DNA from: an uncultured virus (IMG/VR IMGVR_UViG_2897109615_000002)
Taxonomy: Duplodnaviria; Heunggongvirae; Uroviricota; Caudoviricetes
Reading direction: 5' to 3' (one strand)
IMG/VR virus record: IMGVR_UViG_2897109615_000002
Span: 62,001 to 126,000 of that record
DNA: 64,000 nucleotides
Shown: positions 1 to 64,000 of the stretch, piece by piece
Numbering within the stretch: position 1 is the stretch's first letter
Layout: the number at the start of each line of letters is the position of its first letter
Notes under the pieces: generated by a model
The model's database searches: none
What the model was told of the DNA's origin: nothing
The model's input: only the letters and a program-made list of their open reading frames with translations
Position numbers and translations under genes: made by a program

Positions 1-170
1 TTATTCTTAAAGAACAATTCAATCATGTTTTGCTCCATTCCTGGTGAAAAGGAATTAATAAGCTCCTGTTTAAAATCCTCATCGTAAACTTGATCAACGA
101 ATAAGGCTTTAAATCCCGTCAGGAAGCCAACACCAAGCCAGAGTATTAAGAAATACGAAAATCCAATCAT
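1..170 (-). CDS. yopE: Small membrane protein, YopE-like (runs off the window edge)
   Basis: ATG at 170 after GGAGGAGG; MIGFSYFLILWLGVGFLTGFKALFVDQVYDEDF resembles SPbeta YopE as remembered. Confidence 0.7.
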   Translation of the reverse strand, partial: MIGFSYFLILWLGVGFLTGFKALFVDQVYDEDFKQELINSFSPGMEQNMIELFFKN

Positions 171-240
171 AAAACCCTCCTCCTTATATACATCGTCTGG
201 TATTATAGTAGAGTTAAATATCCTATGTAGGTGAATTTGT

Positions 241-423
241 ATGGAAGAGAAAAATTTTGAGACAAATGGGTATGATGTTTCTGTCATTTACGATTATAAG
301 GAGTACCCTGATGTTAAGTATGGTCGCTGTGACAACTGTGATTACACTCTGTTTAAGAGTTCAGTGAAAAGTGGCGTGTTTTTACGCGAGTGTCGTAGAT
401 GTGGGATGAAGAAGAGTATCTAA
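241..423 (+). CDS. Small Zn-ribbon protein (YoyH-like)
   Basis: CDNC...CRRC motifs; AGGTG RBS. Confidence 0.7.
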   Translation: MEEKNFETNGYDVSVIYDYKEYPDVKYGRCDNCDYTLFKSSVKSGVFLRECRRCGMKKSI

Positions 424-433
424 ACACTCTTCT

Positions 434-718
434 TCATTTATTTTTAGGCTTGATTTCAATTTCAAGATCTAAGCCGTCTAGAATTTTGAGTAAAGTGTCC
501 ACATTGTAGTTCTTACCGTTAGTAACTCTAATAATTTGTGGATGTTTTAAATTAACCTTTTCAGCTAATTTCCTGACTGAGAGCTTATTTTTATCTAGTC
601 CATCTTTAATTGCATTAATGATCTTAAGTTTAGGTACAGAGATAGAATAATATTCTTCAGGAACTTCCATAATGTCTTCAATATTCATTTCAATAATATC
701 GTCTTTATTTGATACCAT
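434..718 (-). CDS. XRE-family HTH regulator
   Basis: LSVRKLAEKVNLKHPQIIRVTNG HTH; better start is ATG 718 after GAAAGGA; imperfect palindrome TGGTACCATATGAGTTACCA (747-766) lies in its promoter. Confidence 0.75.
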   Translation of the reverse strand: MVSNKDDIIEMNIEDIMEVPEEYYSISVPKLKIINAIKDGLDKNKLSVRKLAEKVNLKHPQIIRVTNGKNYNVDTLLKILDGLDLEIEIKPKNK

Positions 719-995
719 AAATCCATCAATCCTTTCTAGATAGAATGGTACCATATGAGTTACCACTTTGCAATCTTTTATTTCACTGGAATCATGTAGC
801 TTACATATACTTCAATTCCATCTTCAGTTCTATATTTTGCAATCTTGTCTGGATCAGATTCAATCTTTTCAATAAGTCGCTTTGCGCCTTTATTTCCCTT
901 TTCACTATTGGTTACAGCAATCCAAGACCAATAATATTAAAAAATAGATGCAGCTTTTTAGTATTAAAGCAAGTTCCCTGTCTTAATTTTTTCCA

Positions 996-1478
996 TTAAC
1001 TATGTCGTTGATCAATAAACTCGCTTGCATATCGGTATAGCTCTTTATATTCCGTTTCATCAACTGGAGACTCTATTAATTCAACCCCGTTCTTTACGGC
1101 AGTGTAGGTTCTTCCATCATGGGGATACGTTTCCCAGACAACTGGGATTGTAATATTTTTGAAGTTTGAAAGTTTTTTAGATTTTTTAAATTCTTCTCTT
1201 TCAGTTATCCTAGAAGCTGCGATGTCTATTATCTCGCCATGCAGTAATACCCACATATGAAATTCGAACGGAGGATTCCACTTGTATTGAACTGGTAATG
1301 ATGGAAATATAACTGATCCTGCTTTTAATTTTGCATTTTTATTGTATTTCTCTTTCAATAAATCTTTTGTTAGATAAGATGTATAAACACACGCGTCGCC
1401 TATTCTTATCCCAGATTTATCAAAAGCAAAGAAAATACTTTCCACAATATTTTTTTGAATAAGCTCTTTATTGTTCAT
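996..1478 (-). CDS. Hypothetical protein (C...H...D pattern, possibly transglutaminase-like)
   Basis: ORF with GGAGGGG RBS; GDAC and FHMWVLLHGEIID motifs. Confidence 0.6.
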   Translation of the reverse strand: MNNKELIQKNIVESIFFAFDKSGIRIGDACVYTSYLTKDLLKEKYNKNAKLKAGSVIFPSLPVQYKWNPPFEFHMWVLLHGEIIDIAASRITEREEFKKSKKLSNFKNITIPVVWETYPHDGRTYTAVKNGVELIESPVDETEYKELYRYASEFIDQRHS

Positions 1479-1524
1479 TTTGCCCCTCCGTAGTCGTTAA
1501 AAGAATGATTTTAACTTAATTGTT

Positions 1525-1800
1525 TTAATCGTTTAAGTATTCTTTTTCCGTTTCGGATCTTATTCCACCCCACTCAGATGACCACAATGTAAATGTTTTA
1601 CCGTTTGTTAATTTAACGAAAATCGGGTAGGAATCAACTGGCTCTATTCTTGCCTTTTGTCCAAACATCTCTGAGTAAACTCCTTCAAAATCTTGCTTAC
1701 TTGACCAGGAAGGCTTTTTTATGTATGCATATTCCACCATATCACCTAAAATATCTTTCATTTCTTTAGTTAGAATAATTGTGTCATTGATTAGTTGCAT
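1525..1800 (-). CDS. Hypothetical phage protein
   Basis: ORF with AGGGGTG RBS. Confidence 0.6.
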   Translation of the reverse strand: MQLINDTIILTKEMKDILGDMVEYAYIKKPSWSSKQDFEGVYSEMFGQKARIEPVDSYPIFVKLTNGKTFTLWSSEWGGIRSETEKEYLND

Positions 1801-1827
1801 ATTGCACCCCTATCTAGTTCAAAATTT

Positions 1828-2228
1828 TTATTCAGTAACACCATTTTCATATTCAAGGTTGTATGTTGCTATTTCGTGTACTCCAATATCCCCTACAAAG
1901 TTTCCATCCTCATGCTCCTGTTGTAAATAAACCTCTTTATCTTTTCCGAAGATTTTTCTTGCTTCACCTAATTCAGTTACAGCTTGTGATCCCATTCATC
2001 TTTTACAGTAAAAACTAAGCACCGTTTACCTCGGCTGCGTTCTGCCAAGACTCACCCATTTGGCTTTAGCCTAACAATTTCATTATGTTTTTTATCGATT
2101 GCTTCTTGGAGAACCACTGAAACAGTATTGCTATCGGACTTACTTAAAGCCAGTTCTAATTCTTCAATTTCCTTAAGCAATATTTGAATTTCAATTTCCT
2201 TAAGTAACTCTTGTCTATTCTCTCTCAT
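1828..2228 (-). pseudogene. Degraded hypothetical gene
   Basis: MRENRQELLKEIE...KPNG* followed by an out-of-frame tail ...EHEDGNFVGDIGVHEIATYNLEYENGVTE*; internal 15-bp direct repeat. Confidence 0.5.
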
Positions 2229-2270
2229 TTTTCATCTCTCCCTTTTTTTGTTAAATGAATTATTTTTTAT

Positions 2271-2507
2271 TTAAATACCTTGGTTATAGCCTGATTTGTC
2301 AATAGTAACGAGATGCTCAATGTCATCATAATGCTCTGCATTCATAACCTCATATATATCAATCCCAAGATTCTTTTCCAAATTTCTTTTGGCATGTAAA
2401 ACAATCATATTATCTGCATTAATACCATTAGGCATTTGTGGTACACCCGCATCTGTTTTGACCTCTACCCCATTCACATTGAAAGTTACTTTTACTGTAT
2501 TCCGCAT
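2271..2507 (-). CDS. Hypothetical phage protein
   Basis: Likely start MRNTVKV after AGGAGAGG. Confidence 0.6.
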   Translation of the reverse strand: MRNTVKVTFNVNGVEVKTDAGVPQMPNGINADNMIVLHAKRNLEKNLGIDIYEVMNAEHYDDIEHLVTIDKSGYNQGI

Positions 2508-2567
2508 TATAACCTCTCCTCTTACCTGAAAAAGTGATTTTATGTTGTTTCTCGAAGTGCAGTGCAA

Positions 2568-2882
2568 TTACTCCACTTTCAGCAGGATTGCTTTTTGATT
2601 TCTAAACTTTGTCAATTCAATATTTTTTTGAAGACCCTGATCCAATAAGAACTGATACATTTTTTCTGTTTGATTATCCTTTTCTTCGTTAGGCATTCCC
2701 CGGAAAGCCATATTGCCAGCTGTATAATAGAGGCAGTAATCGTCGTCAAACGTCTTGGCAAAAGTAAAACCCGCAGAAATATTGCTTAGTCCTTTTACTC
2801 TGCTTTTAAAGCACTCAGATTTTTTAAAGCTACCTTTTAATAAAATTCGCTGAACTTTTGTTTTTAAAGAAGTCGGCAACAT
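2568..2882 (-). CDS. Hypothetical phage protein
   Basis: ORF with AGGAG RBS. Confidence 0.6.
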   Translation of the reverse strand: MLPTSLKTKVQRILLKGSFKKSECFKSRVKGLSNISAGFTFAKTFDDDYCLYYTAGNMAFRGMPNEEKDNQTEKMYQFLLDQGLQKNIELTKFRNQKAILLKVE

Positions 2883-2999
2883 CTTTTTTCTCCTATTCCC
2901 TGTGAAAGTACGATTTTATGTAGACCTAGAAAATTTGTAAGTATTTACTGTTCTTGTAACTTTAGTATACCATGATCACTTAAAGTGATCAATATCTTT

Positions 3000-3203
3000 T
3001 TAATCTTTTTCGTAGATCAGCAGCTCATGCAACTCAATATCTAAATATGTACAGACTTTATCCAACAGATCCCTTGGGTACCGCTCCATTTCGTCATGAT
3101 ACAGCTTCCTGACTGTGTTAAAACCATGATTAATATCATTGGACAGCTTTCGAATACTGATATTCCTTTCGTCTAATATTGGCTTTAAATTTGATTTAAT
3201 CAA
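3000..3203 (-). CDS. Cro/C1-type HTH regulator (YopB-like)
   Basis: [27 protein letters not shown] start at 3203 after GAGG. Confidence 0.8.
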
Positions 3204-3296
3204 TATTACTACCTCGCATTCATTATGTATGATCACTTTAAATTATCATTATATCCATAAAAAAGGTCAAGGATATACCTTGACTATGTATTAAGC

Positions 3297-3734
3297 TTAC
3301 CAATCAAATGAATATTCATGTTCAAATCCATAAATACCTTTAATCCACACGTCCCCGCAGCCTGGATTCTTTGTAATCTCTAACACATGATTACGATTTG
3401 CATCTCCCTCTACTCGATCTGCAGCAGTATAGTCGGCATAGTTCCCTACAAACTGCTTTTCACTACGTGGAAATACCCAGCCAGCAAGAGTTATCCTACT
3501 GATTTTCATATTTAGAGTACACCCTTCTGCATTGCTAATTGTGAATTTGTAGAAGAGCCAAGTGCGATCATAATTCCGATCAAAATAATCTGCCATTGAA
3601 AAACTCTCTGAATCTTTACTCATGTGAAAATTTACATTTTGGTAGTCTAATGTAAGCTTCGCCTCGGCATTCGGTGTGTTGAAACTCAATACAAAACCAA
3701 TACAAATCAAAGTTAGACCGATTAACTTTTTCAT
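3297..3734 (-). CDS. Secreted protein with Sec signal peptide
   Basis: MKKLIGLTLICIGFVLSFNTPNAEA signal peptide; strong RBS. Confidence 0.7.
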   Translation of the reverse strand: MKKLIGLTLICIGFVLSFNTPNAEAKLTLDYQNVNFHMSKDSESFSMADYFDRNYDRTWLFYKFTISNAEGCTLNMKISRITLAGWVFPRSEKQFVGNYADYTAADRVEGDANRNHVLEITKNPGCGDVWIKGIYGFEHEYSFDW

Positions 3735-4038
3735 TTCCCCTCCCCCTTCTTCCAAATTATACTATATTCGGGATGGAGGTGAAAGAACAGGCGGAAGCTG
3801 TTTGATTTATCTGTATTCTTCATGATATAGATAGATATACATACATCAATGAATATCTTCATGTATTTATAAGTATTTTTATCTCTCAATACACGCAAAT
3901 ATGCTTTAAAATGAACAAAAATATTTATTTTAGTTCATTTTAAAGAACAAATCTTCCAATTTTATGATATAATCATCACTGCTTATAGGTAGCCCTTGCT
4001 GCTTATTCGCTATATGGTATAGGAAAGAGGTTCTTTTA

Positions 4039-5133
4039 ATGAACGTAAAACACACTAATTGTTTCTTTGTTATCAGGCTGTTTGCCGCTCTTTGTGTGCT
4101 TACTGGCCATGCTACAAGAGATCTAAACATTTCTGTCTTTGGTTATACCCCAGAGAGTAAAGCAATATTTCACACCGGCATATCAATATTCTTTTTTCTA
4201 AGCGCATTTTTTCTTTTCACTTCTTATGAGAGATTCAAGCTTAAAGGAAATAATGTAACCGATTTTTATTGGAGCCGAATCATCAGAATCGCACCCGCTA
4301 TATACGCCTATGCTATTGTCTCCACTGTCCTGTTAATTGTTCTAGGAGCACTTTCATTTTCAGTATTTGCTACTAGAGAGTACTGGACATGGCTTCTTAG
4401 CAATCTTGTGCTATATCCTCAATACTTCCCTGACATATTCCATCACATTGGTACAGGTCGCATTAACGATTCACTTTGGACAATTCCTGTTCAGATTAGC
4501 TTTTACCTTGTGTTACCCGCAATTTATTGGTTTTATAAACGTTTCGGATTCAAAAAAATGATTCTTTGCTCTTTTGCTGTTTCTGCTTTCAGTGTGTTGG
4601 TTTCTTTCTTAATTTTAAAGTTCGCGCCAGGCAGTGTAATCGGTGGGTTTTACCTACATTCTTTCCTGCCGCAAATGTTTTATTTCACGTTGGGTATCTT
4701 CTGGGCTAAGACATGGAACAAGTCGCCGCAACATATAACTTTATTTTTATTTACTATTATTTTATTTTTATTCTTTAAAATCGACCCTCTACACCTCAGC
4801 TCAATAAACAGCACATTATGGAGCTTTTTATGGTTTGTGCCTTTGAGCTATGCAATTGTCTGGTTCGGGTACAATGGGCCGAAGATTTTGTGGCAGCTAA
4901 ATCGGTTAGACGATATCAGTATGGGAATTTTCATATGGCACATGGTGATTATCAATATTTTCTTGTACACAGGAATTTATAAAACATTGTCGGATTACCC
5001 GCTGATCATAATTCTAATCGTTGTTACTGCTACAATCGCTTTTCTTTCGTATAGATTAATTGAAAAACCTGCTCTAAAATTACGCAAAAACAGTGATATC
5101 AAATTGAACAATAAAACAAAAATAGCAAGTTAG
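4039..5133 (+). CDS. Acyltransferase-3 family (OafA-like) membrane O-acyltransferase
   Basis: RLFAALCVLTGH, FFFLSAF, RIIRIAPA, SLWTI and SYRLIEKP motifs; about 10 TM segments; oriented opposite to neighbours. Confidence 0.9.
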   Translation: MNVKHTNCFFVIRLFAALCVLTGHATRDLNISVFGYTPESKAIFHTGISIFFFLSAFFLFTSYERFKLKGNNVTDFYWSRIIRIAPAIYAYAIVSTVLLIVLGALSFSVFATREYWTWLLSNLVLYPQYFPDIFHHIGTGRINDSLWTIPVQISFYLVLPAIYWFYKRFGFKKMILCSFAVSAFSVLVSFLILKFAPGSVIGGFYLHSFLPQMFYFTLGIFWAKTWNKSPQHITLFLFTIILFLFFKIDPLHLSSINSTLWSFLWFVPLSYAIVWFGYNGPKILWQLNRLDDISMGIFIWHMVIINIFLYTGIYKTLSDYPLIIILIVVTATIAFLSYRLIEKPALKLRKNSDIKLNNKTKIAS

Positions 5134-5134
5134 T

Positions 5135-5161
5135 AAGGCTGTTTCGTTTAGACAGCCTTTT
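5135..5161 (+). terminator. Intrinsic terminator between convergent genes
   Basis: AAGGCTGT...ACAGCCTT followed by T-run. Confidence 0.7.
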
Positions 5162-5176
5162 CTCATACAGAGTATT

Positions 5177-5581
5177 TTAAAAATTCAGCTCTCTATACCT
5201 TCTCAATATGTAATCGTTAATTTCATATTGCCAATCCACCTTAATTGAATATCCTTTTATTCTAACAGGCTTATTCCACAATAAAGATTCTCCATATCGA
5301 TCCTCTATTTTTCCACCTTCCTCTAAACCATAATGGTTAAAGAAATTCAGAGTGCAACAATCATAATTGTCTTCGGTATAACCGGAATCTTTTTTCACCC
5401 AAGTTTCTGCTAATTCATAAAGCCAGGCTGGTGCACTTAGATCGATACCAAACAATTTTTTAGCGCAGGTGGATCCATAGGGTTTCCCATCAAATTCAAA
5501 CACTTTTTTATGTTTCTTGCCGCATGCAGTGCAGTTTTCGTTCCCTACATAAACTTTAAACATTGTACCTGCCAACTCCAA
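5177..5581 (-). CDS. Hypothetical protein with CxxC...GSTC motif
   Basis: ORF; CTAC and YGSTCA; start uncertain. Confidence 0.55.
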   Translation of the reverse strand: MELAGTMFKVYVGNENCTACGKKHKKVFEFDGKPYGSTCAKKLFGIDLSAPAWLYELAETWVKKDSGYTEDNYDCCTLNFFNHYGLEEGGKIEDRYGESLLWNKPVRIKGYSIKVDWQYEINDYILRRYRELNF

Positions 5582-5659
5582 TCTTCTGATCCTGATTCTA
5601 AGTGTAGCTAAAACTTTTATTGCTGCCTATTAACAATTATGATGAAATGGTGTTTTTAT

Positions 5660-5980
5660 TCAAAGTTGTTTAAGATGCTTGAATTGAGGTGTATTTAACT
5701 CCTCCTCATATTCACTTTCAAGATATTTTCTTATGTCATCAGCAGATGCGTATAGATATGTGAAAGCCATATCTAACACAGCTTTTCTTTTCCTTATATC
5801 CTTATTCGACAATCCTGTTCCTTCGCCTTCATCAACCGAACCGAGCAAATCATATAAAGTTTGGGTGAAATCTTTTAAAGTGTAAGTCATATGATCAAAG
5901 TCTCTGTTTTGCGCTTCTTCAATATCTGATTCATCTAGCCTTTTCATTAGATGTATAAATTCATTTTCCATCCTGTGCAA
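5660..5980 (-). CDS. Hypothetical phage protein
   Basis: ORF with RBS. Confidence 0.6.
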   Translation of the reverse strand: MHRMENEFIHLMKRLDESDIEEAQNRDFDHMTYTLKDFTQTLYDLLGSVDEGEGTGLSNKDIRKRKAVLDMAFTYLYASADDIRKYLESEYEEELNTPQFKHLKQL

Positions 5981-6194
5981 CTCCTATTCTGTTTAAAACA
6001 TGTTTTATTTAATCTTAGCTTCTATTTGTACAAACTCTCCCAGTGGCTCAACACATGCTACTTCGTACATGCAGTCGTCATATGTATTGAGTAGAACCTG
6101 TGTTTCCTCTGTTATTTACCCTTTTTTATCATCTCTTGTAATGAATCAATCAATTGTTTAACCTTCATGGCTATTGTATTTCCCCTCTCTTTAG

Positions 6195-6398
6195 CTACTC
6201 AGTTGGCCTAATTAATCGTTCAATCCCTTTTACATAATCAAAAAAGTCGTCTTGATCGTCAAGAATGTCGAACATGTTATGTTCGCCTGTAAAAAGCCAT
6301 TGTGGATTCTCACCATTTGTTTGAATCTCCATAATAAAGGTGGTATCGCCTTCTACAATATCTTCATCTTCTTCGATCTCATAATGATACTCAATCAA
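6195..6398 (-). CDS. Small acidic hypothetical protein (possibly a fragment)
   Basis: ORF without a clear RBS. Confidence 0.4.
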   Translation of the reverse strand: MIEYHYEIEEDEDIVEGDTTFIMEIQTNGENPQWLFTGEHNMFDILDDQDDFFDYVKGIERLIRPTE

Positions 6399-6504
6399 TT
6401 TTTTAAAGCTTGACTATCTTTTATTTCTTTTGAATAAAATGTTAACCCCTGATTTTCATATTCCTTTAGTTTAAAGCCGTTGTCCAGTAAGAATTGAACT
6501 CTTA

Positions 6505-6750
6505 TCAATATATATATTTATAGCTTTCAATACTGCTAGAGTCCATTGATTCGTGTATATCTTCAATAGAATCTAGGAGCACTTTTAGAGCCTTCTTCGG
6601 AAACAAATCCAACAGGTCAGAAAACAACAAATCATTTAAATGATTATCAAACTCCTCAAACTCGAGTATTCCTCCATCTTCATAACTAGCTTTAAGCATA
6701 TATCGAATCTTCTCTCTCATTTGATCATTTGTCATGTTTAATTCCCCCAA
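6505..6750 (-). CDS. Hypothetical acidic protein
   Basis: ORF; likely start MTNDQ. Confidence 0.55.
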   Translation of the reverse strand: MGELNMTNDQMREKIRYMLKASYEDGGILEFEEFDNHLNDLLFSDLLDLFPKKALKVLLDSIEDIHESMDSSSIESYKYIY

Positions 6751-6792
6751 TTTCCCATAATTATACTCTGATTACATTCATTTGAAATTGTT

Positions 6793-7066
6793 TTATTCCG
6801 ATTTCAAGGCATTCACAAGCTTTTCTTTACAATCATCACATACATTTACAATACATGTTGCATACGGTACATATAAGCTGTATACACGCTTTATTCTTCT
6901 GCGTCCGCACCCATCCCTATCTGTTATGACGTTTAAAGATGCTGTCGATACTATGTAAGACCGAACAATCTAAGTCTTCTATGCTCTCAGCATAACCAAT
7001 TCTTGAAATTGTTCCAATCTCAATATTATTAAATTTATTCCACGCCTCTTTCATCGCATTTTTCAA
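6793..7066 (-). pseudogene. Frameshifted paralogue of the Zn-finger gene at 8021-8206
   Basis: 3' frame DGCGRRRIKRVYSLYVPYATCIVNVCDDCKEKLVNALKSE* versus DGCGHRRIKGGYSLYLPYGTNIVKVCDDCKEKFMDALKSE*. Confidence 0.7.
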
Positions 7067-7114
7067 TTAATCTCTCCACTTTCATCTTTAAGCGAGAAAT
7101 CTCGTTATCTCCTG

Positions 7115-7516
7115 TCACTGCGCACCTCCGTTATTTGACATGTATCTCATACTGATTAATGCATCGAAAGTTGTATTGATAACTGCCGTCACACTGTTTG
7201 TATTATATGACCTATACGGCATGTTCCCATGTTCATTTATCGAAAATTCGTACATTTTAATGTCCTTATCGAATGCTAGTTTGAAATTTTTGAATCTGTC
7301 GTCGATCTCTAACGCTTCGAGTATATCTCCAACTAGATTCTTATCACTCTGTATATGGTCTATACGGCATCTATAATTTCCGTCAAAATCAAATAGACTT
7401 ACAGTCGATCTATTTCCTTTTCCTGTGTACGGATGCAATTTCAATAAATCAGTTATGATCACTTTAACTTTTCCGTCTTTTTTATCCCATAAATCAATTA
7501 TTCCTTCTTTCATCAC
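7115..7516 (-). CDS. Hypothetical phage protein
   Basis: ORF with AGGAG RBS. Confidence 0.6.
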   Translation of the reverse strand: MMKEGIIDLWDKKDGKVKVIITDLLKLHPYTGKGNRSTVSLFDFDGNYRCRIDHIQSDKNLVGDILEALEIDDRFKNFKLAFDKDIKMYEFSINEHGNMPYRSYNTNSVTAVINTTFDALISMRYMSNNGGAQ

Positions 7517-7562
7517 GTTACTCTCCTATATGTTTAAAACTGTTGTTTTATTAAATTTTTCA

Positions 7563-7988
7563 CTATTTCCAGTCTATCGGCTTTAAATTCGTTTTATCTG
7601 TTAAGTAATCAAGAATATCTTTTCTGCCTCCATATCTACAATAAACGTATTTAAAATTTAAATGCATTGCGGCAAACATTCTGTGATTCCCATCGATTAT
7701 AATAGGCTTGGGAAGTATGTAGTCATTAAAAATTTCATTATCTAATTGTATGCCTTGGATTTCGTTTGGATTTTCCACAAAATAAAGAATCCTCCTAAGA
7801 TGCTCAGTCTTTCCCCATTCTAAATTAACTGTATTATCTAAATGACCATATGACTCTCTTAAAGGCAAAAGTTTCTTCGCTTCATTTGCAAATGATGATA
7901 AAGAAATAGGGTCTTCCGTCCAGATTGTGCAATTTTCATATTTCAAACTCATCAAATCATACAGCTTTCTAACGTTGATCTTATACAT
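7563..7988 (-). CDS. ParB/Srx-like domain protein
   Basis: PIIIDGNHRMFAA motif. Confidence 0.6.
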   Translation of the reverse strand: MYKINVRKLYDLMSLKYENCTIWTEDPISLSSFANEAKKLLPLRESYGHLDNTVNLEWGKTEHLRRILYFVENPNEIQGIQLDNEIFNDYILPKPIIIDGNHRMFAAMHLNFKYVYCRYGGRKDILDYLTDKTNLKPIDWK

Positions 7989-8020
7989 GCCTATAGCTCC
8001 CTGTTCTGTGCCAAATTGTT

Positions 8021-8206
8021 TTATTCAGATTTCAAGGCGTCCATAAACTTTTCTTTGCAATCATCACATACCTTTACAATGTTTGTTCCATACGGCAAAT
8101 ACAAGCTATAACCCCCCTTTATTCTTCTGTGTCCACATCCGTCACAATAATCTGTTATTTCTGATTTATATAGGTTGATTTTATCTCTATCCAAACTGCA
8201 CCACAC
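8021..8206 (-). CDS. Small Zn-finger protein
   Basis: CDGC...CDDC; AAGGAGG RBS. Confidence 0.65.
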   Translation of the reverse strand: MWCSLDRDKINLYKSEITDYCDGCGHRRIKGGYSLYLPYGTNIVKVCDDCKEKFMDALKSE

Positions 8207-8243
8207 CCTCCTTAATCATCCGTATGTGTGTAAAATTGTTGTT

Positions 8244-8609
8244 TTATTCAGAAATAATTGCATGTATTCTTCTTAATTGATCTAAAGTTAATTCAACCGA
8301 CGACCACCTATTAAAGACTGATCGTATTTCAAATATTAACCTTTCTTTCTCTTCCTCATCAATAATCTCTTGTTTTGATAAATAAAGTTCCCAGTCAGCA
8401 CTATATTCTGTCACTTGAGTCATATCTTCCAAAGAAAATTTGAGCATCCGTCTCGTTTCAGTCTCTCCCATATTTCCAACATAGAAGTATTTCTTTCCTT
8501 TTTTAAGTACGGTCTTCTCTAGCACTTCTTTTCTTCCATAACGTGCGGCGTCATTAACTGGTTTTAGAAAAACCGGTGTACCAACGTTTATCATCTGTTC
8601 TTTTTTCAA
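8244..8609 (-). CDS. Hypothetical phage protein
   Basis: ORF with GGGGAG RBS. Confidence 0.65.
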   Translation of the reverse strand: MKKEQMINVGTPVFLKPVNDAARYGRKEVLEKTVLKKGKKYFYVGNMGETETRRMLKFSLEDMTQVTEYSADWELYLSKQEIIDEEEKERLIFEIRSVFNRWSSVELTLDQLRRIHAIISE

Positions 8610-8641
8610 GTTCTATCTCCCCATTCTGTTTAAGTATTGTT

Positions 8642-8896
8642 TTATTCATCCTTAGAAAATTGTCTATTGAAAAGTTCAATCGCTCTATCATAGGTTGCTA
8701 ATTGTGCGAGATGTTTGTCAATATTACTGCCATTTCCTTGCAATCCATCCGATATATATAATTGCTGATTGTTTTTTAACTTTGATTCTAAATTATCTAA
8801 CATGTTACGAATACTTGAAATTTGATTCTCTAATCGCATTTTAGCCTGTTCTCTTTCTGCTTCAAGCATAACTGAGTTTCTATTTTCTTTCGTCAT
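8642..8896 (-). CDS. Hypothetical coiled-coil protein
   Basis: ORF with GAGG RBS. Confidence 0.6.
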   Translation of the reverse strand: MTKENRNSVMLEAEREQAKMRLENQISSIRNMLDNLESKLKNNQQLYISDGLQGNGSNIDKHLAQLATYDRAIELFNRQFSKDE

Positions 8897-9008
8897 ATCA
8901 TATCATCCTCTCTCATTTCAATCTCTCAGTTCTGTTTAAAATATGCATTTTATTTTATTTTTACCCTTAAAATATGTATGCTTTCGCTGTTGTTTTAACT
9001 TGATTTAA

Positions 9009-9057
9009 GTATATCATGACTATTTTAAATAATCAATACTTATTTTATTTTTATTCT
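9009..9057 (-). promoter_or_regulatory. SigA-type promoter with A-rich UP element and palindromic spacer
   Basis: TTGATT-17-(TG)TATACT on minus strand; near-identical layouts at 12668-12716 and 2965-2992. Confidence 0.7.
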
Positions 9058-9073
9058 TAAAGTGTGTGTTTTG

Positions 9074-10675
9074 TTATGATGTAAGCATGAGAATCTTCGA
9101 TGTATCCAGGATATAATAAGAAGCGTTATTTACCGTTTCATTATAAGATTGCGCACCCTCAAAATTATTGATTACGTCTTTTTCTTCTGCTGTCATATCC
9201 TGATATTTTACCTTGCCATACGAAGGAGGAAGCCAGTTTTTCTTTTGGCTGCCAAAAATATTAAATTTCTTGAGAATTTCCATATCTTTAAACTCAATGT
9301 GACATGTCCCTTTTTTATAGAAAGAGACATAAAAGTACTTTAATTCTAGTTTTTTCGTTTCGCCGTAATGCTCAGCTAGCTTTAAAGTTTCATCTATGTT
9401 TATGTCTTCTGTTAACCCATTGTCAAGGTAATTGAAAACTTTTTCGACATCCTTCAACTTTTCTAAGACCTTGTAGTCTGTTGGATTATACCGACCATCT
9501 AGCCAGCTATACACGTTCAATGGGATAATTATTTTTTTATTAATTTTATATGATTTATTTGTTTTCCACCCATTATATAAGTGCACATTTTTTGATGATT
9601 CATCATAGTAATGCTTGTGGCTAAATTCTTCAAAAAGATTAAGTATTGTATCTTCTACGCCCTGCGTCATCTCTTTGCTCATCTGAATTCTTAATGTATA
9701 GATATTGAACAAAGAAAAGTCATAATCTTTTAATTCCTCAACGTGCTGCAAGTATTTTTGTTTTAGGTTGCTTGTAAAGAGCCCCATAAACTGATCATTG
9801 TTAAATAACGTATTCCAATACTTCGCCCTAATTTGTTTTATATATGCGTTCTCTATGTCATTTTCTTCGGTATTCTTATCTATTTGCAGCTTCAATATTG
9901 GCGTACTGTCATCATTGAAACTATGCAGCATTAAGGGTTTCAAAATGTTGTATTCATTGATTAATTTTAAACCCGCTTTTATTTCATAGTTGAATTGTTC
10001 TACAATTCCTTTTATAAAGTCTACATTCACCAACTGTGTTGCTTTATAATCCTCATTAATTTTATAAGACTCATCCTTTTTCAATTCTTCTATTAGAACG
10101 CTGCTATATTCTTGTTTTTCAATGCTTATATATATTAGCGCCGTTTCAACTTCTGTGTTTCGCTCTGAGTTCGAAAAAGCGTTTTGAATGTATTCAACTT
10201 CTGCATTTATTTCCTCTAGCTTACGTATAAGAAATTTCCTGTCGTTTGAATACGGATTTTTTAATGTTTCGGCATTTAGTAAGCAAACAATTTGGCCGGA
10301 TCTTTGTTGCTTTTCAATTAATTCAATCGCCTTTAATAAATGTTTAACACCGCTACTAAAAGGTGGATTCATAAAAATCAAATCATACTTCTTGTAAGTG
10401 TTAAACGTCAGAAAATCGTCTGCTACCACTCTATAACTTTTCCCCTCAAGGATGTGCCTTAAGTTTTCATCTTGTTCAATTGAATCAATATCATATTTCG
10501 AATTCCCTCTATAGTTCTTGGTGTTTTTGAATTGATTGTGAATAGCTTCTACCAAATCCCCTTTACCTGCTGACGGCTCTAAAACAGACTTAATATGCTT
10601 CCATTCTATTTTTGATGTCATTTTTCGGATTAACTGTGCTGGTGTCGGATAAAAATCCGGATTATCTTTAAACAT
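9074..10675 (-). CDS. SAM-dependent amino (adenine) DNA methyltransferase with DUF4942-like C-terminus
   Basis: Motif I VLEPSAGKG, motif IV MNPPF; C-terminal YKKGTCHIEF. Confidence 0.85.
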   Translation of the reverse strand: MFKDNPDFYPTPAQLIRKMTSKIEWKHIKSVLEPSAGKGDLVEAIHNQFKNTKNYRGNSKYDIDSIEQDENLRHILEGKSYRVVADDFLTFNTYKKYDLIFMNPPFSSGVKHLLKAIELIEKQQRSGQIVCLLNAETLKNPYSNDRKFLIRKLEEINAEVEYIQNAFSNSERNTEVETALIYISIEKQEYSSVLIEELKKDESYKINEDYKATQLVNVDFIKGIVEQFNYEIKAGLKLINEYNILKPLMLHSFNDDSTPILKLQIDKNTEENDIENAYIKQIRAKYWNTLFNNDQFMGLFTSNLKQKYLQHVEELKDYDFSLFNIYTLRIQMSKEMTQGVEDTILNLFEEFSHKHYYDESSKNVHLYNGWKTNKSYKINKKIIIPLNVYSWLDGRYNPTDYKVLEKLKDVEKVFNYLDNGLTEDINIDETLKLAEHYGETKKLELKYFYVSFYKKGTCHIEFKDMEILKKFNIFGSQKKNWLPPSYGKVKYQDMTAEEKDVINNFEGAQSYNETVNNASYYILDTSKILMLTS

Positions 10676-10723
10676 TTTGATCTCCCCTTTTTAGGGAATG
10701 AGATTTTCCCATCCCCTATAAGT

Positions 10724-12610
10724 TTATAAATTAGGCTTGTACGTGTTGATTATTGGTTTGAAGCTTTTTTTATTTAAGTAACCTAAAACCTCATCAAATT
10801 GTCTTTTGTCACAAGAGTGGTACTTACTATGAATTATTTTCATTCCACCTGGTTTAACCTCTATATTATTCAATACTGTTTCGGGAAGTGAGTGCCACCC
10901 TTTGAACATCAATAATTCTGAATAGAAGTGACGATAATATAATTTTCTTTTATTTTCAGACTGGTATGTCAACTTGACTGCATTATCATATTGGGCATAT
11001 TTAGTTGGCCGGTAACTGTTATATGTTATTCTTTCAGTAATTAAAGATCCAAGATCAGATATGTGAAACAGAGTATATTTTTCACCTTTTTCAAGATCAG
11101 CATTTTTAAATTGTTCTTGAATGCTGTCAACTTCATGGAGAATTCTGTATAAAGCAGTTTTTAATTTTTCTGTATCTGCTTGTTGGATAACATTTTTACT
11201 CAAATTTAAATTATTCAATTTCAATTTTTCTTTGAGTGAAGTTTTATATTTGTCCCAGTCTTCATTATTCCAGGTTAGAAATATATTTAATTCTTCAATG
11301 ACTGAGCTAGAAAGATCTTCTATTTTTCTTGCTTGATATTTTAACTCGTCTAATTCTCCTTCTTTTATCGCTTGTTTATGAGAAATCGCCTTTTCAATTT
11401 TTGCATTATCCACTAAACCAACATACCTTGAATAAGAATGGCCTTGAGCGTCTATAATAAATTGCAATTTCCCTCCGTAGTACACTCCTACGCCATATAA
11501 ATTCCATTTAACTGTGTTCTTTTCTAAATCGTCCATATTATAATAATCAATCATTGAATTGATCCGGTTGTCTTCCGTAAAACTTCCACCGGTTTCCGCA
11601 AGAAAATCAAAATCATTTAAAAGCAAGTTAGAAAAGTTGTTTAAAGCTTCTTCAGTATTGAAATGCACTTCTTTTGTAATTTTCACATTTTCAAGTCTGT
11701 AGTCACCTCTAGCAACCTCGTCTTTATATTGATCAAGTGTTTGATTTTTGTTTAAGTTGGCAAACTGTGCATCAATAACAAAATACTTTTGATCTTCATT
11801 CAGTTGTTTTACTACAATGCTGCTATAGATATTTTCTGCTTGTTTCTTTTCTTCTTGTTGCCGTCTCTTATATTCAGCATTTTTAAGCTCTTGCTCTTTT
11901 AAATACTCATTAAGTTCTTTTTCTTTTCTCGCTTTCTCGGCTTCTTCGAATTCTTCCATCTTTGAATCAAACAGTGCCATATCTTCTTTAATTTCTTCTG
12001 TTTGTTCTGTCACTGTGTATTCCCAGTCCAATGAAACTCGACCATAAAAGTTGTAACTACCTGCGTAATCAGTGTATGGATCTGCTGGGCTGTAGCAATG
12101 GCGATAATTGTTTAAAAGACTGTTGCAATAACCATAAATCGCAGTCAAATAAGCTGACCCTTTTTCATATGGACTTGATTTGATTGTGATGTTAATAGTG
12201 CTATGTAAATAGCTTCCCCCAGTAGTAACAGAGAATTTGCATTGTGGGAAACGTTGTCTTATATGCTTTCTTATTTCCTTTGCCATTTCTTTTACTTCTT
12301 GTTCCTTATTTACTTCTACTTCACTCCATTGTGTTGCATCCCACAGACCCATTTTTACACCCTTAGCTTTCTTTTTAGTTTTAGTGATTGTTTTAGAAGA
12401 TGAGACTTCTTGTTTAGTGACACCATTAGCGACCTGCATTGATTTTTCTGTCCGTTTGCTCCACCAACATTTTTTGAATCCAGAGTATCGAAAACCGTTT
12501 GATTTAAGATGAGTTAAAACCTCTTGTTCTGGTTTACTATCAAAATAAAGTTCAATTCCGTTTAACTCTTCGTTAATTCTTAAAACAGCTGTCATTTTCA
12601 ACCTCTCCAT
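10724..12610 (-). CDS. Multidomain protein with LPD29-like (large polyvalent protein) domain
   Basis: N-terminal GIELYFDSKP...GFRYS module; AKEIRKHIRQRFPQCKFSV motif. Confidence 0.65.
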   Translation of the reverse strand: MERLKMTAVLRINEELNGIELYFDSKPEQEVLTHLKSNGFRYSGFKKCWWSKRTEKSMQVANGVTKQEVSSSKTITKTKKKAKGVKMGLWDATQWSEVEVNKEQEVKEMAKEIRKHIRQRFPQCKFSVTTGGSYLHSTINITIKSSPYEKGSAYLTAIYGYCNSLLNNYRHCYSPADPYTDYAGSYNFYGRVSLDWEYTVTEQTEEIKEDMALFDSKMEEFEEAEKARKEKELNEYLKEQELKNAEYKRRQQEEKKQAENIYSSIVVKQLNEDQKYFVIDAQFANLNKNQTLDQYKDEVARGDYRLENVKITKEVHFNTEEALNNFSNLLLNDFDFLAETGGSFTEDNRINSMIDYYNMDDLEKNTVKWNLYGVGVYYGGKLQFIIDAQGHSYSRYVGLVDNAKIEKAISHKQAIKEGELDELKYQARKIEDLSSSVIEELNIFLTWNNEDWDKYKTSLKEKLKLNNLNLSKNVIQQADTEKLKTALYRILHEVDSIQEQFKNADLEKGEKYTLFHISDLGSLITERITYNSYRPTKYAQYDNAVKLTYQSENKRKLYYRHFYSELLMFKGWHSLPETVLNNIEVKPGGMKIIHSKYHSCDKRQFDEVLGYLNKKSFKPIINTYKPNL

Positions 12611-12901
12611 TCTTTATCACAATTTTATTTTCACTCTAAATGTATGTAATTCTTTGACTTGATTTAATTTTAACATGATCACTTTAAATATTCAATAGTT
12701 ATTTTATTTTTATTCTAAAAAAAGAAAAACATATTATCGAGGTTCAGCTTGCTGAAACGAGACGGCCGTAAAGGCACTTTCTTTACGGACGAATTTATTA
12801 TTTTTTATTTAATTATTTTTCTGGTTCTCCTTAAGACTTAGGCTCTAAAACCCTTGATATGACTGGCTTATTTTTTAAGTTTAAGAGGTTTGTCCTCTTT
12901 A

Positions 12902-14119
12902 TCAGGTATCTAGCCAGTTTGTGAGCAGCTTCCTCATTCTTAAAGAAGGTATGTACAATGTTATTTCTTCTCCATCCCTAATAGCAGACCTCCATACCCA
13001 TTGCACTAACTCAGACAATGCAAATGCGTCCTGGTCTATTGTAATACTGTACTTTTCTTTAAAATAATTATACAGAACAGTATTCGTATATCTGTTTATT
13101 GTATATGCTAAGTGTTTCTTATGCTTAAACTCATTTGTTGCACGTGCATTACATGAAACAAATCCCTTTGTATACCCATTGCCCTTTATTCTGTTCTTAT
13201 GGTCTGAATAAGTCGTCCACATAGCTTCATCACTTGACGACTTAACAATATTATTAAAGTAATTGAATACATTGTTCTTCACCTTTTTGATTGTGTAAGG
13301 TGATTTATTTTTATACCAATTAGAAGACAGTGAAAACTCCAGTTGTCCTATTGTGTTTAGATTACCTTCATATATTTTTATTTTGTTTCTTAACTCTTTC
13401 TTAAAGATCCTTTCATAATCAGTACTGTGATCAATGAACCTATACTGCCCATCCATGTAAGCTGAAATGTACTTTTGATACTTAATGTTGTTCAGATCGT
13501 AGTAATATTTTTGTATTTGAGCATCAAACATATATGTAAGTATGTAAACCTCCTTGAATAACTGGAATACGTCGGCAGGAAAGTTCCAAATCAATATATT
13601 ATCTTTGAAATACATTAGATTGTTATTTAACGCCATATCTCGAATGTCATCGTATCGTGTTTCATAGTCTTTTTTTTCTTCATTCCATTTGACAAAACCG
13701 TTTTCAACATAAATCAAATTGGAATCAAACAGTGTTGTTAAATCATGTTTCTTCACCTGTAATTGTTCCACTACTTCCATGACTTCATCTAATATCAGTG
13801 TGTAATTGCCTGCAAGTATAAGTTCCTTTGTCTCGTCGTTTGCGTTTTTAAAAAGGTTATGAGTTGCCACAATGTTTTTATTTTGTGATAAGAGTTCGTG
13901 AAAGGATTCAAACTTATATTGTGTTTTATCACCTTTCTTCTTTACTTTAGGTTCGAAAAATTGTTTGGACTTTATGCTTTTCTTTATGCGCTCAACTTCA
14001 TTTAAATAAGGTGTGATGAATATAAAGGTTTCTTCTTTACCAGCAGAATTCATTTTGTTAATCGCTGCAGATGTTTTACCGCTCCCCATAACCGAATCAA
14101 TTATTTTAATTTTATTCAT
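12902..14119 (-). CDS. yonV: YonV-like SF2 helicase-related P-loop protein
   Basis: Walker A DSVMGSGKTS, Walker B LILDEV, QWVWRSAIR; position downstream of the yonT locus. Confidence 0.8.
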   Translation of the reverse strand: MNKIKIIDSVMGSGKTSAAINKMNSAGKEETFIFITPYLNEVERIKKSIKSKQFFEPKVKKKGDKTQYKFESFHELLSQNKNIVATHNLFKNANDETKELILAGNYTLILDEVMEVVEQLQVKKHDLTTLFDSNLIYVENGFVKWNEEKKDYETRYDDIRDMALNNNLMYFKDNILIWNFPADVFQLFKEVYILTYMFDAQIQKYYYDLNNIKYQKYISAYMDGQYRFIDHSTDYERIFKKELRNKIKIYEGNLNTIGQLEFSLSSNWYKNKSPYTIKKVKNNVFNYFNNIVKSSSDEAMWTTYSDHKNRIKGNGYTKGFVSCNARATNEFKHKKHLAYTINRYTNTVLYNYFKEKYSITIDQDAFALSELVQWVWRSAIRDGEEITLYIPSLRMRKLLTNWLDT

Positions 14120-14198
14120 AATATATACAGACTTCCCCCTTTAAATTAAAAATAAAGGAACGGATAAATGTTTTACCGCTCCTTCTCATGTATGAAAT

Positions 14199-14447
14199 TC
14201 AATTGTTGATTCTTTCTTCAAGATCATGAATACGTCTTTCAAGTCCAGAGAATTTCTTATCATTGTATCGGTGGTCACTTTCAATATTCTTGTTAATAAT
14301 CTTAAGCATGGATACAACCTCTGCAGGTTCATTTTCTTCGATCCGTTTAACCGTTTCTTTAATATCCTTAACGTCCTGCTTAATTGTGTTAATATCCTTG
14401 GATAGTTGTTGTATCGCTTCAAGGATCTGAATTTCCATTCCGCTCAC
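14199..14447 (-). CDS. YonU-like coiled-coil protein
   Basis: LEAIQQLSKDINTIKQD heptads; synteny. Confidence 0.6.
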   Translation of the reverse strand: MSGMEIQILEAIQQLSKDINTIKQDVKDIKETVKRIEENEPAEVVSMLKIINKNIESDHRYNDKKFSGLERRIHDLEERINN

Positions 14448-14474
14448 CTCTAATAAGCTTAGTATAGCATGATG

Positions 14475-14693
14475 TCAGTTAGATTTGTTTACCTTCTTTT
14501 GGCGTATAACAAAGTAAGCGATCCATAACAAAATGATAATGATACACGTTACTATGAAGATAGCCGTAATAAGAGACTGTATTCCGCTGCTGAAGTAATC
14601 TTTGATGAAGAGGAACAATAAGAATAAAACAACAAATGTTATGTTCGTAAACCATAATGAAATTCGTTTCATGTTTACAATGTGCTTGTCCAT
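14475..14693 (-). CDS. yoyJ: Two-TM small protein, YoyJ-like
   Basis: Two hydrophobic helices; directly downstream of yonT. Confidence 0.65.
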   Translation of the reverse strand: MDKHIVNMKRISLWFTNITFVVLFLLFLFIKDYFSSGIQSLITAIFIVTCIIIILLWIAYFVIRQKKVNKSN

Positions 14694-14706
14694 GTTATAA
14701 TATGGG

Positions 14707-14808
14707 TAGTGACTAAAGGGGAATTAATCCCCTTTAGCGTGTTATCTGCGTATACGTTTGCGTTGTCTCTTGCTACGGAGGCGCTTGCGTGTACGCTTTT
14801 TCTTTTTG
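14707..14808 (+). ncRNA. SR6-like antisense antitoxin RNA
   Basis: Plus-strand promoter TTTACA-16-TATAAT with extended TG (14674-14701); hairpin CTAAAGGGG...CCCCTTTAG; terminator GCGTATACG...CGTGTACGC plus U-tract antisense to the yonT 3' end. Confidence 0.75.
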
Positions 14809-14921
14809 CTTTCTTTATTCTTCATCAGGTTTTGAATCTTCTCAGCTATCGTTAAACAGTTGATGATTAAAACCGTGATAGGAATAAGGAAAGCAATTGT
14901 TATACCCACTTTCTCAAGCAC
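14742..14921 (-). CDS. yonT: Type I toxin YonT
   Basis: GTG start after AAAGGAGGTG; MLEKVGITIAFLIPITVL TM helix with highly basic tail KRQRKRIRR. Confidence 0.88.
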   Translation of the reverse strand: MLEKVGITIAFLIPITVLIINCLTIAEKIQNLMKNKESKKKKRTRKRLRSKRQRKRIRR

Positions 14922-15029
14922 TATGTACACCTCCTTTCCTATAACTCTATTATAGCACATTTTTCTTACAAAGTCATTTTATTTTTACTCTAAATATGGA
15001 TTTTTTAAATTATTTTGGACTATTATTCA

Positions 15030-15845
15030 TGTGTGTATAGGCTGTATAAGGCGTGTATGTGGATTGGATACCAATGATACTATGATCAAATTAAAATTGA
15101 TTCTAGGTGGATTAGAATGCTTCTGATGATGTGTGGTTAGTGTGTATAGGATGGATATATGATGTATGGTGAAGGAAACGGATAGAGATGATTAGGTAAG
15201 GTTAAGGGTGGATGTAATGAGATGAGAAGGAATATGATTAGGATGAATATAAAATAGGTGTTTGGATTAGATGAGTAAATTGTATAGATTAAAAATAAGA
15301 CTTCGATTTGCTTCCTTTCGTTATATACACGATTATTTTTAATGAATGGGTATTCACTTTTAAGTTGACCGCTTAATTATTTTTTTCAAAAATAAATATT
15401 GTTTTTCATTTGAAATTGTGTTAGCTGTACAAATTTATCAGTTAAATCATAAAAACCCTACATAACGTATCTTATATAGGGAATTCAATACCAATATATA
15501 GGGGGTATATTAACATCTAAAGGCTAAAAAACAGGAACAAATGTACCCCTAGCACTTCCATTTCCACACCCAACTTATTTTTTCACTTTCCCATTTTTCA
15601 ACCTATTTTCGCATCGTAATCGCTATCGTAAAAGCCTATAATATCAATGTTTTTCCACCCCTTATTCTCCCCTTTTTCATCAGATTTTTAACTCAACGAC
15701 CACTTCTCCTCTCTCCTGCCTACGTTTTACGATCACAAAACACCTATTATCCCCTTTGACAGCTCTAAAACAATGCTATATCAACTAAATAACCCTTTCC
15801 GACCTTCATTTACGATAAGCACTTTTTTAACTCACGATCACCAAG
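15030..15845. other. Non-coding locus with mirror-image G/C strand skew (candidate replication origin or packaging site)
   Basis: 15124-15300 has only one C on the plus strand; 15546-15840 is C-rich and G-poor; AT-rich centre with an inverted repeat. Confidence 0.5.
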
Positions 15846-15903
15846 GGGGGTCATAAAAAATCAAAATAAAAAAGCCACCATAATAGGCAGCCTCCCTTTA
15901 AAA

Positions 15904-17015
15904 TTAGCGCTTTAGTCTCTTCAGTGCCTCCATATACGAGGTCTTTTTCGATTCCTTGTTCTCCAGTTTTTTCGGTTTAAATAAATCCTCTCTACGGCGA
16001 TTCTTCGCTTTATAAACAGTTGTTTCTTTAACTTCAGTGTTCCCATTTTCAATTAAATCATCTAACTGCTTCATTCGCTCATTGATCCAGGTTAATCCAC
16101 TAAGAATCGTTATCGCCCTATTACCTTTATCATATGCCCTTTAAATAAGTCTAGGGGCATCTTGTTATCAAAGACATTAAACAGCTCATTATACGATATA
16201 TGCTCCGTTAAAAACTCATGAACATCCAGGATAACACCAGCTCTCATCACATTTGCAAACTCAACAGGAGTAAATATCGAATTGTTCCACGACTTCTGTA
16301 TATCTTCATGTAGCTTATCAAAATACTTGCCCTCATTTGTAAATTCATTGAGGTCTGTTTGAGCAATAGTCATGATTCCTGGTGTGTCAAAAAGCTGATT
16401 TAAATCCTTCCTGTCTAAAGTGCTGATTTTTGACCCTCTGTCTGTGTAATTGAGTAAGACTTCAATTAAATCAAGGAACATCTTGTTTGTCTCCTTGTAA
16501 AGCCTGCTCTCTGAAATCTTTCCATCATATTTACTCAAAACCATTTGATTATCCAAAGGTAAAACACATGTTTCTGGCATAGATAAGTCATCAAGTAGCT
16601 CCAGTGAATTCATCTGGTTAACCAATACCTCATTATTGTCAGGAAGGATTGGTACAGCCACTATTGTTTTATGTGTAAGACATTCGTTTAACAATTCTAA
16701 TAATATAGGAGCTACCCCTGAACCGGTTCCACCAGCTGCAGAGAAAACAACAAAAATAACTTGTACTGAAGGTTTTTCCATTGTGTTCTTTATAAACTCA
16801 ATTGATGACTCCCAGTTATTTTTCATATGTTTCGCTGCTACGCTTCTATCTTTACCTACTCCTTCTGTCCCTACCAGATGAAGCTTATCTTGAATATTGA
16901 TTAATGAATTAAGGTCTGAAAGTGAATAATTTATTGCAACAGAATGAAATCCCCTCTTCATTGCTTCATCCGCTATACTTCCACCGGCCTGACCAACTCC
17001 AATAAATCCAAACAT
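15904..17015 (-). CDS. Tubulin/FtsZ-family GTPase (TubZ-like), with a 1-nt frameshift near 16135
   Basis: GVGQAGG, GVGKD and AAGGTGSG tubulin signature, LDRKD; C-terminus continues in another frame (YDKGNRAITILSGL...RLKR*) to the stop at 15904. Confidence 0.85.
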
Positions 17016-17299
17016 TAAACCCTCTCCCCTTCTAATTGGTATCTCAAAGCTTCTTGTCCATATTGAGTAATAAAAACTGTATGCTCTTTGCTGTTTTTCA
17101 CTATATTGATAAACTGCAAGGCCTCAAGACGATCGATGCTCTTTCTAAAGGTAGCATCAGTTAACTGAGTTTTTTCTTGAATGGTTTTCTTCCTAATTGA
17201 TTTAAACTTTAAATCAGCCCCTTCATCGCTCAATAAGCCTAGAATATACAGATCATTTCGAGTTAAATTATCAATGACTGAATCAAAATAAGTATCCAT
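17015..17299 (-). CDS. Winged-helix DNA-binding protein (TubR-like adaptor candidate)
   Basis: ATG 17299 after AAGGAGG; TDATFRKSIDRLEALQFI...VFITQYG wHTH; translationally coupled to the tubulin gene. Confidence 0.7.
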   Translation of the reverse strand: MDTYFDSVIDNLTRNDLYILGLLSDEGADLKFKSIRKKTIQEKTQLTDATFRKSIDRLEALQFINIVKNSKEHTVFITQYGQEALRYQLEGERV

Positions 17300-17477
17300 G
17301 TAACCCCTCCTTAATATCTGATGATTTTGAAGTATCTTGGTTGATATACGATTATTATATTGTTTATTTGCATTTAAATGCAAATATTTTTGTATCTTAA
17401 TGCAAATATTCACACTCTGCTTGTATGTAAACCAGTCATTTTATAAAATTTATTCAAACAGCAAAAGGATGATTTAA

Positions 17478-17714
17478 ATGGAATATAGGGTTAAAAGTAA
17501 GTTGGATTCATTTCTAAACAGCAAAGGTATCGAAAAAGGCTGGTTAGCAGAGCAAATAAAAGCTGAAAGAGCAAGTATATCTAGATGGTGTAAAAATGAC
17601 AGCGAGGGATTTGCAACCGTCCTCCCTAGTACATACAACCTTTTATTGATGGCACATATTCTAAATTGTAAAGTTGACGATCTCTTTGAATTAATCGAAA
17701 TTAAATCCAATTAA
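17478..17714 (+). CDS. XRE-family HTH regulator
   Basis: KGWLAEQIKAERASISRW; divergent from the tubRZ-like operon. Confidence 0.85.
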   Translation: MEYRVKSKLDSFLNSKGIEKGWLAEQIKAERASISRWCKNDSEGFATVLPSTYNLLLMAHILNCKVDDLFELIEIKSN

Positions 17715-17729
17715 CTTTGGATTTTTATG

Positions 17730-17758
17730 TTTACAAGAGTAAAAATAAAATATATAAT
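17730..17758 (+). promoter_or_regulatory. SigA promoter whose spacer is the repeated 17-mer
   Basis: TTTACA-AGAGTAAAAATAAAATA-TATAAT. Confidence 0.7.
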
Positions 17759-17833
17759 AAAGACACAACCACATGAAGTGGTCTTTATTTTAAACATTTT
17801 AAGAGTAAAAATAAAATAGTATGGAGGTGTAAG

Positions 17834-18013
17834 ATGCAAAAGCAGTATTTATTTAGTCATTTAATGGGGTTTATTGAGGGGAAAGTAGTCGATGGGACAG
17901 CAACACCCGAAGAAGAATACCTTTATCAGGATTACAAGTGGTACGGAAAGATTAATAAGCAAAGCTTTACATATCGAAGTTTAGTAAATCAATATCTTAA
18001 TAGCGAATATTAA
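17834..18013 (+). CDS. 59-aa hypothetical protein (not in the ORF track)
   Basis: GGAGGTG RBS; MQKQYLFSHLMGFIEGKVVDGTATPEEE...*. Confidence 0.7.
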   Translation: MQKQYLFSHLMGFIEGKVVDGTATPEEEYLYQDYKWYGKINKQSFTYRSLVNQYLNSEY

Positions 18014-18053
18014 GCACTTATAGAGTAAAAATAAAATAATTGGAGGGGATTGA

Positions 18054-19583
18054 TTGTTAACAGCTAAAGTTGGAGAGAACATAATAAGGAGTTTTGATAA
18101 CAAGTATGATAGATATACCTTAAAGAAGTGGTCAGATAAAAAGATCCTAAAATGTCCAGTATGCAACGATACTTATGAATATTGTCACGGTGATATAGTG
18201 TCACCTTATTTCAGACATAAAAATAAAAAGTGTAGTGATTTTTATAGCGAGCCAGAAACAGACGAACATAGAAAAGGAAAAATCATGTTGTTTAATTGGA
18301 TTAGTCAGCAGCCAGACATTGATAAATGCGAATTAGAAAAATGGCTCCCTGAAACTAAGCAAAGGCCTGACATTTATTTTGAGAAAAACGGAAAGAAGTA
18401 TGTCATTGAATTTCAGTGTTCACCTATAGCTTCAGAATTTTTAAACAGGAAAGAACTCTATAAATTAAACAATATCACTGATATATGGATTCTAGGAATT
18501 GGAAAATATAATTTAACAAAACATTATGAGGGTTACAATCATAGTTCTCGTTTTAGAACAATTGAAAAAGAGTGCTCATCTAGTTTTGGTCTGTATTACT
18601 TAGATACAGAAAGTGAAGCATTTTTAATTGGAGACTCTGTGCTTCATGATAACAACCTTGAGGTTAATCCATTTACCTTTTTTGTTACAAAGTTTATAAA
18701 AAAGTATTATCTTAAGCCCAATATTCAAGGTGATCTTTTAAACCACCTGTCTTGTTTTGATGACCATATACATTATTACATGCCTGTAAAGACAAAAGAC
18801 GTTGAATTTAATGATTCTATTTGTTTAACCTTCGATTTTAAATCAAAATACAAAGAAATCATTGATGAGGTAATTGAATCATATTCTAAATATTCATCTC
18901 ACCTAGAATTCTTGAAGCAATTGAAGGAATTAAAGAAGTCTATCAGTATTAGAAAGATAAAAAAAGTCGTTAAATTGTTGAACGATAAATACTGTAATTT
19001 TAATCTCTCTTTCGAAATTTCAGGTTTTAATAGTCAATATTATATTTGTTCGATTAATTTTGAAGACTGTGTATTTTTTATAAAGAAAGAACAGATCGAT
19101 TTTTGTTCTAAACATTACTATTGTTATCCCACCTACAGAAAAAGAAAAACAGTGTGGAGAGAAGGATATAGGCACAAAAACTTAAATTCATTAAAAATTA
19201 AATCTGTTTTTGATAACAGTGTTTCTAAATTTATTGAACGATGTGTAGAACCCTTCATTTTGGAAAGAATAGAGAATGAGTTAAGGTTTCAAAAAAATAT
19301 GAATATTGTTAAAGACTCTAACCTCAAAATTATTACAAATGATTATTGGATAAATGGTAATGAACGATTTGAATATTATAGAAACATAGAAGAAATAGAT
19401 GAAGAATTTATTAAAAATGAGCTTGTAGAAGATACGGTTAAATTTAAAAAGAGCAAAAATATAATATATATGTTTAACGAATCAAATGATATTAATAAAA
19501 TCATTAACACCCTAAAAGAAATTGGTTTTAACAATGTTGAAATGTTATCTAATTGTACTAAGAAAAGAGGTAGTAATCGTTGA
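18054..19583 (+). CDS. CoiA-like Zn-finger / PD-(D/E)XK nuclease
   Basis: CPVC, YFRH, EHRKGK and RPDIY...VIEFQCS motifs. Confidence 0.8.
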   Translation: MLTAKVGENIIRSFDNKYDRYTLKKWSDKKILKCPVCNDTYEYCHGDIVSPYFRHKNKKCSDFYSEPETDEHRKGKIMLFNWISQQPDIDKCELEKWLPETKQRPDIYFEKNGKKYVIEFQCSPIASEFLNRKELYKLNNITDIWILGIGKYNLTKHYEGYNHSSRFRTIEKECSSSFGLYYLDTESEAFLIGDSVLHDNNLEVNPFTFFVTKFIKKYYLKPNIQGDLLNHLSCFDDHIHYYMPVKTKDVEFNDSICLTFDFKSKYKEIIDEVIESYSKYSSHLEFLKQLKELKKSISIRKIKKVVKLLNDKYCNFNLSFEISGFNSQYYICSINFEDCVFFIKKEQIDFCSKHYYCYPTYRKRKTVWREGYRHKNLNSLKIKSVFDNSVSKFIERCVEPFILERIENELRFQKNMNIVKDSNLKIITNDYWINGNERFEYYRNIEEIDEEFIKNELVEDTVKFKKSKNIIYMFNESNDINKIINTLKEIGFNNVEMLSNCTKKRGSNR

Positions 19584-22351
19584 CCAATGTTCAATACTTT
19601 ACTTTTAAATTTAACTCTTCTAGATTAAAAGAGTTTAATTATAATATAGAATTGACCTTTAAAGAAGCAAAAAAATTTAATGAAATTATCTCGTTATTTG
19701 ACAATCAAATTTTGAGATCTATTAGAGATATAAAAAAGATATCTTGTGAGGACAAGCTTAGAACCCTATACATAGAAAAAGAAAAAATAAAAAAAAGCAA
19801 CAATAGTAATGAGAGTGCAAAAAGATTAAATGAAATTCAAGAACAACTAGATGACCTTCTTTTTGTTCCAGAGTATATAACAATTAAAATGGAGCACCCT
19901 AGCCACTATAGATATCTGTATAGAAAAGGGCTAACTCTAAACGGCAAACAGTTTGTTAGATTCTCTTCATCAGCTGGTCAGGCTAGAGCTTCAACTGTGG
20001 TCTTTATTGAAGCAAAAACAGCTAAACAACTAAATAGATTATTAGACAATGGTCGAGATATAGATAAGATGCTAGTTCCCTCCAAGTTCAATGCGTACAA
20101 AGGGCTGGCCGGCAGCGCTACGAAAGTAGTTAGCACTCCAAAATTTTGTTTAATACCTGACTATTGCAGCGATACTAATGTGAAAGTTAACTTTGTTACT
20201 GAAACTCCAGTTGAAGATGATGACATTATTGAAATTAAGGATATTGTTGAATCATTTAACCGTTTTGATGGTCAGGGTTTAATTAGCTATGAGATGGCAG
20301 AGAAATGGGCAGCAGAATTGGGGCTTGATTACGTTCCTGCACAATGGTGTATTAGACAAAACTTTATAAAAGGTATGCTAAACACCTTCCCTATTCATGA
20401 GTTTTGTGAAACAGTCAATAACGGAAATTACAGAATAAGAACATCCTATAAAGATGAAAATGGCAACCCAAAGATAGTTGATTTAAGAGACATTGATGTA
20501 ATTTTGACTGAAAGCCAATTTAAATTATGGGACAGCTTCCCTTCAATTGAGGTTTATCAGGAAAATTGCATAAAAAACAATTTAAGATGGGGAGTATCTT
20601 TACATAGTCCTAAAAAAGATAAAGACATCTTGAAGATGAATTATCAGTTTCTACAAACACTTAATTTGAATAATGAGGATATTGAAAAGATTTGTGAGAA
20701 ATTCGTTAATTGGATTACAGGAGTTAACGGGGGAAACATTTACTACACTATCCTCTTCCTCATTGGAACTGATATAACTGACGATAAGATTGAAAATTAC
20801 ATAGACAAGTCAGATAATCATTGGATAAAATCATTGCTTGTTAATCCTAATTTAATTAATGACAAATACCTGAAAAAGAAGATATATGACTTAATGAAAA
20901 AGAAAATCCAACGAGGTTGCCTTGGGGACATAATTCTGGATGGGAACTTTCAAACTTTAGTAAGTGATCCTTATGCCATGATGCAGCATGTTTGTGGACT
21001 TCAAGTTACTGGGCTTTTGGGAAAACGCGAGTATTACTCTAACTATTGGAATCAAAAAGGTGTCAAATATGTTGATAGTATGAGAGCCCCCCTCACCTAC
21101 CGAAGTGAACACTTGATCTTAACTCTTAAGAAGAATGAAGCAGTTGATTATTGGTACAGACATAACTACACAGGAATAATCGTTAATGTACATGGATCAG
21201 AAACAATGAACTGGGCTGGGAGCGATTTTGATTATGACATCATTGCAACTACTTCAGACGAAACTGTACTCAAAGGAGTTTATAAAGATGAGTTACCTGT
21301 AGTGTATACCCCTCCTACTTCTGAGAAAAGGATTCTTACCGAAGATGACTTATTCAATGCAGACTTATTTTCTTTTGGCTCAATCATCGGTTCAATAACA
21401 AACAAAAGTACAAGTGGTTATGCGCTTTTAGCTGAATTGGATACTGACTCTAAAGAATATGAAACAACTTTAAATCGAGTAAAGATGTGCACAAAGCTTC
21501 AAAGCGCTCAGATTGATAAAGCTAAGATCGGAAGAGAGGTTAAAGGTATCCCCTCCCCTTGGGTTAACTACAACAAGGTTAAAGACACTGATTCTGATGA
21601 AACTAAGACTGAAAAAGCATTTAAGAATAGGATTTTGCTAGACAGACACCCATATTTCTTCATCTATTTGTATAAAGGAACTAAAAATAAGTACAAAAAA
21701 CACGTCAAAAGCTATGACATTACTTGTAAACAGAAGTTTGGAGTAAGTATTCAAGAGCTTAGGACAGTAAAAAGAAAAACAAAAGAACAACGAGACTTTT
21801 TGAAGCTATTTGAAAGATTTAATCCTGTAATTGAAAGTGAATGTGTCATGAATCGTATTTGCAAATATATTGAGTCTGTTGATTTTGGAATAAGGAATAT
21901 CGTTAGCAATGATTGTGATGAAGAAATATATAAATTGTATTTGAGTGACGAAGCTGTGTTTGATGAGGAAAAGTACTTAAAAGTCAAGGGCCTGTACGGA
22001 AAGTTTAAGAAATCTATTGGACAAAGCGCTGTTTTAAACACAGGAGATCCTTCTGAAAGAAGCTCGTACGATTCTGAGTTACATGCCCAAATATCAAATT
22101 CACAAGAACTATTTAAACAAGAGGTTTTTCAAATAAGTTCGAGTGTTAATGAAGTAACCAATTACCTAGTTAAATTATTTTATTTTGATGAAAAGACAGC
22201 TAACAAAGAAGTTTTATGGTCTGCTTTTGGTCAATACATATTTGAAAATATCAAAAAGAAAGCAAAAGAATTTTACATACCTGTTTCTAATACTAAAGGA
22301 GAGATCGAATATTTGAATAATAGATACACATTGAAAAAGGTGGTGTTGTAA
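19580..22351 (+). CDS. yonO: YonO-like single-subunit RNA polymerase
   Basis: SSSAGQAR, FDGQG, KGML, RAP and the catalytic loop GSDFDYD; IDKAK; lies upstream of HU and late genes. Confidence 0.85.
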   Translation: MTNVQYFTFKFNSSRLKEFNYNIELTFKEAKKFNEIISLFDNQILRSIRDIKKISCEDKLRTLYIEKEKIKKSNNSNESAKRLNEIQEQLDDLLFVPEYITIKMEHPSHYRYLYRKGLTLNGKQFVRFSSSAGQARASTVVFIEAKTAKQLNRLLDNGRDIDKMLVPSKFNAYKGLAGSATKVVSTPKFCLIPDYCSDTNVKVNFVTETPVEDDDIIEIKDIVESFNRFDGQGLISYEMAEKWAAELGLDYVPAQWCIRQNFIKGMLNTFPIHEFCETVNNGNYRIRTSYKDENGNPKIVDLRDIDVILTESQFKLWDSFPSIEVYQENCIKNNLRWGVSLHSPKKDKDILKMNYQFLQTLNLNNEDIEKICEKFVNWITGVNGGNIYYTILFLIGTDITDDKIENYIDKSDNHWIKSLLVNPNLINDKYLKKKIYDLMKKKIQRGCLGDIILDGNFQTLVSDPYAMMQHVCGLQVTGLLGKREYYSNYWNQKGVKYVDSMRAPLTYRSEHLILTLKKNEAVDYWYRHNYTGIIVNVHGSETMNWAGSDFDYDIIATTSDETVLKGVYKDELPVVYTPPTSEKRILTEDDLFNADLFSFGSIIGSITNKSTSGYALLAELDTDSKEYETTLNRVKMCTKLQSAQIDKAKIGREVKGIPSPWVNYNKVKDTDSDETKTEKAFKNRILLDRHPYFFIYLYKGTKNKYKKHVKSYDITCKQKFGVSIQELRTVKRKTKEQRDFLKLFERFNPVIESECVMNRICKYIESVDFGIRNIVSNDCDEEIYKLYLSDEAVFDEEKYLKVKGLYGKFKKSIGQSAVLNTGDPSERSSYDSELHAQISNSQELFKQEVFQISSSVNEVTNYLVKLFYFDEKTANKEVLWSAFGQYIFENIKKKAKEFYIPVSNTKGEIEYLNNRYTLKKVVL

Positions 22352-23163
22352 TGAGTGACATAAAGTTTAAAGAAAAGGATTACGCAGAACTCTTACTCAA
22401 AAAAGGCTTAATTTCGAAAAATTTCGGCACTGAATTGAAAATCTTAGCTAAATATTTTAAATCATTGGGTAAAAAGCCAAAAGAACGGGAGAAACTAATA
22501 TATGAGTTTTGTGAGAACCATGTAACTGATTTTAGCCGGGTTCTTTATTTTAAAAAAATCAATTCAGCCCTTAATTATGCAAGGAAAAAAGAAAGTGTCC
22601 TAATAAATATTGATCAAATTGAAATAACAAAGAATGAGCTTGAGGTAATTGATTCTCTAGATGCTGACCATGTCCAAAAGAAACTTTGCTTTACTCTGCT
22701 CACTTTAAACAAGCTTTATTCAACAATACATAAAATTAAATATGGAGAAAAAAATAAAGAACATTTTTACGGAGGTAATAACAAGAAATACAAAGAATTA
22801 ATTGATGTTTCACATACGTCCCTTACGGCAAACAAACTTCACTTTATTATAGGAGAATTAGCTGCTAAAGGAATAGTTGAGATTAGAAATAAGGGTTTTA
22901 TTAAACTGTCCTTTATTTATGAGATAGATTCTGATAGCGAAGTTGCCATTTTAATTAATTCTTTTGCCGATATTGGGCTTTACTATGACCTATACACAAA
23001 TCAACCCAAAGTCAAAAGATGTGCGGCTTGTTTTGTACCTTTAAAAATGAAAAGCAATAAAACAAAGTACTGTTCAAAATGTGCAAAAGATATATCTCAA
23101 ACCAAAAAAAACCAATGGAAAAGGGAGAATTGGAACAAAGGAAGAAAAATAGAAAAACGCTGA
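22351..23163 (+). CDS. Hypothetical protein with C-terminal Zn ribbon, coupled to RNAP gene
   Basis: CAAC...YCSKC; overlapping stop/start. Confidence 0.75.
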   Translation: MSDIKFKEKDYAELLLKKGLISKNFGTELKILAKYFKSLGKKPKEREKLIYEFCENHVTDFSRVLYFKKINSALNYARKKESVLINIDQIEITKNELEVIDSLDADHVQKKLCFTLLTLNKLYSTIHKIKYGEKNKEHFYGGNNKKYKELIDVSHTSLTANKLHFIIGELAAKGIVEIRNKGFIKLSFIYEIDSDSEVAILINSFADIGLYYDLYTNQPKVKRCAACFVPLKMKSNKTKYCSKCAKDISQTKKNQWKRENWNKGRKIEKR

Positions 23164-23268
23164 AACCCTTGATATATAAGGGTTTGAGACACATTCAATA
23201 ATTTTTTAGTTATGGTAAGACATACATAAATTAAGAATAAAAATAAAATAATAAAGGAGAAATCACAT

Positions 23269-23544
23269 ATGAACAAAACAGAATTTGTTGGAGAAGTTGC
23301 AGAAAAATTAGGAGTTACTAAGAAAGAAGCTGCGCCTAAAGTAGAAGCAGTATTTAATGTCATCGTTGAAGCACTAACAAAAGGTGAATCAATCAAGATT
23401 CCAGGAGTTGGGACGTTTGAAGTTCGTGAACGTGCAGCTCGTAAAGGGAGAAATCCGCAATCGGGTGAGGAAATTGATATTCCGGCTACAAAGGCACCTG
23501 CCTTCAAGGCTGCTAAAGCTCTAAAAGACGCAGTGAAAGCTTAA
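23269..23544 (+). CDS. yonN: HU-family histone-like DNA-binding protein
   Basis: MNKTEF...GTFEVRERAARKGRNPQSGE. Confidence 0.95.
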   Translation: MNKTEFVGEVAEKLGVTKKEAAPKVEAVFNVIVEALTKGESIKIPGVGTFEVRERAARKGRNPQSGEEIDIPATKAPAFKAAKALKDAVKA

Positions 23545-23549
23545 TAAAA

Positions 23550-25155
23550 TTAAAGAGGACGACAGGAAAGACTTCCTGCACGCTTTGTCACATAGAGCTT
23601 ATGCTCCTAAAAGTGGCAGAGTTAGATGTTATGGAGGAATTTGTCGCCCTCCCCTCTTTTCGCATGTGTTCATCTCCAGTTTAATTAATTAGAGTTCTTT
23701 TATTGATGGCATGGGGGTGTCGTCAATAATAAGCTGTTTACTGATATGTGGGATATCAGTTCTCGGCTAATATTCATTTGTTTGAGGACTTGGAATGCCA
23801 GGGTTTCGGATAAGTGGATATTAGCGGGGTATTGCCCTTACGTGGAAGAAGCTTTTTCTAAACATGTCTATTCTCACTTCATACGAACAAAAGCATTAAA
23901 TTCGACTTTACAGCTACAACTGGTCATTGTAGTTAGTCGGATAATGGTCATTTATGAGGGTTCGAGGTTAACTCGGATGTCTGTATCTAAAAGAGACAGG
24001 TAAATGGCCATTATCGGGCTAAATATGCCGATAAGACTTAACGCATTAATGCAAATTGCGACTGAATCCCATCAGGGTCTTATTATGGGTGGCATATAAC
24101 CTGAATATTAATTGCGGTGCATTGCTTCGGCTTGCACTTAGGGAAGGCAGATGCGTCTCCCTTCCCTTTAAATAATGCCCTTGTAAGCTTTGTTGCTTAT
24201 TAGAGGTAATCAAAAATTTTTCCGGGTTAGCGAGGCTTTGTAATTACATACCCTCGTAAAATAAGTGAAATGGCTTTTGAGCGCTTGATCACCGCTCCCA
24301 TTTCACAGAAAAGGATTATTTTCGGTCTTGCCTTTTCAATTTCACTTAACAACACGTTCACTTTATCTCCTTCAACGTTCTGAATGGAGCCTTACCTTTC
24401 CCATGCACATACCTCCTTACACGGGGCAGAGAAAACTGTGCAAAATAAATGGCGAGCGTTTGAGACGCTTTGTTTCTCAATAAGGCGTGTAACCCGACAA
24501 GAGCATTAAAAATGCCATTGAGAAGGCTTATTAGGGTCTTTCCTTCTCAAATTATTTTTTCCTTGGCTCTCAGACTCTGCTGAGCAGTTGGCAAGCAACA
24601 TAAAAACTTGATATATAAGATGTTGGCAATAGGAACTTTAAACACATTCAGAAAGTGTGTATTATTTGTTGTCATAGCTCATCTGCCAGGTGTAGAAGGA
24701 GCCAGCTGGATTCCGCACAGCGATAACCAGCCTTTTATGCTCATGTACCATGAAGTACAAGGAGTTTCTGAAGACGTTATTTGGCGTCTTTTGTTATTTT
24801 CGCCTTACTTATAGTTTGTCGACTACAAAGGTTTCAGTCGCTGAACCCGTAATCAGCGTATTCCCTGTCGATCTGAAGGCTTGCGTCCCTACGTGAGCTA
24901 CTGACGTAGGTGAAACGGGGTTAGAATGTAATCAGAACAAGGCCATCTAAATCGTTAGAAGGTCTTTTTGTGCTTGCGTTTTACTTTACCGATCATCCGG
25001 AATGTGCTTACGAGCCTTCCGGTACGCAAGTAATCAATAATCTCCTTCGGGCGTTTCCCCAACGCCTATCCGACTTATCCTTTCTCCTTTATATCCCCTT
25101 TTCGGACGTTACCGATGCTTCGGATCATCGAGCTTCCGAAGGAGCTTATTGAACG
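23550..25155 (+). ncRNA. Candidate large structured RNA, or cluster of structured RNAs
   Basis: No credible ORF; about 20 stems, many needing G-U pairs on the plus strand, e.g. 23766-23825 (27 of 28 paired, 8 G-U). Confidence 0.7.
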
Positions 25156-25185
25156 TAAATAAAACACATATTGGAGGAATTAAAT

Positions 25186-25395
25186 TTGGCTAAAGGTAAG
25201 AAAGAATATTCTTTTAAAAAATGCACTGTAAATGTTGATGAAGATCAAATTATTGAGCATAAAGGTGATGGCATACAAATTCACTCACTATCTAAGTATC
25301 TAAGAGAGATGGAAAGCAAAACGGAACCAATTGATTTCACATTAAAAAGTGATAGCGATGTTGCTCCTCAAGAAACTGAAGGACTTCCTGAGTAG
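25186..25395 (+). CDS. YonK-like small protein
   Basis: TTG after GGAGGA; size and position before the phosphoesterase. Confidence 0.65.
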   Translation: MAKGKKEYSFKKCTVNVDEDQIIEHKGDGIQIHSLSKYLREMESKTEPIDFTLKSDSDVAPQETEGLPE

Positions 25396-25406
25396 GTGGT
25401 GACTGA

Positions 25407-26594
25407 ATGACAGCTATTTTAGATACTGTATTACAGCGAGAAAAAGACGAATCGTTCACTGATTATCATATTAGACTTTTCAAAAACAAAGATACTTATC
25501 ACATTGACACAAAAACAATTGCTACCCTTTTAAATAAGGATCAAGGAACCAACTATGATGAAAGCAAATGGCGTAAAGACTTTAAACAATTTGAGCGCTG
25601 GCACGATTATTTTATCTCAAAGAACGTTGATAAAGAAATCCTTGATAAATATGAAACTATTCGTATTGAATCTGAGAAAGAAAAAATCAGAAAACAAGAC
25701 CAAAACAGAGAGTTCAAAAAGAAGATTTCAAATCAAGCACGATTTGAAAAAATTAGAGATGATGTTGTTCAAGCTATTGCATCTCTAGAGTCAAAAAGAC
25801 CCCTTCGCTTCACCTTCCCATCCCCCGCTATTGCTAAAAAACATGGACTTGCTCTATTCAGTGATTGGCACTTCGGAATGGAAATCGACAACCGCATTAA
25901 TAAATTCAATAAAGAAATTTTTAATGAGCGTGTAGAACATCTCACCAACAAAGTAATTGAGTATGGTAAGCAGAATCATATTTCCACACTACATGTAGCA
26001 AACCTCGGTGATTTAATCGGAGGTCTTATTCATGTGTCTACAAGAGTTCAAGCTAATGAAGATGCTGTAGAACAAATTAAATATGTATCAGAAACGCTTG
26101 CTGAGGTTTTAGCGATGTTGGCAAGTGAGTTTCAAGAGGTTAAGTTCTACAACGTGGCAGGAAATCACGGTCGTCTCTCCCCTTCTAAGAATGATGTGGG
26201 GATCAAAGAAAACTTTGAATACCTCATTAATTGGTATCTAGAAGCCAGATTGAAGAATATAAAGAACATCTCAATTGAACCTGAGCAAGACGGATTCATC
26301 CCCGCTAAAATCAACAATCAGGAAGTCGTGTTTGTGCACGGCCACTACGATCGTGTTGATCAGTGTGTAACACGATTACCTCAATTACTTGGCTACATCC
26401 CTTCTTACATATTCGGCGGTCATATTCATCACAATTATGAAAAAGAGTACGGCAGCACAACAGTTGTTGTAAACGGAGCGCTTGTCGGTGCGGATGATTA
26501 TGCTATGCAAGGTCGGTTTGGCACAAAACCTTCTCAAAAATTTATGGTTTTTGATGAAGCAGGTATTGAGGCTACATACATAATTCGCTTTTAA
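25407..26594 (+). CDS. yonJ: Calcineurin-like metallophosphoesterase (YonJ-like)
   Basis: SDWH, GDLI, GNHG, HGH and GHIH motifs. Confidence 0.85.
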   Translation: MTAILDTVLQREKDESFTDYHIRLFKNKDTYHIDTKTIATLLNKDQGTNYDESKWRKDFKQFERWHDYFISKNVDKEILDKYETIRIESEKEKIRKQDQNREFKKKISNQARFEKIRDDVVQAIASLESKRPLRFTFPSPAIAKKHGLALFSDWHFGMEIDNRINKFNKEIFNERVEHLTNKVIEYGKQNHISTLHVANLGDLIGGLIHVSTRVQANEDAVEQIKYVSETLAEVLAMLASEFQEVKFYNVAGNHGRLSPSKNDVGIKENFEYLINWYLEARLKNIKNISIEPEQDGFIPAKINNQEVVFVHGHYDRVDQCVTRLPQLLGYIPSYIFGGHIHHNYEKEYGSTTVVVNGALVGADDYAMQGRFGTKPSQKFMVFDEAGIEATYIIRF

Positions 26595-26619
26595 AATAAA
26601 AAGTTAAAGGAATGATCCT

Positions 26620-26715
26620 ATGTCTGCCAATGAATTTATTGAAATATTAGTAGAACAGTGGGACAACCTGTCCCCTGAAAGCAAGAACACTCTAGTAAAT
26701 TTGATTGTTAATTAA
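26620..26715 (+). CDS. 31-aa small ORF
   Basis: AAGGA RBS; MSANEFIEILVEQWDNLSPESKNTLVNLIVN*. Confidence 0.4.
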   Translation: MSANEFIEILVEQWDNLSPESKNTLVNLIVN

Positions 26716-26842
26716 TATAAAACTTTAATTTTATCTAGATAAACACCTTTTTAGAACGCCCATTGATGATTGCGGTACCCTTTCCGCTCTATTGCTGGGC
26801 GTTTTATAAAATGTGTTTTTAGAAATTAACGGAGGTGAGTAG

Positions 26843-27892
26843 ATGAATATTGAAAAAATTGTTTGCTCCTGTTGTGGAAAAGAAAGAGACGCAGGACAAT
26901 ATTACGCCTCTGCCTCCCCTTTTCACGCTGCAACAGGTAAGCTACACATCTGTAAACAATGCTTATTAAAAATTGCTGACTCAGACATAGAAAGTCCTAT
27001 CCATATACAAAATCTCTTACGAATGCTTGATAAACCATACTTACACACTACCTGGATTTCTTCAATTGAAGAAGCAGCAAATAGAAATAGGCATTTATTT
27101 TCAATTTACATGAAGAATTTAGGTCTTAGACATAACCGCATGAAAACATGGCAAGACAGTGAGTTCGACGAAGATGGCACGAAAACGCAGCAAGAAATAA
27201 ACGCAGATCATCCATCTAAAGATGATGGCATTCAGTTAGATGATACCAATAAAAATGATGTATTAAGGATGTTGGGATATGATCCGTTCGAAGGAGAAAT
27301 TGAGAGTGACAAACGTCTTCTTTACAATAACCTAGTCAACTTCCTTGACGAAGGAACATTAGAGGACAATTTCAAACTACCCGCTGTAATTGAAATTGTA
27401 AAAGGATTTAATCAAATTGATAAAATAAACCGAGCAATTGCGACAATTACAAGTGACGTAGCTAATATGTCTAATCAGGCAGGCGGCATTAAATCCTTAA
27501 TTGACTCCAAAGAAAAGATTCTCAAATCCATGCTGGCTTTAGCTAAAGACAATGGTATCTCGGTAAACCATAACAACAATAAAAGCAAAGGTGCCGGGAC
27601 TCTTTCAGGAATTATTAAAACACTTCAGGAGAAAGGCTTTGAAGAAGGAGAAGTTAATCAATTTGATATTGAGACAGCACAAGGGATAAGACAAGTAGCT
27701 GATTTAAGTAATAAAAGTATTATGGATCAATTGCAATTTGATGAGAATGATTATACTTCAATGATCATGGAGCAAAGAGAAATTATTCAGAGCTTAGATG
27801 CAAGAACAATCACTCTTGAAGAAGAAAACCGGAAGCTTAAGAAAGAATTATTTAGCCTGAGTAAAACAGAAGGAACTTTGACAAATGTCTAA
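26843..27892 (+). CDS. Zn-finger protein before terminase (YonG position; possible small terminase)
   Basis: CSCC...CKQC; overlaps the terL start. Confidence 0.65.
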   Translation: MNIEKIVCSCCGKERDAGQYYASASPFHAATGKLHICKQCLLKIADSDIESPIHIQNLLRMLDKPYLHTTWISSIEEAANRNRHLFSIYMKNLGLRHNRMKTWQDSEFDEDGTKTQQEINADHPSKDDGIQLDDTNKNDVLRMLGYDPFEGEIESDKRLLYNNLVNFLDEGTLEDNFKLPAVIEIVKGFNQIDKINRAIATITSDVANMSNQAGGIKSLIDSKEKILKSMLALAKDNGISVNHNNNKSKGAGTLSGIIKTLQEKGFEEGEVNQFDIETAQGIRQVADLSNKSIMDQLQFDENDYTSMIMEQREIIQSLDARTITLEEENRKLKKELFSLSKTEGTLTNV

Positions 27893-29699
27893 AGCTAATA
27901 TGTCTCAACGGAAAATAGATGGATTTATTAAGCTTGCCGAAGTCATTCAGTGGGGACGAAAAAACCCGGTCAAATTTGTAGAAAGATTCTTCGGCATGGA
28001 ACTTTTAGATTATCAAAAGTACGCTTTTACTGAAAGTTGGTACAAGCAATATGTTCTTTGGTGCATGGGGCGAAACTCAGGAAAAACAACACTGGGAAGC
28101 CCTTTTATTATGGCCAAAAGCCTCCTGATCCCCAATTTCCAAGCGTATATCTTGGCTGGTGTTGGTTCACAATCGCAAGAGATGTTCTTAAAAATTGAAA
28201 AAATAGCGAAAAGAGAGATTGCATCCTTTACCGGCCTTACAGACATTTTTTATAACGAAACCGTTAAGAGTGCAGCAAACACTGATGGCTTCACCCACAA
28301 CCCCGCATCATTTCAATACAAACTTTATAACGGAAGTATTGTAAATTCATTAAACGGATCCTTTGACAACAACCGCTCGAAGCGTTCTAATCTAAATTTC
28401 TATGATGAAAGTGGTTTTGCTCCTGATGAGCTTTTTACGACTTCTGAACCGTTTGCTGTTCAGAACAGTGATTTTAGACTAGGTGGAGATGTTGATGTCA
28501 CTCTATTTCCTAAACAAATGCCCAACCAACTGATTTATGCCTCGTCGGCCTCTTCAACAGATACCTACTTCTATCGAAAATATAGCGATTTTGCTAAAAA
28601 GATGTTCTTAGGAGACAAAAGATATTTTGTCGCAGATATCAGTTCAGACATTGTTATAAATGCCACCTTTAATGGAAAACTGTACCCTGTGTCTTTACTA
28701 TCCCAAGAAACTGTGGATGCAGCAATGAGAGATAACAAAGAAAAAGCTATGCGTGAATATAAGAACATATTCACCACCGAGGGATCAGACAATCAAATCA
28801 TCAAACGTGCAATGATTATCAGAAATTCTGTAACTCGCCCCCCTGTTCTTGCTAATGATGGCTCCAGAAAATTTTTAATGGCTATCGACCCTGCAAGAAA
28901 TCATGACAACTCAGTATGCACAGTTGCAGAGCTAATTAATGATGAGAATGTAGGCTACCGGCTTGAAATTTCTAATAATGTTTCTTGGACTGATCTAGAA
29001 AAGAAAAAGAAAACCCCAATTAAGACTCCTGATCAAGTTAAGGATTTTAAAAGAATGCTTCTAAATTACAATGGAACAAAGGCAGCTGATTATGAAAATA
29101 TCGAAAGGATTCTTTTAGATGCCGGTGCTGGCGGTGGCGGTATGAATGCCTGGGCAGATGGTTTACTGGAGGACTGGACAGATACTAAGGGTGTTAAACA
29201 CAGGGGTCTTATTGATAAACAACACGATGAGTACAAATCTTACATTTCCAAGTATCCAAATGCCAGTGACAAACTTTCCCTCCTCTCACCTCAAAAACTA
29301 AAAAGCGACATGTTTGAATCTTTAATTGAGATGATGGATTTAAACTTAATATCATTTACTGAAACCTATGATTATAAGGGAGAAATCACTTTACCTACTG
29401 ATAACGGTGAAGGAAAAAAGTACAAGCTAACCGATGAAGAAATTTTGTCTTTAACAAATATTGATTTAGCAAAAGAAGAGCTTGTTAGCATCTACAAATT
29501 TTCTTCTGGGAGTAGTAGCAAAGTAAGGTATGACTTGCCTCCTGATAAGAAAAGCAAAGTTCACGACGACCGTGCATATACAATTGCAATGCTTGCTTGG
29601 TACTTAAAGCAACTAAGACGTGAAAACATAACAAAAAAAGAGCATCCCAAAATTGATATGAATAAAATGTTCCTGTTTAAACAACCGCAAATTTCTTAA
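27885..29699 (+). CDS. Terminase large subunit
   Basis: GRNSGKTT Walker A, FYDE Walker B, AIDPA nuclease motif, HDDRAY. Confidence 0.92.
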   Translation: MSKANMSQRKIDGFIKLAEVIQWGRKNPVKFVERFFGMELLDYQKYAFTESWYKQYVLWCMGRNSGKTTLGSPFIMAKSLLIPNFQAYILAGVGSQSQEMFLKIEKIAKREIASFTGLTDIFYNETVKSAANTDGFTHNPASFQYKLYNGSIVNSLNGSFDNNRSKRSNLNFYDESGFAPDELFTTSEPFAVQNSDFRLGGDVDVTLFPKQMPNQLIYASSASSTDTYFYRKYSDFAKKMFLGDKRYFVADISSDIVINATFNGKLYPVSLLSQETVDAAMRDNKEKAMREYKNIFTTEGSDNQIIKRAMIIRNSVTRPPVLANDGSRKFLMAIDPARNHDNSVCTVAELINDENVGYRLEISNNVSWTDLEKKKKTPIKTPDQVKDFKRMLLNYNGTKAADYENIERILLDAGAGGGGMNAWADGLLEDWTDTKGVKHRGLIDKQHDEYKSYISKYPNASDKLSLLSPQKLKSDMFESLIEMMDLNLISFTETYDYKGEITLPTDNGEGKKYKLTDEEILSLTNIDLAKEELVSIYKFSSGSSSKVRYDLPPDKKSKVHDDRAYTIAMLAWYLKQLRRENITKKEHPKIDMNKMFLFKQPQIS

Positions 29700-29725
29700 A
29701 AGAAAGGAGTTGAAATTTGTAACAA

Positions 29726-31168
29726 ATGGATCAACAATTAACAAGTTTTGCGCAGCTGTCAAAGCTACTTCTCAACGACATGAGCTTAAGTAATAACAAA
29801 TCAGCCATTTCCTCAAAATTCACTAAAGAAAATATCATTACGTACCTTCAAAACCCTCAAAAAAGCCAAAAAGAATTGAGGAGAGTTAGCCGTTTTTTAT
29901 ACAACACCTCGCCTAACTATAAACGCCTGGTTCAATACTTTGCAACTATGCTCCGCTTTGATTACATAATCAAACCTTTCGATTTAAATATAGACAAATT
30001 CAAAGAAAAACCCTTTAAAGATCAATATTCCAGCATATTAAAACTCATTGAAACAATGAATCTTCAGCACGAATTCACAAAACTATTGCTAATTGCCTTT
30101 AAAGAAGACGTCTTTTATGGATATGAGCATACAACATCTGATTCGTATTTCATTCAAAAACTTGACCCAGATTATTGTAGGATAAGTTCCATTGAAGATG
30201 GAGTTTTCAACTACAGTTTTGACTTTGCTTATTTTGATTCTAATAAGGACATCTTAAAGGATTATCCTAAAGAATTTAGGGTCAAGTATCTGAAATACAC
30301 CAAAGACAAAACAGGCTTAAGGTGGCAAGAACTGAGCTCCGAAAACACTATATGTATCAAGGTAAATGAGGAACTTGAATATCTACTTCCCCCCTTCTCT
30401 TCAGTTTTTGAATCAGTTCTTGATATAGATGAAACCAAAAGACTTCGCAATGTAAAAAACAAGATGGACAATTATATGATCCTAACACAAAAAATCCCCA
30501 TGGATGAGAAATCTGGAGAAGCAGACAAGCTTTTATTGAACATGGAAACAGCCATTGATTTTCACAATATGGCAATGAATGCTCTGCCAGAAGAAGTTGG
30601 TCTAGTAACCTCTCCTATGCAAATTGAAGCAATTAAGCTTGAAAGAAAAAGCAATGATGCAGATGCTGTCGCAAAAGCTGAAAGAGATTATTATAATGCG
30701 GCCGGAGTCAGTCAAATATTATTCAACAGTGATGGAATGAGTGGAACAGGCCTATCTAAATCGATAATCACAGATGAACAAGTCGCTTTTAGAGTGTTAA
30801 AACAATTGGAACGATGGCTGAATAGGAAGCTCAAAAAAATGGATAGTGAATATAAATTCAGAATTGAGCTATTAGAAACTACAAAATTGAATGTTGAAAC
30901 TGTGCGAGACAGTTTGTTGCAAGCAGCTCAATATGGAATGCCTGTTAAGTCTGCATTAGCTTCTACATTGGGGGTTACACAGAGCAATTTAAACAACATG
31001 GCATTTCTTGAGAATGAAATTATGAATTTGCCAGATAATTTAATACCTTTGTCTAGCTCTCACACACAAAGCGTTAAATCTGCTGGAGCCCCAAAGAAAA
31101 AAGAAGATGCTCTTTCTGATAAAGGTGTTGAAACGAGGGAAAATGAAGGAAACCTTAATCGAGAGTAA
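29726..31168 (+). CDS. Portal protein (putative)
   Basis: 480 aa directly after terL; SPbeta yonE position. Confidence 0.75.
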   Translation: MDQQLTSFAQLSKLLLNDMSLSNNKSAISSKFTKENIITYLQNPQKSQKELRRVSRFLYNTSPNYKRLVQYFATMLRFDYIIKPFDLNIDKFKEKPFKDQYSSILKLIETMNLQHEFTKLLLIAFKEDVFYGYEHTTSDSYFIQKLDPDYCRISSIEDGVFNYSFDFAYFDSNKDILKDYPKEFRVKYLKYTKDKTGLRWQELSSENTICIKVNEELEYLLPPFSSVFESVLDIDETKRLRNVKNKMDNYMILTQKIPMDEKSGEADKLLLNMETAIDFHNMAMNALPEEVGLVTSPMQIEAIKLERKSNDADAVAKAERDYYNAAGVSQILFNSDGMSGTGLSKSIITDEQVAFRVLKQLERWLNRKLKKMDSEYKFRIELLETTKLNVETVRDSLLQAAQYGMPVKSALASTLGVTQSNLNNMAFLENEIMNLPDNLIPLSSSHTQSVKSAGAPKKKEDALSDKGVETRENEGNLNRE

Positions 31169-31197
31169 TCAAATGATTTTTGAAAGGAGGTGAAAAT

Positions 31198-32679
31198 TTG
31201 GACAAAACGGTAGATAATTATGTGCCTCTTCTCTTTCAGAGCTTGGATTCATTTGAAACAGAAGATACGCGATTCTTAAAGGTGAAAATTTGGCTGATGC
31301 ATTTAGGGGAAAACCTAAATGGAAGCTATTTTAATAAAGAAGCAGTTCAAGCCGCTATCCCCTCTCTTGCTAATACTCCTATTTTATCCTACATAGAAGA
31401 GAACTCTGATGGGGATATTGATTTTTCAGACCACCGCATGGTTTTAATTAAAGAGGATGGTCACTTTAAAGTTAAGTATATTGGACAAGCTATCGGGCTC
31501 ATTCCTGAGTCGAACAATGCAAAGTTTGAAAAACGAGTTTGTGATGACGGAATAGAAAGAGAATTCCTTACTTGTGAAGGACTTGTATGGCAAAAATGGG
31601 ACGATCCAATCGAAATATTCAACAGAAACAGCGTGAAGTCACAGTCCATGGAACTCCATGATGATTTTGAAGGAGAATGGATTGATGAAGTGTTCCATTT
31701 CACTAAATTTAGCTTTTTTGGTGCTTGTGCATTAGGAACTGATGTCCTCCCTGCTATGCAGTCTGCAACTATCGAAACTCAATTCTCAGAAGACAAAATG
31801 TTCAAAGGTATTCAAGAAAAAATGGAACTGTTTAAATCCATCAACACTGATAAAGGAGGTATAAAGACTTTGGATAAAACAGAACTTTTAAAACAATTCT
31901 CTGTTACTAAAGAAGAGTTAGCCGCAAACGGAATCAATTATGAAGCACTTTCATATGAAGAGTTAAATCAAAAACTCAAAACAGCATACAAAGTTGACAG
32001 TAGCTTTTCCTTGCCAGCTAATCAGTTAGAAGCTGAATTAAAACGTGCCCTTAGTGAAGAAAAGTTTGTGAAAACTTATAGTTGGGGTGAATCTGAAGAG
32101 CGCATTCGCTATTACTACGCAGATCAAAAAGACGATGAAGTTTTTGCATTTGATAACAAAGAAGACGGATTACTGTATGGCTTCAAATTCTCCATTTCAG
32201 AAGACAAGGTGACAATTGATTTTTCAACAAAACACCGAAAGAAGTTTGAAATTGTAGATTTTATCGAAGGCAATGAATCAAAATTTTCTGTGGTGCCTGT
32301 TGAAAAACTAAAAGATGAACTTGAAGCAAAGGAAAAAGAGGTTGAACATACTTACGCGTCGGTTAAAGAAGAAAATGAGGCGCTCAAACAATTTAAAGCT
32401 GACACTCTTTCTTCACAACGTAAGGAAAAAGAAAAAGAGCTTTATGAAAAGTTCAATCTTGAACTATCTGAAGATGATATCAATTCAGTTAAAGCGATTT
32501 CTGAAGGTTTATCTATTCAACAGATTGAAGAGAAACTCTTCACTCTTTTAGGAAAAAAGAAAGCAAATTTTTCATCTTGGAAAAAAGAAAAAGATACAAC
32601 TGTGAAAATACCTTTTAATAAAGAAAATGATGATACACAACTGGTTTATGGCGGGTTGTTCGAAAAGTTTTCAAACTAA
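31198..32679 (+). CDS. Prohead protease/scaffold (putative)
   Basis: QSMEL and GACALG...PAM motifs, then acidic coiled coil; TTG 31198 after AAAGGAGGTG. Confidence 0.7.
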   Translation: MDKTVDNYVPLLFQSLDSFETEDTRFLKVKIWLMHLGENLNGSYFNKEAVQAAIPSLANTPILSYIEENSDGDIDFSDHRMVLIKEDGHFKVKYIGQAIGLIPESNNAKFEKRVCDDGIEREFLTCEGLVWQKWDDPIEIFNRNSVKSQSMELHDDFEGEWIDEVFHFTKFSFFGACALGTDVLPAMQSATIETQFSEDKMFKGIQEKMELFKSINTDKGGIKTLDKTELLKQFSVTKEELAANGINYEALSYEELNQKLKTAYKVDSSFSLPANQLEAELKRALSEEKFVKTYSWGESEERIRYYYADQKDDEVFAFDNKEDGLLYGFKFSISEDKVTIDFSTKHRKKFEIVDFIEGNESKFSVVPVEKLKDELEAKEKEVEHTYASVKEENEALKQFKADTLSSQRKEKEKELYEKFNLELSEDDINSVKAISEGLSIQQIEEKLFTLLGKKKANFSSWKKEKDTTVKIPFNKENDDTQLVYGGLFEKFSN

Positions 32680-32703
32680 ATAACATTTGGAGGAGGCATT
32701 TAA

Positions 32704-33246
32704 ATGTCAGGAGTTGTTCGTTTAGATAATTTGGCTGCCGTATACGGCGCCGCCCATATTCATTCTGTAAAAGCAAAACTTAATGTTGAAAATGGTAATG
32801 TTGGTGTGGTTGGAGTTCCGTATGAAGGTGAACGAGAGTTGCGCCTATTTAAAAGAGCTACAGATCCAGCCAAAGAAAAAGCTGCTATTGTAGCACAAGA
32901 TGAGATTATGTATGACCAGACTCGCAGATCACAAAACAATTTAAAGTATTTCAAAATTGACGCCGGTCAAATTTTTAGAGCATACGACCTTGTTGAAGGC
33001 GACATCTTTTCTGTTTCACCAGACCTAATTGATGCTCTTGGTGAACAAGTTGTAATTGGAAATAAGGTCACCTTACAAGCTAATTCTTTCAAATATAAAG
33101 AGATTGCAGAGGCAGATGTAGCCGATCAAAGATTTGTAGGGCGAATCGAAGCCATCGAAAAGATTGGCACTCAAACAGTAACCGGTAAATCTGGTTATGT
33201 GGGCGGAATGCTTGATTTAGTCGTTATCAGAGTAGAACAAAACTAA
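32704..33246 (+). CDS. Head decoration-like protein
   Basis: Position between scaffold and capsid genes. Confidence 0.55.
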   Translation: MSGVVRLDNLAAVYGAAHIHSVKAKLNVENGNVGVVGVPYEGERELRLFKRATDPAKEKAAIVAQDEIMYDQTRRSQNNLKYFKIDAGQIFRAYDLVEGDIFSVSPDLIDALGEQVVIGNKVTLQANSFKYKEIAEADVADQRFVGRIEAIEKIGTQTVTGKSGYVGGMLDLVVIRVEQN

Positions 33247-33270
33247 TAATCATAACTTGGAGGTTAATTA

Positions 33271-34263
33271 ATGAAACAAGATCTTGTGAAATTGGGTATT
33301 GATTTATATAAAAACAGAGTTACGGATTACTCAAATAATCAGGCAAATGATGTTATCCGTAAAGCATTTGTAGAGATTATCGGTACTGACAAACCAAACT
33401 TTAGTCAATTTAGACGCTATAAGAATGATATCTTCGAAATTATTGAAGAGGTACTTGATCAAACAATTACCGATGGTATGATTGCCAGCCCTTTCTTCGA
33501 ACAATTCGTGGATTACCGTGATTTAGCTCTTGGAGATACCAATGAATTTTATGTTGAAGATAGAACAATGCTGGTAGCAGCGCGCCATTCAGGTAACCAT
33601 TGGAGCATCAGACGGCAAAAATTGAATATTGGGGATACCTTTACTGTACAAACTGAGCCGTATGCTATTGCAATTTACACTGACTTCAAACGGTTCTTAG
33701 CCGGTCGCATTGATTGGGACGCTTTCATTAAAAAAGTAAGTGAAGCATTCACTCAGGAGTTGAATTCACGTATCTATACTGAATTCATGGCTTCTATGGC
33801 ATACTTACCTGCTGAGTTCAAACAGACTGGCACCTATAATGACGCAACACTAATTGAGCAGGCAGAGCATGTTCAAGCAGCAAACCAAGGATCTCAAATC
33901 ATTATTGCTGGAACACGCACAGCATTGTCTAAACTATCCGGTGCTACTACTCTCATGAGTGAAAATATGAAAGATCAAATTAACAAAAACGGTGTTCTCT
34001 CCGTTTGGAACGGATACTCCCTCCTTCCTATCCCTCAAAGCCACAAACCAAACACTTTTGAATTCCAAATTGCAAATGATCGTTTGATGGTTCTACCAGC
34101 CAACGCCAAACCTATTAAGGTTGTCAAAGAAGGAACTCCTTTTATTAAAGAAGTATCCGATGGTACAACCAACCAAGATATGTCTATGGAGTACAAATTC
34201 ATTACTCAATACGGAGTGGACACAGTATTTAACGTAATGTACGGTATGTATCAATTTGCATAA
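33271..34263 (+). CDS. Major capsid protein (putative)
   Basis: 330 aa, strong RBS, followed by a terminator; yonB position. Confidence 0.75.
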   Translation: MKQDLVKLGIDLYKNRVTDYSNNQANDVIRKAFVEIIGTDKPNFSQFRRYKNDIFEIIEEVLDQTITDGMIASPFFEQFVDYRDLALGDTNEFYVEDRTMLVAARHSGNHWSIRRQKLNIGDTFTVQTEPYAIAIYTDFKRFLAGRIDWDAFIKKVSEAFTQELNSRIYTEFMASMAYLPAEFKQTGTYNDATLIEQAEHVQAANQGSQIIIAGTRTALSKLSGATTLMSENMKDQINKNGVLSVWNGYSLLPIPQSHKPNTFEFQIANDRLMVLPANAKPIKVVKEGTPFIKEVSDGTTNQDMSMEYKFITQYGVDTVFNVMYGMYQFA

Positions 34264-34294
34264 TATGAGGGCTATTTAGCCCTCATATATTTTT
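34263..34294 (+). terminator. Intrinsic terminator
   Basis: ATATGAGGGCT/AGCCCTCATAT stem with T-tract. Confidence 0.8.
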
Positions 34295-34315
34295 GATGAA
34301 AAAGGAGAGTTTTAA

Positions 34316-34849
34316 ATGGCAACAAAAGAAACTGCAATTGAATCTAATGAAGTGGTTACTGAAAAAGAAGCACCAAAAAAGAAAACAGTTAAGAAAAAGA
34401 AACAAATAAACCGTACTCAGTTGGTGTCATGTTTCAATGTAACGAGTGGAAGTTTGAAATACATCTCAAAAAAAACTGGGCTAGAAACTGTATGGAGTGC
34501 GTATGGGGATGAAGAATACATAGAGGTATCTGAATTGTTAACAATGAAATCGTCTCAGCCTAAGTTTCTAACTGAGCCTTGGATTTTTATCGATGATGAG
34601 GAAGTTGTTCAATACTTAGGTTTAAGCAAGGTTTATCAACACATTATTCCTATTGATGAAGTTGAAGAATTCTTCAATCTTTCAGCCACAGATGCCAAAG
34701 ATATCTTACCTAAATTACCTAGAGGAATGAAGGAATTGATTGCTGACAAAGCTAGAAAAGGTGTTGAAAGTGGAGAATTTAATAATCTTCAGCTTCTTAA
34801 GCTATTGGAAAAAGAGCTCCATTTGGACATTCTTTCATTAGCAGATTAG
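34316..34849 (+). CDS. Virion assembly protein (YonA position)
   Basis: ORF with RBS; synteny. Confidence 0.6.
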   Translation: MATKETAIESNEVVTEKEAPKKKTVKKKKQINRTQLVSCFNVTSGSLKYISKKTGLETVWSAYGDEEYIEVSELLTMKSSQPKFLTEPWIFIDDEEVVQYLGLSKVYQHIIPIDEVEEFFNLSATDAKDILPKLPRGMKELIADKARKGVESGEFNNLQLLKLLEKELHLDILSLAD

Positions 34850-34861
34850 GAGGCGTAAAAT

Positions 34862-35293
34862 TTGCCTACTCCTTTTGAAGAAATCTACGGGTTTTTCCTT
34901 CCTAAGTTAACTGATTACTCATTTTTAAATATTTCCGACCGAGATTTGGCTGATACCTTAGAGCCTTTATTAAGGTCGTCATCTATTAAATTTAGAAGGT
35001 GTAAAAAGGACTTAACTGACAGGGATCAAGAACTCAAACAATTCAACGAAGATCTATCTGATGAAGAAAAAGAAATTCTGGCCTGCTTTATGGTTGTAGA
35101 ATATCTCACTCCCAAAATAGTTACTGCTGACCTTTTACATCAAACTCTGAGCTCTAAGGACTTCAAATTGTATTCGCAAGCGAACCATATTAAGGAGATT
35201 AGAGAGCTACGTAATTTAATCAAAAAAGAAGCTGAAAATTTAATGGTGCAATATACATACTCAAATATAAGTATGAGAGGCTTTAGATCATGA
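34862..35293 (+). CDS. Head-tail adaptor-like (YomZ position)
   Basis: TPFEEIYGFFL...LSDEEKEILA; synteny. Confidence 0.6.
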   Translation: MPTPFEEIYGFFLPKLTDYSFLNISDRDLADTLEPLLRSSSIKFRRCKKDLTDRDQELKQFNEDLSDEEKEILACFMVVEYLTPKIVTADLLHQTLSSKDFKLYSQANHIKEIRELRNLIKKEAENLMVQYTYSNISMRGFRS

Positions 35294-35610
35294 AGATGAT
35301 AACAGATTCAAAAACTCAGTTAGCATACTTCAACTTTTTAAAGTCACGCATCTTTAAAATCATTCCCCTCCTAGAAGAAAGTAATTATGGTATTAATAAT
35401 TATGTCAGTTCACTAATCTTCGAATTATATGGAGCTCAGGATACTATTAAATCTGCACATGATTGCTCTGATTATGTTGTGATGCTTGCAACTCTAGAGT
35501 CCATTCGATTGAATATTTCATCACATGACTACAGTTTTCATGTCGTTAGAAAAGAAGTGTTTAAAGTTCTTGCAACCATTGAAAAAATAATGGGGAGAAT
35601 GGAACATTGA
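35290..35610 (+). CDS. Hypothetical virion protein
   Basis: Translationally coupled ORF. Confidence 0.6.
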   Translation: MKMITDSKTQLAYFNFLKSRIFKIIPLLEESNYGINNYVSSLIFELYGAQDTIKSAHDCSDYVVMLATLESIRLNISSHDYSFHVVRKEVFKVLATIEKIMGRMEH

Positions 35611-36272
35611 ACTCTTTTGAAACATATAAAAAGAGGTTACTTGCATACGGCTCTACTCCTGATGAAGTTATAATTAATAACACGAAAGACACAATAAATA
35701 AGTCTTTTGATTCTTCACTCTTCTCTGAGAGCATTCCGATCAACGGTGAATTAACCGATGTAATAATAAATCAGGGGAAAACCTCCGAAGATAAAACATT
35801 ACTGTTTCGACCTGATTATGAATCCCATAAGGGAGCTATTGCGGAGATAAACGATTCCCCTTTTCTTATTACAGAGTTTGATACAAACAGGCTTTATCCC
35901 ATAGCCAAGGCTAAATTATGTAACTCATCTATTTCACTAACATCATCTGATCGTAAGATTCCATCTGGAAAGATTAATGAAATTACAGGAAAACCAATTA
36001 TGATTACAGTTCCTGGTGAAAAGCTTGAAATTCCTTGTGTCTTTGAGCGCACAAACTCAATAATTGGATCCGAATTGGCCATAAACATTCCTGAAGGACA
36101 AGCACATGTCACCATCCCCTTTTTAAAACATGAAAAATTAAAGAAGGGTCTTTTTCTTTCTTTTTATGGCGAGGAATTCCGTGTTGATGATATAGACTAT
36201 TCCAAGGTCTATGGAGACACCGGAACAATTAGACTTATAGCCAAAAAGAAAGTTGGAGGTGATAGTGAATGA
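35607..36272 (+). CDS. Head-closure-like protein (YomX position)
   Basis: Coupled ORF; synteny. Confidence 0.6.
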   Translation: MNSFETYKKRLLAYGSTPDEVIINNTKDTINKSFDSSLFSESIPINGELTDVIINQGKTSEDKTLLFRPDYESHKGAIAEINDSPFLITEFDTNRLYPIAKAKLCNSSISLTSSDRKIPSGKINEITGKPIMITVPGEKLEIPCVFERTNSIIGSELAINIPEGQAHVTIPFLKHEKLKKGLFLSFYGEEFRVDDIDYSKVYGDTGTIRLIAKKKVGGDSE

Positions 36273-36775
36273 GTATGATGGTCGAACATATGACAACTGT
36301 ATTCAGAACCATTATGAATGATACTGAATTGAATCGTCTTTTATATTATAAAGATGCCCCTCTCTCCTCTTCTCTCCCTGACGTTCAGACATTGGAAAAT
36401 TATTATGATCCAGTTGATAATTCCCCATCGATATTAAGCTCCATAATCAAACGTGCTCCCAAAACTGATGATTTAACCGATCAACCAATTTGCAGGCTTT
36501 GTGTCTATCTTGGTAATGGAATCCCTAAACCCTCAACCCAAAGTGTGATGCTGCTAGATCAAGACTTGATGATTGATGTTTATACACACATTAACACTTA
36601 TGAAGAGACTGAATTTAGGAACCTGAAAATTACTGATCGTATTTGCGACATGCTCTTCAATCAAAATTTTGCTGGCATCGGTAAAAATGTTAAATACACA
36701 AGGTTGCTCATATCAAATGCGCCTGAAGGGTACTTGGGATACAAATTGATATTCACTTTCGGAGCAAGTAAATGA
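36269..36775 (+). CDS. Tail terminator-like protein (YomW position)
   Basis: 168 aa; synteny. Confidence 0.6.
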   Translation: MSMMVEHMTTVFRTIMNDTELNRLLYYKDAPLSSSLPDVQTLENYYDPVDNSPSILSSIIKRAPKTDDLTDQPICRLCVYLGNGIPKPSTQSVMLLDQDLMIDVYTHINTYEETEFRNLKITDRICDMLFNQNFAGIGKNVKYTRLLISNAPEGYLGYKLIFTFGASK

Positions 36776-37482
36776 ATGTGTTAAAGGATTTTTTCTTTTT
36801 AGGAAGGCCTATTAATACTGAAGTCGGTGCAATAAGCTTTATCCACTTAAGAGATTACCCAGAGTACATAAGCGAGCTAAATATGATGAAAATGAGCAAG
36901 AAGGAAATCATCAGAAACTTTTCAAAAATCAACAATGACGGTTCATTAAATGATTTAATTATCGAATTGAAGAAGAACAGCCTCTTCAAAATTGTTCATG
37001 ATTACTTACCTGAATTTAACCAGGCTTATTTTAAAGTGTTTAGCAAAGTATTTGTGGACAAAGAATCACTACATCTTATTGATCAGAAAGCATTTAATAA
37101 TGTTAGAAAATTGATATTAGAGATGCATTGCTTGACTGAAGAGAAAATTGTTGAGAATGATGAATTGCAGGAGTTTCATGATTTAAATAATCAATTAAAA
37201 CTCCAAAATTCTCAAAATGATTTAAAGGACATCGCCAGCTGTGTGGCTGCATTTAATGGATACACATATCAAGAGGTAGCCGATATGACTATTTATCAAT
37301 TGTACCTGTCATATTACAGAATGGGTGAAATAATCAATTATAACACTTCTGCGTTATTTGCCACTGTATCAACTGATGTGAAAATCGGTGACTGGAATAG
37401 TTATGTTGATATGTATAGAGAAGAAAACCACCACCTCAGTACAGCAGATGCTAAAAACTTAGAGCAATTATTCGGAGACTGA
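36772..37482 (+). CDS. Tail assembly protein (YomV position)
   Basis: 236 aa; synteny. Confidence 0.6.
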   Translation: MNVLKDFFFLGRPINTEVGAISFIHLRDYPEYISELNMMKMSKKEIIRNFSKINNDGSLNDLIIELKKNSLFKIVHDYLPEFNQAYFKVFSKVFVDKESLHLIDQKAFNNVRKLILEMHCLTEEKIVENDELQEFHDLNNQLKLQNSQNDLKDIASCVAAFNGYTYQEVADMTIYQLYLSYYRMGEIINYNTSALFATVSTDVKIGDWNSYVDMYREENHHLSTADAKNLEQLFGD

Positions 37483-37522
37483 TTTTCAGTCTCTTTTTCA
37501 TTTTAAATTAGGAGGAAAACAC

Positions 37523-38326
37523 TTGGCAAAACAAACAGTTATCCATGAAGTTGGTAAGGTGCTAACCAAAAGGCTTAGTGACCATAAAGTCGTTGCATCT
37601 TCTGTAACGCAAATGACTCAGTTCTCGCAACAAGTCCAACAAGACTTTTTAAAAGGTGGATGGGGAAATAGAGACCTTTATGTCATCAACTCAAGCAAAG
37701 AAGTTTCAGGTAATGTAAAAAATGCTTTCTTTGATCTTGATTTTATGGCAATGCAGCAAGGTGTACAAATTGAAAACGAGACGATTTCTGTATGGGAAGA
37801 TGAAAGTCTTACTGTAGATGATTCTGGCACGGTCAAAATCGCGTATACTCCTTTATCCAGAGTCTCACTTACAAATGAAGACGGAGATCAACAAGAATTT
37901 AGTGTTTCAGACAAAACAATTACTGTTCCTGAAACGTTTGCTACTAAAGGGAACGCTGTAACAGCTCATTATCAAATTGAAGTTGATGCAGAAACAGTTG
38001 AAATTAGTGGTGAAAAATTCTCTGAGAACTATTACTTCGAAATTCACACACTTGAGTACGATCCAAAGACATCAAAAATTTACAGTGACCTATATATCCA
38101 GTTGCCTAAAGTTAATTTCTCTGGTGAAGCAGACATGTCTTTGGAAGCAGGACAAGCCTACACACCTGAAATTGGATACAGAGCATTAGCTGATGACAAT
38201 GGCAAGATCGGTTCTTTTGCACGTGTTAAGCGTAACCCTGATGGGACAAAAGGAGTTAAAACGGAACAAGAAGATGCGACATCGAAAAGCAGTGTAGACA
38301 TTGGAACAACGCAAGAAACAAAATAA
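37523..38326 (+). CDS. Major tail protein (putative, YomU position)
   Basis: 267 aa, beta-rich; synteny. Confidence 0.65.
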   Translation: MAKQTVIHEVGKVLTKRLSDHKVVASSVTQMTQFSQQVQQDFLKGGWGNRDLYVINSSKEVSGNVKNAFFDLDFMAMQQGVQIENETISVWEDESLTVDDSGTVKIAYTPLSRVSLTNEDGDQQEFSVSDKTITVPETFATKGNAVTAHYQIEVDAETVEISGEKFSENYYFEIHTLEYDPKTSKIYSDLYIQLPKVNFSGEADMSLEAGQAYTPEIGYRALADDNGKIGSFARVKRNPDGTKGVKTEQEDATSKSSVDIGTTQETK

Positions 38327-38344
38327 CGTTAGGAGCTTGATATC

Positions 38345-38809
38345 TTGGCACTTTTAAACAAAGACGGAGACATTTACACTTCAGCTAGAGACGATGGAAA
38401 TGGTAAACCGATCACTGACATTCACCTAAAATCACAAGAAAAACCCCTACAAGTTGACTTCCCTCAAGCCGGTTTGGATGCTATCAAAGGTATCCAAGTA
38501 CAATCACCTTCCGTGACCTTGAATGAAAGAGATCCAGGCTTCTCCTCTTTTAAAACGGATAAATTCACTGTTACTTCAACAGCTCAAAAAGTTACCGCAG
38601 GTATCACTGACAGGACAGCACTTACTATTTACCCTCCTGCAGAAGGCACGATTTACATTGGGAACTCAACTGTAACTGCTGATACAGGTATCCCATTGAC
38701 AGCCGGTGACAAACCTTTTTCGGTGCCTGTTGCTGCTGGCAAAACGCTTTATGTCTATGTGATCAATGACGGTACTGACAGAGACGTAAGAGTATTTGAA
38801 GCTAAATAA
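38345..38809 (+). CDS. Putative tail-associated protein
   Basis: ORF with AGGAG RBS, followed by hairpin 38813-38830. Confidence 0.6.
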   Translation: MALLNKDGDIYTSARDDGNGKPITDIHLKSQEKPLQVDFPQAGLDAIKGIQVQSPSVTLNERDPGFSSFKTDKFTVTSTAQKVTAGITDRTALTIYPPAEGTIYIGNSTVTADTGIPLTAGDKPFSVPVAAGKTLYVYVINDGTDRDVRVFEAK

Positions 38810-38871
38810 ATTGAGGGGATACTTCCCCTCTCCTTTTTAAATAAAAGTCAGTTTTTAAACAGATTTAGGAG

Positions 38872-39237
38872 GTGGAGTTGTTGACAGAAACCGATGCAAA
38901 TATTTTAAAAACCATTCCAGATAAAGCAACCTTTACATTCCACGAAGCAACAACTGCCCCGTCTGAAGGTGAAGAATTTGTAGTATCACATTATCGGGAT
39001 ATTACTGTTAAGATCTCTGGTTCCTCAACTTCAAGAGAAATAAAATTCTTTGCCGTAGATGAAAATGGTGAAAAGACAGAAATTGCTGGAACAAACAAAA
39101 CTGATTTTCAATTAGGTACGGGCACATTGAATACAAATGAAATCTGGGATTTTGATATTGCAGGGCTTTTCAAATTCATGGTTGAGGTTGTTTCCGTAAA
39201 TGGAGATGTAACGATTAAAGGAATTGCGGTGAGTTAA
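38872..39237 (+). CDS. YomS-like protein
   Basis: Synteny; true start probably TTG 38881. Confidence 0.65.
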   Translation: MELLTETDANILKTIPDKATFTFHEATTAPSEGEEFVVSHYRDITVKISGSSTSREIKFFAVDENGEKTEIAGTNKTDFQLGTGTLNTNEIWDFDIAGLFKFMVEVVSVNGDVTIKGIAVS

Positions 39238-40568
39238 TGAATAGTAGCAAATTTGTAGGTCAGCTCAAACAAAATAACGAGCAAATTAATAATCTTAAAG
39301 ATCAATTTTTCAGAACTGAATCACATATGTCAAATCATGAAAAACGCTTGAATGACAAAGTTGATGAGTTCATGGAGAAGCAGAATTTTGATTTAAAAAT
39401 GCATATTCAAAACAATGAGAATCCACATCATGTCACTAAAGAACAAGTCGGATTATCAAATGTGATCAATGAAGAGCAAGCCACAAAAGTGGATTTTGAT
39501 AGTCATCTTGACGATAAGGAAAATCCCCATTCAGTTACTAAAAGCCAAGTTGGCTTGGCTAAGGTTGATAATGTACAGCAAGCAGCGAAGGTTGATTTTG
39601 ACGCTCACAATGCAGACCTCGATCGACATATCACAAAGGATGAGCGCAGTTATTGGAACAGCTCCGATGAAAGGACGAAGGCTTTTTTAGCTGAACATAC
39701 TAACGATCAATCAAACCCACACAAGGTTACTGCTGAACAGGTTGGGCTCGGGAATGTAGACAATGTAAAACAAGCTACTAAAAATGACTTTGACAATCAT
39801 CTAAATGACACTAATGTCCATATCAACAAATCTGATCGGGATAAATGGAACGCTGCTCAACTTTTCAAACTCACTGCCGATGATGGAAAAGTAATCTACA
39901 AAGACAGTTCTGAAAAAACGGAATACAACGATTTGATTACCACCGGGTTCTATTTAATCGCCAACCAGGGACTACACTCCCCTGCTAACTTGTCCAATGT
40001 ATATTTGGTTGTCATGAATTATGGTGATACAATAGCCCAATTTGCTTTAGAAGCATATTACGGAACTCATAGTTATTTCCGATTTAGAAAGAGTGATTCA
40101 ACTTGGACTTCATGGCAAACACATGAAACGACCGACGGAGCACAAGCAAGAGCTACTGCTGCACTCAACTCAGCTAAAACCTATACCGATACCAAGCTTT
40201 CCTCTACGACATGGTACACTCCTACTTTACAAAACGGATGGGTTAATTACACTGATGCTAACTCTACAGATCAAACAGTGTTTAAAACTCGATATACAAA
40301 GGATGCTACAGGGACTGTTTTTGTTGAGGGCGCTATAGCAAAAGGAACAATTGGCTTTGGAGTGGCTGCGTTCACTTTGCCTGAAGGATACAGACCTGGA
40401 AGAGCGTTTCAGTGGGTTGGTGTAGCTTCCCAAGCAGGAATGTCAGGTGTCCCGCAAACTCACAGAGCACTTATTGACACCGACGGAAAAGTTATTATAG
40501 AAAATAGCTCAAACACCTCCAAACCCAATGATTACATTAGCTTAGGCTTTAGTTTTAAGGCCGTGTAG
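39237..40568 (+). CDS. Tail fibre-like protein (YomR-like) with NPHxVTxxQVGL repeats
   Basis: Three NPH-VT-QVGL repeats, knob-like domain, C-terminal LPEGYRP. Confidence 0.8.
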   Translation: MNSSKFVGQLKQNNEQINNLKDQFFRTESHMSNHEKRLNDKVDEFMEKQNFDLKMHIQNNENPHHVTKEQVGLSNVINEEQATKVDFDSHLDDKENPHSVTKSQVGLAKVDNVQQAAKVDFDAHNADLDRHITKDERSYWNSSDERTKAFLAEHTNDQSNPHKVTAEQVGLGNVDNVKQATKNDFDNHLNDTNVHINKSDRDKWNAAQLFKLTADDGKVIYKDSSEKTEYNDLITTGFYLIANQGLHSPANLSNVYLVVMNYGDTIAQFALEAYYGTHSYFRFRKSDSTWTSWQTHETTDGAQARATAALNSAKTYTDTKLSSTTWYTPTLQNGWVNYTDANSTDQTVFKTRYTKDATGTVFVEGAIAKGTIGFGVAAFTLPEGYRPGRAFQWVGVASQAGMSGVPQTHRALIDTDGKVIIENSSNTSKPNDYISLGFSFKAV

Positions 40569-40578
40569 GGAGAATATT

Positions 40579-40857
40579 ATGATGCAAGTATACAAATATG
40601 ACGAAAATTATATTTACGAATTCCCTGTTGTACTTGAAGACGATAGTCCGCTTCCTGATAATTGCACTACTATAGCTCCATCCGATGGTCTTTATATTCC
40701 TAAATTCAGTCCTAAAACGAAAAAATGGGTTGAGTCCGCCTCCAAAGAATACATTGACAGTTTAAAACCCCTTGACCCCGAGCCATCGGAAGCTGAAAAA
40801 GTTAAAAAACAATTAAGTGATTTAACATATCAACTAATGATGGATGGTGTACTTTAA
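40579..40857 (+). CDS. YomQ/XkdW-like fibre chaperone
   Basis: YKYDENY...NCTTIAP...WVES; synteny. Confidence 0.65.
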   Translation: MMQVYKYDENYIYEFPVVLEDDSPLPDNCTTIAPSDGLYIPKFSPKTKKWVESASKEYIDSLKPLDPEPSEAEKVKKQLSDLTYQLMMDGVL

Positions 40858-41010
40858 ATGAATTGGTATGAACTTATAAAAGATTATTACAACGATGGCA
40901 ATGGTGTGTGGGATGAATACCGAGTAGCGCAAGCTGTAGTAAAAGGGAAAATTACACCTGAACAGTACGAAGAAATTGTTGGAAAGAAATATATTGAACC
41001 AACTACCTAA
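40858..41010 (+). CDS. XkdX-family small protein (not in the ORF track)
   Basis: MNWYELIKDYY...KGKITPEQYEEIVG. Confidence 0.85.
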   Translation: MNWYELIKDYYNDGNGVWDEYRVAQAVVKGKITPEQYEEIVGKKYIEPTT

Positions 41011-41028
41011 TTATGATAATTTTAGGTT

Positions 41029-41877
41029 ATGAAAACAATAACTTTCATTACATTCATCAGTGCTTTAGTCTTACTTGGGGGATGTTCATTTAACGAAGTA
41101 GAAACATCAGCTACTGGATTAGGAAAAGGAAGCAGTAAACAATACGAGCCGTTAATGATTGCACATCGAGGCGCATCAGAAATTGAGCCAGAGCATACCT
41201 TACTCTCCTACGAACGAGCAATAAAAGACAAAGCAGACTACATTGAAATTGATTTAAGACAAACCAAAGACGGTCATCTAGTCGCAAATCATGATAAGAC
41301 TGTTGATCGAACCACAAACGGCAAAGGAGAAGTTGAGGATCTTACATTAGATCAGATTAAAAAGCTACGTACTGAAAAAGGGCAAAATATCTTAACGATT
41401 GAAGAAATAATTAAAAAGTTTGGACAAACTACAAACTATTATATCGAGACTAGAACAAACAACAAAGGCAAATTAGTAATGGAGAAAAAGTTAACTGACA
41501 TACTCTCTAAAAATAAATTAATCGTTAATAACAAAGTTGTTCTAGAATCATTTAGTGAAAAAAGTCTAAAGAAATTACATAAGCTTAACAGCCATGTGCC
41601 TCTTGTTCAACTTTTAAAAGATGAAGACGTAAAGAATATGAGCAATTCAAAGCTAAAAGAAATAAAAAAATATTCTAATGTTGTTGGCCCTAATGCCAAA
41701 TTGGTTGATAAAGATTTTGTTGAGAAAGTCCACAATAACCATATGAAAGTACATGTGTTTTTTGATACTGATAAAGAAAGAACATACACTTCCCAAATGC
41801 TGAAGTTAAAAGTTGATGGACTATTCACAAATAATCCAGCTTATACAGAAAAAGTTCTAAAAGAAGATTATAAATAA
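41029..41877 (+). CDS. Glycerophosphodiester phosphodiesterase lipoprotein (GlpQ-like)
   Basis: Lipobox LGGC; IAHRGAS, EHT, IEIDL, HD and GLFTN motifs. Confidence 0.9.
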   Translation: MKTITFITFISALVLLGGCSFNEVETSATGLGKGSSKQYEPLMIAHRGASEIEPEHTLLSYERAIKDKADYIEIDLRQTKDGHLVANHDKTVDRTTNGKGEVEDLTLDQIKKLRTEKGQNILTIEEIIKKFGQTTNYYIETRTNNKGKLVMEKKLTDILSKNKLIVNNKVVLESFSEKSLKKLHKLNSHVPLVQLLKDEDVKNMSNSKLKEIKKYSNVVGPNAKLVDKDFVEKVHNNHMKVHVFFDTDKERTYTSQMLKLKVDGLFTNNPAYTEKVLKEDYK

Positions 41878-41959
41878 AATACAAGTTTTATTTAGACACC
41901 TCTCCCCTTTTGAGGTGTCTTTTTTAATGTGTGCAGAGGATATATTAGGAGGAATTGAA

Positions 41960-42445
41960 ATGGCATCGAAAAAATTAAATCTTGGGTTGATCGAAGAAAG
42001 TGTAAGCAAATATGAAAAGAAAGAACGAGTGCAACTTACTGATGACGTTCATGTTTTTATTTACCCTTACTTCTCCCCTACCCGCTTAACCAAAATGCTT
42101 ACTGAATTAATTACTGATCCACAAAATGCTGAAGAAAAAAACATTGATTTTAAAAGCATAAATCCTGTTCAATGGGGATTCTTTTCACTAATTAAAGAAT
42201 TTACAGACTTGGGTATTCCAAGTGATATCAAAAACAAAGTAAAGTGGTTTGTTAAGCTTGTGGACTCTGAATTTTTCCCATTGATTATCAGTAGTTTCCC
42301 TGAAGAAAGCATGAAGAAATTTAGAGAAGCAACAAAGATGATGCAAGAAAATTTAGACAAACTGTCAAATATGTCTCAAGAAGAAATAAATGATCTTATC
42401 CTCAATAAGGTTGAAGAGATTGAAAATGAACAAGAGGCTGAATAA
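41960..42445 (+). CDS. YomO-like protein (tail chaperone candidate)
   Basis: ATG MASKK after AGGAGG; synteny. Confidence 0.65.
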   Translation: MASKKLNLGLIEESVSKYEKKERVQLTDDVHVFIYPYFSPTRLTKMLTELITDPQNAEEKNIDFKSINPVQWGFFSLIKEFTDLGIPSDIKNKVKWFVKLVDSEFFPLIISSFPEESMKKFREATKMMQENLDKLSNMSQEEINDLILNKVEEIENEQEAE

Positions 42446-42861
42446 TGGCCAAGAATATAAAAGAAATAGCAGCACTAATTGAATTTGCCGCGAAGCAAGC
42501 CGTTCAAAAACAGGGAAACACAAAAAATACGATGATTAAAACAGGTCAAGAGCATGTGCAATCTGATGTGTACGACGCCTACGATCCCCTGGAATATGAA
42601 CGCACATCTCTTTTGAAGGACTCCTTTGTCATTCAAAACGAATCTAACGGAATTTCATTAGACAATACCCGTGAAGACAACGGTAAGGATGTTGCCACGG
42701 TTGTTGAGACTGGTCAAGGATACACGTATCCAGATAAATACGGTTATGGTTACGGAAAACCTCGCTCATTTATGAAGAATACCGCTGAATCGTTAAAAGA
42801 TGGACGATTAGTTGCTGCTATGAAAAAAGATTTAAATACAAGTGGTATTAAAACAGAATAA
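42445..42861 (+). CDS. YomN-like tail completion protein
   Basis: YERTSLL and PRSFM motifs; synteny. Confidence 0.65.
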   Translation: MAKNIKEIAALIEFAAKQAVQKQGNTKNTMIKTGQEHVQSDVYDAYDPLEYERTSLLKDSFVIQNESNGISLDNTREDNGKDVATVVETGQGYTYPDKYGYGYGKPRSFMKNTAESLKDGRLVAAMKKDLNTSGIKTE

Positions 42862-42874
42862 CGGTGGTGTATTA

Positions 42875-43876
42875 ATGGCCAGAGAAATAAAACAAAACAT
42901 GATGCGCTCTAGAGCCGAAAAGTTGCCCGAAGTCACGGATGAAATGTGGGGTCAGGTTGATGACGAGCATAGAAGCTTAACTCAAGAGTTTCTTGACGCC
43001 CACTCATTCCGAGATAAAACCAGAAAGCAATACAACTCCTCTCTTCGTCAGTTCTTCTGGTGGGTACATAATTCCTTGAATGGGAAGAAGCTTTACAAAA
43101 TATCCAAAAGGGATTTCATCAGATATCAAAGCTTCCTGAAAAATAGAGGGATGTCTTCAAGTGGAATAGCTTTAAAAAAGGCTGGAGTATCTTCTTTAAA
43201 TAACTACATTGAAAATGTTGTTGCTGAAGATGACGATAATTACAAATCATTCAGGAACTTCACAAGAGGTCTCCCTGCCATCCCTAAAACAACCACGTAT
43301 GAAAAAGTAAAGGTTACTTACGATGAATACAGAACAATGATGAAAGTGCTTGAAGAAGATAAAAACTATTTGGGGATGGCTTGGTTAGCTACTGCCTTTA
43401 ATGTAGGTGCCAGAAGAGCTGAAATTATTCAGTTTAAAACCGAAATCCTGAATTATGAGATACCTGAAGGTCAATCTTATGTCATGGCTCACAAAGTTCT
43501 TGGAAAAGGAAAAGGCGAAGGAAAACCCCTCGACTACATGATTAACACAGAAGCACTGGAATATTTGAAGCTTTGGCACGAACAACGGGGATATGACCAT
43601 GAGTATCTATTTACTACACAGTACGGTGGCCAACCAAGACAAATGTCAGAGGGTTGGGCTGACTATTTTTGTTCTGATGTTCTTTCTGATATCCTTGGCC
43701 GCCGCATTAACCCTCACCTCTTTAAAGCCTCCTGTATTACTTACCTTCTTGAAGTCAAGAAAATTAAGATTGAGCTCGTGAGTAAATATGTTGCACAGCA
43801 TAATGATGTGTCTACAACAATTAAGCATTACGACCTTCGTGATTTTAAAGAAGAAAAGAATCAAATCTTCTCGTAA
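42875..43876 (+). CDS. yomM: Tyrosine recombinase (YomM-like)
   Basis: GARRAE, GKGK, PHLFK, QH, TTIKHY; 333 aa inside the tail module. Confidence 0.85.
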   Translation: MAREIKQNMMRSRAEKLPEVTDEMWGQVDDEHRSLTQEFLDAHSFRDKTRKQYNSSLRQFFWWVHNSLNGKKLYKISKRDFIRYQSFLKNRGMSSSGIALKKAGVSSLNNYIENVVAEDDDNYKSFRNFTRGLPAIPKTTTYEKVKVTYDEYRTMMKVLEEDKNYLGMAWLATAFNVGARRAEIIQFKTEILNYEIPEGQSYVMAHKVLGKGKGEGKPLDYMINTEALEYLKLWHEQRGYDHEYLFTTQYGGQPRQMSEGWADYFCSDVLSDILGRRINPHLFKASCITYLLEVKKIKIELVSKYVAQHNDVSTTIKHYDLRDFKEEKNQIFS

Positions 43877-43881
43877 ACATT

Positions 43882-44136
43882 ATGAGCCTCTTCAATCCTC
43901 ACCAAAGTTCAATTGAGAATATGCAACAGCAAATTAATAAATTGAACGAAGCTGTTGCTGAATTAACTAGGCAGCTTGATGCTAAAGCTGATAAGAACCA
44001 ATTCGGATCTAAACAGATTGATGAATCCAAGATCAGTGATGGTAAAGTTCTTGTTTACAACGCAAGCACCGGTAAACTTGAATACGGGAAGATTAAGAAA
44101 AGCTTGTTGGGTGACATATCAATTGATTTGCTTTAG
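43882..44136 (+). CDS. Small coiled-coil protein
   Basis: ORF; weak RBS. Confidence 0.5.
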   Translation: MSLFNPHQSSIENMQQQINKLNEAVAELTRQLDAKADKNQFGSKQIDESKISDGKVLVYNASTGKLEYGKIKKSLLGDISIDLL

Positions 44137-44173
44137 GCAGCACTCTTTATGAAATCCCTCTTTTATGCAGAAT

Positions 44174-44199
44174 CAAAATCCTTCAATTGAGGGATTTTG
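44174..44199. terminator. Bidirectional terminator candidate
   Basis: CAAAATCCTTCA/TGAGGGATTTTG stem between convergent genes. Confidence 0.6.
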
Positions 44200-44228
44200 C
44201 TTATGTTTAAAAACAACAGCCCCACACA

Positions 44229-44480
44229 TTAGTATGTAGGGTCTGGTTTTCCAATGAGATTTTTACAAACCTTTGAGATAACAATGCTAACAAGTAGAGT
44301 AGGAAAAACTATACTCATTGCAATTATTGCTCCTATTATTGAAGCACCAGCAAAATTCACAGCTTTAAACTGACTAAACAAAGATCCAGATAAACCTTCG
44401 AACAATAATAACATTGTTATCAAAACTCGGCCTTCCGTTGTCTTTAAAGCTAATATATAACGTTTAACCATAGTCATCAT
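44229..44480 (-). CDS. Small two-TM membrane protein (moron)
   Basis: ATG 44480 after GGAGGGG; TGnTACAAT -10 upstream. Confidence 0.65.
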   Translation of the reverse strand: MMTMVKRYILALKTTEGRVLITMLLLFEGLSGSLFSQFKAVNFAGASIIGAIIAMSIVFPTLLVSIVISKVCKNLIGKPDPTY

Positions 44481-44624
44481 ATTTAACACCCCTCCCCTTA
44501 AATATATTGTACCATTATTTAAGTTAAGAGTAAAAATAATCAATTTTACATATTATATTTTAATATGTCAATATTAAACATGTCCACTTCATTACCGATA
44601 TTTACAGAAGAGGTGGATATTAAA

Positions 44625-45104
44625 ATGTGGTTTAAAAAGAAGAAAAACAAAAAGAAGCCAGACAAATTAAACGAAGTATTGCTTGATTGGTCAGACGAAG
44701 ATTTGATTGATTATATAATTGACAGTTTTAGCTATGTCAAAACACGTAGTTCAAGGACGGAATTAAAACGCATACGACGTTTAAATAAGGATGTTATTGT
44801 ACTTGCGATAGCTAGAATGAAACAGATTGAAGAGGCTTCAGATAATTCTAAAATTGTTCCTGGTGTTCTTGCCAGTAGTACCTTTTTCGCTACCCAAATA
44901 ATAGCTTACTTAAAGTTTGACGTGCGAGATAATTCCCCTGAGCTACTTCTTTCACTGAGTTTTGGAGTTTTTTTAAGCATGATAATATTTCTACTTATCA
45001 CTTTTGGTTTGCGAAAAGGAAAAGATCATCGTTCAAATGCAGCGAGATACAGGAGTTTGCTTGAGGAAGTCAAATCAGAAAATAACAAGCAAGAGCATTC
45101 CTAA
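44625..45104 (+). CDS. YomK-like membrane protein
   Basis: ATG 44625 after GAGGTG; hydrophobic segments; synteny. Confidence 0.65.
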   Translation: MWFKKKKNKKKPDKLNEVLLDWSDEDLIDYIIDSFSYVKTRSSRTELKRIRRLNKDVIVLAIARMKQIEEASDNSKIVPGVLASSTFFATQIIAYLKFDVRDNSPELLLSLSFGVFLSMIIFLLITFGLRKGKDHRSNAARYRSLLEEVKSENNKQEHS

Positions 45105-45169
45105 CAATCCAGTTCTACACTTTTGGAAATCATGATATAATGTAGGAAAATAATACTGGCGGTGGTTGG

Positions 45170-45796
45170 ATGATTTGGGCTATCATTCTAATTTTAGTGG
45201 TTGGCGCTTTCATTATTATTGGGATTAGCGCTTCAGACAAACAAAAAGAAATAGACAAAAAAAGAGCCGGAGAGATTGTTACGGTTGGGAATTTCCCTTC
45301 TAATTATAAGTCCATCATAAATCCAGATAAAAATGCAAAGCTTACTTTAATTGATCCAGAAGATAAATTTGTAATTCACAGCTTCAAACAGGATGGAACA
45401 TTAGAAGAGAGAATTGTCCCCTTCAGCAAAATAATTCAAGCTGAAGTTACAATTGATGATAACACAGTTACAAAAGTGTCCAAAGGAAGTCAAATAACAG
45501 GCGCTGTTGTTGGTGGGTTAGCAGCAGGAAGTATTGGAGCGTTAGTTGGCGGGCTATCTTCTAATAAGACAGAAACAAAGTACTTCAAAAGAATTGATTT
45601 AAAATTAAAGCTCGATGATTTCTCTTCCCCTATTTACAGATTTGATTTCCTACCGAGTAAAGATGAATTTGGCCTAGAGAATGTTAAAGGGTTTAAACAG
45701 GATGATCCGAAAGTTAAAGATGCTTTATCAAATGCTGAAATATGGCAAGGTATTATGGAGATAGCAATACGGAAAGCAAACAAAGTCGCTCAATAA
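45170..45796 (+). CDS. yomJ: YomJ-like membrane-anchored protein
   Basis: GGLAAGSIGALVGG glycine zipper; ends KANKVAQ as remembered for SPbeta YomJ. Confidence 0.75.
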   Translation: MIWAIILILVVGAFIIIGISASDKQKEIDKKRAGEIVTVGNFPSNYKSIINPDKNAKLTLIDPEDKFVIHSFKQDGTLEERIVPFSKIIQAEVTIDDNTVTKVSKGSQITGAVVGGLAAGSIGALVGGLSSNKTETKYFKRIDLKLKLDDFSSPIYRFDFLPSKDEFGLENVKGFKQDDPKVKDALSNAEIWQGIMEIAIRKANKVAQ

Positions 45797-45859
45797 TGAG
45801 TGGCTTTTTTATGTGCCCTAAAAATCACTCTCCCCTACTCGAAAGGATGTGACCTATAT

Positions 45860-48800
45860 TTGAGTCAAGATTTAAAGATCATACTCACACCCAAAGCTGA
45901 TACTTCTTCAAAAACTGTCGAACAGTTAAATCAGCAAATTAAATCTTTAGAGAAAAAGCTAAATTCCCTTAATTTAAAGACCAATATTGATGCCTCTGCT
46001 TTAAAGACTCTCAACGAATTCTCCTCTGCAGTTGACACTTATCAAAAACATCTCAAATCCTTCAATCAAACAGTTAAAGAAACTACAACGATTACCAGAA
46101 ATGCTGATGGCACTGTTGAAAAGCTTACGCAGCAGTATAAGAAAAATGGCGAAATCATTCAGCGTGAAACAAAGACCATAGACAATCGTAATCAATCATT
46201 ACGTGAACAAACACAAGAAGTTAACAGGCTTGCTCAAGCCACTGAAAAACTTGGTCAGGTACAGAAAAGAACAGAACAAAAGAATTCTCAAGGACAAACA
46301 ACGAGAGTTACTCAAAAGAACCGCAATGGCTTCGATGATATAACTTATACGACTGACCCAAAAACAAACGCTACTTCATCAAAAGTAACAACGAATTATG
46401 ATCAACAACGAAACGCTATTGAACAATTAAAGCTGGATTTAGAAAAACTTAGACAACAAGGAATTGTAACCGATACTACCCTCTCTTCTCTTGGCCGGAA
46501 ATTAAACACTGCTCAAACAGCACAACAAATTGAAGCATTACAAAACAGAATTAAGATGCTCGATGATAAGTCTGCTGCTGTGGCGAAAAATAATGAACTC
46601 AGAAAAACTATTGAGTTGTATCAACGCCAAGCGCAGGTAAACGTACAAAACCTTAATACACGTTACGGCGATACAATGGGTGCCGGCAATAGACAAGCTA
46701 CTCAAGATTATTTAAATGCAGTAAATAGTCTTAATGTAAGTGCCGGCGGTAGTAATATCAGATCTCAAATGCAAAGCTTGAACATGCAATTCAGGGAATT
46801 AGCTTCAAATGCTCAAACAGCGTCTAGTCAAGCCTCGTCTTTTGGTGCGGAGCTAACTCAAGCTTTCAAAAGCATGTCTACATATTTAATCTCCGGTTCT
46901 TTGTTCTATGGTGCTATATCTGGGCTCAAGGAAATGGTCTCCCAGGCTGTTGAAATTGATACTCTAATGACAAACATCAGACGTGTAATGAATGAGCCTG
47001 ATTATAAGTACAATGAGCTACTCGAGGAATCAATAAACCTAGGAGACACCCTTTCAAACAAGATCACTGACATACTTCAAATGACTGGCGATTTCGGGCG
47101 TATGGGGTTCGATGAAAGTGAACTGTCCACTCTAACAAAAACCGCTCAGGTACTTCAAAACGTCTCTGACTTGACTCCTGACGACACAGTTAACACTTTA
47201 ACTGCCGCAATGTTAAACTTCAATATTGCTGCGAATGATTCTATCTCAATTGCAGATAAGCTTAATGAAGTCGATAACAACTATGCTGTAACTACTCTTG
47301 ACCTAGCGAATTCGATTCGAAAAGCAGGAAGCACCGCTTCCACTTTTGGCGTTGAATTAAACGATCTGATTGGTTATACTACAGCAATTGCAAGTACCAC
47401 CCGTGAATCAGGAAACATTGTTGGTAACTCACTTAAAACCATTTTTGCACGTATTGGGAATAATGACAGCTCAATTAAAGCCTTAGAACAGATTGGTATT
47501 TCTGTGAAAACTGCCAGTGGTGAGGCGAAATCTGCTACTGATTTAATTAACGAGTTAGCAGACAAATGGAATACCCTCAGCGATGCTCAAAAACAAAATA
47601 CCTCAATAGGTGTAGCGGGCATTTATCAGCTTTCTAGATTTAATGCCTTGATGAATAATTTCTCCATATCACAAAATGCAGCGACCACTGCAGCTAATTC
47701 CGCAGGAAGCGCTTGGAGTGAACAGCAGAAATACGCTGACAGTTTACAGGCAAGATTAAACAGGCTGTCAAACGCATTTACAGAAATGTCGGTTGCCTCA
47801 AGTGAAGCCTTCATCTCTAATAGCATTGTTGTTTTTGCAGATGCACTTAAAGGATTAATGCAAACAAGTGCTCAAATTACTAAAACAGTCGGGCTCCTCC
47901 CTCAAGTTTTTGGTTCTGCGACAACTGCAATCCTGCTTTTCAACACCTCTCTTCGTACAGCTACCATCTCAACTGGAATGTCTGCAATATCAACCCTTAA
48001 AAATCTTGTCTTAAACTTTAATGCTGTTGGGCTTGGTGCAACAACAGCTTCAGCTAAAACTGCAGTTTGGACACGAGTGGTTAATGCTTCAAGCGTTGCG
48101 ATGAGCAATCTAAAGAAAGTCGCAGTCTCGACAAGCGCTTTTTTAGCAGGCAGTTTTCTTCCAATGGCAGCTATGGTTGGACTTGGCGTCGTTATTGAGA
48201 AACTCATTTCCTCTTATTCTGAATTAAAACAAGCTAGGGAAGACTTTGAACAAGCTAAAACTACTAGCATTGAAGCAATTACAACCAATAAAGATGAAAC
48301 TGATAAACTGATTAGCCAATACAAAGAACTGCAAAAGGCTAAAGATGGCGGGGCTTTATCAGCCAATCAGGAGCAAGAATACCTACAAGTAACACAACAA
48401 TTAGCACAAACATTCCCGAATTTGATCGCTGGTTATGATTCTCAAGGGCAAGCAATCTTAAAGAAAAACCAAGCACTTAAGGATGCTATAAAGTACACTG
48501 AAGACCTTAGTAATTTAAACAAAAAAGACATTCAAACAGGTGCCAATAGTAACTTTAAGCAAAGCTTAAAAGACATTGATAAACTCAATGATAAGATTAA
48601 ACAGTATAAGCAGGTTGCTGATTATTATAAAAACGGCAAGAGCTGGGATATTTTCTCTTCTGAAAATGACAAAAAAAATCAAGGTATTAAAGCTGAACAA
48701 GATGCACTACGTACTGAACAAGAGCTATCCAGCTCACAGGCTAAAATTAGAGAGCAAGTGCAACAGACAATTGATGCCTTTAACTCAATAAAGATAAATC

Positions 48801-50260
48801 CGAATCTTTCAAGGGAAATATCTAACGCATTCGATAAAATCGACTTCAGCAAAATGAATGCAGATGAACTTGAGTCATTTTCAATAAATGTTTCGAAATA
48901 CATGGATAATATCCAAAAAGCTCTGCAATCGGGCAATAAAAATAATTTTGATTCCGCCTCTAAAAGCTTAGAACAGCTCGTTAATCAATATATGAGTGGC
49001 AAAGATAAAGCTAATGGTTTGGCTTTATCTTATGATGACCTTAAAACTGCCATTGACTCTACAAATGATTCTGCACAAACTGCAAAAGTAACATGGGATG
49101 AAAATGGTGAAGGTGTAGATGCATTAGGTGAGCAAGTCGGGAATTTATCTGACAAGCTCAAAGAGGCTAAAGGTGATTTTGAAGCAATTAAAGGAATCAT
49201 CGATGATTTAGTTGAATCGAAACAAAATGATGCTGCTATATCTGCCATTCAAAATGAAGCTTATGACACTATGTCTGACAGCATCTCCCCTTTAAATAGC
49301 CTCCTTGAGAAAATGTCTGAAGGTAAAAGTATATCTGCAACAGAAGCCATGAAGCTTATTCAGAAAGAACATGATCTTGCTGATGCAATTTCAGTTGAAA
49401 ATGGTGTTGTAAAAATCAACAGAAATGCAGTTGTTAAGCTTCGGGACACAAAACTCAAAGCTTACAATGATATGCAACAATCTGTAAGACAAGATCTAAT
49501 TAATCAGGCTAATGCATTAAACAAAAAGATTAATATGTATAAGTCTGAAGTCAAGGCTATCAAGACTGTTCAAGACGCTTATAAAATGAAGTCTGAGCTT
49601 GAAGATAACAAGAAAAAGATATACGACGAACTAAAAAAAGGGAACAGTGGTGCGCTGCAGTTCCTACCGAAAACACAGGATGATTTAAATCAGGTCACTG
49701 ATATCACTGATCAGCTTAAAGAGCTTGATAAACTAGCCGATTTGGCTTCAACTTCCCTATCTGAAACAGGAACATCTCTTGATGACCTGTCTTCTTCAAG
49801 TGATAAAGCCTCTGAGGAAATGAAAACATCTATGTATGTGGCTGATAAATACAAGGAAGCTCTGGAGAAAGTCAACGCTGAAGTTGAAAAGTACAATAAG
49901 CAGGTAAACGACTATCCAAAGTATTCTCAAAGTTATCGAAATGCCCTGCAGAAAGAAATTAAAGCTCTCCAACAAAAGAAAAAGCTTATGCAGGAGCAAG
50001 CCAAACTCCTCAAGGATCAAATTAAGTCAGGGAACATTACACAATACGGTATTGTAACCTCTTCCCTCTCCGCTGGTTCATCTTCTGGTAGTTCTTATAC
50101 TTCCGGTGGCGGGTCTTACTCCGGTAAATACTCCAGTTACATTAATTCTGCGGCAAGTAAATACGGTGTTGATCCAGCTCTAATTGCAGCTGTGATTCAG
50201 CAAGAATCTGGTTTCAATGCAAGAGCTCGTTCTGGAGCTGGAGCTGCTGGTTTGATGCAG
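45860..50260 (+). CDS. yomI: Tape measure / lytic transglycosylase CwlP, exon 1
   Basis: TTG start MSQDLKIILTPKADTSS; tape-measure domain; SLT motif QQESGFN; ends GLMQ at the intron boundary. Confidence 0.92.
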
Positions 50261-52745
50261 GTGCGACCGTAAGGTCATGTAAGAAATTTTCTTTAGCAAG
50301 AAACAGGTACGATCACGTCTCCTGTCATCACTCAACTTATCCGGGAAGGAAACTGAACGGGGAGTGTAGCATGTTGAGAAAGCCATAAGTTATCGAAATA
50401 CCACGGTACGACTGAATGGCAAGATGAAAAGTTGTAAACAAGGATGAAAGCTAAACTGCTTAAACGATAGTCCGAGGTGATTAAAGGGCCATCTATAACG
50501 GAAGGTATTTATAAACGTTATACAACCAATACCCTATTGATTAATTGCATGTCAATCGGGAGTGATCTAAAGGTTGACCGTCTTCAATAAGAAGAAAAGG
50601 ACGAACGTCGCATCCGAAATTACAACGCGCTTGTTCTTACATGTGCTAAACGGTGATTACCTAAGTTGGAATGCTTAATAGCTATGGCATTTAGTGCCTG
50701 AATATCCAATAAGGTAACGGAGTTTCCGTAGTAGTCCGAGGTAGGGAAAGCCTACCACATGGCGAAGGGAAACAGCTTATCATGTCTTACACAAAAATGG
50801 AAAGGAGCGTGAGGCTCTATGAGAAGTCCACAAGTCGTGTTAGACAGTCTAGCGAGACAAACAACTCGTTCGGATTATAAATTTAAACGTCTATATAGAA
50901 ATTTGTACAACACGGAATTTTATCTCTTAGCCTATTCAAACATCTATTCTAAAGAAGGAAATATGACAGAAGGTGCCGACGGTCAAACTATCGACGGTAT
51001 GAGCCTAGAACGCATTGAGAATTTGATTAACAGTCTTAAAGATCACAGCTATCAACCAAAACCATCGAAACGAACATATATCCCAAAGAAGAACGGGAAA
51101 AAACGTCCATTGGGTATACCATCATTCGAAGATAAGTTGCTACAGGAAGTAGTGAGAATGCTTCTTTCAAGCATCTATGACAAAACGTTTTCCACAGTGT
51201 CCCACGGGTTTCGGCCTAATCGAAGTTGTCATACTGCTCTAACCCAGGCAAAAAATAAATTCACTGGTACTAAGTGGTTCATAGAAGGCGATATAAAAGG
51301 TTTCTTTGACAACATAGATCATCATATCCTTATAAACATTCTCAGAAGGAAAATTGATGACGAAAACTTTATTAGTCTCATATGGAAATTCCTCAGAGCA
51401 GGCTTTCTTGAAGATTGGGTGTATCGTAAAACTTACAGTGGAACACCTCAAGGTGGGATCATAAGCCCCATACTGTCGAATATCTACTTGAATGAACTGG
51501 ATCAGTTCATCGAGAAATATAAAACATCTTTCGACAAAGGTAATTCTCGCAAGAGATTGACAGAGTACCGCACAAAAGAAACGCGGCTCTTCCGAGCGAG
51601 AAATAAATACAAAAACAATTGGGACGACATGAACGAACAAGAAAAAGAAGATGCAATAGTTCACCTTAAACAACTTAAAAATGAAATGATGGAATTACCA
51701 TATAAAGACCCTATGGACGATGGTTTTAAAAGGTTGCAATACGTGCGATACGCTGATGATTTCATTATCGGTGTTATTGGTAGCAAAGAGGACTGTGAAA
51801 GAATTAAAAAAGACATCACAGAATATCTTATCCAAGAGCTCAAAGTCGAGCTATCTCAAGAGAAAACACTAATCACCCACTCATCCAACAGAGCAAGATT
51901 CTTGGGATATGACATAAAGGTCAGTCATGATCCTTTAACTTCAAAACGCACCAGTAGTGGACACAAGCAACGAACCAGATCAATGGTTTGTGAACTTCTT
52001 GTCCCTCATGAAGCGTGGAGAAACAAGCTTATTGAATACAAAGCGATAAGAATAGATTCGAAGAATCAGAAATGGAAATCAATGCACAGATCCCATCTTC
52101 TTCAAAATGATGACTTAGAGATCCTTGCGATATACAATGCTGAAATCAGAGGGTTATACAACTATTATCGCTTAGCAAATAATGCATACAAGCTTCATCG
52201 CTTTAGTTACATTATGGAATACAGCATGTACAAAACATTTGCTTGTAAGTACAAATCAAGCGTTAGCAAAATCATCAGTAAGTATAGTGTGAATGGCAAA
52301 TTTGCCGTAAGGTATCAGACGAAGAATGGGCAAAGAATTTCCTACTTTTACAATGATGGGTTTAGAAAGCAAACCGAAATTTCCAAAGATATCTCTATAG
52401 ACGCCGTCCCGATGGGACGAGGAATTATTTATAATAGAACGAGTTTGATTGATAGACTTTTAGCGGAAAAATGCGAATGGTGCAATAGTACAAACGTGCC
52501 ACTTGAAATTCATCACGTTAGGAAGCTAAAAGACCTAAAAGGCAAGAAAAGATGGGAAAAGCGCATGGTTGAAAGAAAACGTAAAACCATGGCGCTTTGT
52601 AAAGACTGCCATCTCAAATTGCACAACGGAAAGCTAGATTGATAAGTGGAGAGCCGTATACATCGAGAGGTGTACGTACGGTTCGGAGAGGAGTTCTTGG
52701 AAACCTAGCATAGAGATATGCCAAGGCGCCGGGTTCTTACTCTAC
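50261..52745 (+). mobile_element. Group II intron (IIA, Ll.LtrB-like), 2485 nt
   Basis: 5' GTGCG at 50261; domain V GAGCCGTATACATC-GAGA-GGTGTACGTACGGTTC (52651-52684); 3' end CTCTAC at 52745; removal restores GLMQ-LMP in frame. Confidence 0.96.
50819..52642 (+). CDS. ltrA: Intron-encoded reverse transcriptase/maturase/HNH endonuclease
   Basis: KRPLGIP, GTPQGG, RYADD, X domain, C-terminal CEWC...HH...CKDCH. Confidence 0.96.
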   Translation: MRSPQVVLDSLARQTTRSDYKFKRLYRNLYNTEFYLLAYSNIYSKEGNMTEGADGQTIDGMSLERIENLINSLKDHSYQPKPSKRTYIPKKNGKKRPLGIPSFEDKLLQEVVRMLLSSIYDKTFSTVSHGFRPNRSCHTALTQAKNKFTGTKWFIEGDIKGFFDNIDHHILINILRRKIDDENFISLIWKFLRAGFLEDWVYRKTYSGTPQGGIISPILSNIYLNELDQFIEKYKTSFDKGNSRKRLTEYRTKETRLFRARNKYKNNWDDMNEQEKEDAIVHLKQLKNEMMELPYKDPMDDGFKRLQYVRYADDFIIGVIGSKEDCERIKKDITEYLIQELKVELSQEKTLITHSSNRARFLGYDIKVSHDPLTSKRTSSGHKQRTRSMVCELLVPHEAWRNKLIEYKAIRIDSKNQKWKSMHRSHLLQNDDLEILAIYNAEIRGLYNYYRLANNAYKLHRFSYIMEYSMYKTFACKYKSSVSKIISKYSVNGKFAVRYQTKNGQRISYFYNDGFRKQTEISKDISIDAVPMGRGIIYNRTSLIDRLLAEKCEWCNSTNVPLEIHHVRKLKDLKGKKRWEKRMVERKRKTMALCKDCHLKLHNGKLD

Positions 52746-55235
52746 TTGATGCCATCCACAGCTAAGAGCTTGGGTGTAAGCAATGTTTATGATCCTTATC
52801 AGAGCATTATGGGTGGTACGAAATATCTAGCCCAACAACTAAGCAAATTTGGTGGCAATGTTGAGAAAGCACTTGCTGCTTATAACGCAGGGCCTGGTAA
52901 TGTAATTAAATATGGCGGCGTCCCTCCCTTCAAAGAAACTCAGAATTATGTTCAGAAGATCATGTCAAACTACACCAAGTCAATGACTTCCGCTAATTCC
53001 TCCATTGCAAGCTACTACACGAAGAACAGCGCTTTTAGAATAAGTTCTAAGTATGGTGCACAAGATGGCGCTTACCGATCAACTCCACATAAAGGTGTCG
53101 ACTTCGCAGCAAAAGCTGGAACCGCAATCAAATCGGTTCAGAGTGGGAAAGTTCAAATTGCTGGCTATAGTAAAACTGCCGGTAACTGGGTTGTCATTCA
53201 GCAGGATGATGGAAAAGTTGCTAAGTATATGCATATGCTTGATACCCCTTCTGTTAAAGCCGGTCAAACTGTTAAAGCTGGTCAGACCATCGGTAAAGTT
53301 GGCAGTACGGGTAATTCAACAGGAAATCACCTTCATCTTCAAATTGAGGAAAACGGAAAGACCATTGACCCTGAGAAGTATTTAAAAGGTGTCGGTACAT
53401 CTATTTCAGATGCATCTCAAGCTGAAGCAGAACGACAGCAAGCAATAGCACAAGCCAAATCCGATCTTCTCTCCCTCCAAGGTGACATTGACTCAGTAAA
53501 CGATCAGATACAAGAGCTCAGATATGAGATCGTTCAATCGAAGCTCGATGAGTATGACAAACGTATTGGTGATTTTGATGTAAGAATCGCTAAAGACAAA
53601 GCCCTCGCTAGTCATTATCTGAGCGATAGTAAAGAGTTCCGTAAGTATACAAACGATCAGAAAAAAGCTTTAACTGAACAGCAAAAGATTCAGAGTCAGA
53701 AGGTTTCTTTTATTGAAAAAGAAATCAAAACAAACAAAACTTTGAATGCTGCTCAAAGAGCACAGCTTGCTGAGGAATTAAAACAAGCTAAGATTGATCT
53801 CATCAATTTCCAAGAAGAAGTAAGAGAACTTCAGGGACAGCTCATCCAATCCAAAGTTGATGAAACGCTTAACGGCATAGAGAAATCAACCAAGAAAACT
53901 GAATCCAAGCTTAAAGATGTTGGAAACAAAATATCCATGACCGAGGAAGATAAAGACAAGGTTAAATATTATAGCCAACAGATTAAGCTTATTCAGCAAC
54001 AGCAGACTGAAGCGAAGAAGTATATCAAACAGTTGGAAGCACAAAAGAAAGCTGCCAAAGGGTTCCCGGATATTCAGAAACAAATTACTGAAGAAATCGA
54101 GAACTGGAAAGACAAGCAGAAGGATTACAATCTGGAGCTTTACAACACAAAGAAATCAATCAAAGATGTGTACAAATCCCTTGCTGATGAAGTTGTCTCC
54201 ATCTACAAAGAGATGTACGAAAAGATGCGTGATATTGAATTAAAAGCGCATCAAAAAGCTACGCAAGACTTGATTGATGAGATTGATAAAACTGATGATG
54301 AAGCTAAATACCAAAAAGAGCTCAAAGAAAAGAATCAGGCTATTCAGGAAACCAAAGATAAACTAAACAAACTATCCCTTGATGACTCTGATGAAGCAAA
54401 ATCACAGGTTAAAGACTTGGAAAAGCAACTTCAAGAACAGCAAGAAGCATTAGATGAGTTTCTTAAAGATCGTGAAAACAGTAAACGAAAAGAATCGTTA
54501 CAAGATCAGCTTCAAAAAGATGAAGATTCAATTAACAAGAAATATGATGATCTCGTCAATGATGAGCGTGGGTTTAAGGAACTTGAGAAAAAGCTAATGG
54601 ATGGGAAGATTACTGATATTGCTAAGCAACTGAATGAATTCTCTAAGTTCATTAACAGCAATATGGAGTCCATTGGGAAAAGCATCTCTAATAACCTTAT
54701 CGATAAGCTTAAAGAAGCCTCTAATGCCCTTAATACTGTGACCAAAGGCAATAAAACTGGAAAAAAGGTATCTTCTTTTGCATCGGGTGGATACACAGGA
54801 ACAGGACTCGGCGCAGGTAAGCTCGCCTTCCTTCATGATAAAGAGCTTATCCTAAATAAAACAGATACTGAAAATATGCTTGAAACTGTAAAGCAAGTTC
54901 GCAATCTGTCTAATAACGATTTGAATAATGAAACACCTAAATGGGGGCAAGGTGGAAAATTAGCAGCTTTGATTAACAAAGGGATTACCTCTATTCCATC
55001 AATAATTCCGAATATTAATCAATCCAGTCTTTCTAATAGTTTGATACCGAGTATTCAAAGCCTCTCTTCCCCACCAGATGCTACTAAGTCAGTAAACGGC
55101 ACTGTAAACAACAATAATTTTAAAGCTACATTTAACATTAATGAATCAGAAAATCCTCAGAAAACAGCTGATTTTGTATTCAATAAATTTGCAAATGGTC
55201 TTAAAAACAAGGGCATAAATTTCAACAACTCATGA
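52746..55235 (+). CDS. yomI: Tape measure / CwlP, exon 2 (SLT C-half, M23 peptidase, coiled coil)
   Basis: LMPST...ALAAYNAGPG; HKGVD, HM and HLH M23 motifs; FASGG. Confidence 0.92.
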   Translation: MMPSTAKSLGVSNVYDPYQSIMGGTKYLAQQLSKFGGNVEKALAAYNAGPGNVIKYGGVPPFKETQNYVQKIMSNYTKSMTSANSSIASYYTKNSAFRISSKYGAQDGAYRSTPHKGVDFAAKAGTAIKSVQSGKVQIAGYSKTAGNWVVIQQDDGKVAKYMHMLDTPSVKAGQTVKAGQTIGKVGSTGNSTGNHLHLQIEENGKTIDPEKYLKGVGTSISDASQAEAERQQAIAQAKSDLLSLQGDIDSVNDQIQELRYEIVQSKLDEYDKRIGDFDVRIAKDKALASHYLSDSKEFRKYTNDQKKALTEQQKIQSQKVSFIEKEIKTNKTLNAAQRAQLAEELKQAKIDLINFQEEVRELQGQLIQSKVDETLNGIEKSTKKTESKLKDVGNKISMTEEDKDKVKYYSQQIKLIQQQQTEAKKYIKQLEAQKKAAKGFPDIQKQITEEIENWKDKQKDYNLELYNTKKSIKDVYKSLADEVVSIYKEMYEKMRDIELKAHQKATQDLIDEIDKTDDEAKYQKELKEKNQAIQETKDKLNKLSLDDSDEAKSQVKDLEKQLQEQQEALDEFLKDRENSKRKESLQDQLQKDEDSINKKYDDLVNDERGFKELEKKLMDGKITDIAKQLNEFSKFINSNMESIGKSISNNLIDKLKEASNALNTVTKGNKTGKKVSSFASGGYTGTGLGAGKLAFLHDKELILNKTDTENMLETVKQVRNLSNNDLNNETPKWGQGGKLAALINKGITSIPSIIPNINQSSLSNSLIPSIQSLSSPPDATKSVNGTVNNNNFKATFNINESENPQKTADFVFNKFANGLKNKGINFNNS

Positions 55236-55267
55236 GCCAGTGTATATGCTGGCTCTTCTTATTTTTG
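55234..55267 (+). terminator. Terminator-like hairpin
   Basis: GAGCCAG/CTGGCTC stem with T-rich tail. Confidence 0.6.
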
Positions 55268-55279
55268 AGGTGATAAAAA

Positions 55280-59352
<4,073 letters not shown>

Positions 59353-59372
59353 GAAAGGACGGTGAATTTAGT

Positions 59373-60188
59373 TTGGATTTTCCTCAGCTCTATAACGACC
59401 CTACACTTTCTCAAAAAAGGAAGGGTTCAATCGATGACCCTTATTTAAGCTATAGTGAAACTTTAACTGTTTACAATGGTCGAGTCTTACTTACAGAAGT
59501 ACCTAACCGTGAGTACAGAGTCGAGGTTAGTGGTGACAGTAAAGAATGGCGAGAAATTGAAGATGGTGAATTAGAAGACAACTACTTTAAGGTTGATTAT
59601 CTTATGGGAGTTGTCTTTTTCAATGGTTCAAATGAAGGCAAATCACTTACTTTTACATATCAAGGAGAAGGCGCATCCTTCTTCCCTGCCTCAAGAATTT
59701 GGATTAAACGACAAGGAAATATGGTCATTGAAACGCTTCAAGGCTTAATTGATGATGCTGAAGATGCCATTATTCGTATCAATGAACGTATTGCTGAATG
59801 TGAACGTGTCACCAAGCGATGTATTGAAATAACAAATTGGTGTAGACAAGCAACATCAGATTATGAATATGTAGTTGAAAACACTAGGAAGATTTACTTG
59901 CCGTTTGTGTACACCTATCAGGATTTATTAAACACTTATCCTTCCCCTCAAATTGGTTGGACTGTCACTGTAAAAGAAACAGGTATTGAATATAGATGGG
60001 ATGGTTTCGACTGGATAAATATTAGCATCTCAGATAAGTATGATGGTTTCAACATTGTTTCTAGCTATGTAGAGCCTTACAACATCAGGTCAGTATGGTT
60101 GAGAACGAACAATGCTCCCAAAAAGATGAGGATAAAACCATCTGTAGAACCCCCTGACGGAAGCATGGTTTGGATTAGAAAAGGATAA
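59373..60188 (+). CDS. yomF: YomF-like tail protein
   Basis: 271 aa; FKVDYLMG; YRWDGFDW; synteny. Confidence 0.7.
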   Translation: MDFPQLYNDPTLSQKRKGSIDDPYLSYSETLTVYNGRVLLTEVPNREYRVEVSGDSKEWREIEDGELEDNYFKVDYLMGVVFFNGSNEGKSLTFTYQGEGASFFPASRIWIKRQGNMVIETLQGLIDDAEDAIIRINERIAECERVTKRCIEITNWCRQATSDYEYVVENTRKIYLPFVYTYQDLLNTYPSPQIGWTVTVKETGIEYRWDGFDWINISISDKYDGFNIVSSYVEPYNIRSVWLRTNNAPKKMRIKPSVEPPDGSMVWIRKG

Positions 60189-60201
60189 GGAGGAGTATAT
60201 A

Positions 60202-62754
60202 TTGAACGACAATTTAATTCCCGTAAACACAATGGGTTATATGGACGAAGAAACAGAGCAATGGATACCCATTGATGCTATAGGGTTAAAATCAAATAAT
60301 ATCAGATATACTGCAGACGATATTCAAGAGGCTTTTGATAAAGCTTCTAAGGATATTAAAAACGTAATAAGCACAGTCGATTCTGGTTTAACAGATATCA
60401 CAAACACTATTGGAGACATTTCAAAAATCCCTGCCTCCGGCGCAACTGTTGTTGATAAAGTTTTAAATGAATTTATCAGACGAAGTGTTAATGTTCAGGA
60501 TTTCGGAGCTAAGGGTGACGGGGTTACTGATGACACTAAAGCTTTTGAAGCTGCTTTTGCAAGTGGGAAACGAGAGGTTTTTGTTCCTGCAGGCATTTAC
60601 ATGGTTCAAGGATTGCACATCCCCTCTTATGTCAGACTTTACGGTGTTGGTTCAGGGTCTATTATCAAACTTCATCCTTCAGCTACTGGAACATCTTGCG
60701 TTCTAACAAACAGTGACTACACTAACGGAAACGAATATATCTTAATTGAAGACTTAGACCTTGATTGGAATTTAGACAAAAAGGATAACATCATTACAAA
60801 CGGCACAAATGCAAACTGTGTGGGCATTGTTAACTCTAAATTTGTTCGGGTTAGAAACGTCAATGCTCGTAATCCAGGTGTACACGGTTTTGATGTAAGC
60901 TCCCCTGTTTGGAATTCTTCCACTGATACTAATGGAGCTGAAAAATATCAACCCAACGGTAGCAAATATGTGTGGATTGAAAATTGTACTGCAACTAATT
61001 ATGGTGACGATGGCTTCACAACTCACTATTCTGATTACATCTTCTTCACTAACTGTTACGCCTATGACGCAAATGGATCTGCGCACAGCAAAGGAGCCTC
61101 GAATTCAAACGGTTTTGAAATTGATGATGGCTCTAAAAACGTGTGGCTTGTGAACTGTTACAGCCGAAAAAACTGTAGAGGTTTTGAAGTTAAGGCTCAC
61201 AACAGAGCACCAGCAGCAAGAAACGTAAACTTAATTAACTGCTATTCCGAAAATGATATCCGTGCATTTGACTTTAGACACATCGGCTTCCACCTAGCTT
61301 CTGAAAAACCCTCCCCAAATGCATTTGACATTAATGTCGTTAACTGCACTGCACAACATCCTATTTTCAGTGACCTTTATCAAGGTTTAAATCCTCGCGC
61401 ACTTGTTATTTCCGCTTATAGAAATGTCAACGTATCAAACTTCAACGCAATTGGTGACCCGACATATGATTACAAAAATACTACAGTAATCTCTACTCAA
61501 TATAAGAGCAGAAATATCAACCTAAGCAACATCACTGTTTCGGGGTTTACAACAGCAAGTAACGATATCTATGTAATCGGTGGAGCTCAAAAATCAGACA
61601 ATGTAAACATCTCAAATGTAACCATTGACCAATCTGCTTTAGTAGGTATTGCTGTTGGAAGTAAAGTTGATTCAGTTAATATCAGTAACGTTAACATGAC
61701 GGGAACAAACAAAGCAGGTTCAATAGGTGTTTATTGCACTAACTCACAGGCCAATATTAGCGCTGCGATGTGTAAACAATACGCTACTCCCAGTAAAATT
61801 GCCGGAAAAACCTACACGTTTATCCCGAATAATTTCAAAGGCGGTCTACGCGGGGCTACGACTTCTGGCTATGCTAAAACAAATACTAGTGCAGTATTAG
61901 CTTCATCGGGTGAGCCTCAAGCACTTGGGGATGCTACTTTAGTTGGTGCCACTACTGGAGGATGCGTTGCAAAGGGAACAAGAACCAACGTTTTGGTTCA
62001 TCAGGCGGAAGCTCTGTAGACGGATCTCGTAGCGGTGTTTACAACTCCAATGATTCTCACATCGAGGGGCAAAATGTATCACGTGAAATCCACGCTTCTG
62101 GCGGTGTAAAGCTTGGTGAAAATGATCGCTATATGGTGGTTGGCGGATATGGCGCTACTCCCTCTAGAGCAAATATTAAATGGATGCTAAACTCCATGAA
62201 TGGAGATATAACATCTGCAGGGAAGATGAATGGTGGAGCAACCTTTAGTGATTACGCTGAGTATTTTGAAAGCCTTGACGGAAAAGCAATTCCGACAGGG
62301 ACAATTGTCACTCTTGAAGGAGCTAAAATTCGCCCAGCGAGAAAAGGTGAAGATGTACACGGAGTAATTCCGAAACTGCAGGAACTATATTAGGCGGAGC
62401 TGATATTCACTGGCAAGGCAGGTATTTAAAGAACGAGTTCGGTGGATACATATATGAAGATGTGGTCAACCAGAAACTGGTGATGTTAAGAAACTGCCTA
62501 AAGTAAACCCTGAGTGGATTGAAAAAATAGATTACGTCCCTCGTGAAGAACGTCCTGAATGGAATATAGTAGGATTGCTTGGACAGGTTTATGTGAAAGT
62601 GGACAGTACTGTTTCTGTGGGAGATCGAATTGAAGGTAATTATGGAATCGGCACAAAAACAGAAGACAGGTTTTACTCTTGGAAGGCTATGGAGATTGTA
62701 ACTCCATATTCAGACAAGCTCGGTTATGGCATTGCCATCTGCTTAATTAAGTAA
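60202..62754 (+). CDS. Tail spike/pre-neck appendage (beta-helix plus peptidase G2 chaperone), split by three 1-nt frameshifts
   Basis: NVQDFGAKGDGVTDDT; SDYAEYFE; VPREERPEWNIVGLLGQ; frames join at about 61995, 62369 and 62470. Confidence 0.85.
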
Positions 62755-62853
62755 CCCTTAAAATTAAAGGAGGTGGTTATGTTCTAGTTAAAATATAAAT
62801 TTTATTCAATTTACAGCATTCAAAAACAGAGATAACAAGAGCATACGTGAGAT

Positions 62854-62890
62854 AAAGAGAGATTGGGATTTGTCCCCTTCTCTCTTTTTT
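62854..62890 (+). terminator. Intrinsic terminator upstream of the lysis genes
   Basis: AAAGAGAGA..GGGA/TCCC..TCTCTCTTT with T-tract. Confidence 0.65.
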
Positions 62891-62925
62891 GTGCTCAAAT
62901 TTAATTTTTAGGAGAGATGTTTAAT

Positions 62926-63825
62926 ATGGCTATTCAAGTAAGAGAAAATCTTGTCTCAACCAGCAAATACTCTATTAAGTGTCCGTATACGTTATCAGCC
63001 TCTTATATTACATTTCATAACACAGCCAATGATGCATCAGCAGACGCTGAAATTCGCTACATGATCGGCAACAACAATGAAGTTTCTTATCACTTCGCCG
63101 TTGATGATGAAGAGGTCGTCCAAGGCTTACCTACAAATCGAAACGCATGGCACACTGGTGATGGATCAGGTGCGAATTCAGGAAACCGTACTTCTATTGG
63201 TGTAGAGGTTTGCTACTCCAAATCAGGTGGAGAGCGTTACAGAAAAGCTGAAGCGTTGGCTATTAAGTTTATTGCACAACTCCTTAAAGAACGTGGCTGG
63301 GGTGTAGATCGAGTTAAAAAGCATCAAGACTGGTCTGGCAAGTACTGCCCGCATCGAGTTCTTGATGAAGGCCGTTGGAATGCTGTTAAAGCTGCTATTG
63401 CTGCTGAATTGAAAGCACTGGACGGAAATACTTCTTCCTCATCTTCAAAGCCAACAAACGTGTTGGGGTATATCAAACGCATGCAAACTCTAAAGGTGCT
63501 ACATACAGGGTTACAAATAAATGTGAAATACATTAAAAGTGCTGAACTTGGACAATCAACCCAAAGCCTAAATCCACTTCTAAGCCTAAAAGCAGTGGTA
63601 TCAAATCTGTAGGCAAAATTAAAATTGTCGGTGTACAAAGCGCTGCAATCGTTATGGACAGACCCGATAAAAAACAAAGCGAAGAATCTCGGCACTGTGA
63701 AGCTAGGTGACACACTCAGCATTTCTGGCTCAGTGAAAGGGTCAAACAATGCTAAGGGTTACTGGGAAGTTATCTACAAAGGTAAACGCGGCTACATCTC
63801 AGGACAATTTGGGTCAAAAATCTAA
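62926..63825 (+). CDS. blyA: N-acetylmuramoyl-L-alanine amidase endolysin (BlyA-like), frameshifted in the C-terminal half
   Basis: HNTAND, YHFAVD, HQDWSGKYCP; C-terminus GIKSVGKIKIVGV...GYWEVIYKGKRGYISGQFG found in other frames. Confidence 0.85.
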
Positions 63826-63915
63826 ATATATTTAGGATGATTGTAGCTCAAATCAATAATTATTTAGGAGGTGATGTGTCATTACCTCCTATTTTTTATG
63901 GAGGATGATTGCATT

Positions 63916-64000
63916 GTGGCTGAAAAAAAATTATGAAGTTTTAAAGACCGAGGTCGCTCATATAAAAGAACGTCTTAAAGAACAAGCAGAAGATAGAAAA
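63916..64000 (+). CDS. Lysis-module gene (holin-related by position), partial, frameshift in an A8 run
   Basis: GGAGG RBS plus GTG; removing one A gives AEKNYEVLKTEVAHIKERLKEQAEDRK. Confidence 0.45.

Follow-up and report, generated by a model that had tools for sequence, protein, structure and literature searches.

The minus-strand region 1497-8955 of the 64,000-nucleotide stretch of DNA analysed here (the window) carries small genes bounded by a repeated A/T-rich motif, and it raises the question of whether that motif delimits the cassettes of an integron-like shuffling system, as an earlier note proposed, or is a signal of another kind. All 13 minus-strand and three plus-strand copies listed in that note were found in place. 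Its pattern, ATAAAA-N(3-7)-TTT, exceeds the A/T-rich background (48 matches vs. 27.9±5.7, with 0 of 100 dinucleotide shuffles reaching 48), and 11 of 24 distinct minus-strand start sites, but 0 of 14 on the plus strand, lie inside 1497-8955. A stricter form, WTAAAA-N6-TTTHA, fits seven of the 13 minus-strand copies and all three plus-strand ones; the others are variants (5991, 6781, 8011, and 8628) or weak (1817 and 2251). This strict dyad gives 24 matches in the window (15 sites, nine of them readable on both strands) against 3.94±2.00 in shuffles, 0 of 100 of which reach 24. The same arms separated by five bases (6 vs. 3.4 expected) or eight bases (3 vs. 3.6) show no enrichment in the window, and on the early coding strand of the whole provirus, spacers of 3 to 10 bases yield 3, 3, 3, 30, 11, 7, 4, and 3 matches. 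The element is thus a dyad of 17-18 bp, (A/T)TAAAA, six free bases, and TTT(T/C/A)A, whose conserved part is just a pair of 5-6-bp A/T arms flanking a 6-nt spacer.

A by-product of A/T-rich composition, of the context of TAA stops, and of A/T-rich leaders might look similar in this SPbeta-like Bacillus phage of 35.6% G+C, in which the loose pattern is enriched only 1.7-fold and the 13-nt right half by itself hardly exceeds expectation genome-wide (18 matches vs. 11.3±3.5). We consider this explanation extremely improbable, as it is largely refuted by the confinement of the enrichment to the 6-nt spacing and by counts in relatives and host; the intergenic position of 30 of the 33 sites in the provirus speaks against it too. 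SPbeta has 15 forward and 5 reverse dyad matches vs. 0 and 1 for a back-to-front control pattern, and per-strand counts in 15 close relatives are 24-39 vs. 1-7 for the control, which is 7-10 times rarer than the dyad in phage records. A 4.5-Mb Bacillus genome, with 227 matches vs. 103 for the control, is poor in dyads despite its thousands of gene junctions.

Within the array, a sigma-A-like promoter (9008..9036, minus strand; TTGATT-17-TATACT with TG) stands at the head, with copies of the 12-mer TAAAAATAAAAT on both sides (9042-9053 and 8952-8963). The first junction, in the 5' leader of gene 8642-8896, is a strict minus-strand dyad with spacer TGCATA (8936..8953, listed at 8934), which shares 2 nt with a TAAAAATAAAAT copy; a 24-nt unit at this site recurs in relatives with differing left and right flanks. 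The remaining strict minus-strand dyads are at 8231..8247 (listed at 8230; spacer CAACAA; its TAA ends gene 8244-8609, and gene 8021-8194 lies downstream), 7534..7551 (listed at 7532; spacer CAACAG; 35 nt upstream of the start of gene 7115-7516), 5643..5659 (right arm TTTCA; immediately past the TGA stop, at 5660, of gene 5660-5971), 2903..2919 (spacer TCGTAC; 37 nt upstream of gene 2568-2882), 2527..2543 (right arm TTTCA; 36 nt upstream of gene 2271-2507), and 1497..1514 (spacer TCATTC; 36 nt upstream of gene 996-1478). Four further minus-strand copies are variants: 8628..8645 has a CTTAA right arm and supplies the stop of gene 8642-8896 upstream of gene 8244-8609; 8008..8024 (listed at 8011) has a 3-nt spacer and supplies the stop of gene 8021-8194 upstream of gene 7563-7988; 6780..6796 (listed at 6781), also with a 3-nt spacer, ends a degenerate paralogue of gene 8021-8194; and 5993..6008 (listed at 5991), upstream of gene 5660-5971, is a perfect 14-nt palindrome with a 4-nt spacer. 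The copies at 6781 and 8011 are not independent, because the genes whose 3' ends they form are paralogues, one of which is degenerate. The weak minus-strand copies are 1817..1831, whose TAA ends gene 1828-1995 without an N6 dyad, and 2251..2270, a motif-like A/T stretch past the stop of gene 2271-2507 that does not fit the dyad. The TAA of the motif is indeed a stop codon at 1828, 6793 (in the degenerate gene copy), 8021, 8244, and 8642, and a Shine-Dalgarno sequence does follow most copies, as had been described; a motif at most boundaries holds for 13 boundaries if any form is counted, but for only seven with the strict dyad.

The region is not one uniform array: an acyltransferase gene lies on its plus strand (4039-5133), and it also includes a terminator as well as at least three promoter-like starts (9036-9008, 3783-3756/3270-3242, and 2992-2964). 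Promoter-like matches within 1-9200 number 30 vs. 39.7 in shuffles, and the dyad itself lacks a promoter. Nor is the element specific to the array. Strict plus-strand dyads lie at 26717..26734, between genes 25407-26594 and 26843-27892; at 38841..38858 (listed at 38840), 37 nt upstream of late gene 38878-39237, with AAACAGAT and then a Shine-Dalgarno sequence on its 3' side; and at 41874..41891 (listed at 41873), where the TAA ends the GDPD-family gene 41029-41877 and a terminator-like hairpin comes next. Another, on the minus strand, occupies a gap in the lysis region (62788..62805). The whole 127-kb provirus holds 33 dyad sites, spread phage-wide and reaching late genes and operon ends, and 30 of these lie outside called genes, though called genes make up 88.8% of the genome. 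SPbeta has roughly 30 dyads, as does each of about 25 records of related phages. The motif therefore marks intergenic junctions throughout the family of SPbeta-like phages and is not peculiar to 1497-8955.

The placement of the element is regular. We compared 24 related arrays lying downstream of a shared anchor gene, in which the strict dyad occurs at 60 of 422 junctions (23 arrays) and a relaxed form at 87; the expectation of one site for every gene unit thus fails. The dyad usually sits right at or past the stop codon of the upstream gene, with its first base mostly 32-40 nt upstream of the next start codon (24 arrays), and on its 3' side are conserved AAMAGA-like bases and then the Shine-Dalgarno sequence. 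Exactly six spacer bases are found in 61 of 71 junction copies vs. 7 of 23 intragenic copies (24 arrays). The element is also asymmetric relative to transcription: of 86 symmetric cores, 71 have an A just before the left arm but only 24 a T just after the right arm. TTTCA and TTTAA are frequent as right arms, without a corresponding change on the left.

These features could suggest a small AU hairpin or single-stranded AU signal in polycistronic mRNA that directs its processing or stability, or how the following gene is translated; in favour of this are the constant proximity of the dyad to a Shine-Dalgarno sequence, at a narrow distance, its orientation bias relative to transcription, and the conserved AAMAGA bases that separate the two. 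We judge such an RNA-level role very unlikely. Of eight copies folded as single strands, four give a minimum free energy of 0 and the other four -1.0, -2.4, -3.4, and -4.8 kcal/mol, the A-C mismatches created by the TTTCA arm are common and uncompensated, no Rfam family matched the region, and some copies stand in promoter regions or past the last gene of an operon.

Across more distant relatives (58-74% identity in the anchor protein), arms and spacing are retained in 69 copies, nearly all of which differ in spacer. With arms and 6-nt spacing conserved while the spacer drifts freely, selection appears to keep the dyad as a signal in its own right, and such a pattern would most likely mark the site of a dimeric phage protein. 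The dyad could then be an operator only, bound between genes at about 30 points by a DNA-binding phage dimer that regulates transcription or blocks it, with no causal role in recombination; the stoperators of mycobacteriophage L5 are the model. The fixed spacing, the conserved arms, and the largely intergenic placement of some 33 sites per genome suit this explanation, as do copies at promoter regions or operon ends that have no downstream Shine-Dalgarno sequence, including one upstream of an aimR homologue (G000:59948-59965) and one in SPbeta (76170) that adjoins the SPBRE of the aimR promoter.

What the operator has to account for is the mosaicism. The 24 arrays contain 468 genes in 162 families, heavily shuffled and with order swaps included. 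The left boundary of homology falls within -3 to +2 of the first base of the motif in 40 of 67 informative pairs of relatives, and the right boundary at +14 to +19, just beyond the right edge of the dyad, in 26 of 80; these pairs are not independent, as several come from one family and the phages are related. Cassette joints therefore fall at the motif, as the earlier note had predicted for gain and loss breakpoints. Ends of blastn matches to relatives are seen at 8912-8956, 8621-8648, 8223-8232, 8006-8017, 7550-7552, 6787-6789, 5988-6004, 2529-2545, 1826, and 1498-1500. The comparison supports the notion that single small genes act as cassettes whose gain, loss, and replacement joints coincide with the motif. 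An operator that is simply the sole conserved intergenic sequence into which alignments extend, with selection keeping genes whole, would give similar joints, and dyad-free junctions likewise show indels, shuffling, and breakpoints right at gene starts, so gene-edge breakpoints need no motif. However, the 15-nt core of 2903..2919 (TCGTAC type) occurs at 14 distinct junction contexts among relatives and that of 1497..1514 (TCATTC type) in nine, spacer included and with unrelated flanks on both sides, which argues that these cores were copied and not merely conserved. Families preceded by a dyad also have more varied upstream neighbours (0.85 vs. 0.53; Mann-Whitney p=0.0035), a test that is exploratory only because the arrays are related, and the asymmetry relative to transcription again fits poorly with an operator. 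We regard a purely regulatory role as a real though minor possibility.

Resemblance to integron attC and pdif arrays lies in single-gene units bounded by a repeated inverted-repeat site, with a stop codon sometimes inside and a constant orientation to the genes. Integron attC and pdif sites have arms of 7-11 bp or more, a folded strand, and an integrase beside the array. The dyad has 5-6-bp A/T arms, no stable folded strand, and no adjoining integrase; it is found genome-wide at a minority of junctions, and homology boundaries flank its core on both sides, which argues against a single fixed crossover point. The enzyme proposed in the note, a Cre-like YomM homologue (42875-43876, plus strand), is not tied to the motif: it has a sub-threshold match to an integrase N-terminal domain, a weak Cre match, and nothing stronger, and at E<=1e-5 its gene is lacking in six motif-rich relatives of 96-100% completeness (G002, G009, G011, G013, G020, and G025). 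The cassette-shuffling proposal thus survives as single-gene cassettes with joints at the motif, without its integron, pdif, and YomM parts.

Exchange at the dyad by another phage tyrosine recombinase, with the 6-6-6 dyad as its core and recombination between same-spacer sites only, has a better candidate in a conserved orphan YopP-like protein encoded outside the window. This apparently intact protein has a Pfam Phage_integrase match (E=1.9e-14), and its alignment to XerD and XerA brings R, HxxR, and GH into register, with a Tyr one position off the nucleophile. It is present in 25 of 26 motif-rich records (G001-G026), a co-occurrence confounded by phage kinship, and is missing from several records with some motif enrichment (G028, G035, G036, and G045; 44-81% complete). 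The geometry is like that of recombinase core sites and of the MrpR operator at SPbeta promoters (5-bp arms flanking 7 bp), close relatives have in common discrete classes of spacer whose flanks are promiscuous, no spacer recurs within the provirus, many joints enclose just 15-19 nt of shared identity, and yopP is reported as transcribed in SPbeta lysogens (bioRxiv 10.1101/2021.11.22.469490). Nevertheless, the short A/T arms with unmatched right-arm changes, boundaries that converge on no single point, and sites among late genes and at operon ends make site-specific exchange unlikely.

Other phage systems share parts of this arrangement. Cluster A mycobacteriophage stoperators are asymmetric 13-14-mers with a known binding protein, and cluster K start-associated sequences are part of the translation start region; both resemble the present element as dozens of transcription-oriented sites in short intergenic gaps near stop or start codons, but ours is a dyad with a free spacer. 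Boundary or linker sequences of lambdoid phages, which are position-specific homologies at module joints, are likewise short conserved gene-boundary stretches where mosaic joints cluster, whereas here one repeated motif of fixed geometry is used. The same phage family has another intergenic repeat, SPBRE, which is the operator of MrpR (YopR), an SPbeta repressor with a tyrosine-recombinase fold. Like the dyad, SPBRE has short inverted arms on either side of an A/T spacer, and the protein that binds it is recombinase-like (Kohm et al. 2023, PMC10516654). In SPbeta it reads AATACAAAWAATATGTAT at the yonP, yonT, yonX, aimR, yopM, and yopV promoters; this differs from the dyad, and no SPBRE was found in the window at up to three mismatches. 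SPBRE occupies about ten promoters, and the ten MrpR ChAP-seq peaks reported for SPbeta each fall at one (PMC10516654), whereas the dyad occupies about 30 gene junctions.

We favour, at about an even chance, a conserved intergenic junction signal that also provides short homology for modular exchange and is not a site of integron-type capture. Many junctions of closely related phages have identical cores of 15-19 nt, which lengthen to about 40 nt at most when the ribosome-binding region is included, and because of these shared cores, recombination between co-resident or co-infecting phages may resolve at dyads. With no spacer repeated among the 33 sites of the provirus, exchange within one genome would be limited to the 5-6-bp arms. 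Identity of 15-19 nt is short for RecA-type recombination. Homology-driven exchange might nonetheless proceed through host RecA or the phage-encoded AAA_24 family (Sak4-like) protein; a search for RecT or ERF family genes found none in the phage. For experimentally recombined SPbeta-like phages, 15 of 16 recombination sites were reported at homologous stretches (bioRxiv 10.1101/2020.05.06.055103).

The promoter-early stem-loops (PeSLs) of T4-type phages offer a parallel. These are likewise short conserved regulatory sequences between small non-essential genes of plastic regions that bound insertions, deletions, and replacements between close relatives, with exchange ascribed to inter-repeat recombination and mini-circles demonstrated (Arbiol et al. 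2010, PMC2839356). A PeSL is described as a strong sigma-70-like promoter with a terminator stem-loop (PMC2839356), whereas the unit here is an 18-bp A/T dyad plus ribosome-binding region, without a promoter or stable stem-loop. By analogy with PeSL cassettes, SPbeta-like phages may undergo modular shuffling at a shared regulatory linker, whereby single genes or blocks would be swapped at the dyads.

SPbeta, a model temperate phage, has an accessory region next to its arbitrium system in which genes for defence, counter-defence and toxins vary between strains. The window spans bases 62001-126000 of a provirus record of 127,161 bp and comes from an SPbeta-like Bacillus phage with patchy megablast matches of 82-96% to the phages Goe12/13, BUCT083, SPR and SPbetaL. 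Among public sequencing runs, one contains the full stretch and the others contain 13-15% of sampled words. Genes lie on the minus strand to about 17.4 kb and then on the plus strand (late genes). Judged by gene order against annotated SPbeta, 434-8955 is the counterpart of the variable yopA-yopJ stretch, from yonX to the arbitrium genes; the equivalents of aimR, aimP and yopM-R lie just outside the window, beyond its start. A methyltransferase-like gene and a sigma-A-like promoter stand at the head of this array, and nearly all of its small genes are without a family match in PHROG and Pfam scans, so that gene function gives no clue. Decayed cassettes lie at 6195-7066 on the minus strand, where small ORFs overlap one another and the gene at 8021-8194 has a degenerate duplicate; this duplicate flanks two genes inserted relative to the order in the related locus L018. 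An earlier note had described 1497-8955 as an integron-like array. The region is not uniform: it includes an acyltransferase gene on the plus strand, a terminator and no fewer than three promoter-like starts.

The same note had delimited the genes by a loose pattern, ATAAAA-N(3-7)-TTT, with 13 minus-strand copies between 1497 and 8955 and three on the plus strand (26717, 38840 and 41873). Every listed copy is present, and the pattern is modestly enriched (48 matches against 27.9±5.7, a count reached by 0 of 100 shuffles) and, in the region, strongly strand-biased, with 11 distinct sites on the minus strand of 1497-8955 and none on the plus strand. Comparing copies side by side, we identified a sharper unit, a dyad composed of [A/T]TAAAA, six bases and TTT(T/C/A)A. 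Of the listed copies, seven of the 13 on the minus strand and all three on the plus strand fit this strict form, the others being four variants and two weak matches; the copies at 6781 and 8011 are not independent, because they lie at the ends of two paralogous genes. Since the dyad is palindromic, the reverse strand is unusable as a control, and spacer length and the back-to-front pattern were used instead.

In the window, the strict dyad has 24 matches, corresponding to 15 sites of which nine read on both strands, against 3.94±2.00 in shuffles, while the same arms occur at chance with a 5-base spacer (6 vs 3.4) or an 8-base spacer (3 vs 3.6). On the early coding strand of the whole provirus, spacers of 3 to 10 bases give 3, 3, 3, 30, 11, 7, 4 and 3 matches, the 7-base class consisting partly of six-base sites with TTTT read again. 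The provirus contains 33 distinct sites, among which no spacer is repeated, and 30 of them fall outside called genes even though called genes make up 88.8% of the record. The right half alone, TTTTAAACAGAAT with two mismatches at most, shows hardly any enrichment across the genome (18 vs 11.3±3.5); the informative unit is the dyad and not this word.

The dyad is also a feature of related phages. Matches in SPbeta number 15 forward and 5 reverse (backwards pattern: 0 and 1), and there too they lie at gene junctions, including yoqC/yoqD, yoqD/yoqE, yoqX/yoqY and the yoqS stop. Among 50 related virus records, the 15 closest carry 24-39 matches per strand against 1-7 in the control; most records whose anchor protein is 58-74% identical are equally dyad-rich, and most of the far records (35-54%) are not. 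In a 4.5-Mb Bacillus genome that harbours a prophage of this kind, matches number only 227, compared with 103 in the control, and the pattern is therefore not a product of ordinary Bacillus gene-junction grammar.

We examined the anatomy of the dyad in 24 arrays, the window and 23 related loci (L009-L031), all lying downstream of one common anchor gene of 533 residues. The spacer is exactly six bases in 61 of 71 junction copies versus 7 of 23 copies inside genes, and the first base of the dyad lies mostly 32-40 nt upstream of the next start codon. The left-arm TAA is the stop codon of the upstream gene in 19 of the 71 junction copies, and the stop-in-site arrangement proposed for the window is correct at 1828, 6793, 8021, 8244 and 8642. 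The right arm is followed by AAMAGA-like bases and then a Shine-Dalgarno sequence. The element is directional: among 86 symmetric cores, 71 have an A ahead of the left arm and 24 a T after the right arm, and degenerate arms are mostly right-hand ones (TTTCA 28 vs TGAAA 9). Conservation covers 5-6 bp per arm, and the flanking information content is at most about 0.9 bit left of the arm and asymmetric to the right. Spacers fall into a small number of classes among close relatives (TCGTAC 14, TGCATA 11, TCATTC 9, CAACAA 6 and CAGCAG 6, from 57 distinct junctions), each with unrelated sequence on either side, and thus spacer identity among close relatives reflects copying. The 69 copies of the 58-74% group keep the same arms and spacing with nearly all spacers different, which argues that arms and spacing are under selection. 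Folded as RNA, four of eight copies have a minimum free energy of 0 and the others -1.0 to -4.8 kcal/mol; no Rfam family was matched in the array region. Rigid spacing, a free spacer and weak folding point to putative recognition by a protein dimer on DNA.

Gene order in the arrays is highly fluid. The 24 arrays comprise 468 plus-strand genes in 162 families, arranged in very different orders that include swaps, such as two families reversed between the window and L018. Relatives' blastn matches to the window repeatedly stop at motif positions, and a 99%-identical stretch common to the window and L009 stops directly after the first dyad. Where pairs share the downstream but not the upstream gene family, the motif is present in 67 of 132, and in 40 of these 67 the left boundary of homology falls from -3 to +2 of its first base. 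Where only the upstream family is shared, the motif is nearby in 80 of 229 pairs, with the right boundary at +14 to +19 in 26, +1 to +11 in 16, +22 to +35 in seven, +82 or beyond in five and before the motif in 26. Dyad-preceded families also have more diverse upstream neighbours (0.85 vs 0.53, p=0.0035; L019 was left out as a duplicate of L018), an exploratory comparison as the arrays are related. The prediction that gene gain and loss would break at the motif is thus borne out insofar as joints recur there, but not as an exclusive property: strict dyads occupy only 60 of 422 junctions (87 in relaxed form), junctions lacking one also break right at gene starts, and at least one two-gene insertion (L014 vs L010) lies in a gap without the motif.

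The joints enclose a core of 15-19 nt on either side, which fits exchange within a shared short sequence rather than at one fixed crossover point. The phage has a gene of the AAA_24 family (G000:33901-34872, in whole-provirus coordinates), which includes Sak4-type phage recombinases, and no RecT or ERF single-strand annealing protein was found in it. According to the accessible part of one study, SPbeta-like phages recombine at homologous stretches, with 15 of 16 sites at homology (bioRxiv 10.1101/2020.05.06.055103). On the strength of the joints around the core, this documented recombination and the AAA_24 gene, we interpret the dyad as a conserved signal at gene junctions that would double as homology where modules swap.

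The resemblance to attC or pdif sites suggested in the earlier note does not extend far. In single-stranded form, an attC site adopts a stable though imperfect hairpin of paired inverted repeats, and the eight dyad copies folded form no such hairpin. At the head of an integron array stand attI, a promoter and the integrase gene, each cassette has its own site, and boundaries fall at a single point in that site; here, no integrase gene was found at the array head, dyads mark 60 of 422 junctions and boundaries fall at both edges. A pdif site has 28 bp with two 11-bp arms around a 6-bp spacer, and the dyad matches its spacer length but not its arms, conservation beyond 5-6 bp being weak.

A role for YomM, the enzyme nominated earlier, is not supported. 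The YomM-like protein (42875-43876) has only a sub-threshold match to the integrase N-terminal Pfam domain and a weak match to Cre that takes in the first catalytic Arg; by eye its residues are R, HxxK, H and Y, with HxxK replacing HxxR. It is absent at E<=1e-5 from six motif-rich related records (G002, G009, G011, G013, G020 and G025) that are 96-100% complete and have 59-70 dyad matches each. The sole PF00589 match in the 127-kb record is instead a YopP-like gene (G000:56362-57420) in the yopM-R-like operon, outside the window and about 5 kb past the far end of the array. It has a clear Phage_integrase domain (Pfam E 1.9e-14), and in alignment with XerD/XerA its R, HxxR and GH match while the Tyr is one position off. 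Its presence in 25 of 26 motif-rich records (G001-G026) may only reflect kinship. We consider it improbable that a conserved orphan tyrosine recombinase of the YopP type uses the dyad as its core site, with two arms around a 6-bp overlap and spacer identity gating exchange, and true site-specific exchange at the dyad is a similarly long shot. The closest genome-collection matches to the anchor gene (94%, L088) and the YopP-like gene (98%, L168) share a 133-kb contig in an assembly that bears the title Streptomyces sp.; the contig seems to be that of a Bacillus phage, misplaced in this assembly.

Among described cases, the nearest is that of the PeSL (promoter-early stem-loop) cassettes of T4-type phages (PMC2839356, in its available portion). 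Small circles arise when PeSL copies recombine with one another. Both elements separate small accessory genes in a plastic part of the genome, and differences between relatives end at them, but a PeSL has an early promoter and a terminator stem-loop, whereas the dyad has neither a promoter hexamer pair nor a stable stem-loop; promoter-like sites are not enriched in the array, and none lies within a dyad. The single YonO start upstream of yonK, the one initiation site given in the accessible text of PMC5467207, and the location of the array on the early strand rule out a YonO promoter. A 15-bp SPBRE motif marks the ChAP-seq peaks of the repressor MrpR (PMC10516654, in the part available). The dyad is not this operator, as the SPBRE from six SPbeta promoters is a different sequence, and no SPbeta-type SPBRE occurs in the window with as many as 3 mismatches allowed. 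The arm-spacer-arm layout of the MrpR operator at SPbeta promoters is nonetheless comparable, which makes putative binding of the dyad by a recombinase-fold protein conceivable. A dyad at G000:59948-59965, 2 kb before the window, lies in the promoter region of the aimR homologue. Its SPbeta counterpart in the aimR promoter region (76170-76188) is directly upstream of an SPBRE and has no Shine-Dalgarno sequence downstream.

Other features of the phage were also identified. A word search located the 12-mer TAAAAATAAAAT nine times in the window against 0.15 expected, on the minus strand at 4759, 8952, 9042, 12701 and 14976 and on the plus strand at 17740, 17806, 18026 and 23238, usually in the form AGAATAAAAATAAAATA and either beside a promoter or immediately ahead of a Shine-Dalgarno sequence. 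The promoter TTGATT-17-TATACT at 9036-9008 stands between two copies, in exactly the layout of the two SPBREs around the SPbeta yonX promoter. The 12-mer may serve as operator for an MrpR-type repressor of the phage's own, which would imply a different immunity type; copies also in SPbeta are unexplained by this idea. A group II intron, recognized from Pfam and Rfam matches, interrupts a tape-measure/lytic transglycosylase gene (45860-55235): the end of ORF 45860-50272 truncates the SLT domain, a reverse transcriptase-maturase-HNH ORF (50819-52642) and an Rfam Intron_gpII match (52649-52745) follow, and the gene resumes at about 54033-55235. An Rfam SR6 antitoxin RNA (14710-14807, plus strand, 88.8 bits) and an antisense 59-codon ORF (14742-14921, minus strand) are a yonT/SR6-type type I toxin-antitoxin pair of SPbeta-like phages. 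A DUF3800-VIII RNA match (24859-24924, plus strand; 44.7 bits, gathering score 40.2) sits among tiny ORFs only. A tubulin/FtsZ-family gene and an adjoining winged-helix gene form a TubZ/TubR-like pair (16110-17413, minus strand), and a 923-residue homologue of the single-chain RNA polymerase YonO is encoded at 19580-22351 (plus strand).

We found no description of the dyad in the SPbeta literature searched. It goes unmentioned in the available portions of PMC10516654, PMC5467207, PMC2839356, bioRxiv 10.1101/2021.11.22.469490 and bioRxiv 10.1101/2020.05.06.055103, and the word 'motif' is absent from the accessible text of the preprint on SPbeta relatives (bioRxiv 10.1101/2021.11.22.469490). A junction element that occurs about 30 times per genome is a concrete handle on how accessory genes swap, and a ready marker of cassette boundaries in hundreds of Bacillus prophages. 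It also provides a testable target for those recombinase-like proteins of SPbeta-like phages that have no assigned function. Were the dyad the core site of a YopP-type recombinase after all, co-resident phages would trade single accessory genes site-specifically, in an integron-like cassette system carried by phages and based on a novel type of site.

Follow-up and report, generated by a model that had tools for sequence, protein, structure and literature searches.

Before 2025, phages were believed to lack group II introns (PMC2504315, PMC3429520); in that year Merk, Jones and Eddy reported 20 curated phage cases together with thousands of unexamined IMG/VR matches (PMC12350094). That work includes a group IIA intron in the uvrX gene of Spbetavirus BUCT083 (ON107264), and it supersedes the statement, made in an earlier, sequence-only reading of the present locus, that the introns known in SPbeta relatives belong for the most part to group I. 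Group I introns have been described in the tape-measure genes of Bacillus cereus-group prophages, and the same survey detected group II introns in none of the prophages that it could identify (Tourasse and Kolsto, 2008; PMC2504315). A group II intron in orf14 of the conjugative transposon Tn5397 from Clostridioides difficile splices in vivo (reviewed in PMC4430133).

Here we analyse a 64,000-nt stretch of an uncultured Caudoviricetes genome (the window; IMG/VR record IMGVR_UViG_2897109615_000002, positions 62,001 to 126,000). Judging from its sequence, it very probably carries an intact and recently mobile Ll.LtrB-type group IIA intron that retrohomed into the SLT motif of the tape-measure/peptidoglycan-hydrolase gene (a yomI/cwlP homologue) of an SPbeta-like prophage.

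The intron and its host gene

The best tblastn matches of the exons are all Spbetavirus tape-measure genes. Exon 1 (1467 aa) aligns to residues 1-1465 of YomI with 63% identity and exon 2 (829 aa) to residues 1466-2284 with 77% identity, YomI residues 1465|1466 being contiguous at the position that matches the insertion. The insertion lies between the Q and the L of GLMQ|LMP and splits the SLT profile into positions 2-42 and 44-116. Colinear with YomI from end to end and carrying PhageMin_Tail, SLT and Peptidase_M23 domains (the last at about 53085-53372 in exon 2), the host gene reads as an SPbeta YomI-type tape measure. Its start at TTG 45860 stands behind GAAAGGA and is homologous to the annotated yomI start. 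The list of open reading frames also holds a longer frame from GTG 45800.

The intron occupies 2485 nt on the sense strand of the host gene, from GTGCG at 50261 to ...CTCTAC at 52745, with exon 1 ending in GGT TTG ATG CAG at 50260 and exon 2 starting with TTG ATG CCA at 52746. The distance 50261-45860 is a multiple of 3, which puts the insertion in phase 0; without splicing, the frame meets a stop at 50270-50272, three codons into the intron. Homology to many relatives fetched with the intron-encoded protein (IEP) begins at 50260-50263 and stops at 52745-52747, and several intron-only contigs start or stop at these same ends. In all 24 of the listed Spbetavirus records, the last part of exon 1 and the first part of exon 2 give matches that abut base to base (e.g., NC_001884, 32901|32900). 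This comparison was done by tblastn because the exons are too diverged for megablast; with megablast, the intron and the surrounding 4 kb matched only the BUCT083 intron among phages.

These results agree with most of what the sequence-only reading had proposed: a phase 0 insertion at GLMQ|LMP of the tape-measure SLT domain, a CAG|TTG junction, and a spliced product of 2296 aa, which is correct given the TTG start. The intron-less alleles it had suggested looking for are found in all 24 records, joined exactly at 50260|52746. Its span of 50221-52770 did contain the intron, with limits that took in 40 and 25 nt of exon.

The ends expected of the catalytic core are present (GTGCG at 50261, AC at 52744-52745), and the Rfam model RF00029 matches 52649-52745 over its full length with 61.9 bits (gathering score 40). 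The RF00029 alignment places the bulged branch-point A at 52739, 7 nt from the 3' splice site. None of the Rfam D1-D4 models (clan CL00102) matches the intron even at E <= 1. Since the published BUCT083 IIA intron is likewise without a D1-D4 match (Table S1, PMC12350094), these models appear not to cover the lineage. For domains I-III, an RNAalifold consensus of 20 introns gives 130 pairs, 79 of which have at least one both-sided (compensatory) change. The 11-nt loop GAGUGUAGCAU is unpaired in this consensus and invariant in 20/20 aligned introns; an 11-nt AGC loop in the lambda/epsilon' region is a class IIA criterion of Merk et al. 2025 (PMC12350094). Together with an LtrA-type IEP, this loop upholds the class IIA assignment made earlier.

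The IEP matches the Pfam families PF00078 (RVT_1), PF01348 (Intron_maturas2) and PF21368 (AI2M-like HNH). It is colinear with LtrA (5g2x_C) over residues 5-600 (E 2.4e-162), whereas matches to IIB/IIC proteins (about 1e-38 to 1e-43) cover the RT domain only; TIGR04416 scores 292.7 bits, slightly below its cut-off of 300. The open frame, the Pfam matches and the LtrA colinearity confirm the earlier description of RT (YADD) and HNH domains as intact.

Table 1. Coordinates of the intron, its elements and the flanking exons in the window
Feature	Position	Strand	Remarks
Exon 1, 1467 codons, ends ...ESGFNARARSGAGAAGLMQ	45860..50260	+	PhageMin_Tail (PF10145, 1.4e-32); SLT profile positions 2-42
Group IIA (ML-lineage) intron	50261..52745	+	GUGCG...CUAC ends, Ll.LtrB-type
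Unpaired loop of 11 nt, GAGUGUAGCAU, with AGC (epsilon'/lambda region)	50362..50372	+	20-intron alignment columns 117-127
Candidate EBS2 GGGCCA, 14-nt hairpin loop	50486..50491	+	partner exon UGGUUU 50248-50253: 3 Watson-Crick and 3 G-U
CAACC, overlapping AACCA 50524-50528	50523..50527	+	forms a conserved intron helix, as its 5' strand, with GGUUG 50572-50576
Candidate delta (A 50544) and EBS1 (UUGCAU 50545-50550)	50544..50550	+	partners T 52746 and AUGCAG 50255-50260
IEP, 607 aa: RT (YADD), maturase X, HNH endonuclease	50819..52642	+	RBS AAAGGAG upstream
Domain V, 34 nt	52651..52684	+	catalytic triad AGC 52652-52654; RF00029 alignment
Domain VI	52687..52743	+	RF00029 alignment: AGAG-G-AG ... 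CU-UA-CUCU
Exon 2, 829 codons and stop, begins LMPSTAKSLG	52746..55235	+	SLT positions 44-116; Peptidase_M23 (PF01551, 3.5e-30)

Exon-binding sites and target choice

The hairpin at 50532-50560, with compensatory changes in its stem, holds EBS1 and the candidate delta base in its 11-nt loop. In the window, EBS1 forms 6/6 pairs with ATGCAG. Over 41 distinct intron/site combinations the mean is 4.73/6 versus 2.91 +/- 0.21 with shuffled exons, and 0/2000 exon shuffles reach the observed mean. Both this pairing and the location of TTGCAT in a stem-loop had been predicted from the letters of the window, as had the pairing of delta with the first T of exon 2, for which the bases are as stated. Across the same combinations delta-delta' pairs in 31/41 cases versus 29.1 in shuffles, a comparison with little power as the bases are nearly all A/T.

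A third pairing had been put forward between AACCA and exon TGGTT. The two are indeed complementary, and the pairing is probably a coincidence: AACCA is part of a strand of a conserved intron helix (50523-50527/50572-50576; alignment pairs 281-285 with 366-370) in which all five pairs have both-sided changes, and it does not covary with the exons (2.6 against 2.43 +/- 0.13, a value reached by 142/1000 shuffles). The better EBS2 candidate, from its covariation, is the GGGCCA loop, which tracks positions -15..-7 of each intron's own exon (4.4 versus 3.82 +/- 0.15; 0/1000 shuffles reach this value).

Even so, the candidate EBS2-IBS2 pairing is weak, with G-U making up 3/6 pairs in the window. In a sibling provirus (L003) the exon reads CGGAUU and pairs poorly with both EBS2 candidates. 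Not all SPbeta alleles should make good targets, since the SPBc2 site itself carries C at +1 and differs in IBS2. Within the window, the target-like pattern ATGCARYTNATGCC occurs nowhere else, and the only SLT domain of the provirus, which is rated 99% complete, is that of the tape-measure gene; there is thus no second target on board. Downstream of the insertion site, TTNATGCC is shared by relatives and is put forward for protein contacts.

Probable transfer, proposed splicing and competing explanations

The sibling provirus carries the same intron, 99.8% identical, in exons that are only 94-96% identical. Between the two proviruses, 5/2485 intron sites differ versus 92/2000 sites of the flanking exons (Fisher p 6e-27), i.e., the intron is about 20-fold less diverged than the exons, and the nearest exon differences lie at a distance of 7 nt on the upstream side and 24 nt on the downstream side. 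This difference in divergence argues for recent retrohoming. An ectopic copy, 98.9% identical, lies antisense in the DDE domain of a Tn3 transposase. A search with the exact 31-nt pattern of the 5' end returned the sibling provirus only in IMG/VR and nothing in metagenome contigs.

We propose the following scheme. Translation of the late pre-mRNA would end at the stop that follows the first three intron codons. The IEP, with an RBS of its own inside domain IV, would be translated separately, bind the intron and promote lariat splicing at A 52739, joining CAG|TTG to restore the 2296-aa tape measure. An unspliced message would yield a protein that lacks M23, half of SLT and its C-terminal third, and tails should fail; we infer that virion assembly would depend on splicing. 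The lariat RNP would then recognise ATGCAG|T via EBS1 and delta, aided by a weaker IBS2 and by protein contacts, and reverse-splice into intron-less SLT sites, with the HNH domain nicking the other strand to prime cDNA. The intron could in this way pass from one SPbeta-like phage to another in the same host and, on rare occasions, reach sites that resemble the target.

In 2/4 RNA runs (from one metatranscriptome study), contigs join 50260|52746 exactly, skipping GT..AC. At 5-7% of exon positions these two contigs depart from the window sequence, and they may come from an intron-less allele rather than from spliced RNA. In the two isolate runs, which are RNA-labelled, only the unspliced form was assembled, as it would be if the insertion were dead or splicing-deficient, with the tape-measure gene knocked out and the provirus defective. 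The weak EBS2-IBS2 pairing points the same way, and group II insertions in Clostridium prophages have been read as inactivating (PMC11318856). Since the isolate libraries contain about 4.2 Mb of contigs that look genome-wide and may be largely DNA, these runs are uninformative on expression. Against a dead insertion, the IEP has an open frame whose colinearity with LtrA takes in YADD and HNH; domains V and VI show conservation, as do the 130 pairs of the consensus; the intron lies in sense orientation and in phase 0; the same intron occupies two diverged, otherwise intact alleles; and the near-complete rating of the provirus and the roughly 34 contigs that carry the 90% IEP cluster also speak for a functional element. 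Given this evidence, we regard a defective insertion as improbable and favour the intact, recently mobile intron.

The closest other relatives place this intron in a wider context. All ten that were examined (8 genome loci and 2 plasmids) are inserted at the homologous G-x-[MLT]-Q|FM motif in further genes for SLT-type hydrolases, T4SS-linked or stand-alone, that carry SLT_2 with NlpC/P60 or M23. The neighbourhood of the sister introns includes the CD3337/EF1877 mobilome, PrgI and T4SS genes. The homology of the insertion position is based on one BLASTP, in which the exon 1 ends of the window and the sisters align up to GLMQ/GHMQ (E 5e-4), on the motif itself and on downstream SLT_2 matches. 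BLASTP of exon 2 against the sister hosts is not significant (E 6.6), and a Pfam search of the N-terminal halves of the sister-clade host proteins gave no match. In a quick IQ-TREE tree of the IEPs, these relatives and the phage copies fall into one clade; SH-aLRT is 100 for the clade of ten SLT-associated IEPs and L007. This supports the earlier suggestion that the intron may spread among SLT-domain genes. The IEP clusters at 70-77% identity number about 35. A related intron is also present in MT836071, called an ICE by Merk et al. (PMC12350094), where the 5' flank is not the SLT motif.

One insertion site common to all members is also what vertical descent predicts, i.e., a single ancient insertion inherited with the SLT genes of phages, plasmids and chromosomes rather than target-specific homing. 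This is very unlikely: the IEPs are 73-77% identical (where measured) versus about 30% for the SLT regions of the host proteins (86 columns), the domain partners vary (TMP and M23, NlpC/P60, M23, or none), 24/24 other Spbetavirus alleles are without the intron, and between the two proviruses the intron has diverged far less than the exons. Less credible still is that two unspliced polypeptides are made, a truncated tape measure and an SLT-C/M23 protein from TTG 52746, where the open reading frame list does have a TTG-start ORF: no Shine-Dalgarno precedes 52746, the preceding bases belonging to domain VI (...GGGUUCUUACUCUAC), the SLT fold would break between profile positions 42 and 44, and a single chain is encoded in 24/24 relatives.

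Beyond the retrohomed intron itself, we tentatively suggest, as a possibility short of an even chance, an undescribed group IIA lineage specialised on the SLT-hydrolase motif G-x-M-Q|(L/F)-M-P, moving among T4SS/conjugation hydrolases of plasmids, SLT genes that stand alone in chromosomes and the tape measure of a phage, and currently retrohoming between diverged SPbeta-like phages. If true, the intron would be a selfish marker in phage-phage competition, like the homing-endonuclease introns in T-even phages, with transfer by an RNA route that leaves no co-conversion tract.

Comparison with known systems

The window intron is real and tidy, but not unprecedented, phage group II introns having already been published in 2025, and it leaves the knowledge of how group II introns work unchanged. 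It adds a case, in a model family of temperate phages, of an essential gene for the virion that should need the intron-encoded maturase for its expression, as well as sequence evidence of a recent, precise transfer between diverged phage alleles. The target motif is common to plasmid and chromosomal cell-wall hydrolases, which makes it a possible route of intron exchange between plasmids and phages, and Bacillus subtilis with its SPbeta-like phages offers a tractable system for measuring phage-to-phage retrohoming.

The BUCT083 intron is likewise a IIA intron with an RT IEP in an SPbeta-type phage, starts with GTGCG and ends with AC, and shares about 71% DNA identity over 71% of the window intron. 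Unlike the latter, it interrupts a Y-family polymerase gene and belongs to another branch of the IEP tree; the tape-measure gene of BUCT083 itself is intron-less.

The orf14 gene of the Tn916 family encodes a cell-wall hydrolase and, if this holds, the Tn5397 intron resembles the sister clade described here. No C. difficile locus is among the best 80 of 178 IEP relatives. The Tn5397 intron is similar in being a group II intron in a conjugation-module gene of a Firmicute mobile element (PMC4430133). The introns of B. cereus-group prophages are also self-splicing, in frame, placed in a Bacillus prophage tape-measure gene and provided with an early in-frame stop, but they are group I introns with DNA-based homing (PMC2504315).

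With Ll.LtrB/LtrA of Lactococcus lactis (PDB 5g2x) the window intron shares its class (IIA/ML), an RT-X-En protein with end-to-end colinearity, a candidate delta that adjoins EBS1, and an insertion in a conserved motif of a mobile-element gene. The hosts differ, Ll.LtrB residing in a relaxase gene and the window intron in a phage tape measure/SLT hydrolase. Staddon and colleagues reportedly described relaxase-targeting ML introns in 2004 as a site-faithful lineage. As in those introns, one conserved codon position is kept across diverged host genes; here, in contrast, the SLT-domain motif G-x-M-Q|(L/F)-M-P is targeted.

Boundaries of the intron and its host gene

The SLT domain (a cell-wall-cutting, transglycosylase-type domain) of the yomI-like tape-measure gene is split by an insert of 2485 nt that begins with GTGCG and ends with CTAC. 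At the level of sequence comparison, its boundaries are fixed by independent evidence. Two clear ends with flanks were obtained in 51 of 86 loci; in many of these, homology to the window begins at 50260-50263 and ends at 52745-52747, and several short contigs consist of the intron without anything else. The Pfam SLT profile is broken between positions 42 and 44. Intron-less alleles, which the sequence-only reading had proposed to look for, were found by tblastn with the last 200 codons of exon 1 and the first 200 codons of exon 2: the two matches adjoin base to base in 24 of the 24 Spbetavirus records listed. Finally, YomI, the homologue in SPBc2, aligns to exon 1 over residues 1-1465 and to exon 2 over residues 1466-2284, reading ...GAMGLMQ↓LMPATAK (↓, insertion point). 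The insertion is in phase 0, as first read, and the unspliced frame ends at a stop after three codons; the predicted spliced ORF of 2296 aa likewise stands, given a TTG start at 45860 homologous to the yomI start.

The close relatives of the tape-measure gene are Spbetavirus tape-measure genes only (tblastn), and the 127-kb provirus containing the window has a completeness rating of 99%. The window also has an SR6 RNA. In SPbeta this is an antisense RNA to a type I toxin of the yonT type, and its presence fits an SPbeta-like prophage.

Features of the intron, its host gene and RNA motifs in the window
Feature	Position	Strand	Description
Exon 1	45860-50260		yomI-like tape-measure gene
Intron	50261-52745		
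Exon 2	52746-55235		yomI-like tape-measure gene
Invariant loop	50362-50372		GAGUGUAGCAU, 11 nt
Candidate EBS2	50486-50491		GGGCCA
delta	50544		A
EBS1	50545-50550		UUGCAU
Intron-encoded protein (IEP)	50819-52642		607 aa; RVT_1, maturase, AI2M-like HNH domains (Pfam)
SR6 antitoxin RNA	14710-14807	+	Rfam, 88.8 bits
DUF3800-VIII RNA motif	24859-24924	+	Rfam, 44.7 bits (gathering score 40.2)

Class IIA structure, exon pairings and RNA libraries

The last 97 nt of the intron match the Rfam domain V/VI model with 61.9 bits (gathering score 40), and in the alignment the AGC triad is present, as is a bulged A situated 7 nt before the intron end. LtrA of Ll.LtrB is colinear with the IEP over residues 5-600 (E 2.4e-162), whereas IIB and IIC intron proteins match the RT domain only (E ~1e-38 to 1e-43). 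The Rfam D1-D4 models gave no match to the intron, as is likewise the case for the BUCT083 intron (Merk, Jones & Eddy 2025, PMC12350094). The consensus structure derived from 20 related introns has 130 pairs, 79 with compensatory changes, and its 11-nt loop GAGUGUAGCAU is invariant. Such a loop is the criterion for class IIA in Merk et al. 2025 (PMC12350094); together with the LtrA-type IEP, it bears out the class assigned from sequence.

EBS1 and the delta base just before it both lie within the loop of a covarying hairpin, and EBS1 forms 6 of 6 pairs with the exon end, confirming the proposed stem-loop pairing. Across 41 distinct intron/site combinations (out of 52 rows), EBS1 forms a mean of 4.73 of 6 pairs, against 2.91 +/- 0.21 for shuffled exons (0 of 2000 shuffles as high). 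The delta-delta' position is paired in 31 of 41 combinations versus 29.1 in shuffles, nearly every combination having A and T. The suggested AACCA/TGGTT pairing is complementary as stated, but AACCA is the 5' strand of an intron helix with 50572-50576, with both-sided changes in all five pairs, and it does not track the exons (score 2.6 vs 2.43 shuffled; 142 of 1000 shuffles as high). A hairpin loop ~55 nt upstream of EBS1 does track them (4.4 vs 3.82 +/- 0.15; 0 of 1000 shuffles as high). Its window sequence GGGCCA can pair with UGGUUU, 3 of the 6 pairs being G-U, and is tentatively the likelier EBS2 candidate. Apart from the AACCA pairing, the sequence-only reading is correct and the group II intron is real. 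Sister-clade introns (L008, L009, L011-L015, L063) have a ~35-nt extra hairpin (alignment columns 287-321) between the helix strand CAGCC/CAGCG and the EBS1 hairpin, which is absent from the phage intron.

Four RNA-labelled runs were analyzed, two metatranscriptome runs from one study and two isolate runs. Each metatranscriptome run gave one contig, at depth 22-24, in which 50260 is followed directly by 52746, the 2485 nt bounded by GT..AC being skipped. In these contigs 5-7% of the exon positions depart from the window, but no difference falls in the 22 nt next to the junction; pieces of intron that match the window perfectly also occur, at depth below the joining contigs. The joining contigs may derive from a third allele whose RNA was spliced, or simply from one that lacks the intron. 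The isolate runs assembled an unspliced form of the type of L003 (a sibling provirus with the intron), and their libraries, which cover ~4.2 Mb, may be largely DNA. Since the joined contigs possibly come from an intron-less allele and the isolate libraries are possibly largely DNA, splicing of the window intron is a prediction.

A lineage at the SLT motif and signs of its recent movement

The search for the same intron in other SLT genes, also proposed earlier, led to related introns at the equivalent Q in all ten relatives examined (eight genome loci and two plasmids), inserted at ...E-T-x-F-S...G-A-x-G-H-(M/L/T)-Q↓F-M-(P/V)... These are the nearest other introns, with IEP identity of 73-77% for the 8 genome loci, at which it was measured; after them, no IEP among the best 80 of 178 IEP relatives exceeds 61%. 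A quick tree of 52 IEP rows unites all 10 SLT-inserted rows with L007, a scaffold with an ectopic copy, in a single clade (SH-aLRT 100), in which the phage copies are sister to the remainder. Host genes of the relatives encode an SLT_2-type domain followed by NlpC/P60 or M23, and others stand alone (~230 aa). Some are housed in T4SS clusters, with a CD3337/EF1877 mobilome protein, PrgI, an ATP-binding protein and a 'type IV secretion system protein' as neighbours; others are surrounded by chromosomal housekeeping genes. By BLASTP, exon 1 ends align E-S with E-T and the alignment stops precisely at GLMQ/GHMQ (E 5e-4, 30% identity); exon 2 gave no significant BLASTP match with the relatives. The sites have in common the DNA target ATGCA(A/G)↓TTNATGCC; 7 of the first 8 bases after the insertion point, and 17-20 of the 30 before it, agree with the window.

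The intron-less SPBc2 yomI site (L087) reads ATGCAA↓CTGATGCC; given its C at +1 and different IBS2 region, SPBc2 may be a poorer target than the window allele. The contig L063, whose MAG bears the label Planctomycetaceae, and L090, the Metabacillus plasmid pB218, have identical 30-nt and 20-nt intron flanks, and the former is probably misbinned Bacillaceae plasmid DNA.

Another large lineage, a sister with IEPs 55-58% identical, is also faithful to one site: its introns (L030, L040-L044, L047-L054, L057, L058, L061, L062, L068-L071) are invariably inserted at SIVHPRE(V/I)↓(F/Y)(K/R)EA, which resembles the RadC/JAB motif. The boundary computation gave spans of 3765 and 4797 nt for L033 and L045, pointing either to nested insertions or to a misplaced 5' end.

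The L003 provirus carries the intron at the identical site with 5 of 2485 positions different from the window, while the adjoining 1000 nt of exon have 38 differences on the upstream side and 54 on the downstream side (Fisher p 6e-27). A near-identical intron in diverged exons is the trace expected of a precise, RNA-mediated insertion into two diverged alleles. By homologous recombination, crossovers would be needed inside the few bases that separate the intron from the first exon differences, at 7 nt on its upstream and 24 nt on its downstream side. The ectopic copy on L007 is 98.9% identical and lies antisense within the DDE domain of a Tn3-family transposase (between profile positions 331 and 333), at a site resembling the target (CTGGCTCTTTGCAA↓TTGATGC); its IEP has a 15-nt in-frame deletion (5 aa). 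This scaffold of 2968 nt is labelled Thermoflavimicrobium daqui; the presence of a 99% identical, Bacillus-type intron among Thermoactinomycetaceae sequences may mean that it was transferred recently or that the assembly is contaminated. The IEP 90% cluster has 10 members on ~34 contigs, several of which are chromosomes of 4.0-4.3 Mb; one member is named Bacillus sp. AG1.

Comparison with known phage introns

Tourasse & Kolsto 2008 report that prophages of the B. cereus group have group I introns in their tape-measure genes, and that group II introns occurred in none of the identifiable prophages (PMC2504315); Leclercq & Cordaux 2012 knew of no group II intron in an active phage (PMC3429520). 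The orf14 group II intron of Tn5397 splices in vivo (PMC4430133). Full-text searches of the literature on group II introns with tape measure, SPbeta or lytic transglycosylase, and on introns with yomI, returned no description of the window intron or of an SLT-targeting lineage. Merk, Jones & Eddy 2025 list 9,229 IMG/VR contigs with group II intron matches, the D5/D6 match of L003 being a single Table S2 row without host gene or analysis, and describe 20 phage group II introns, 3 of them IIA (PMC12350094). To these, the SLT-motif lineage, along with the signs that the intron recently passed between phages, would be a modest addition. One of the three IIA introns is in uvrX of Spbetavirus BUCT083, whereas the window intron is in the tape-measure gene.
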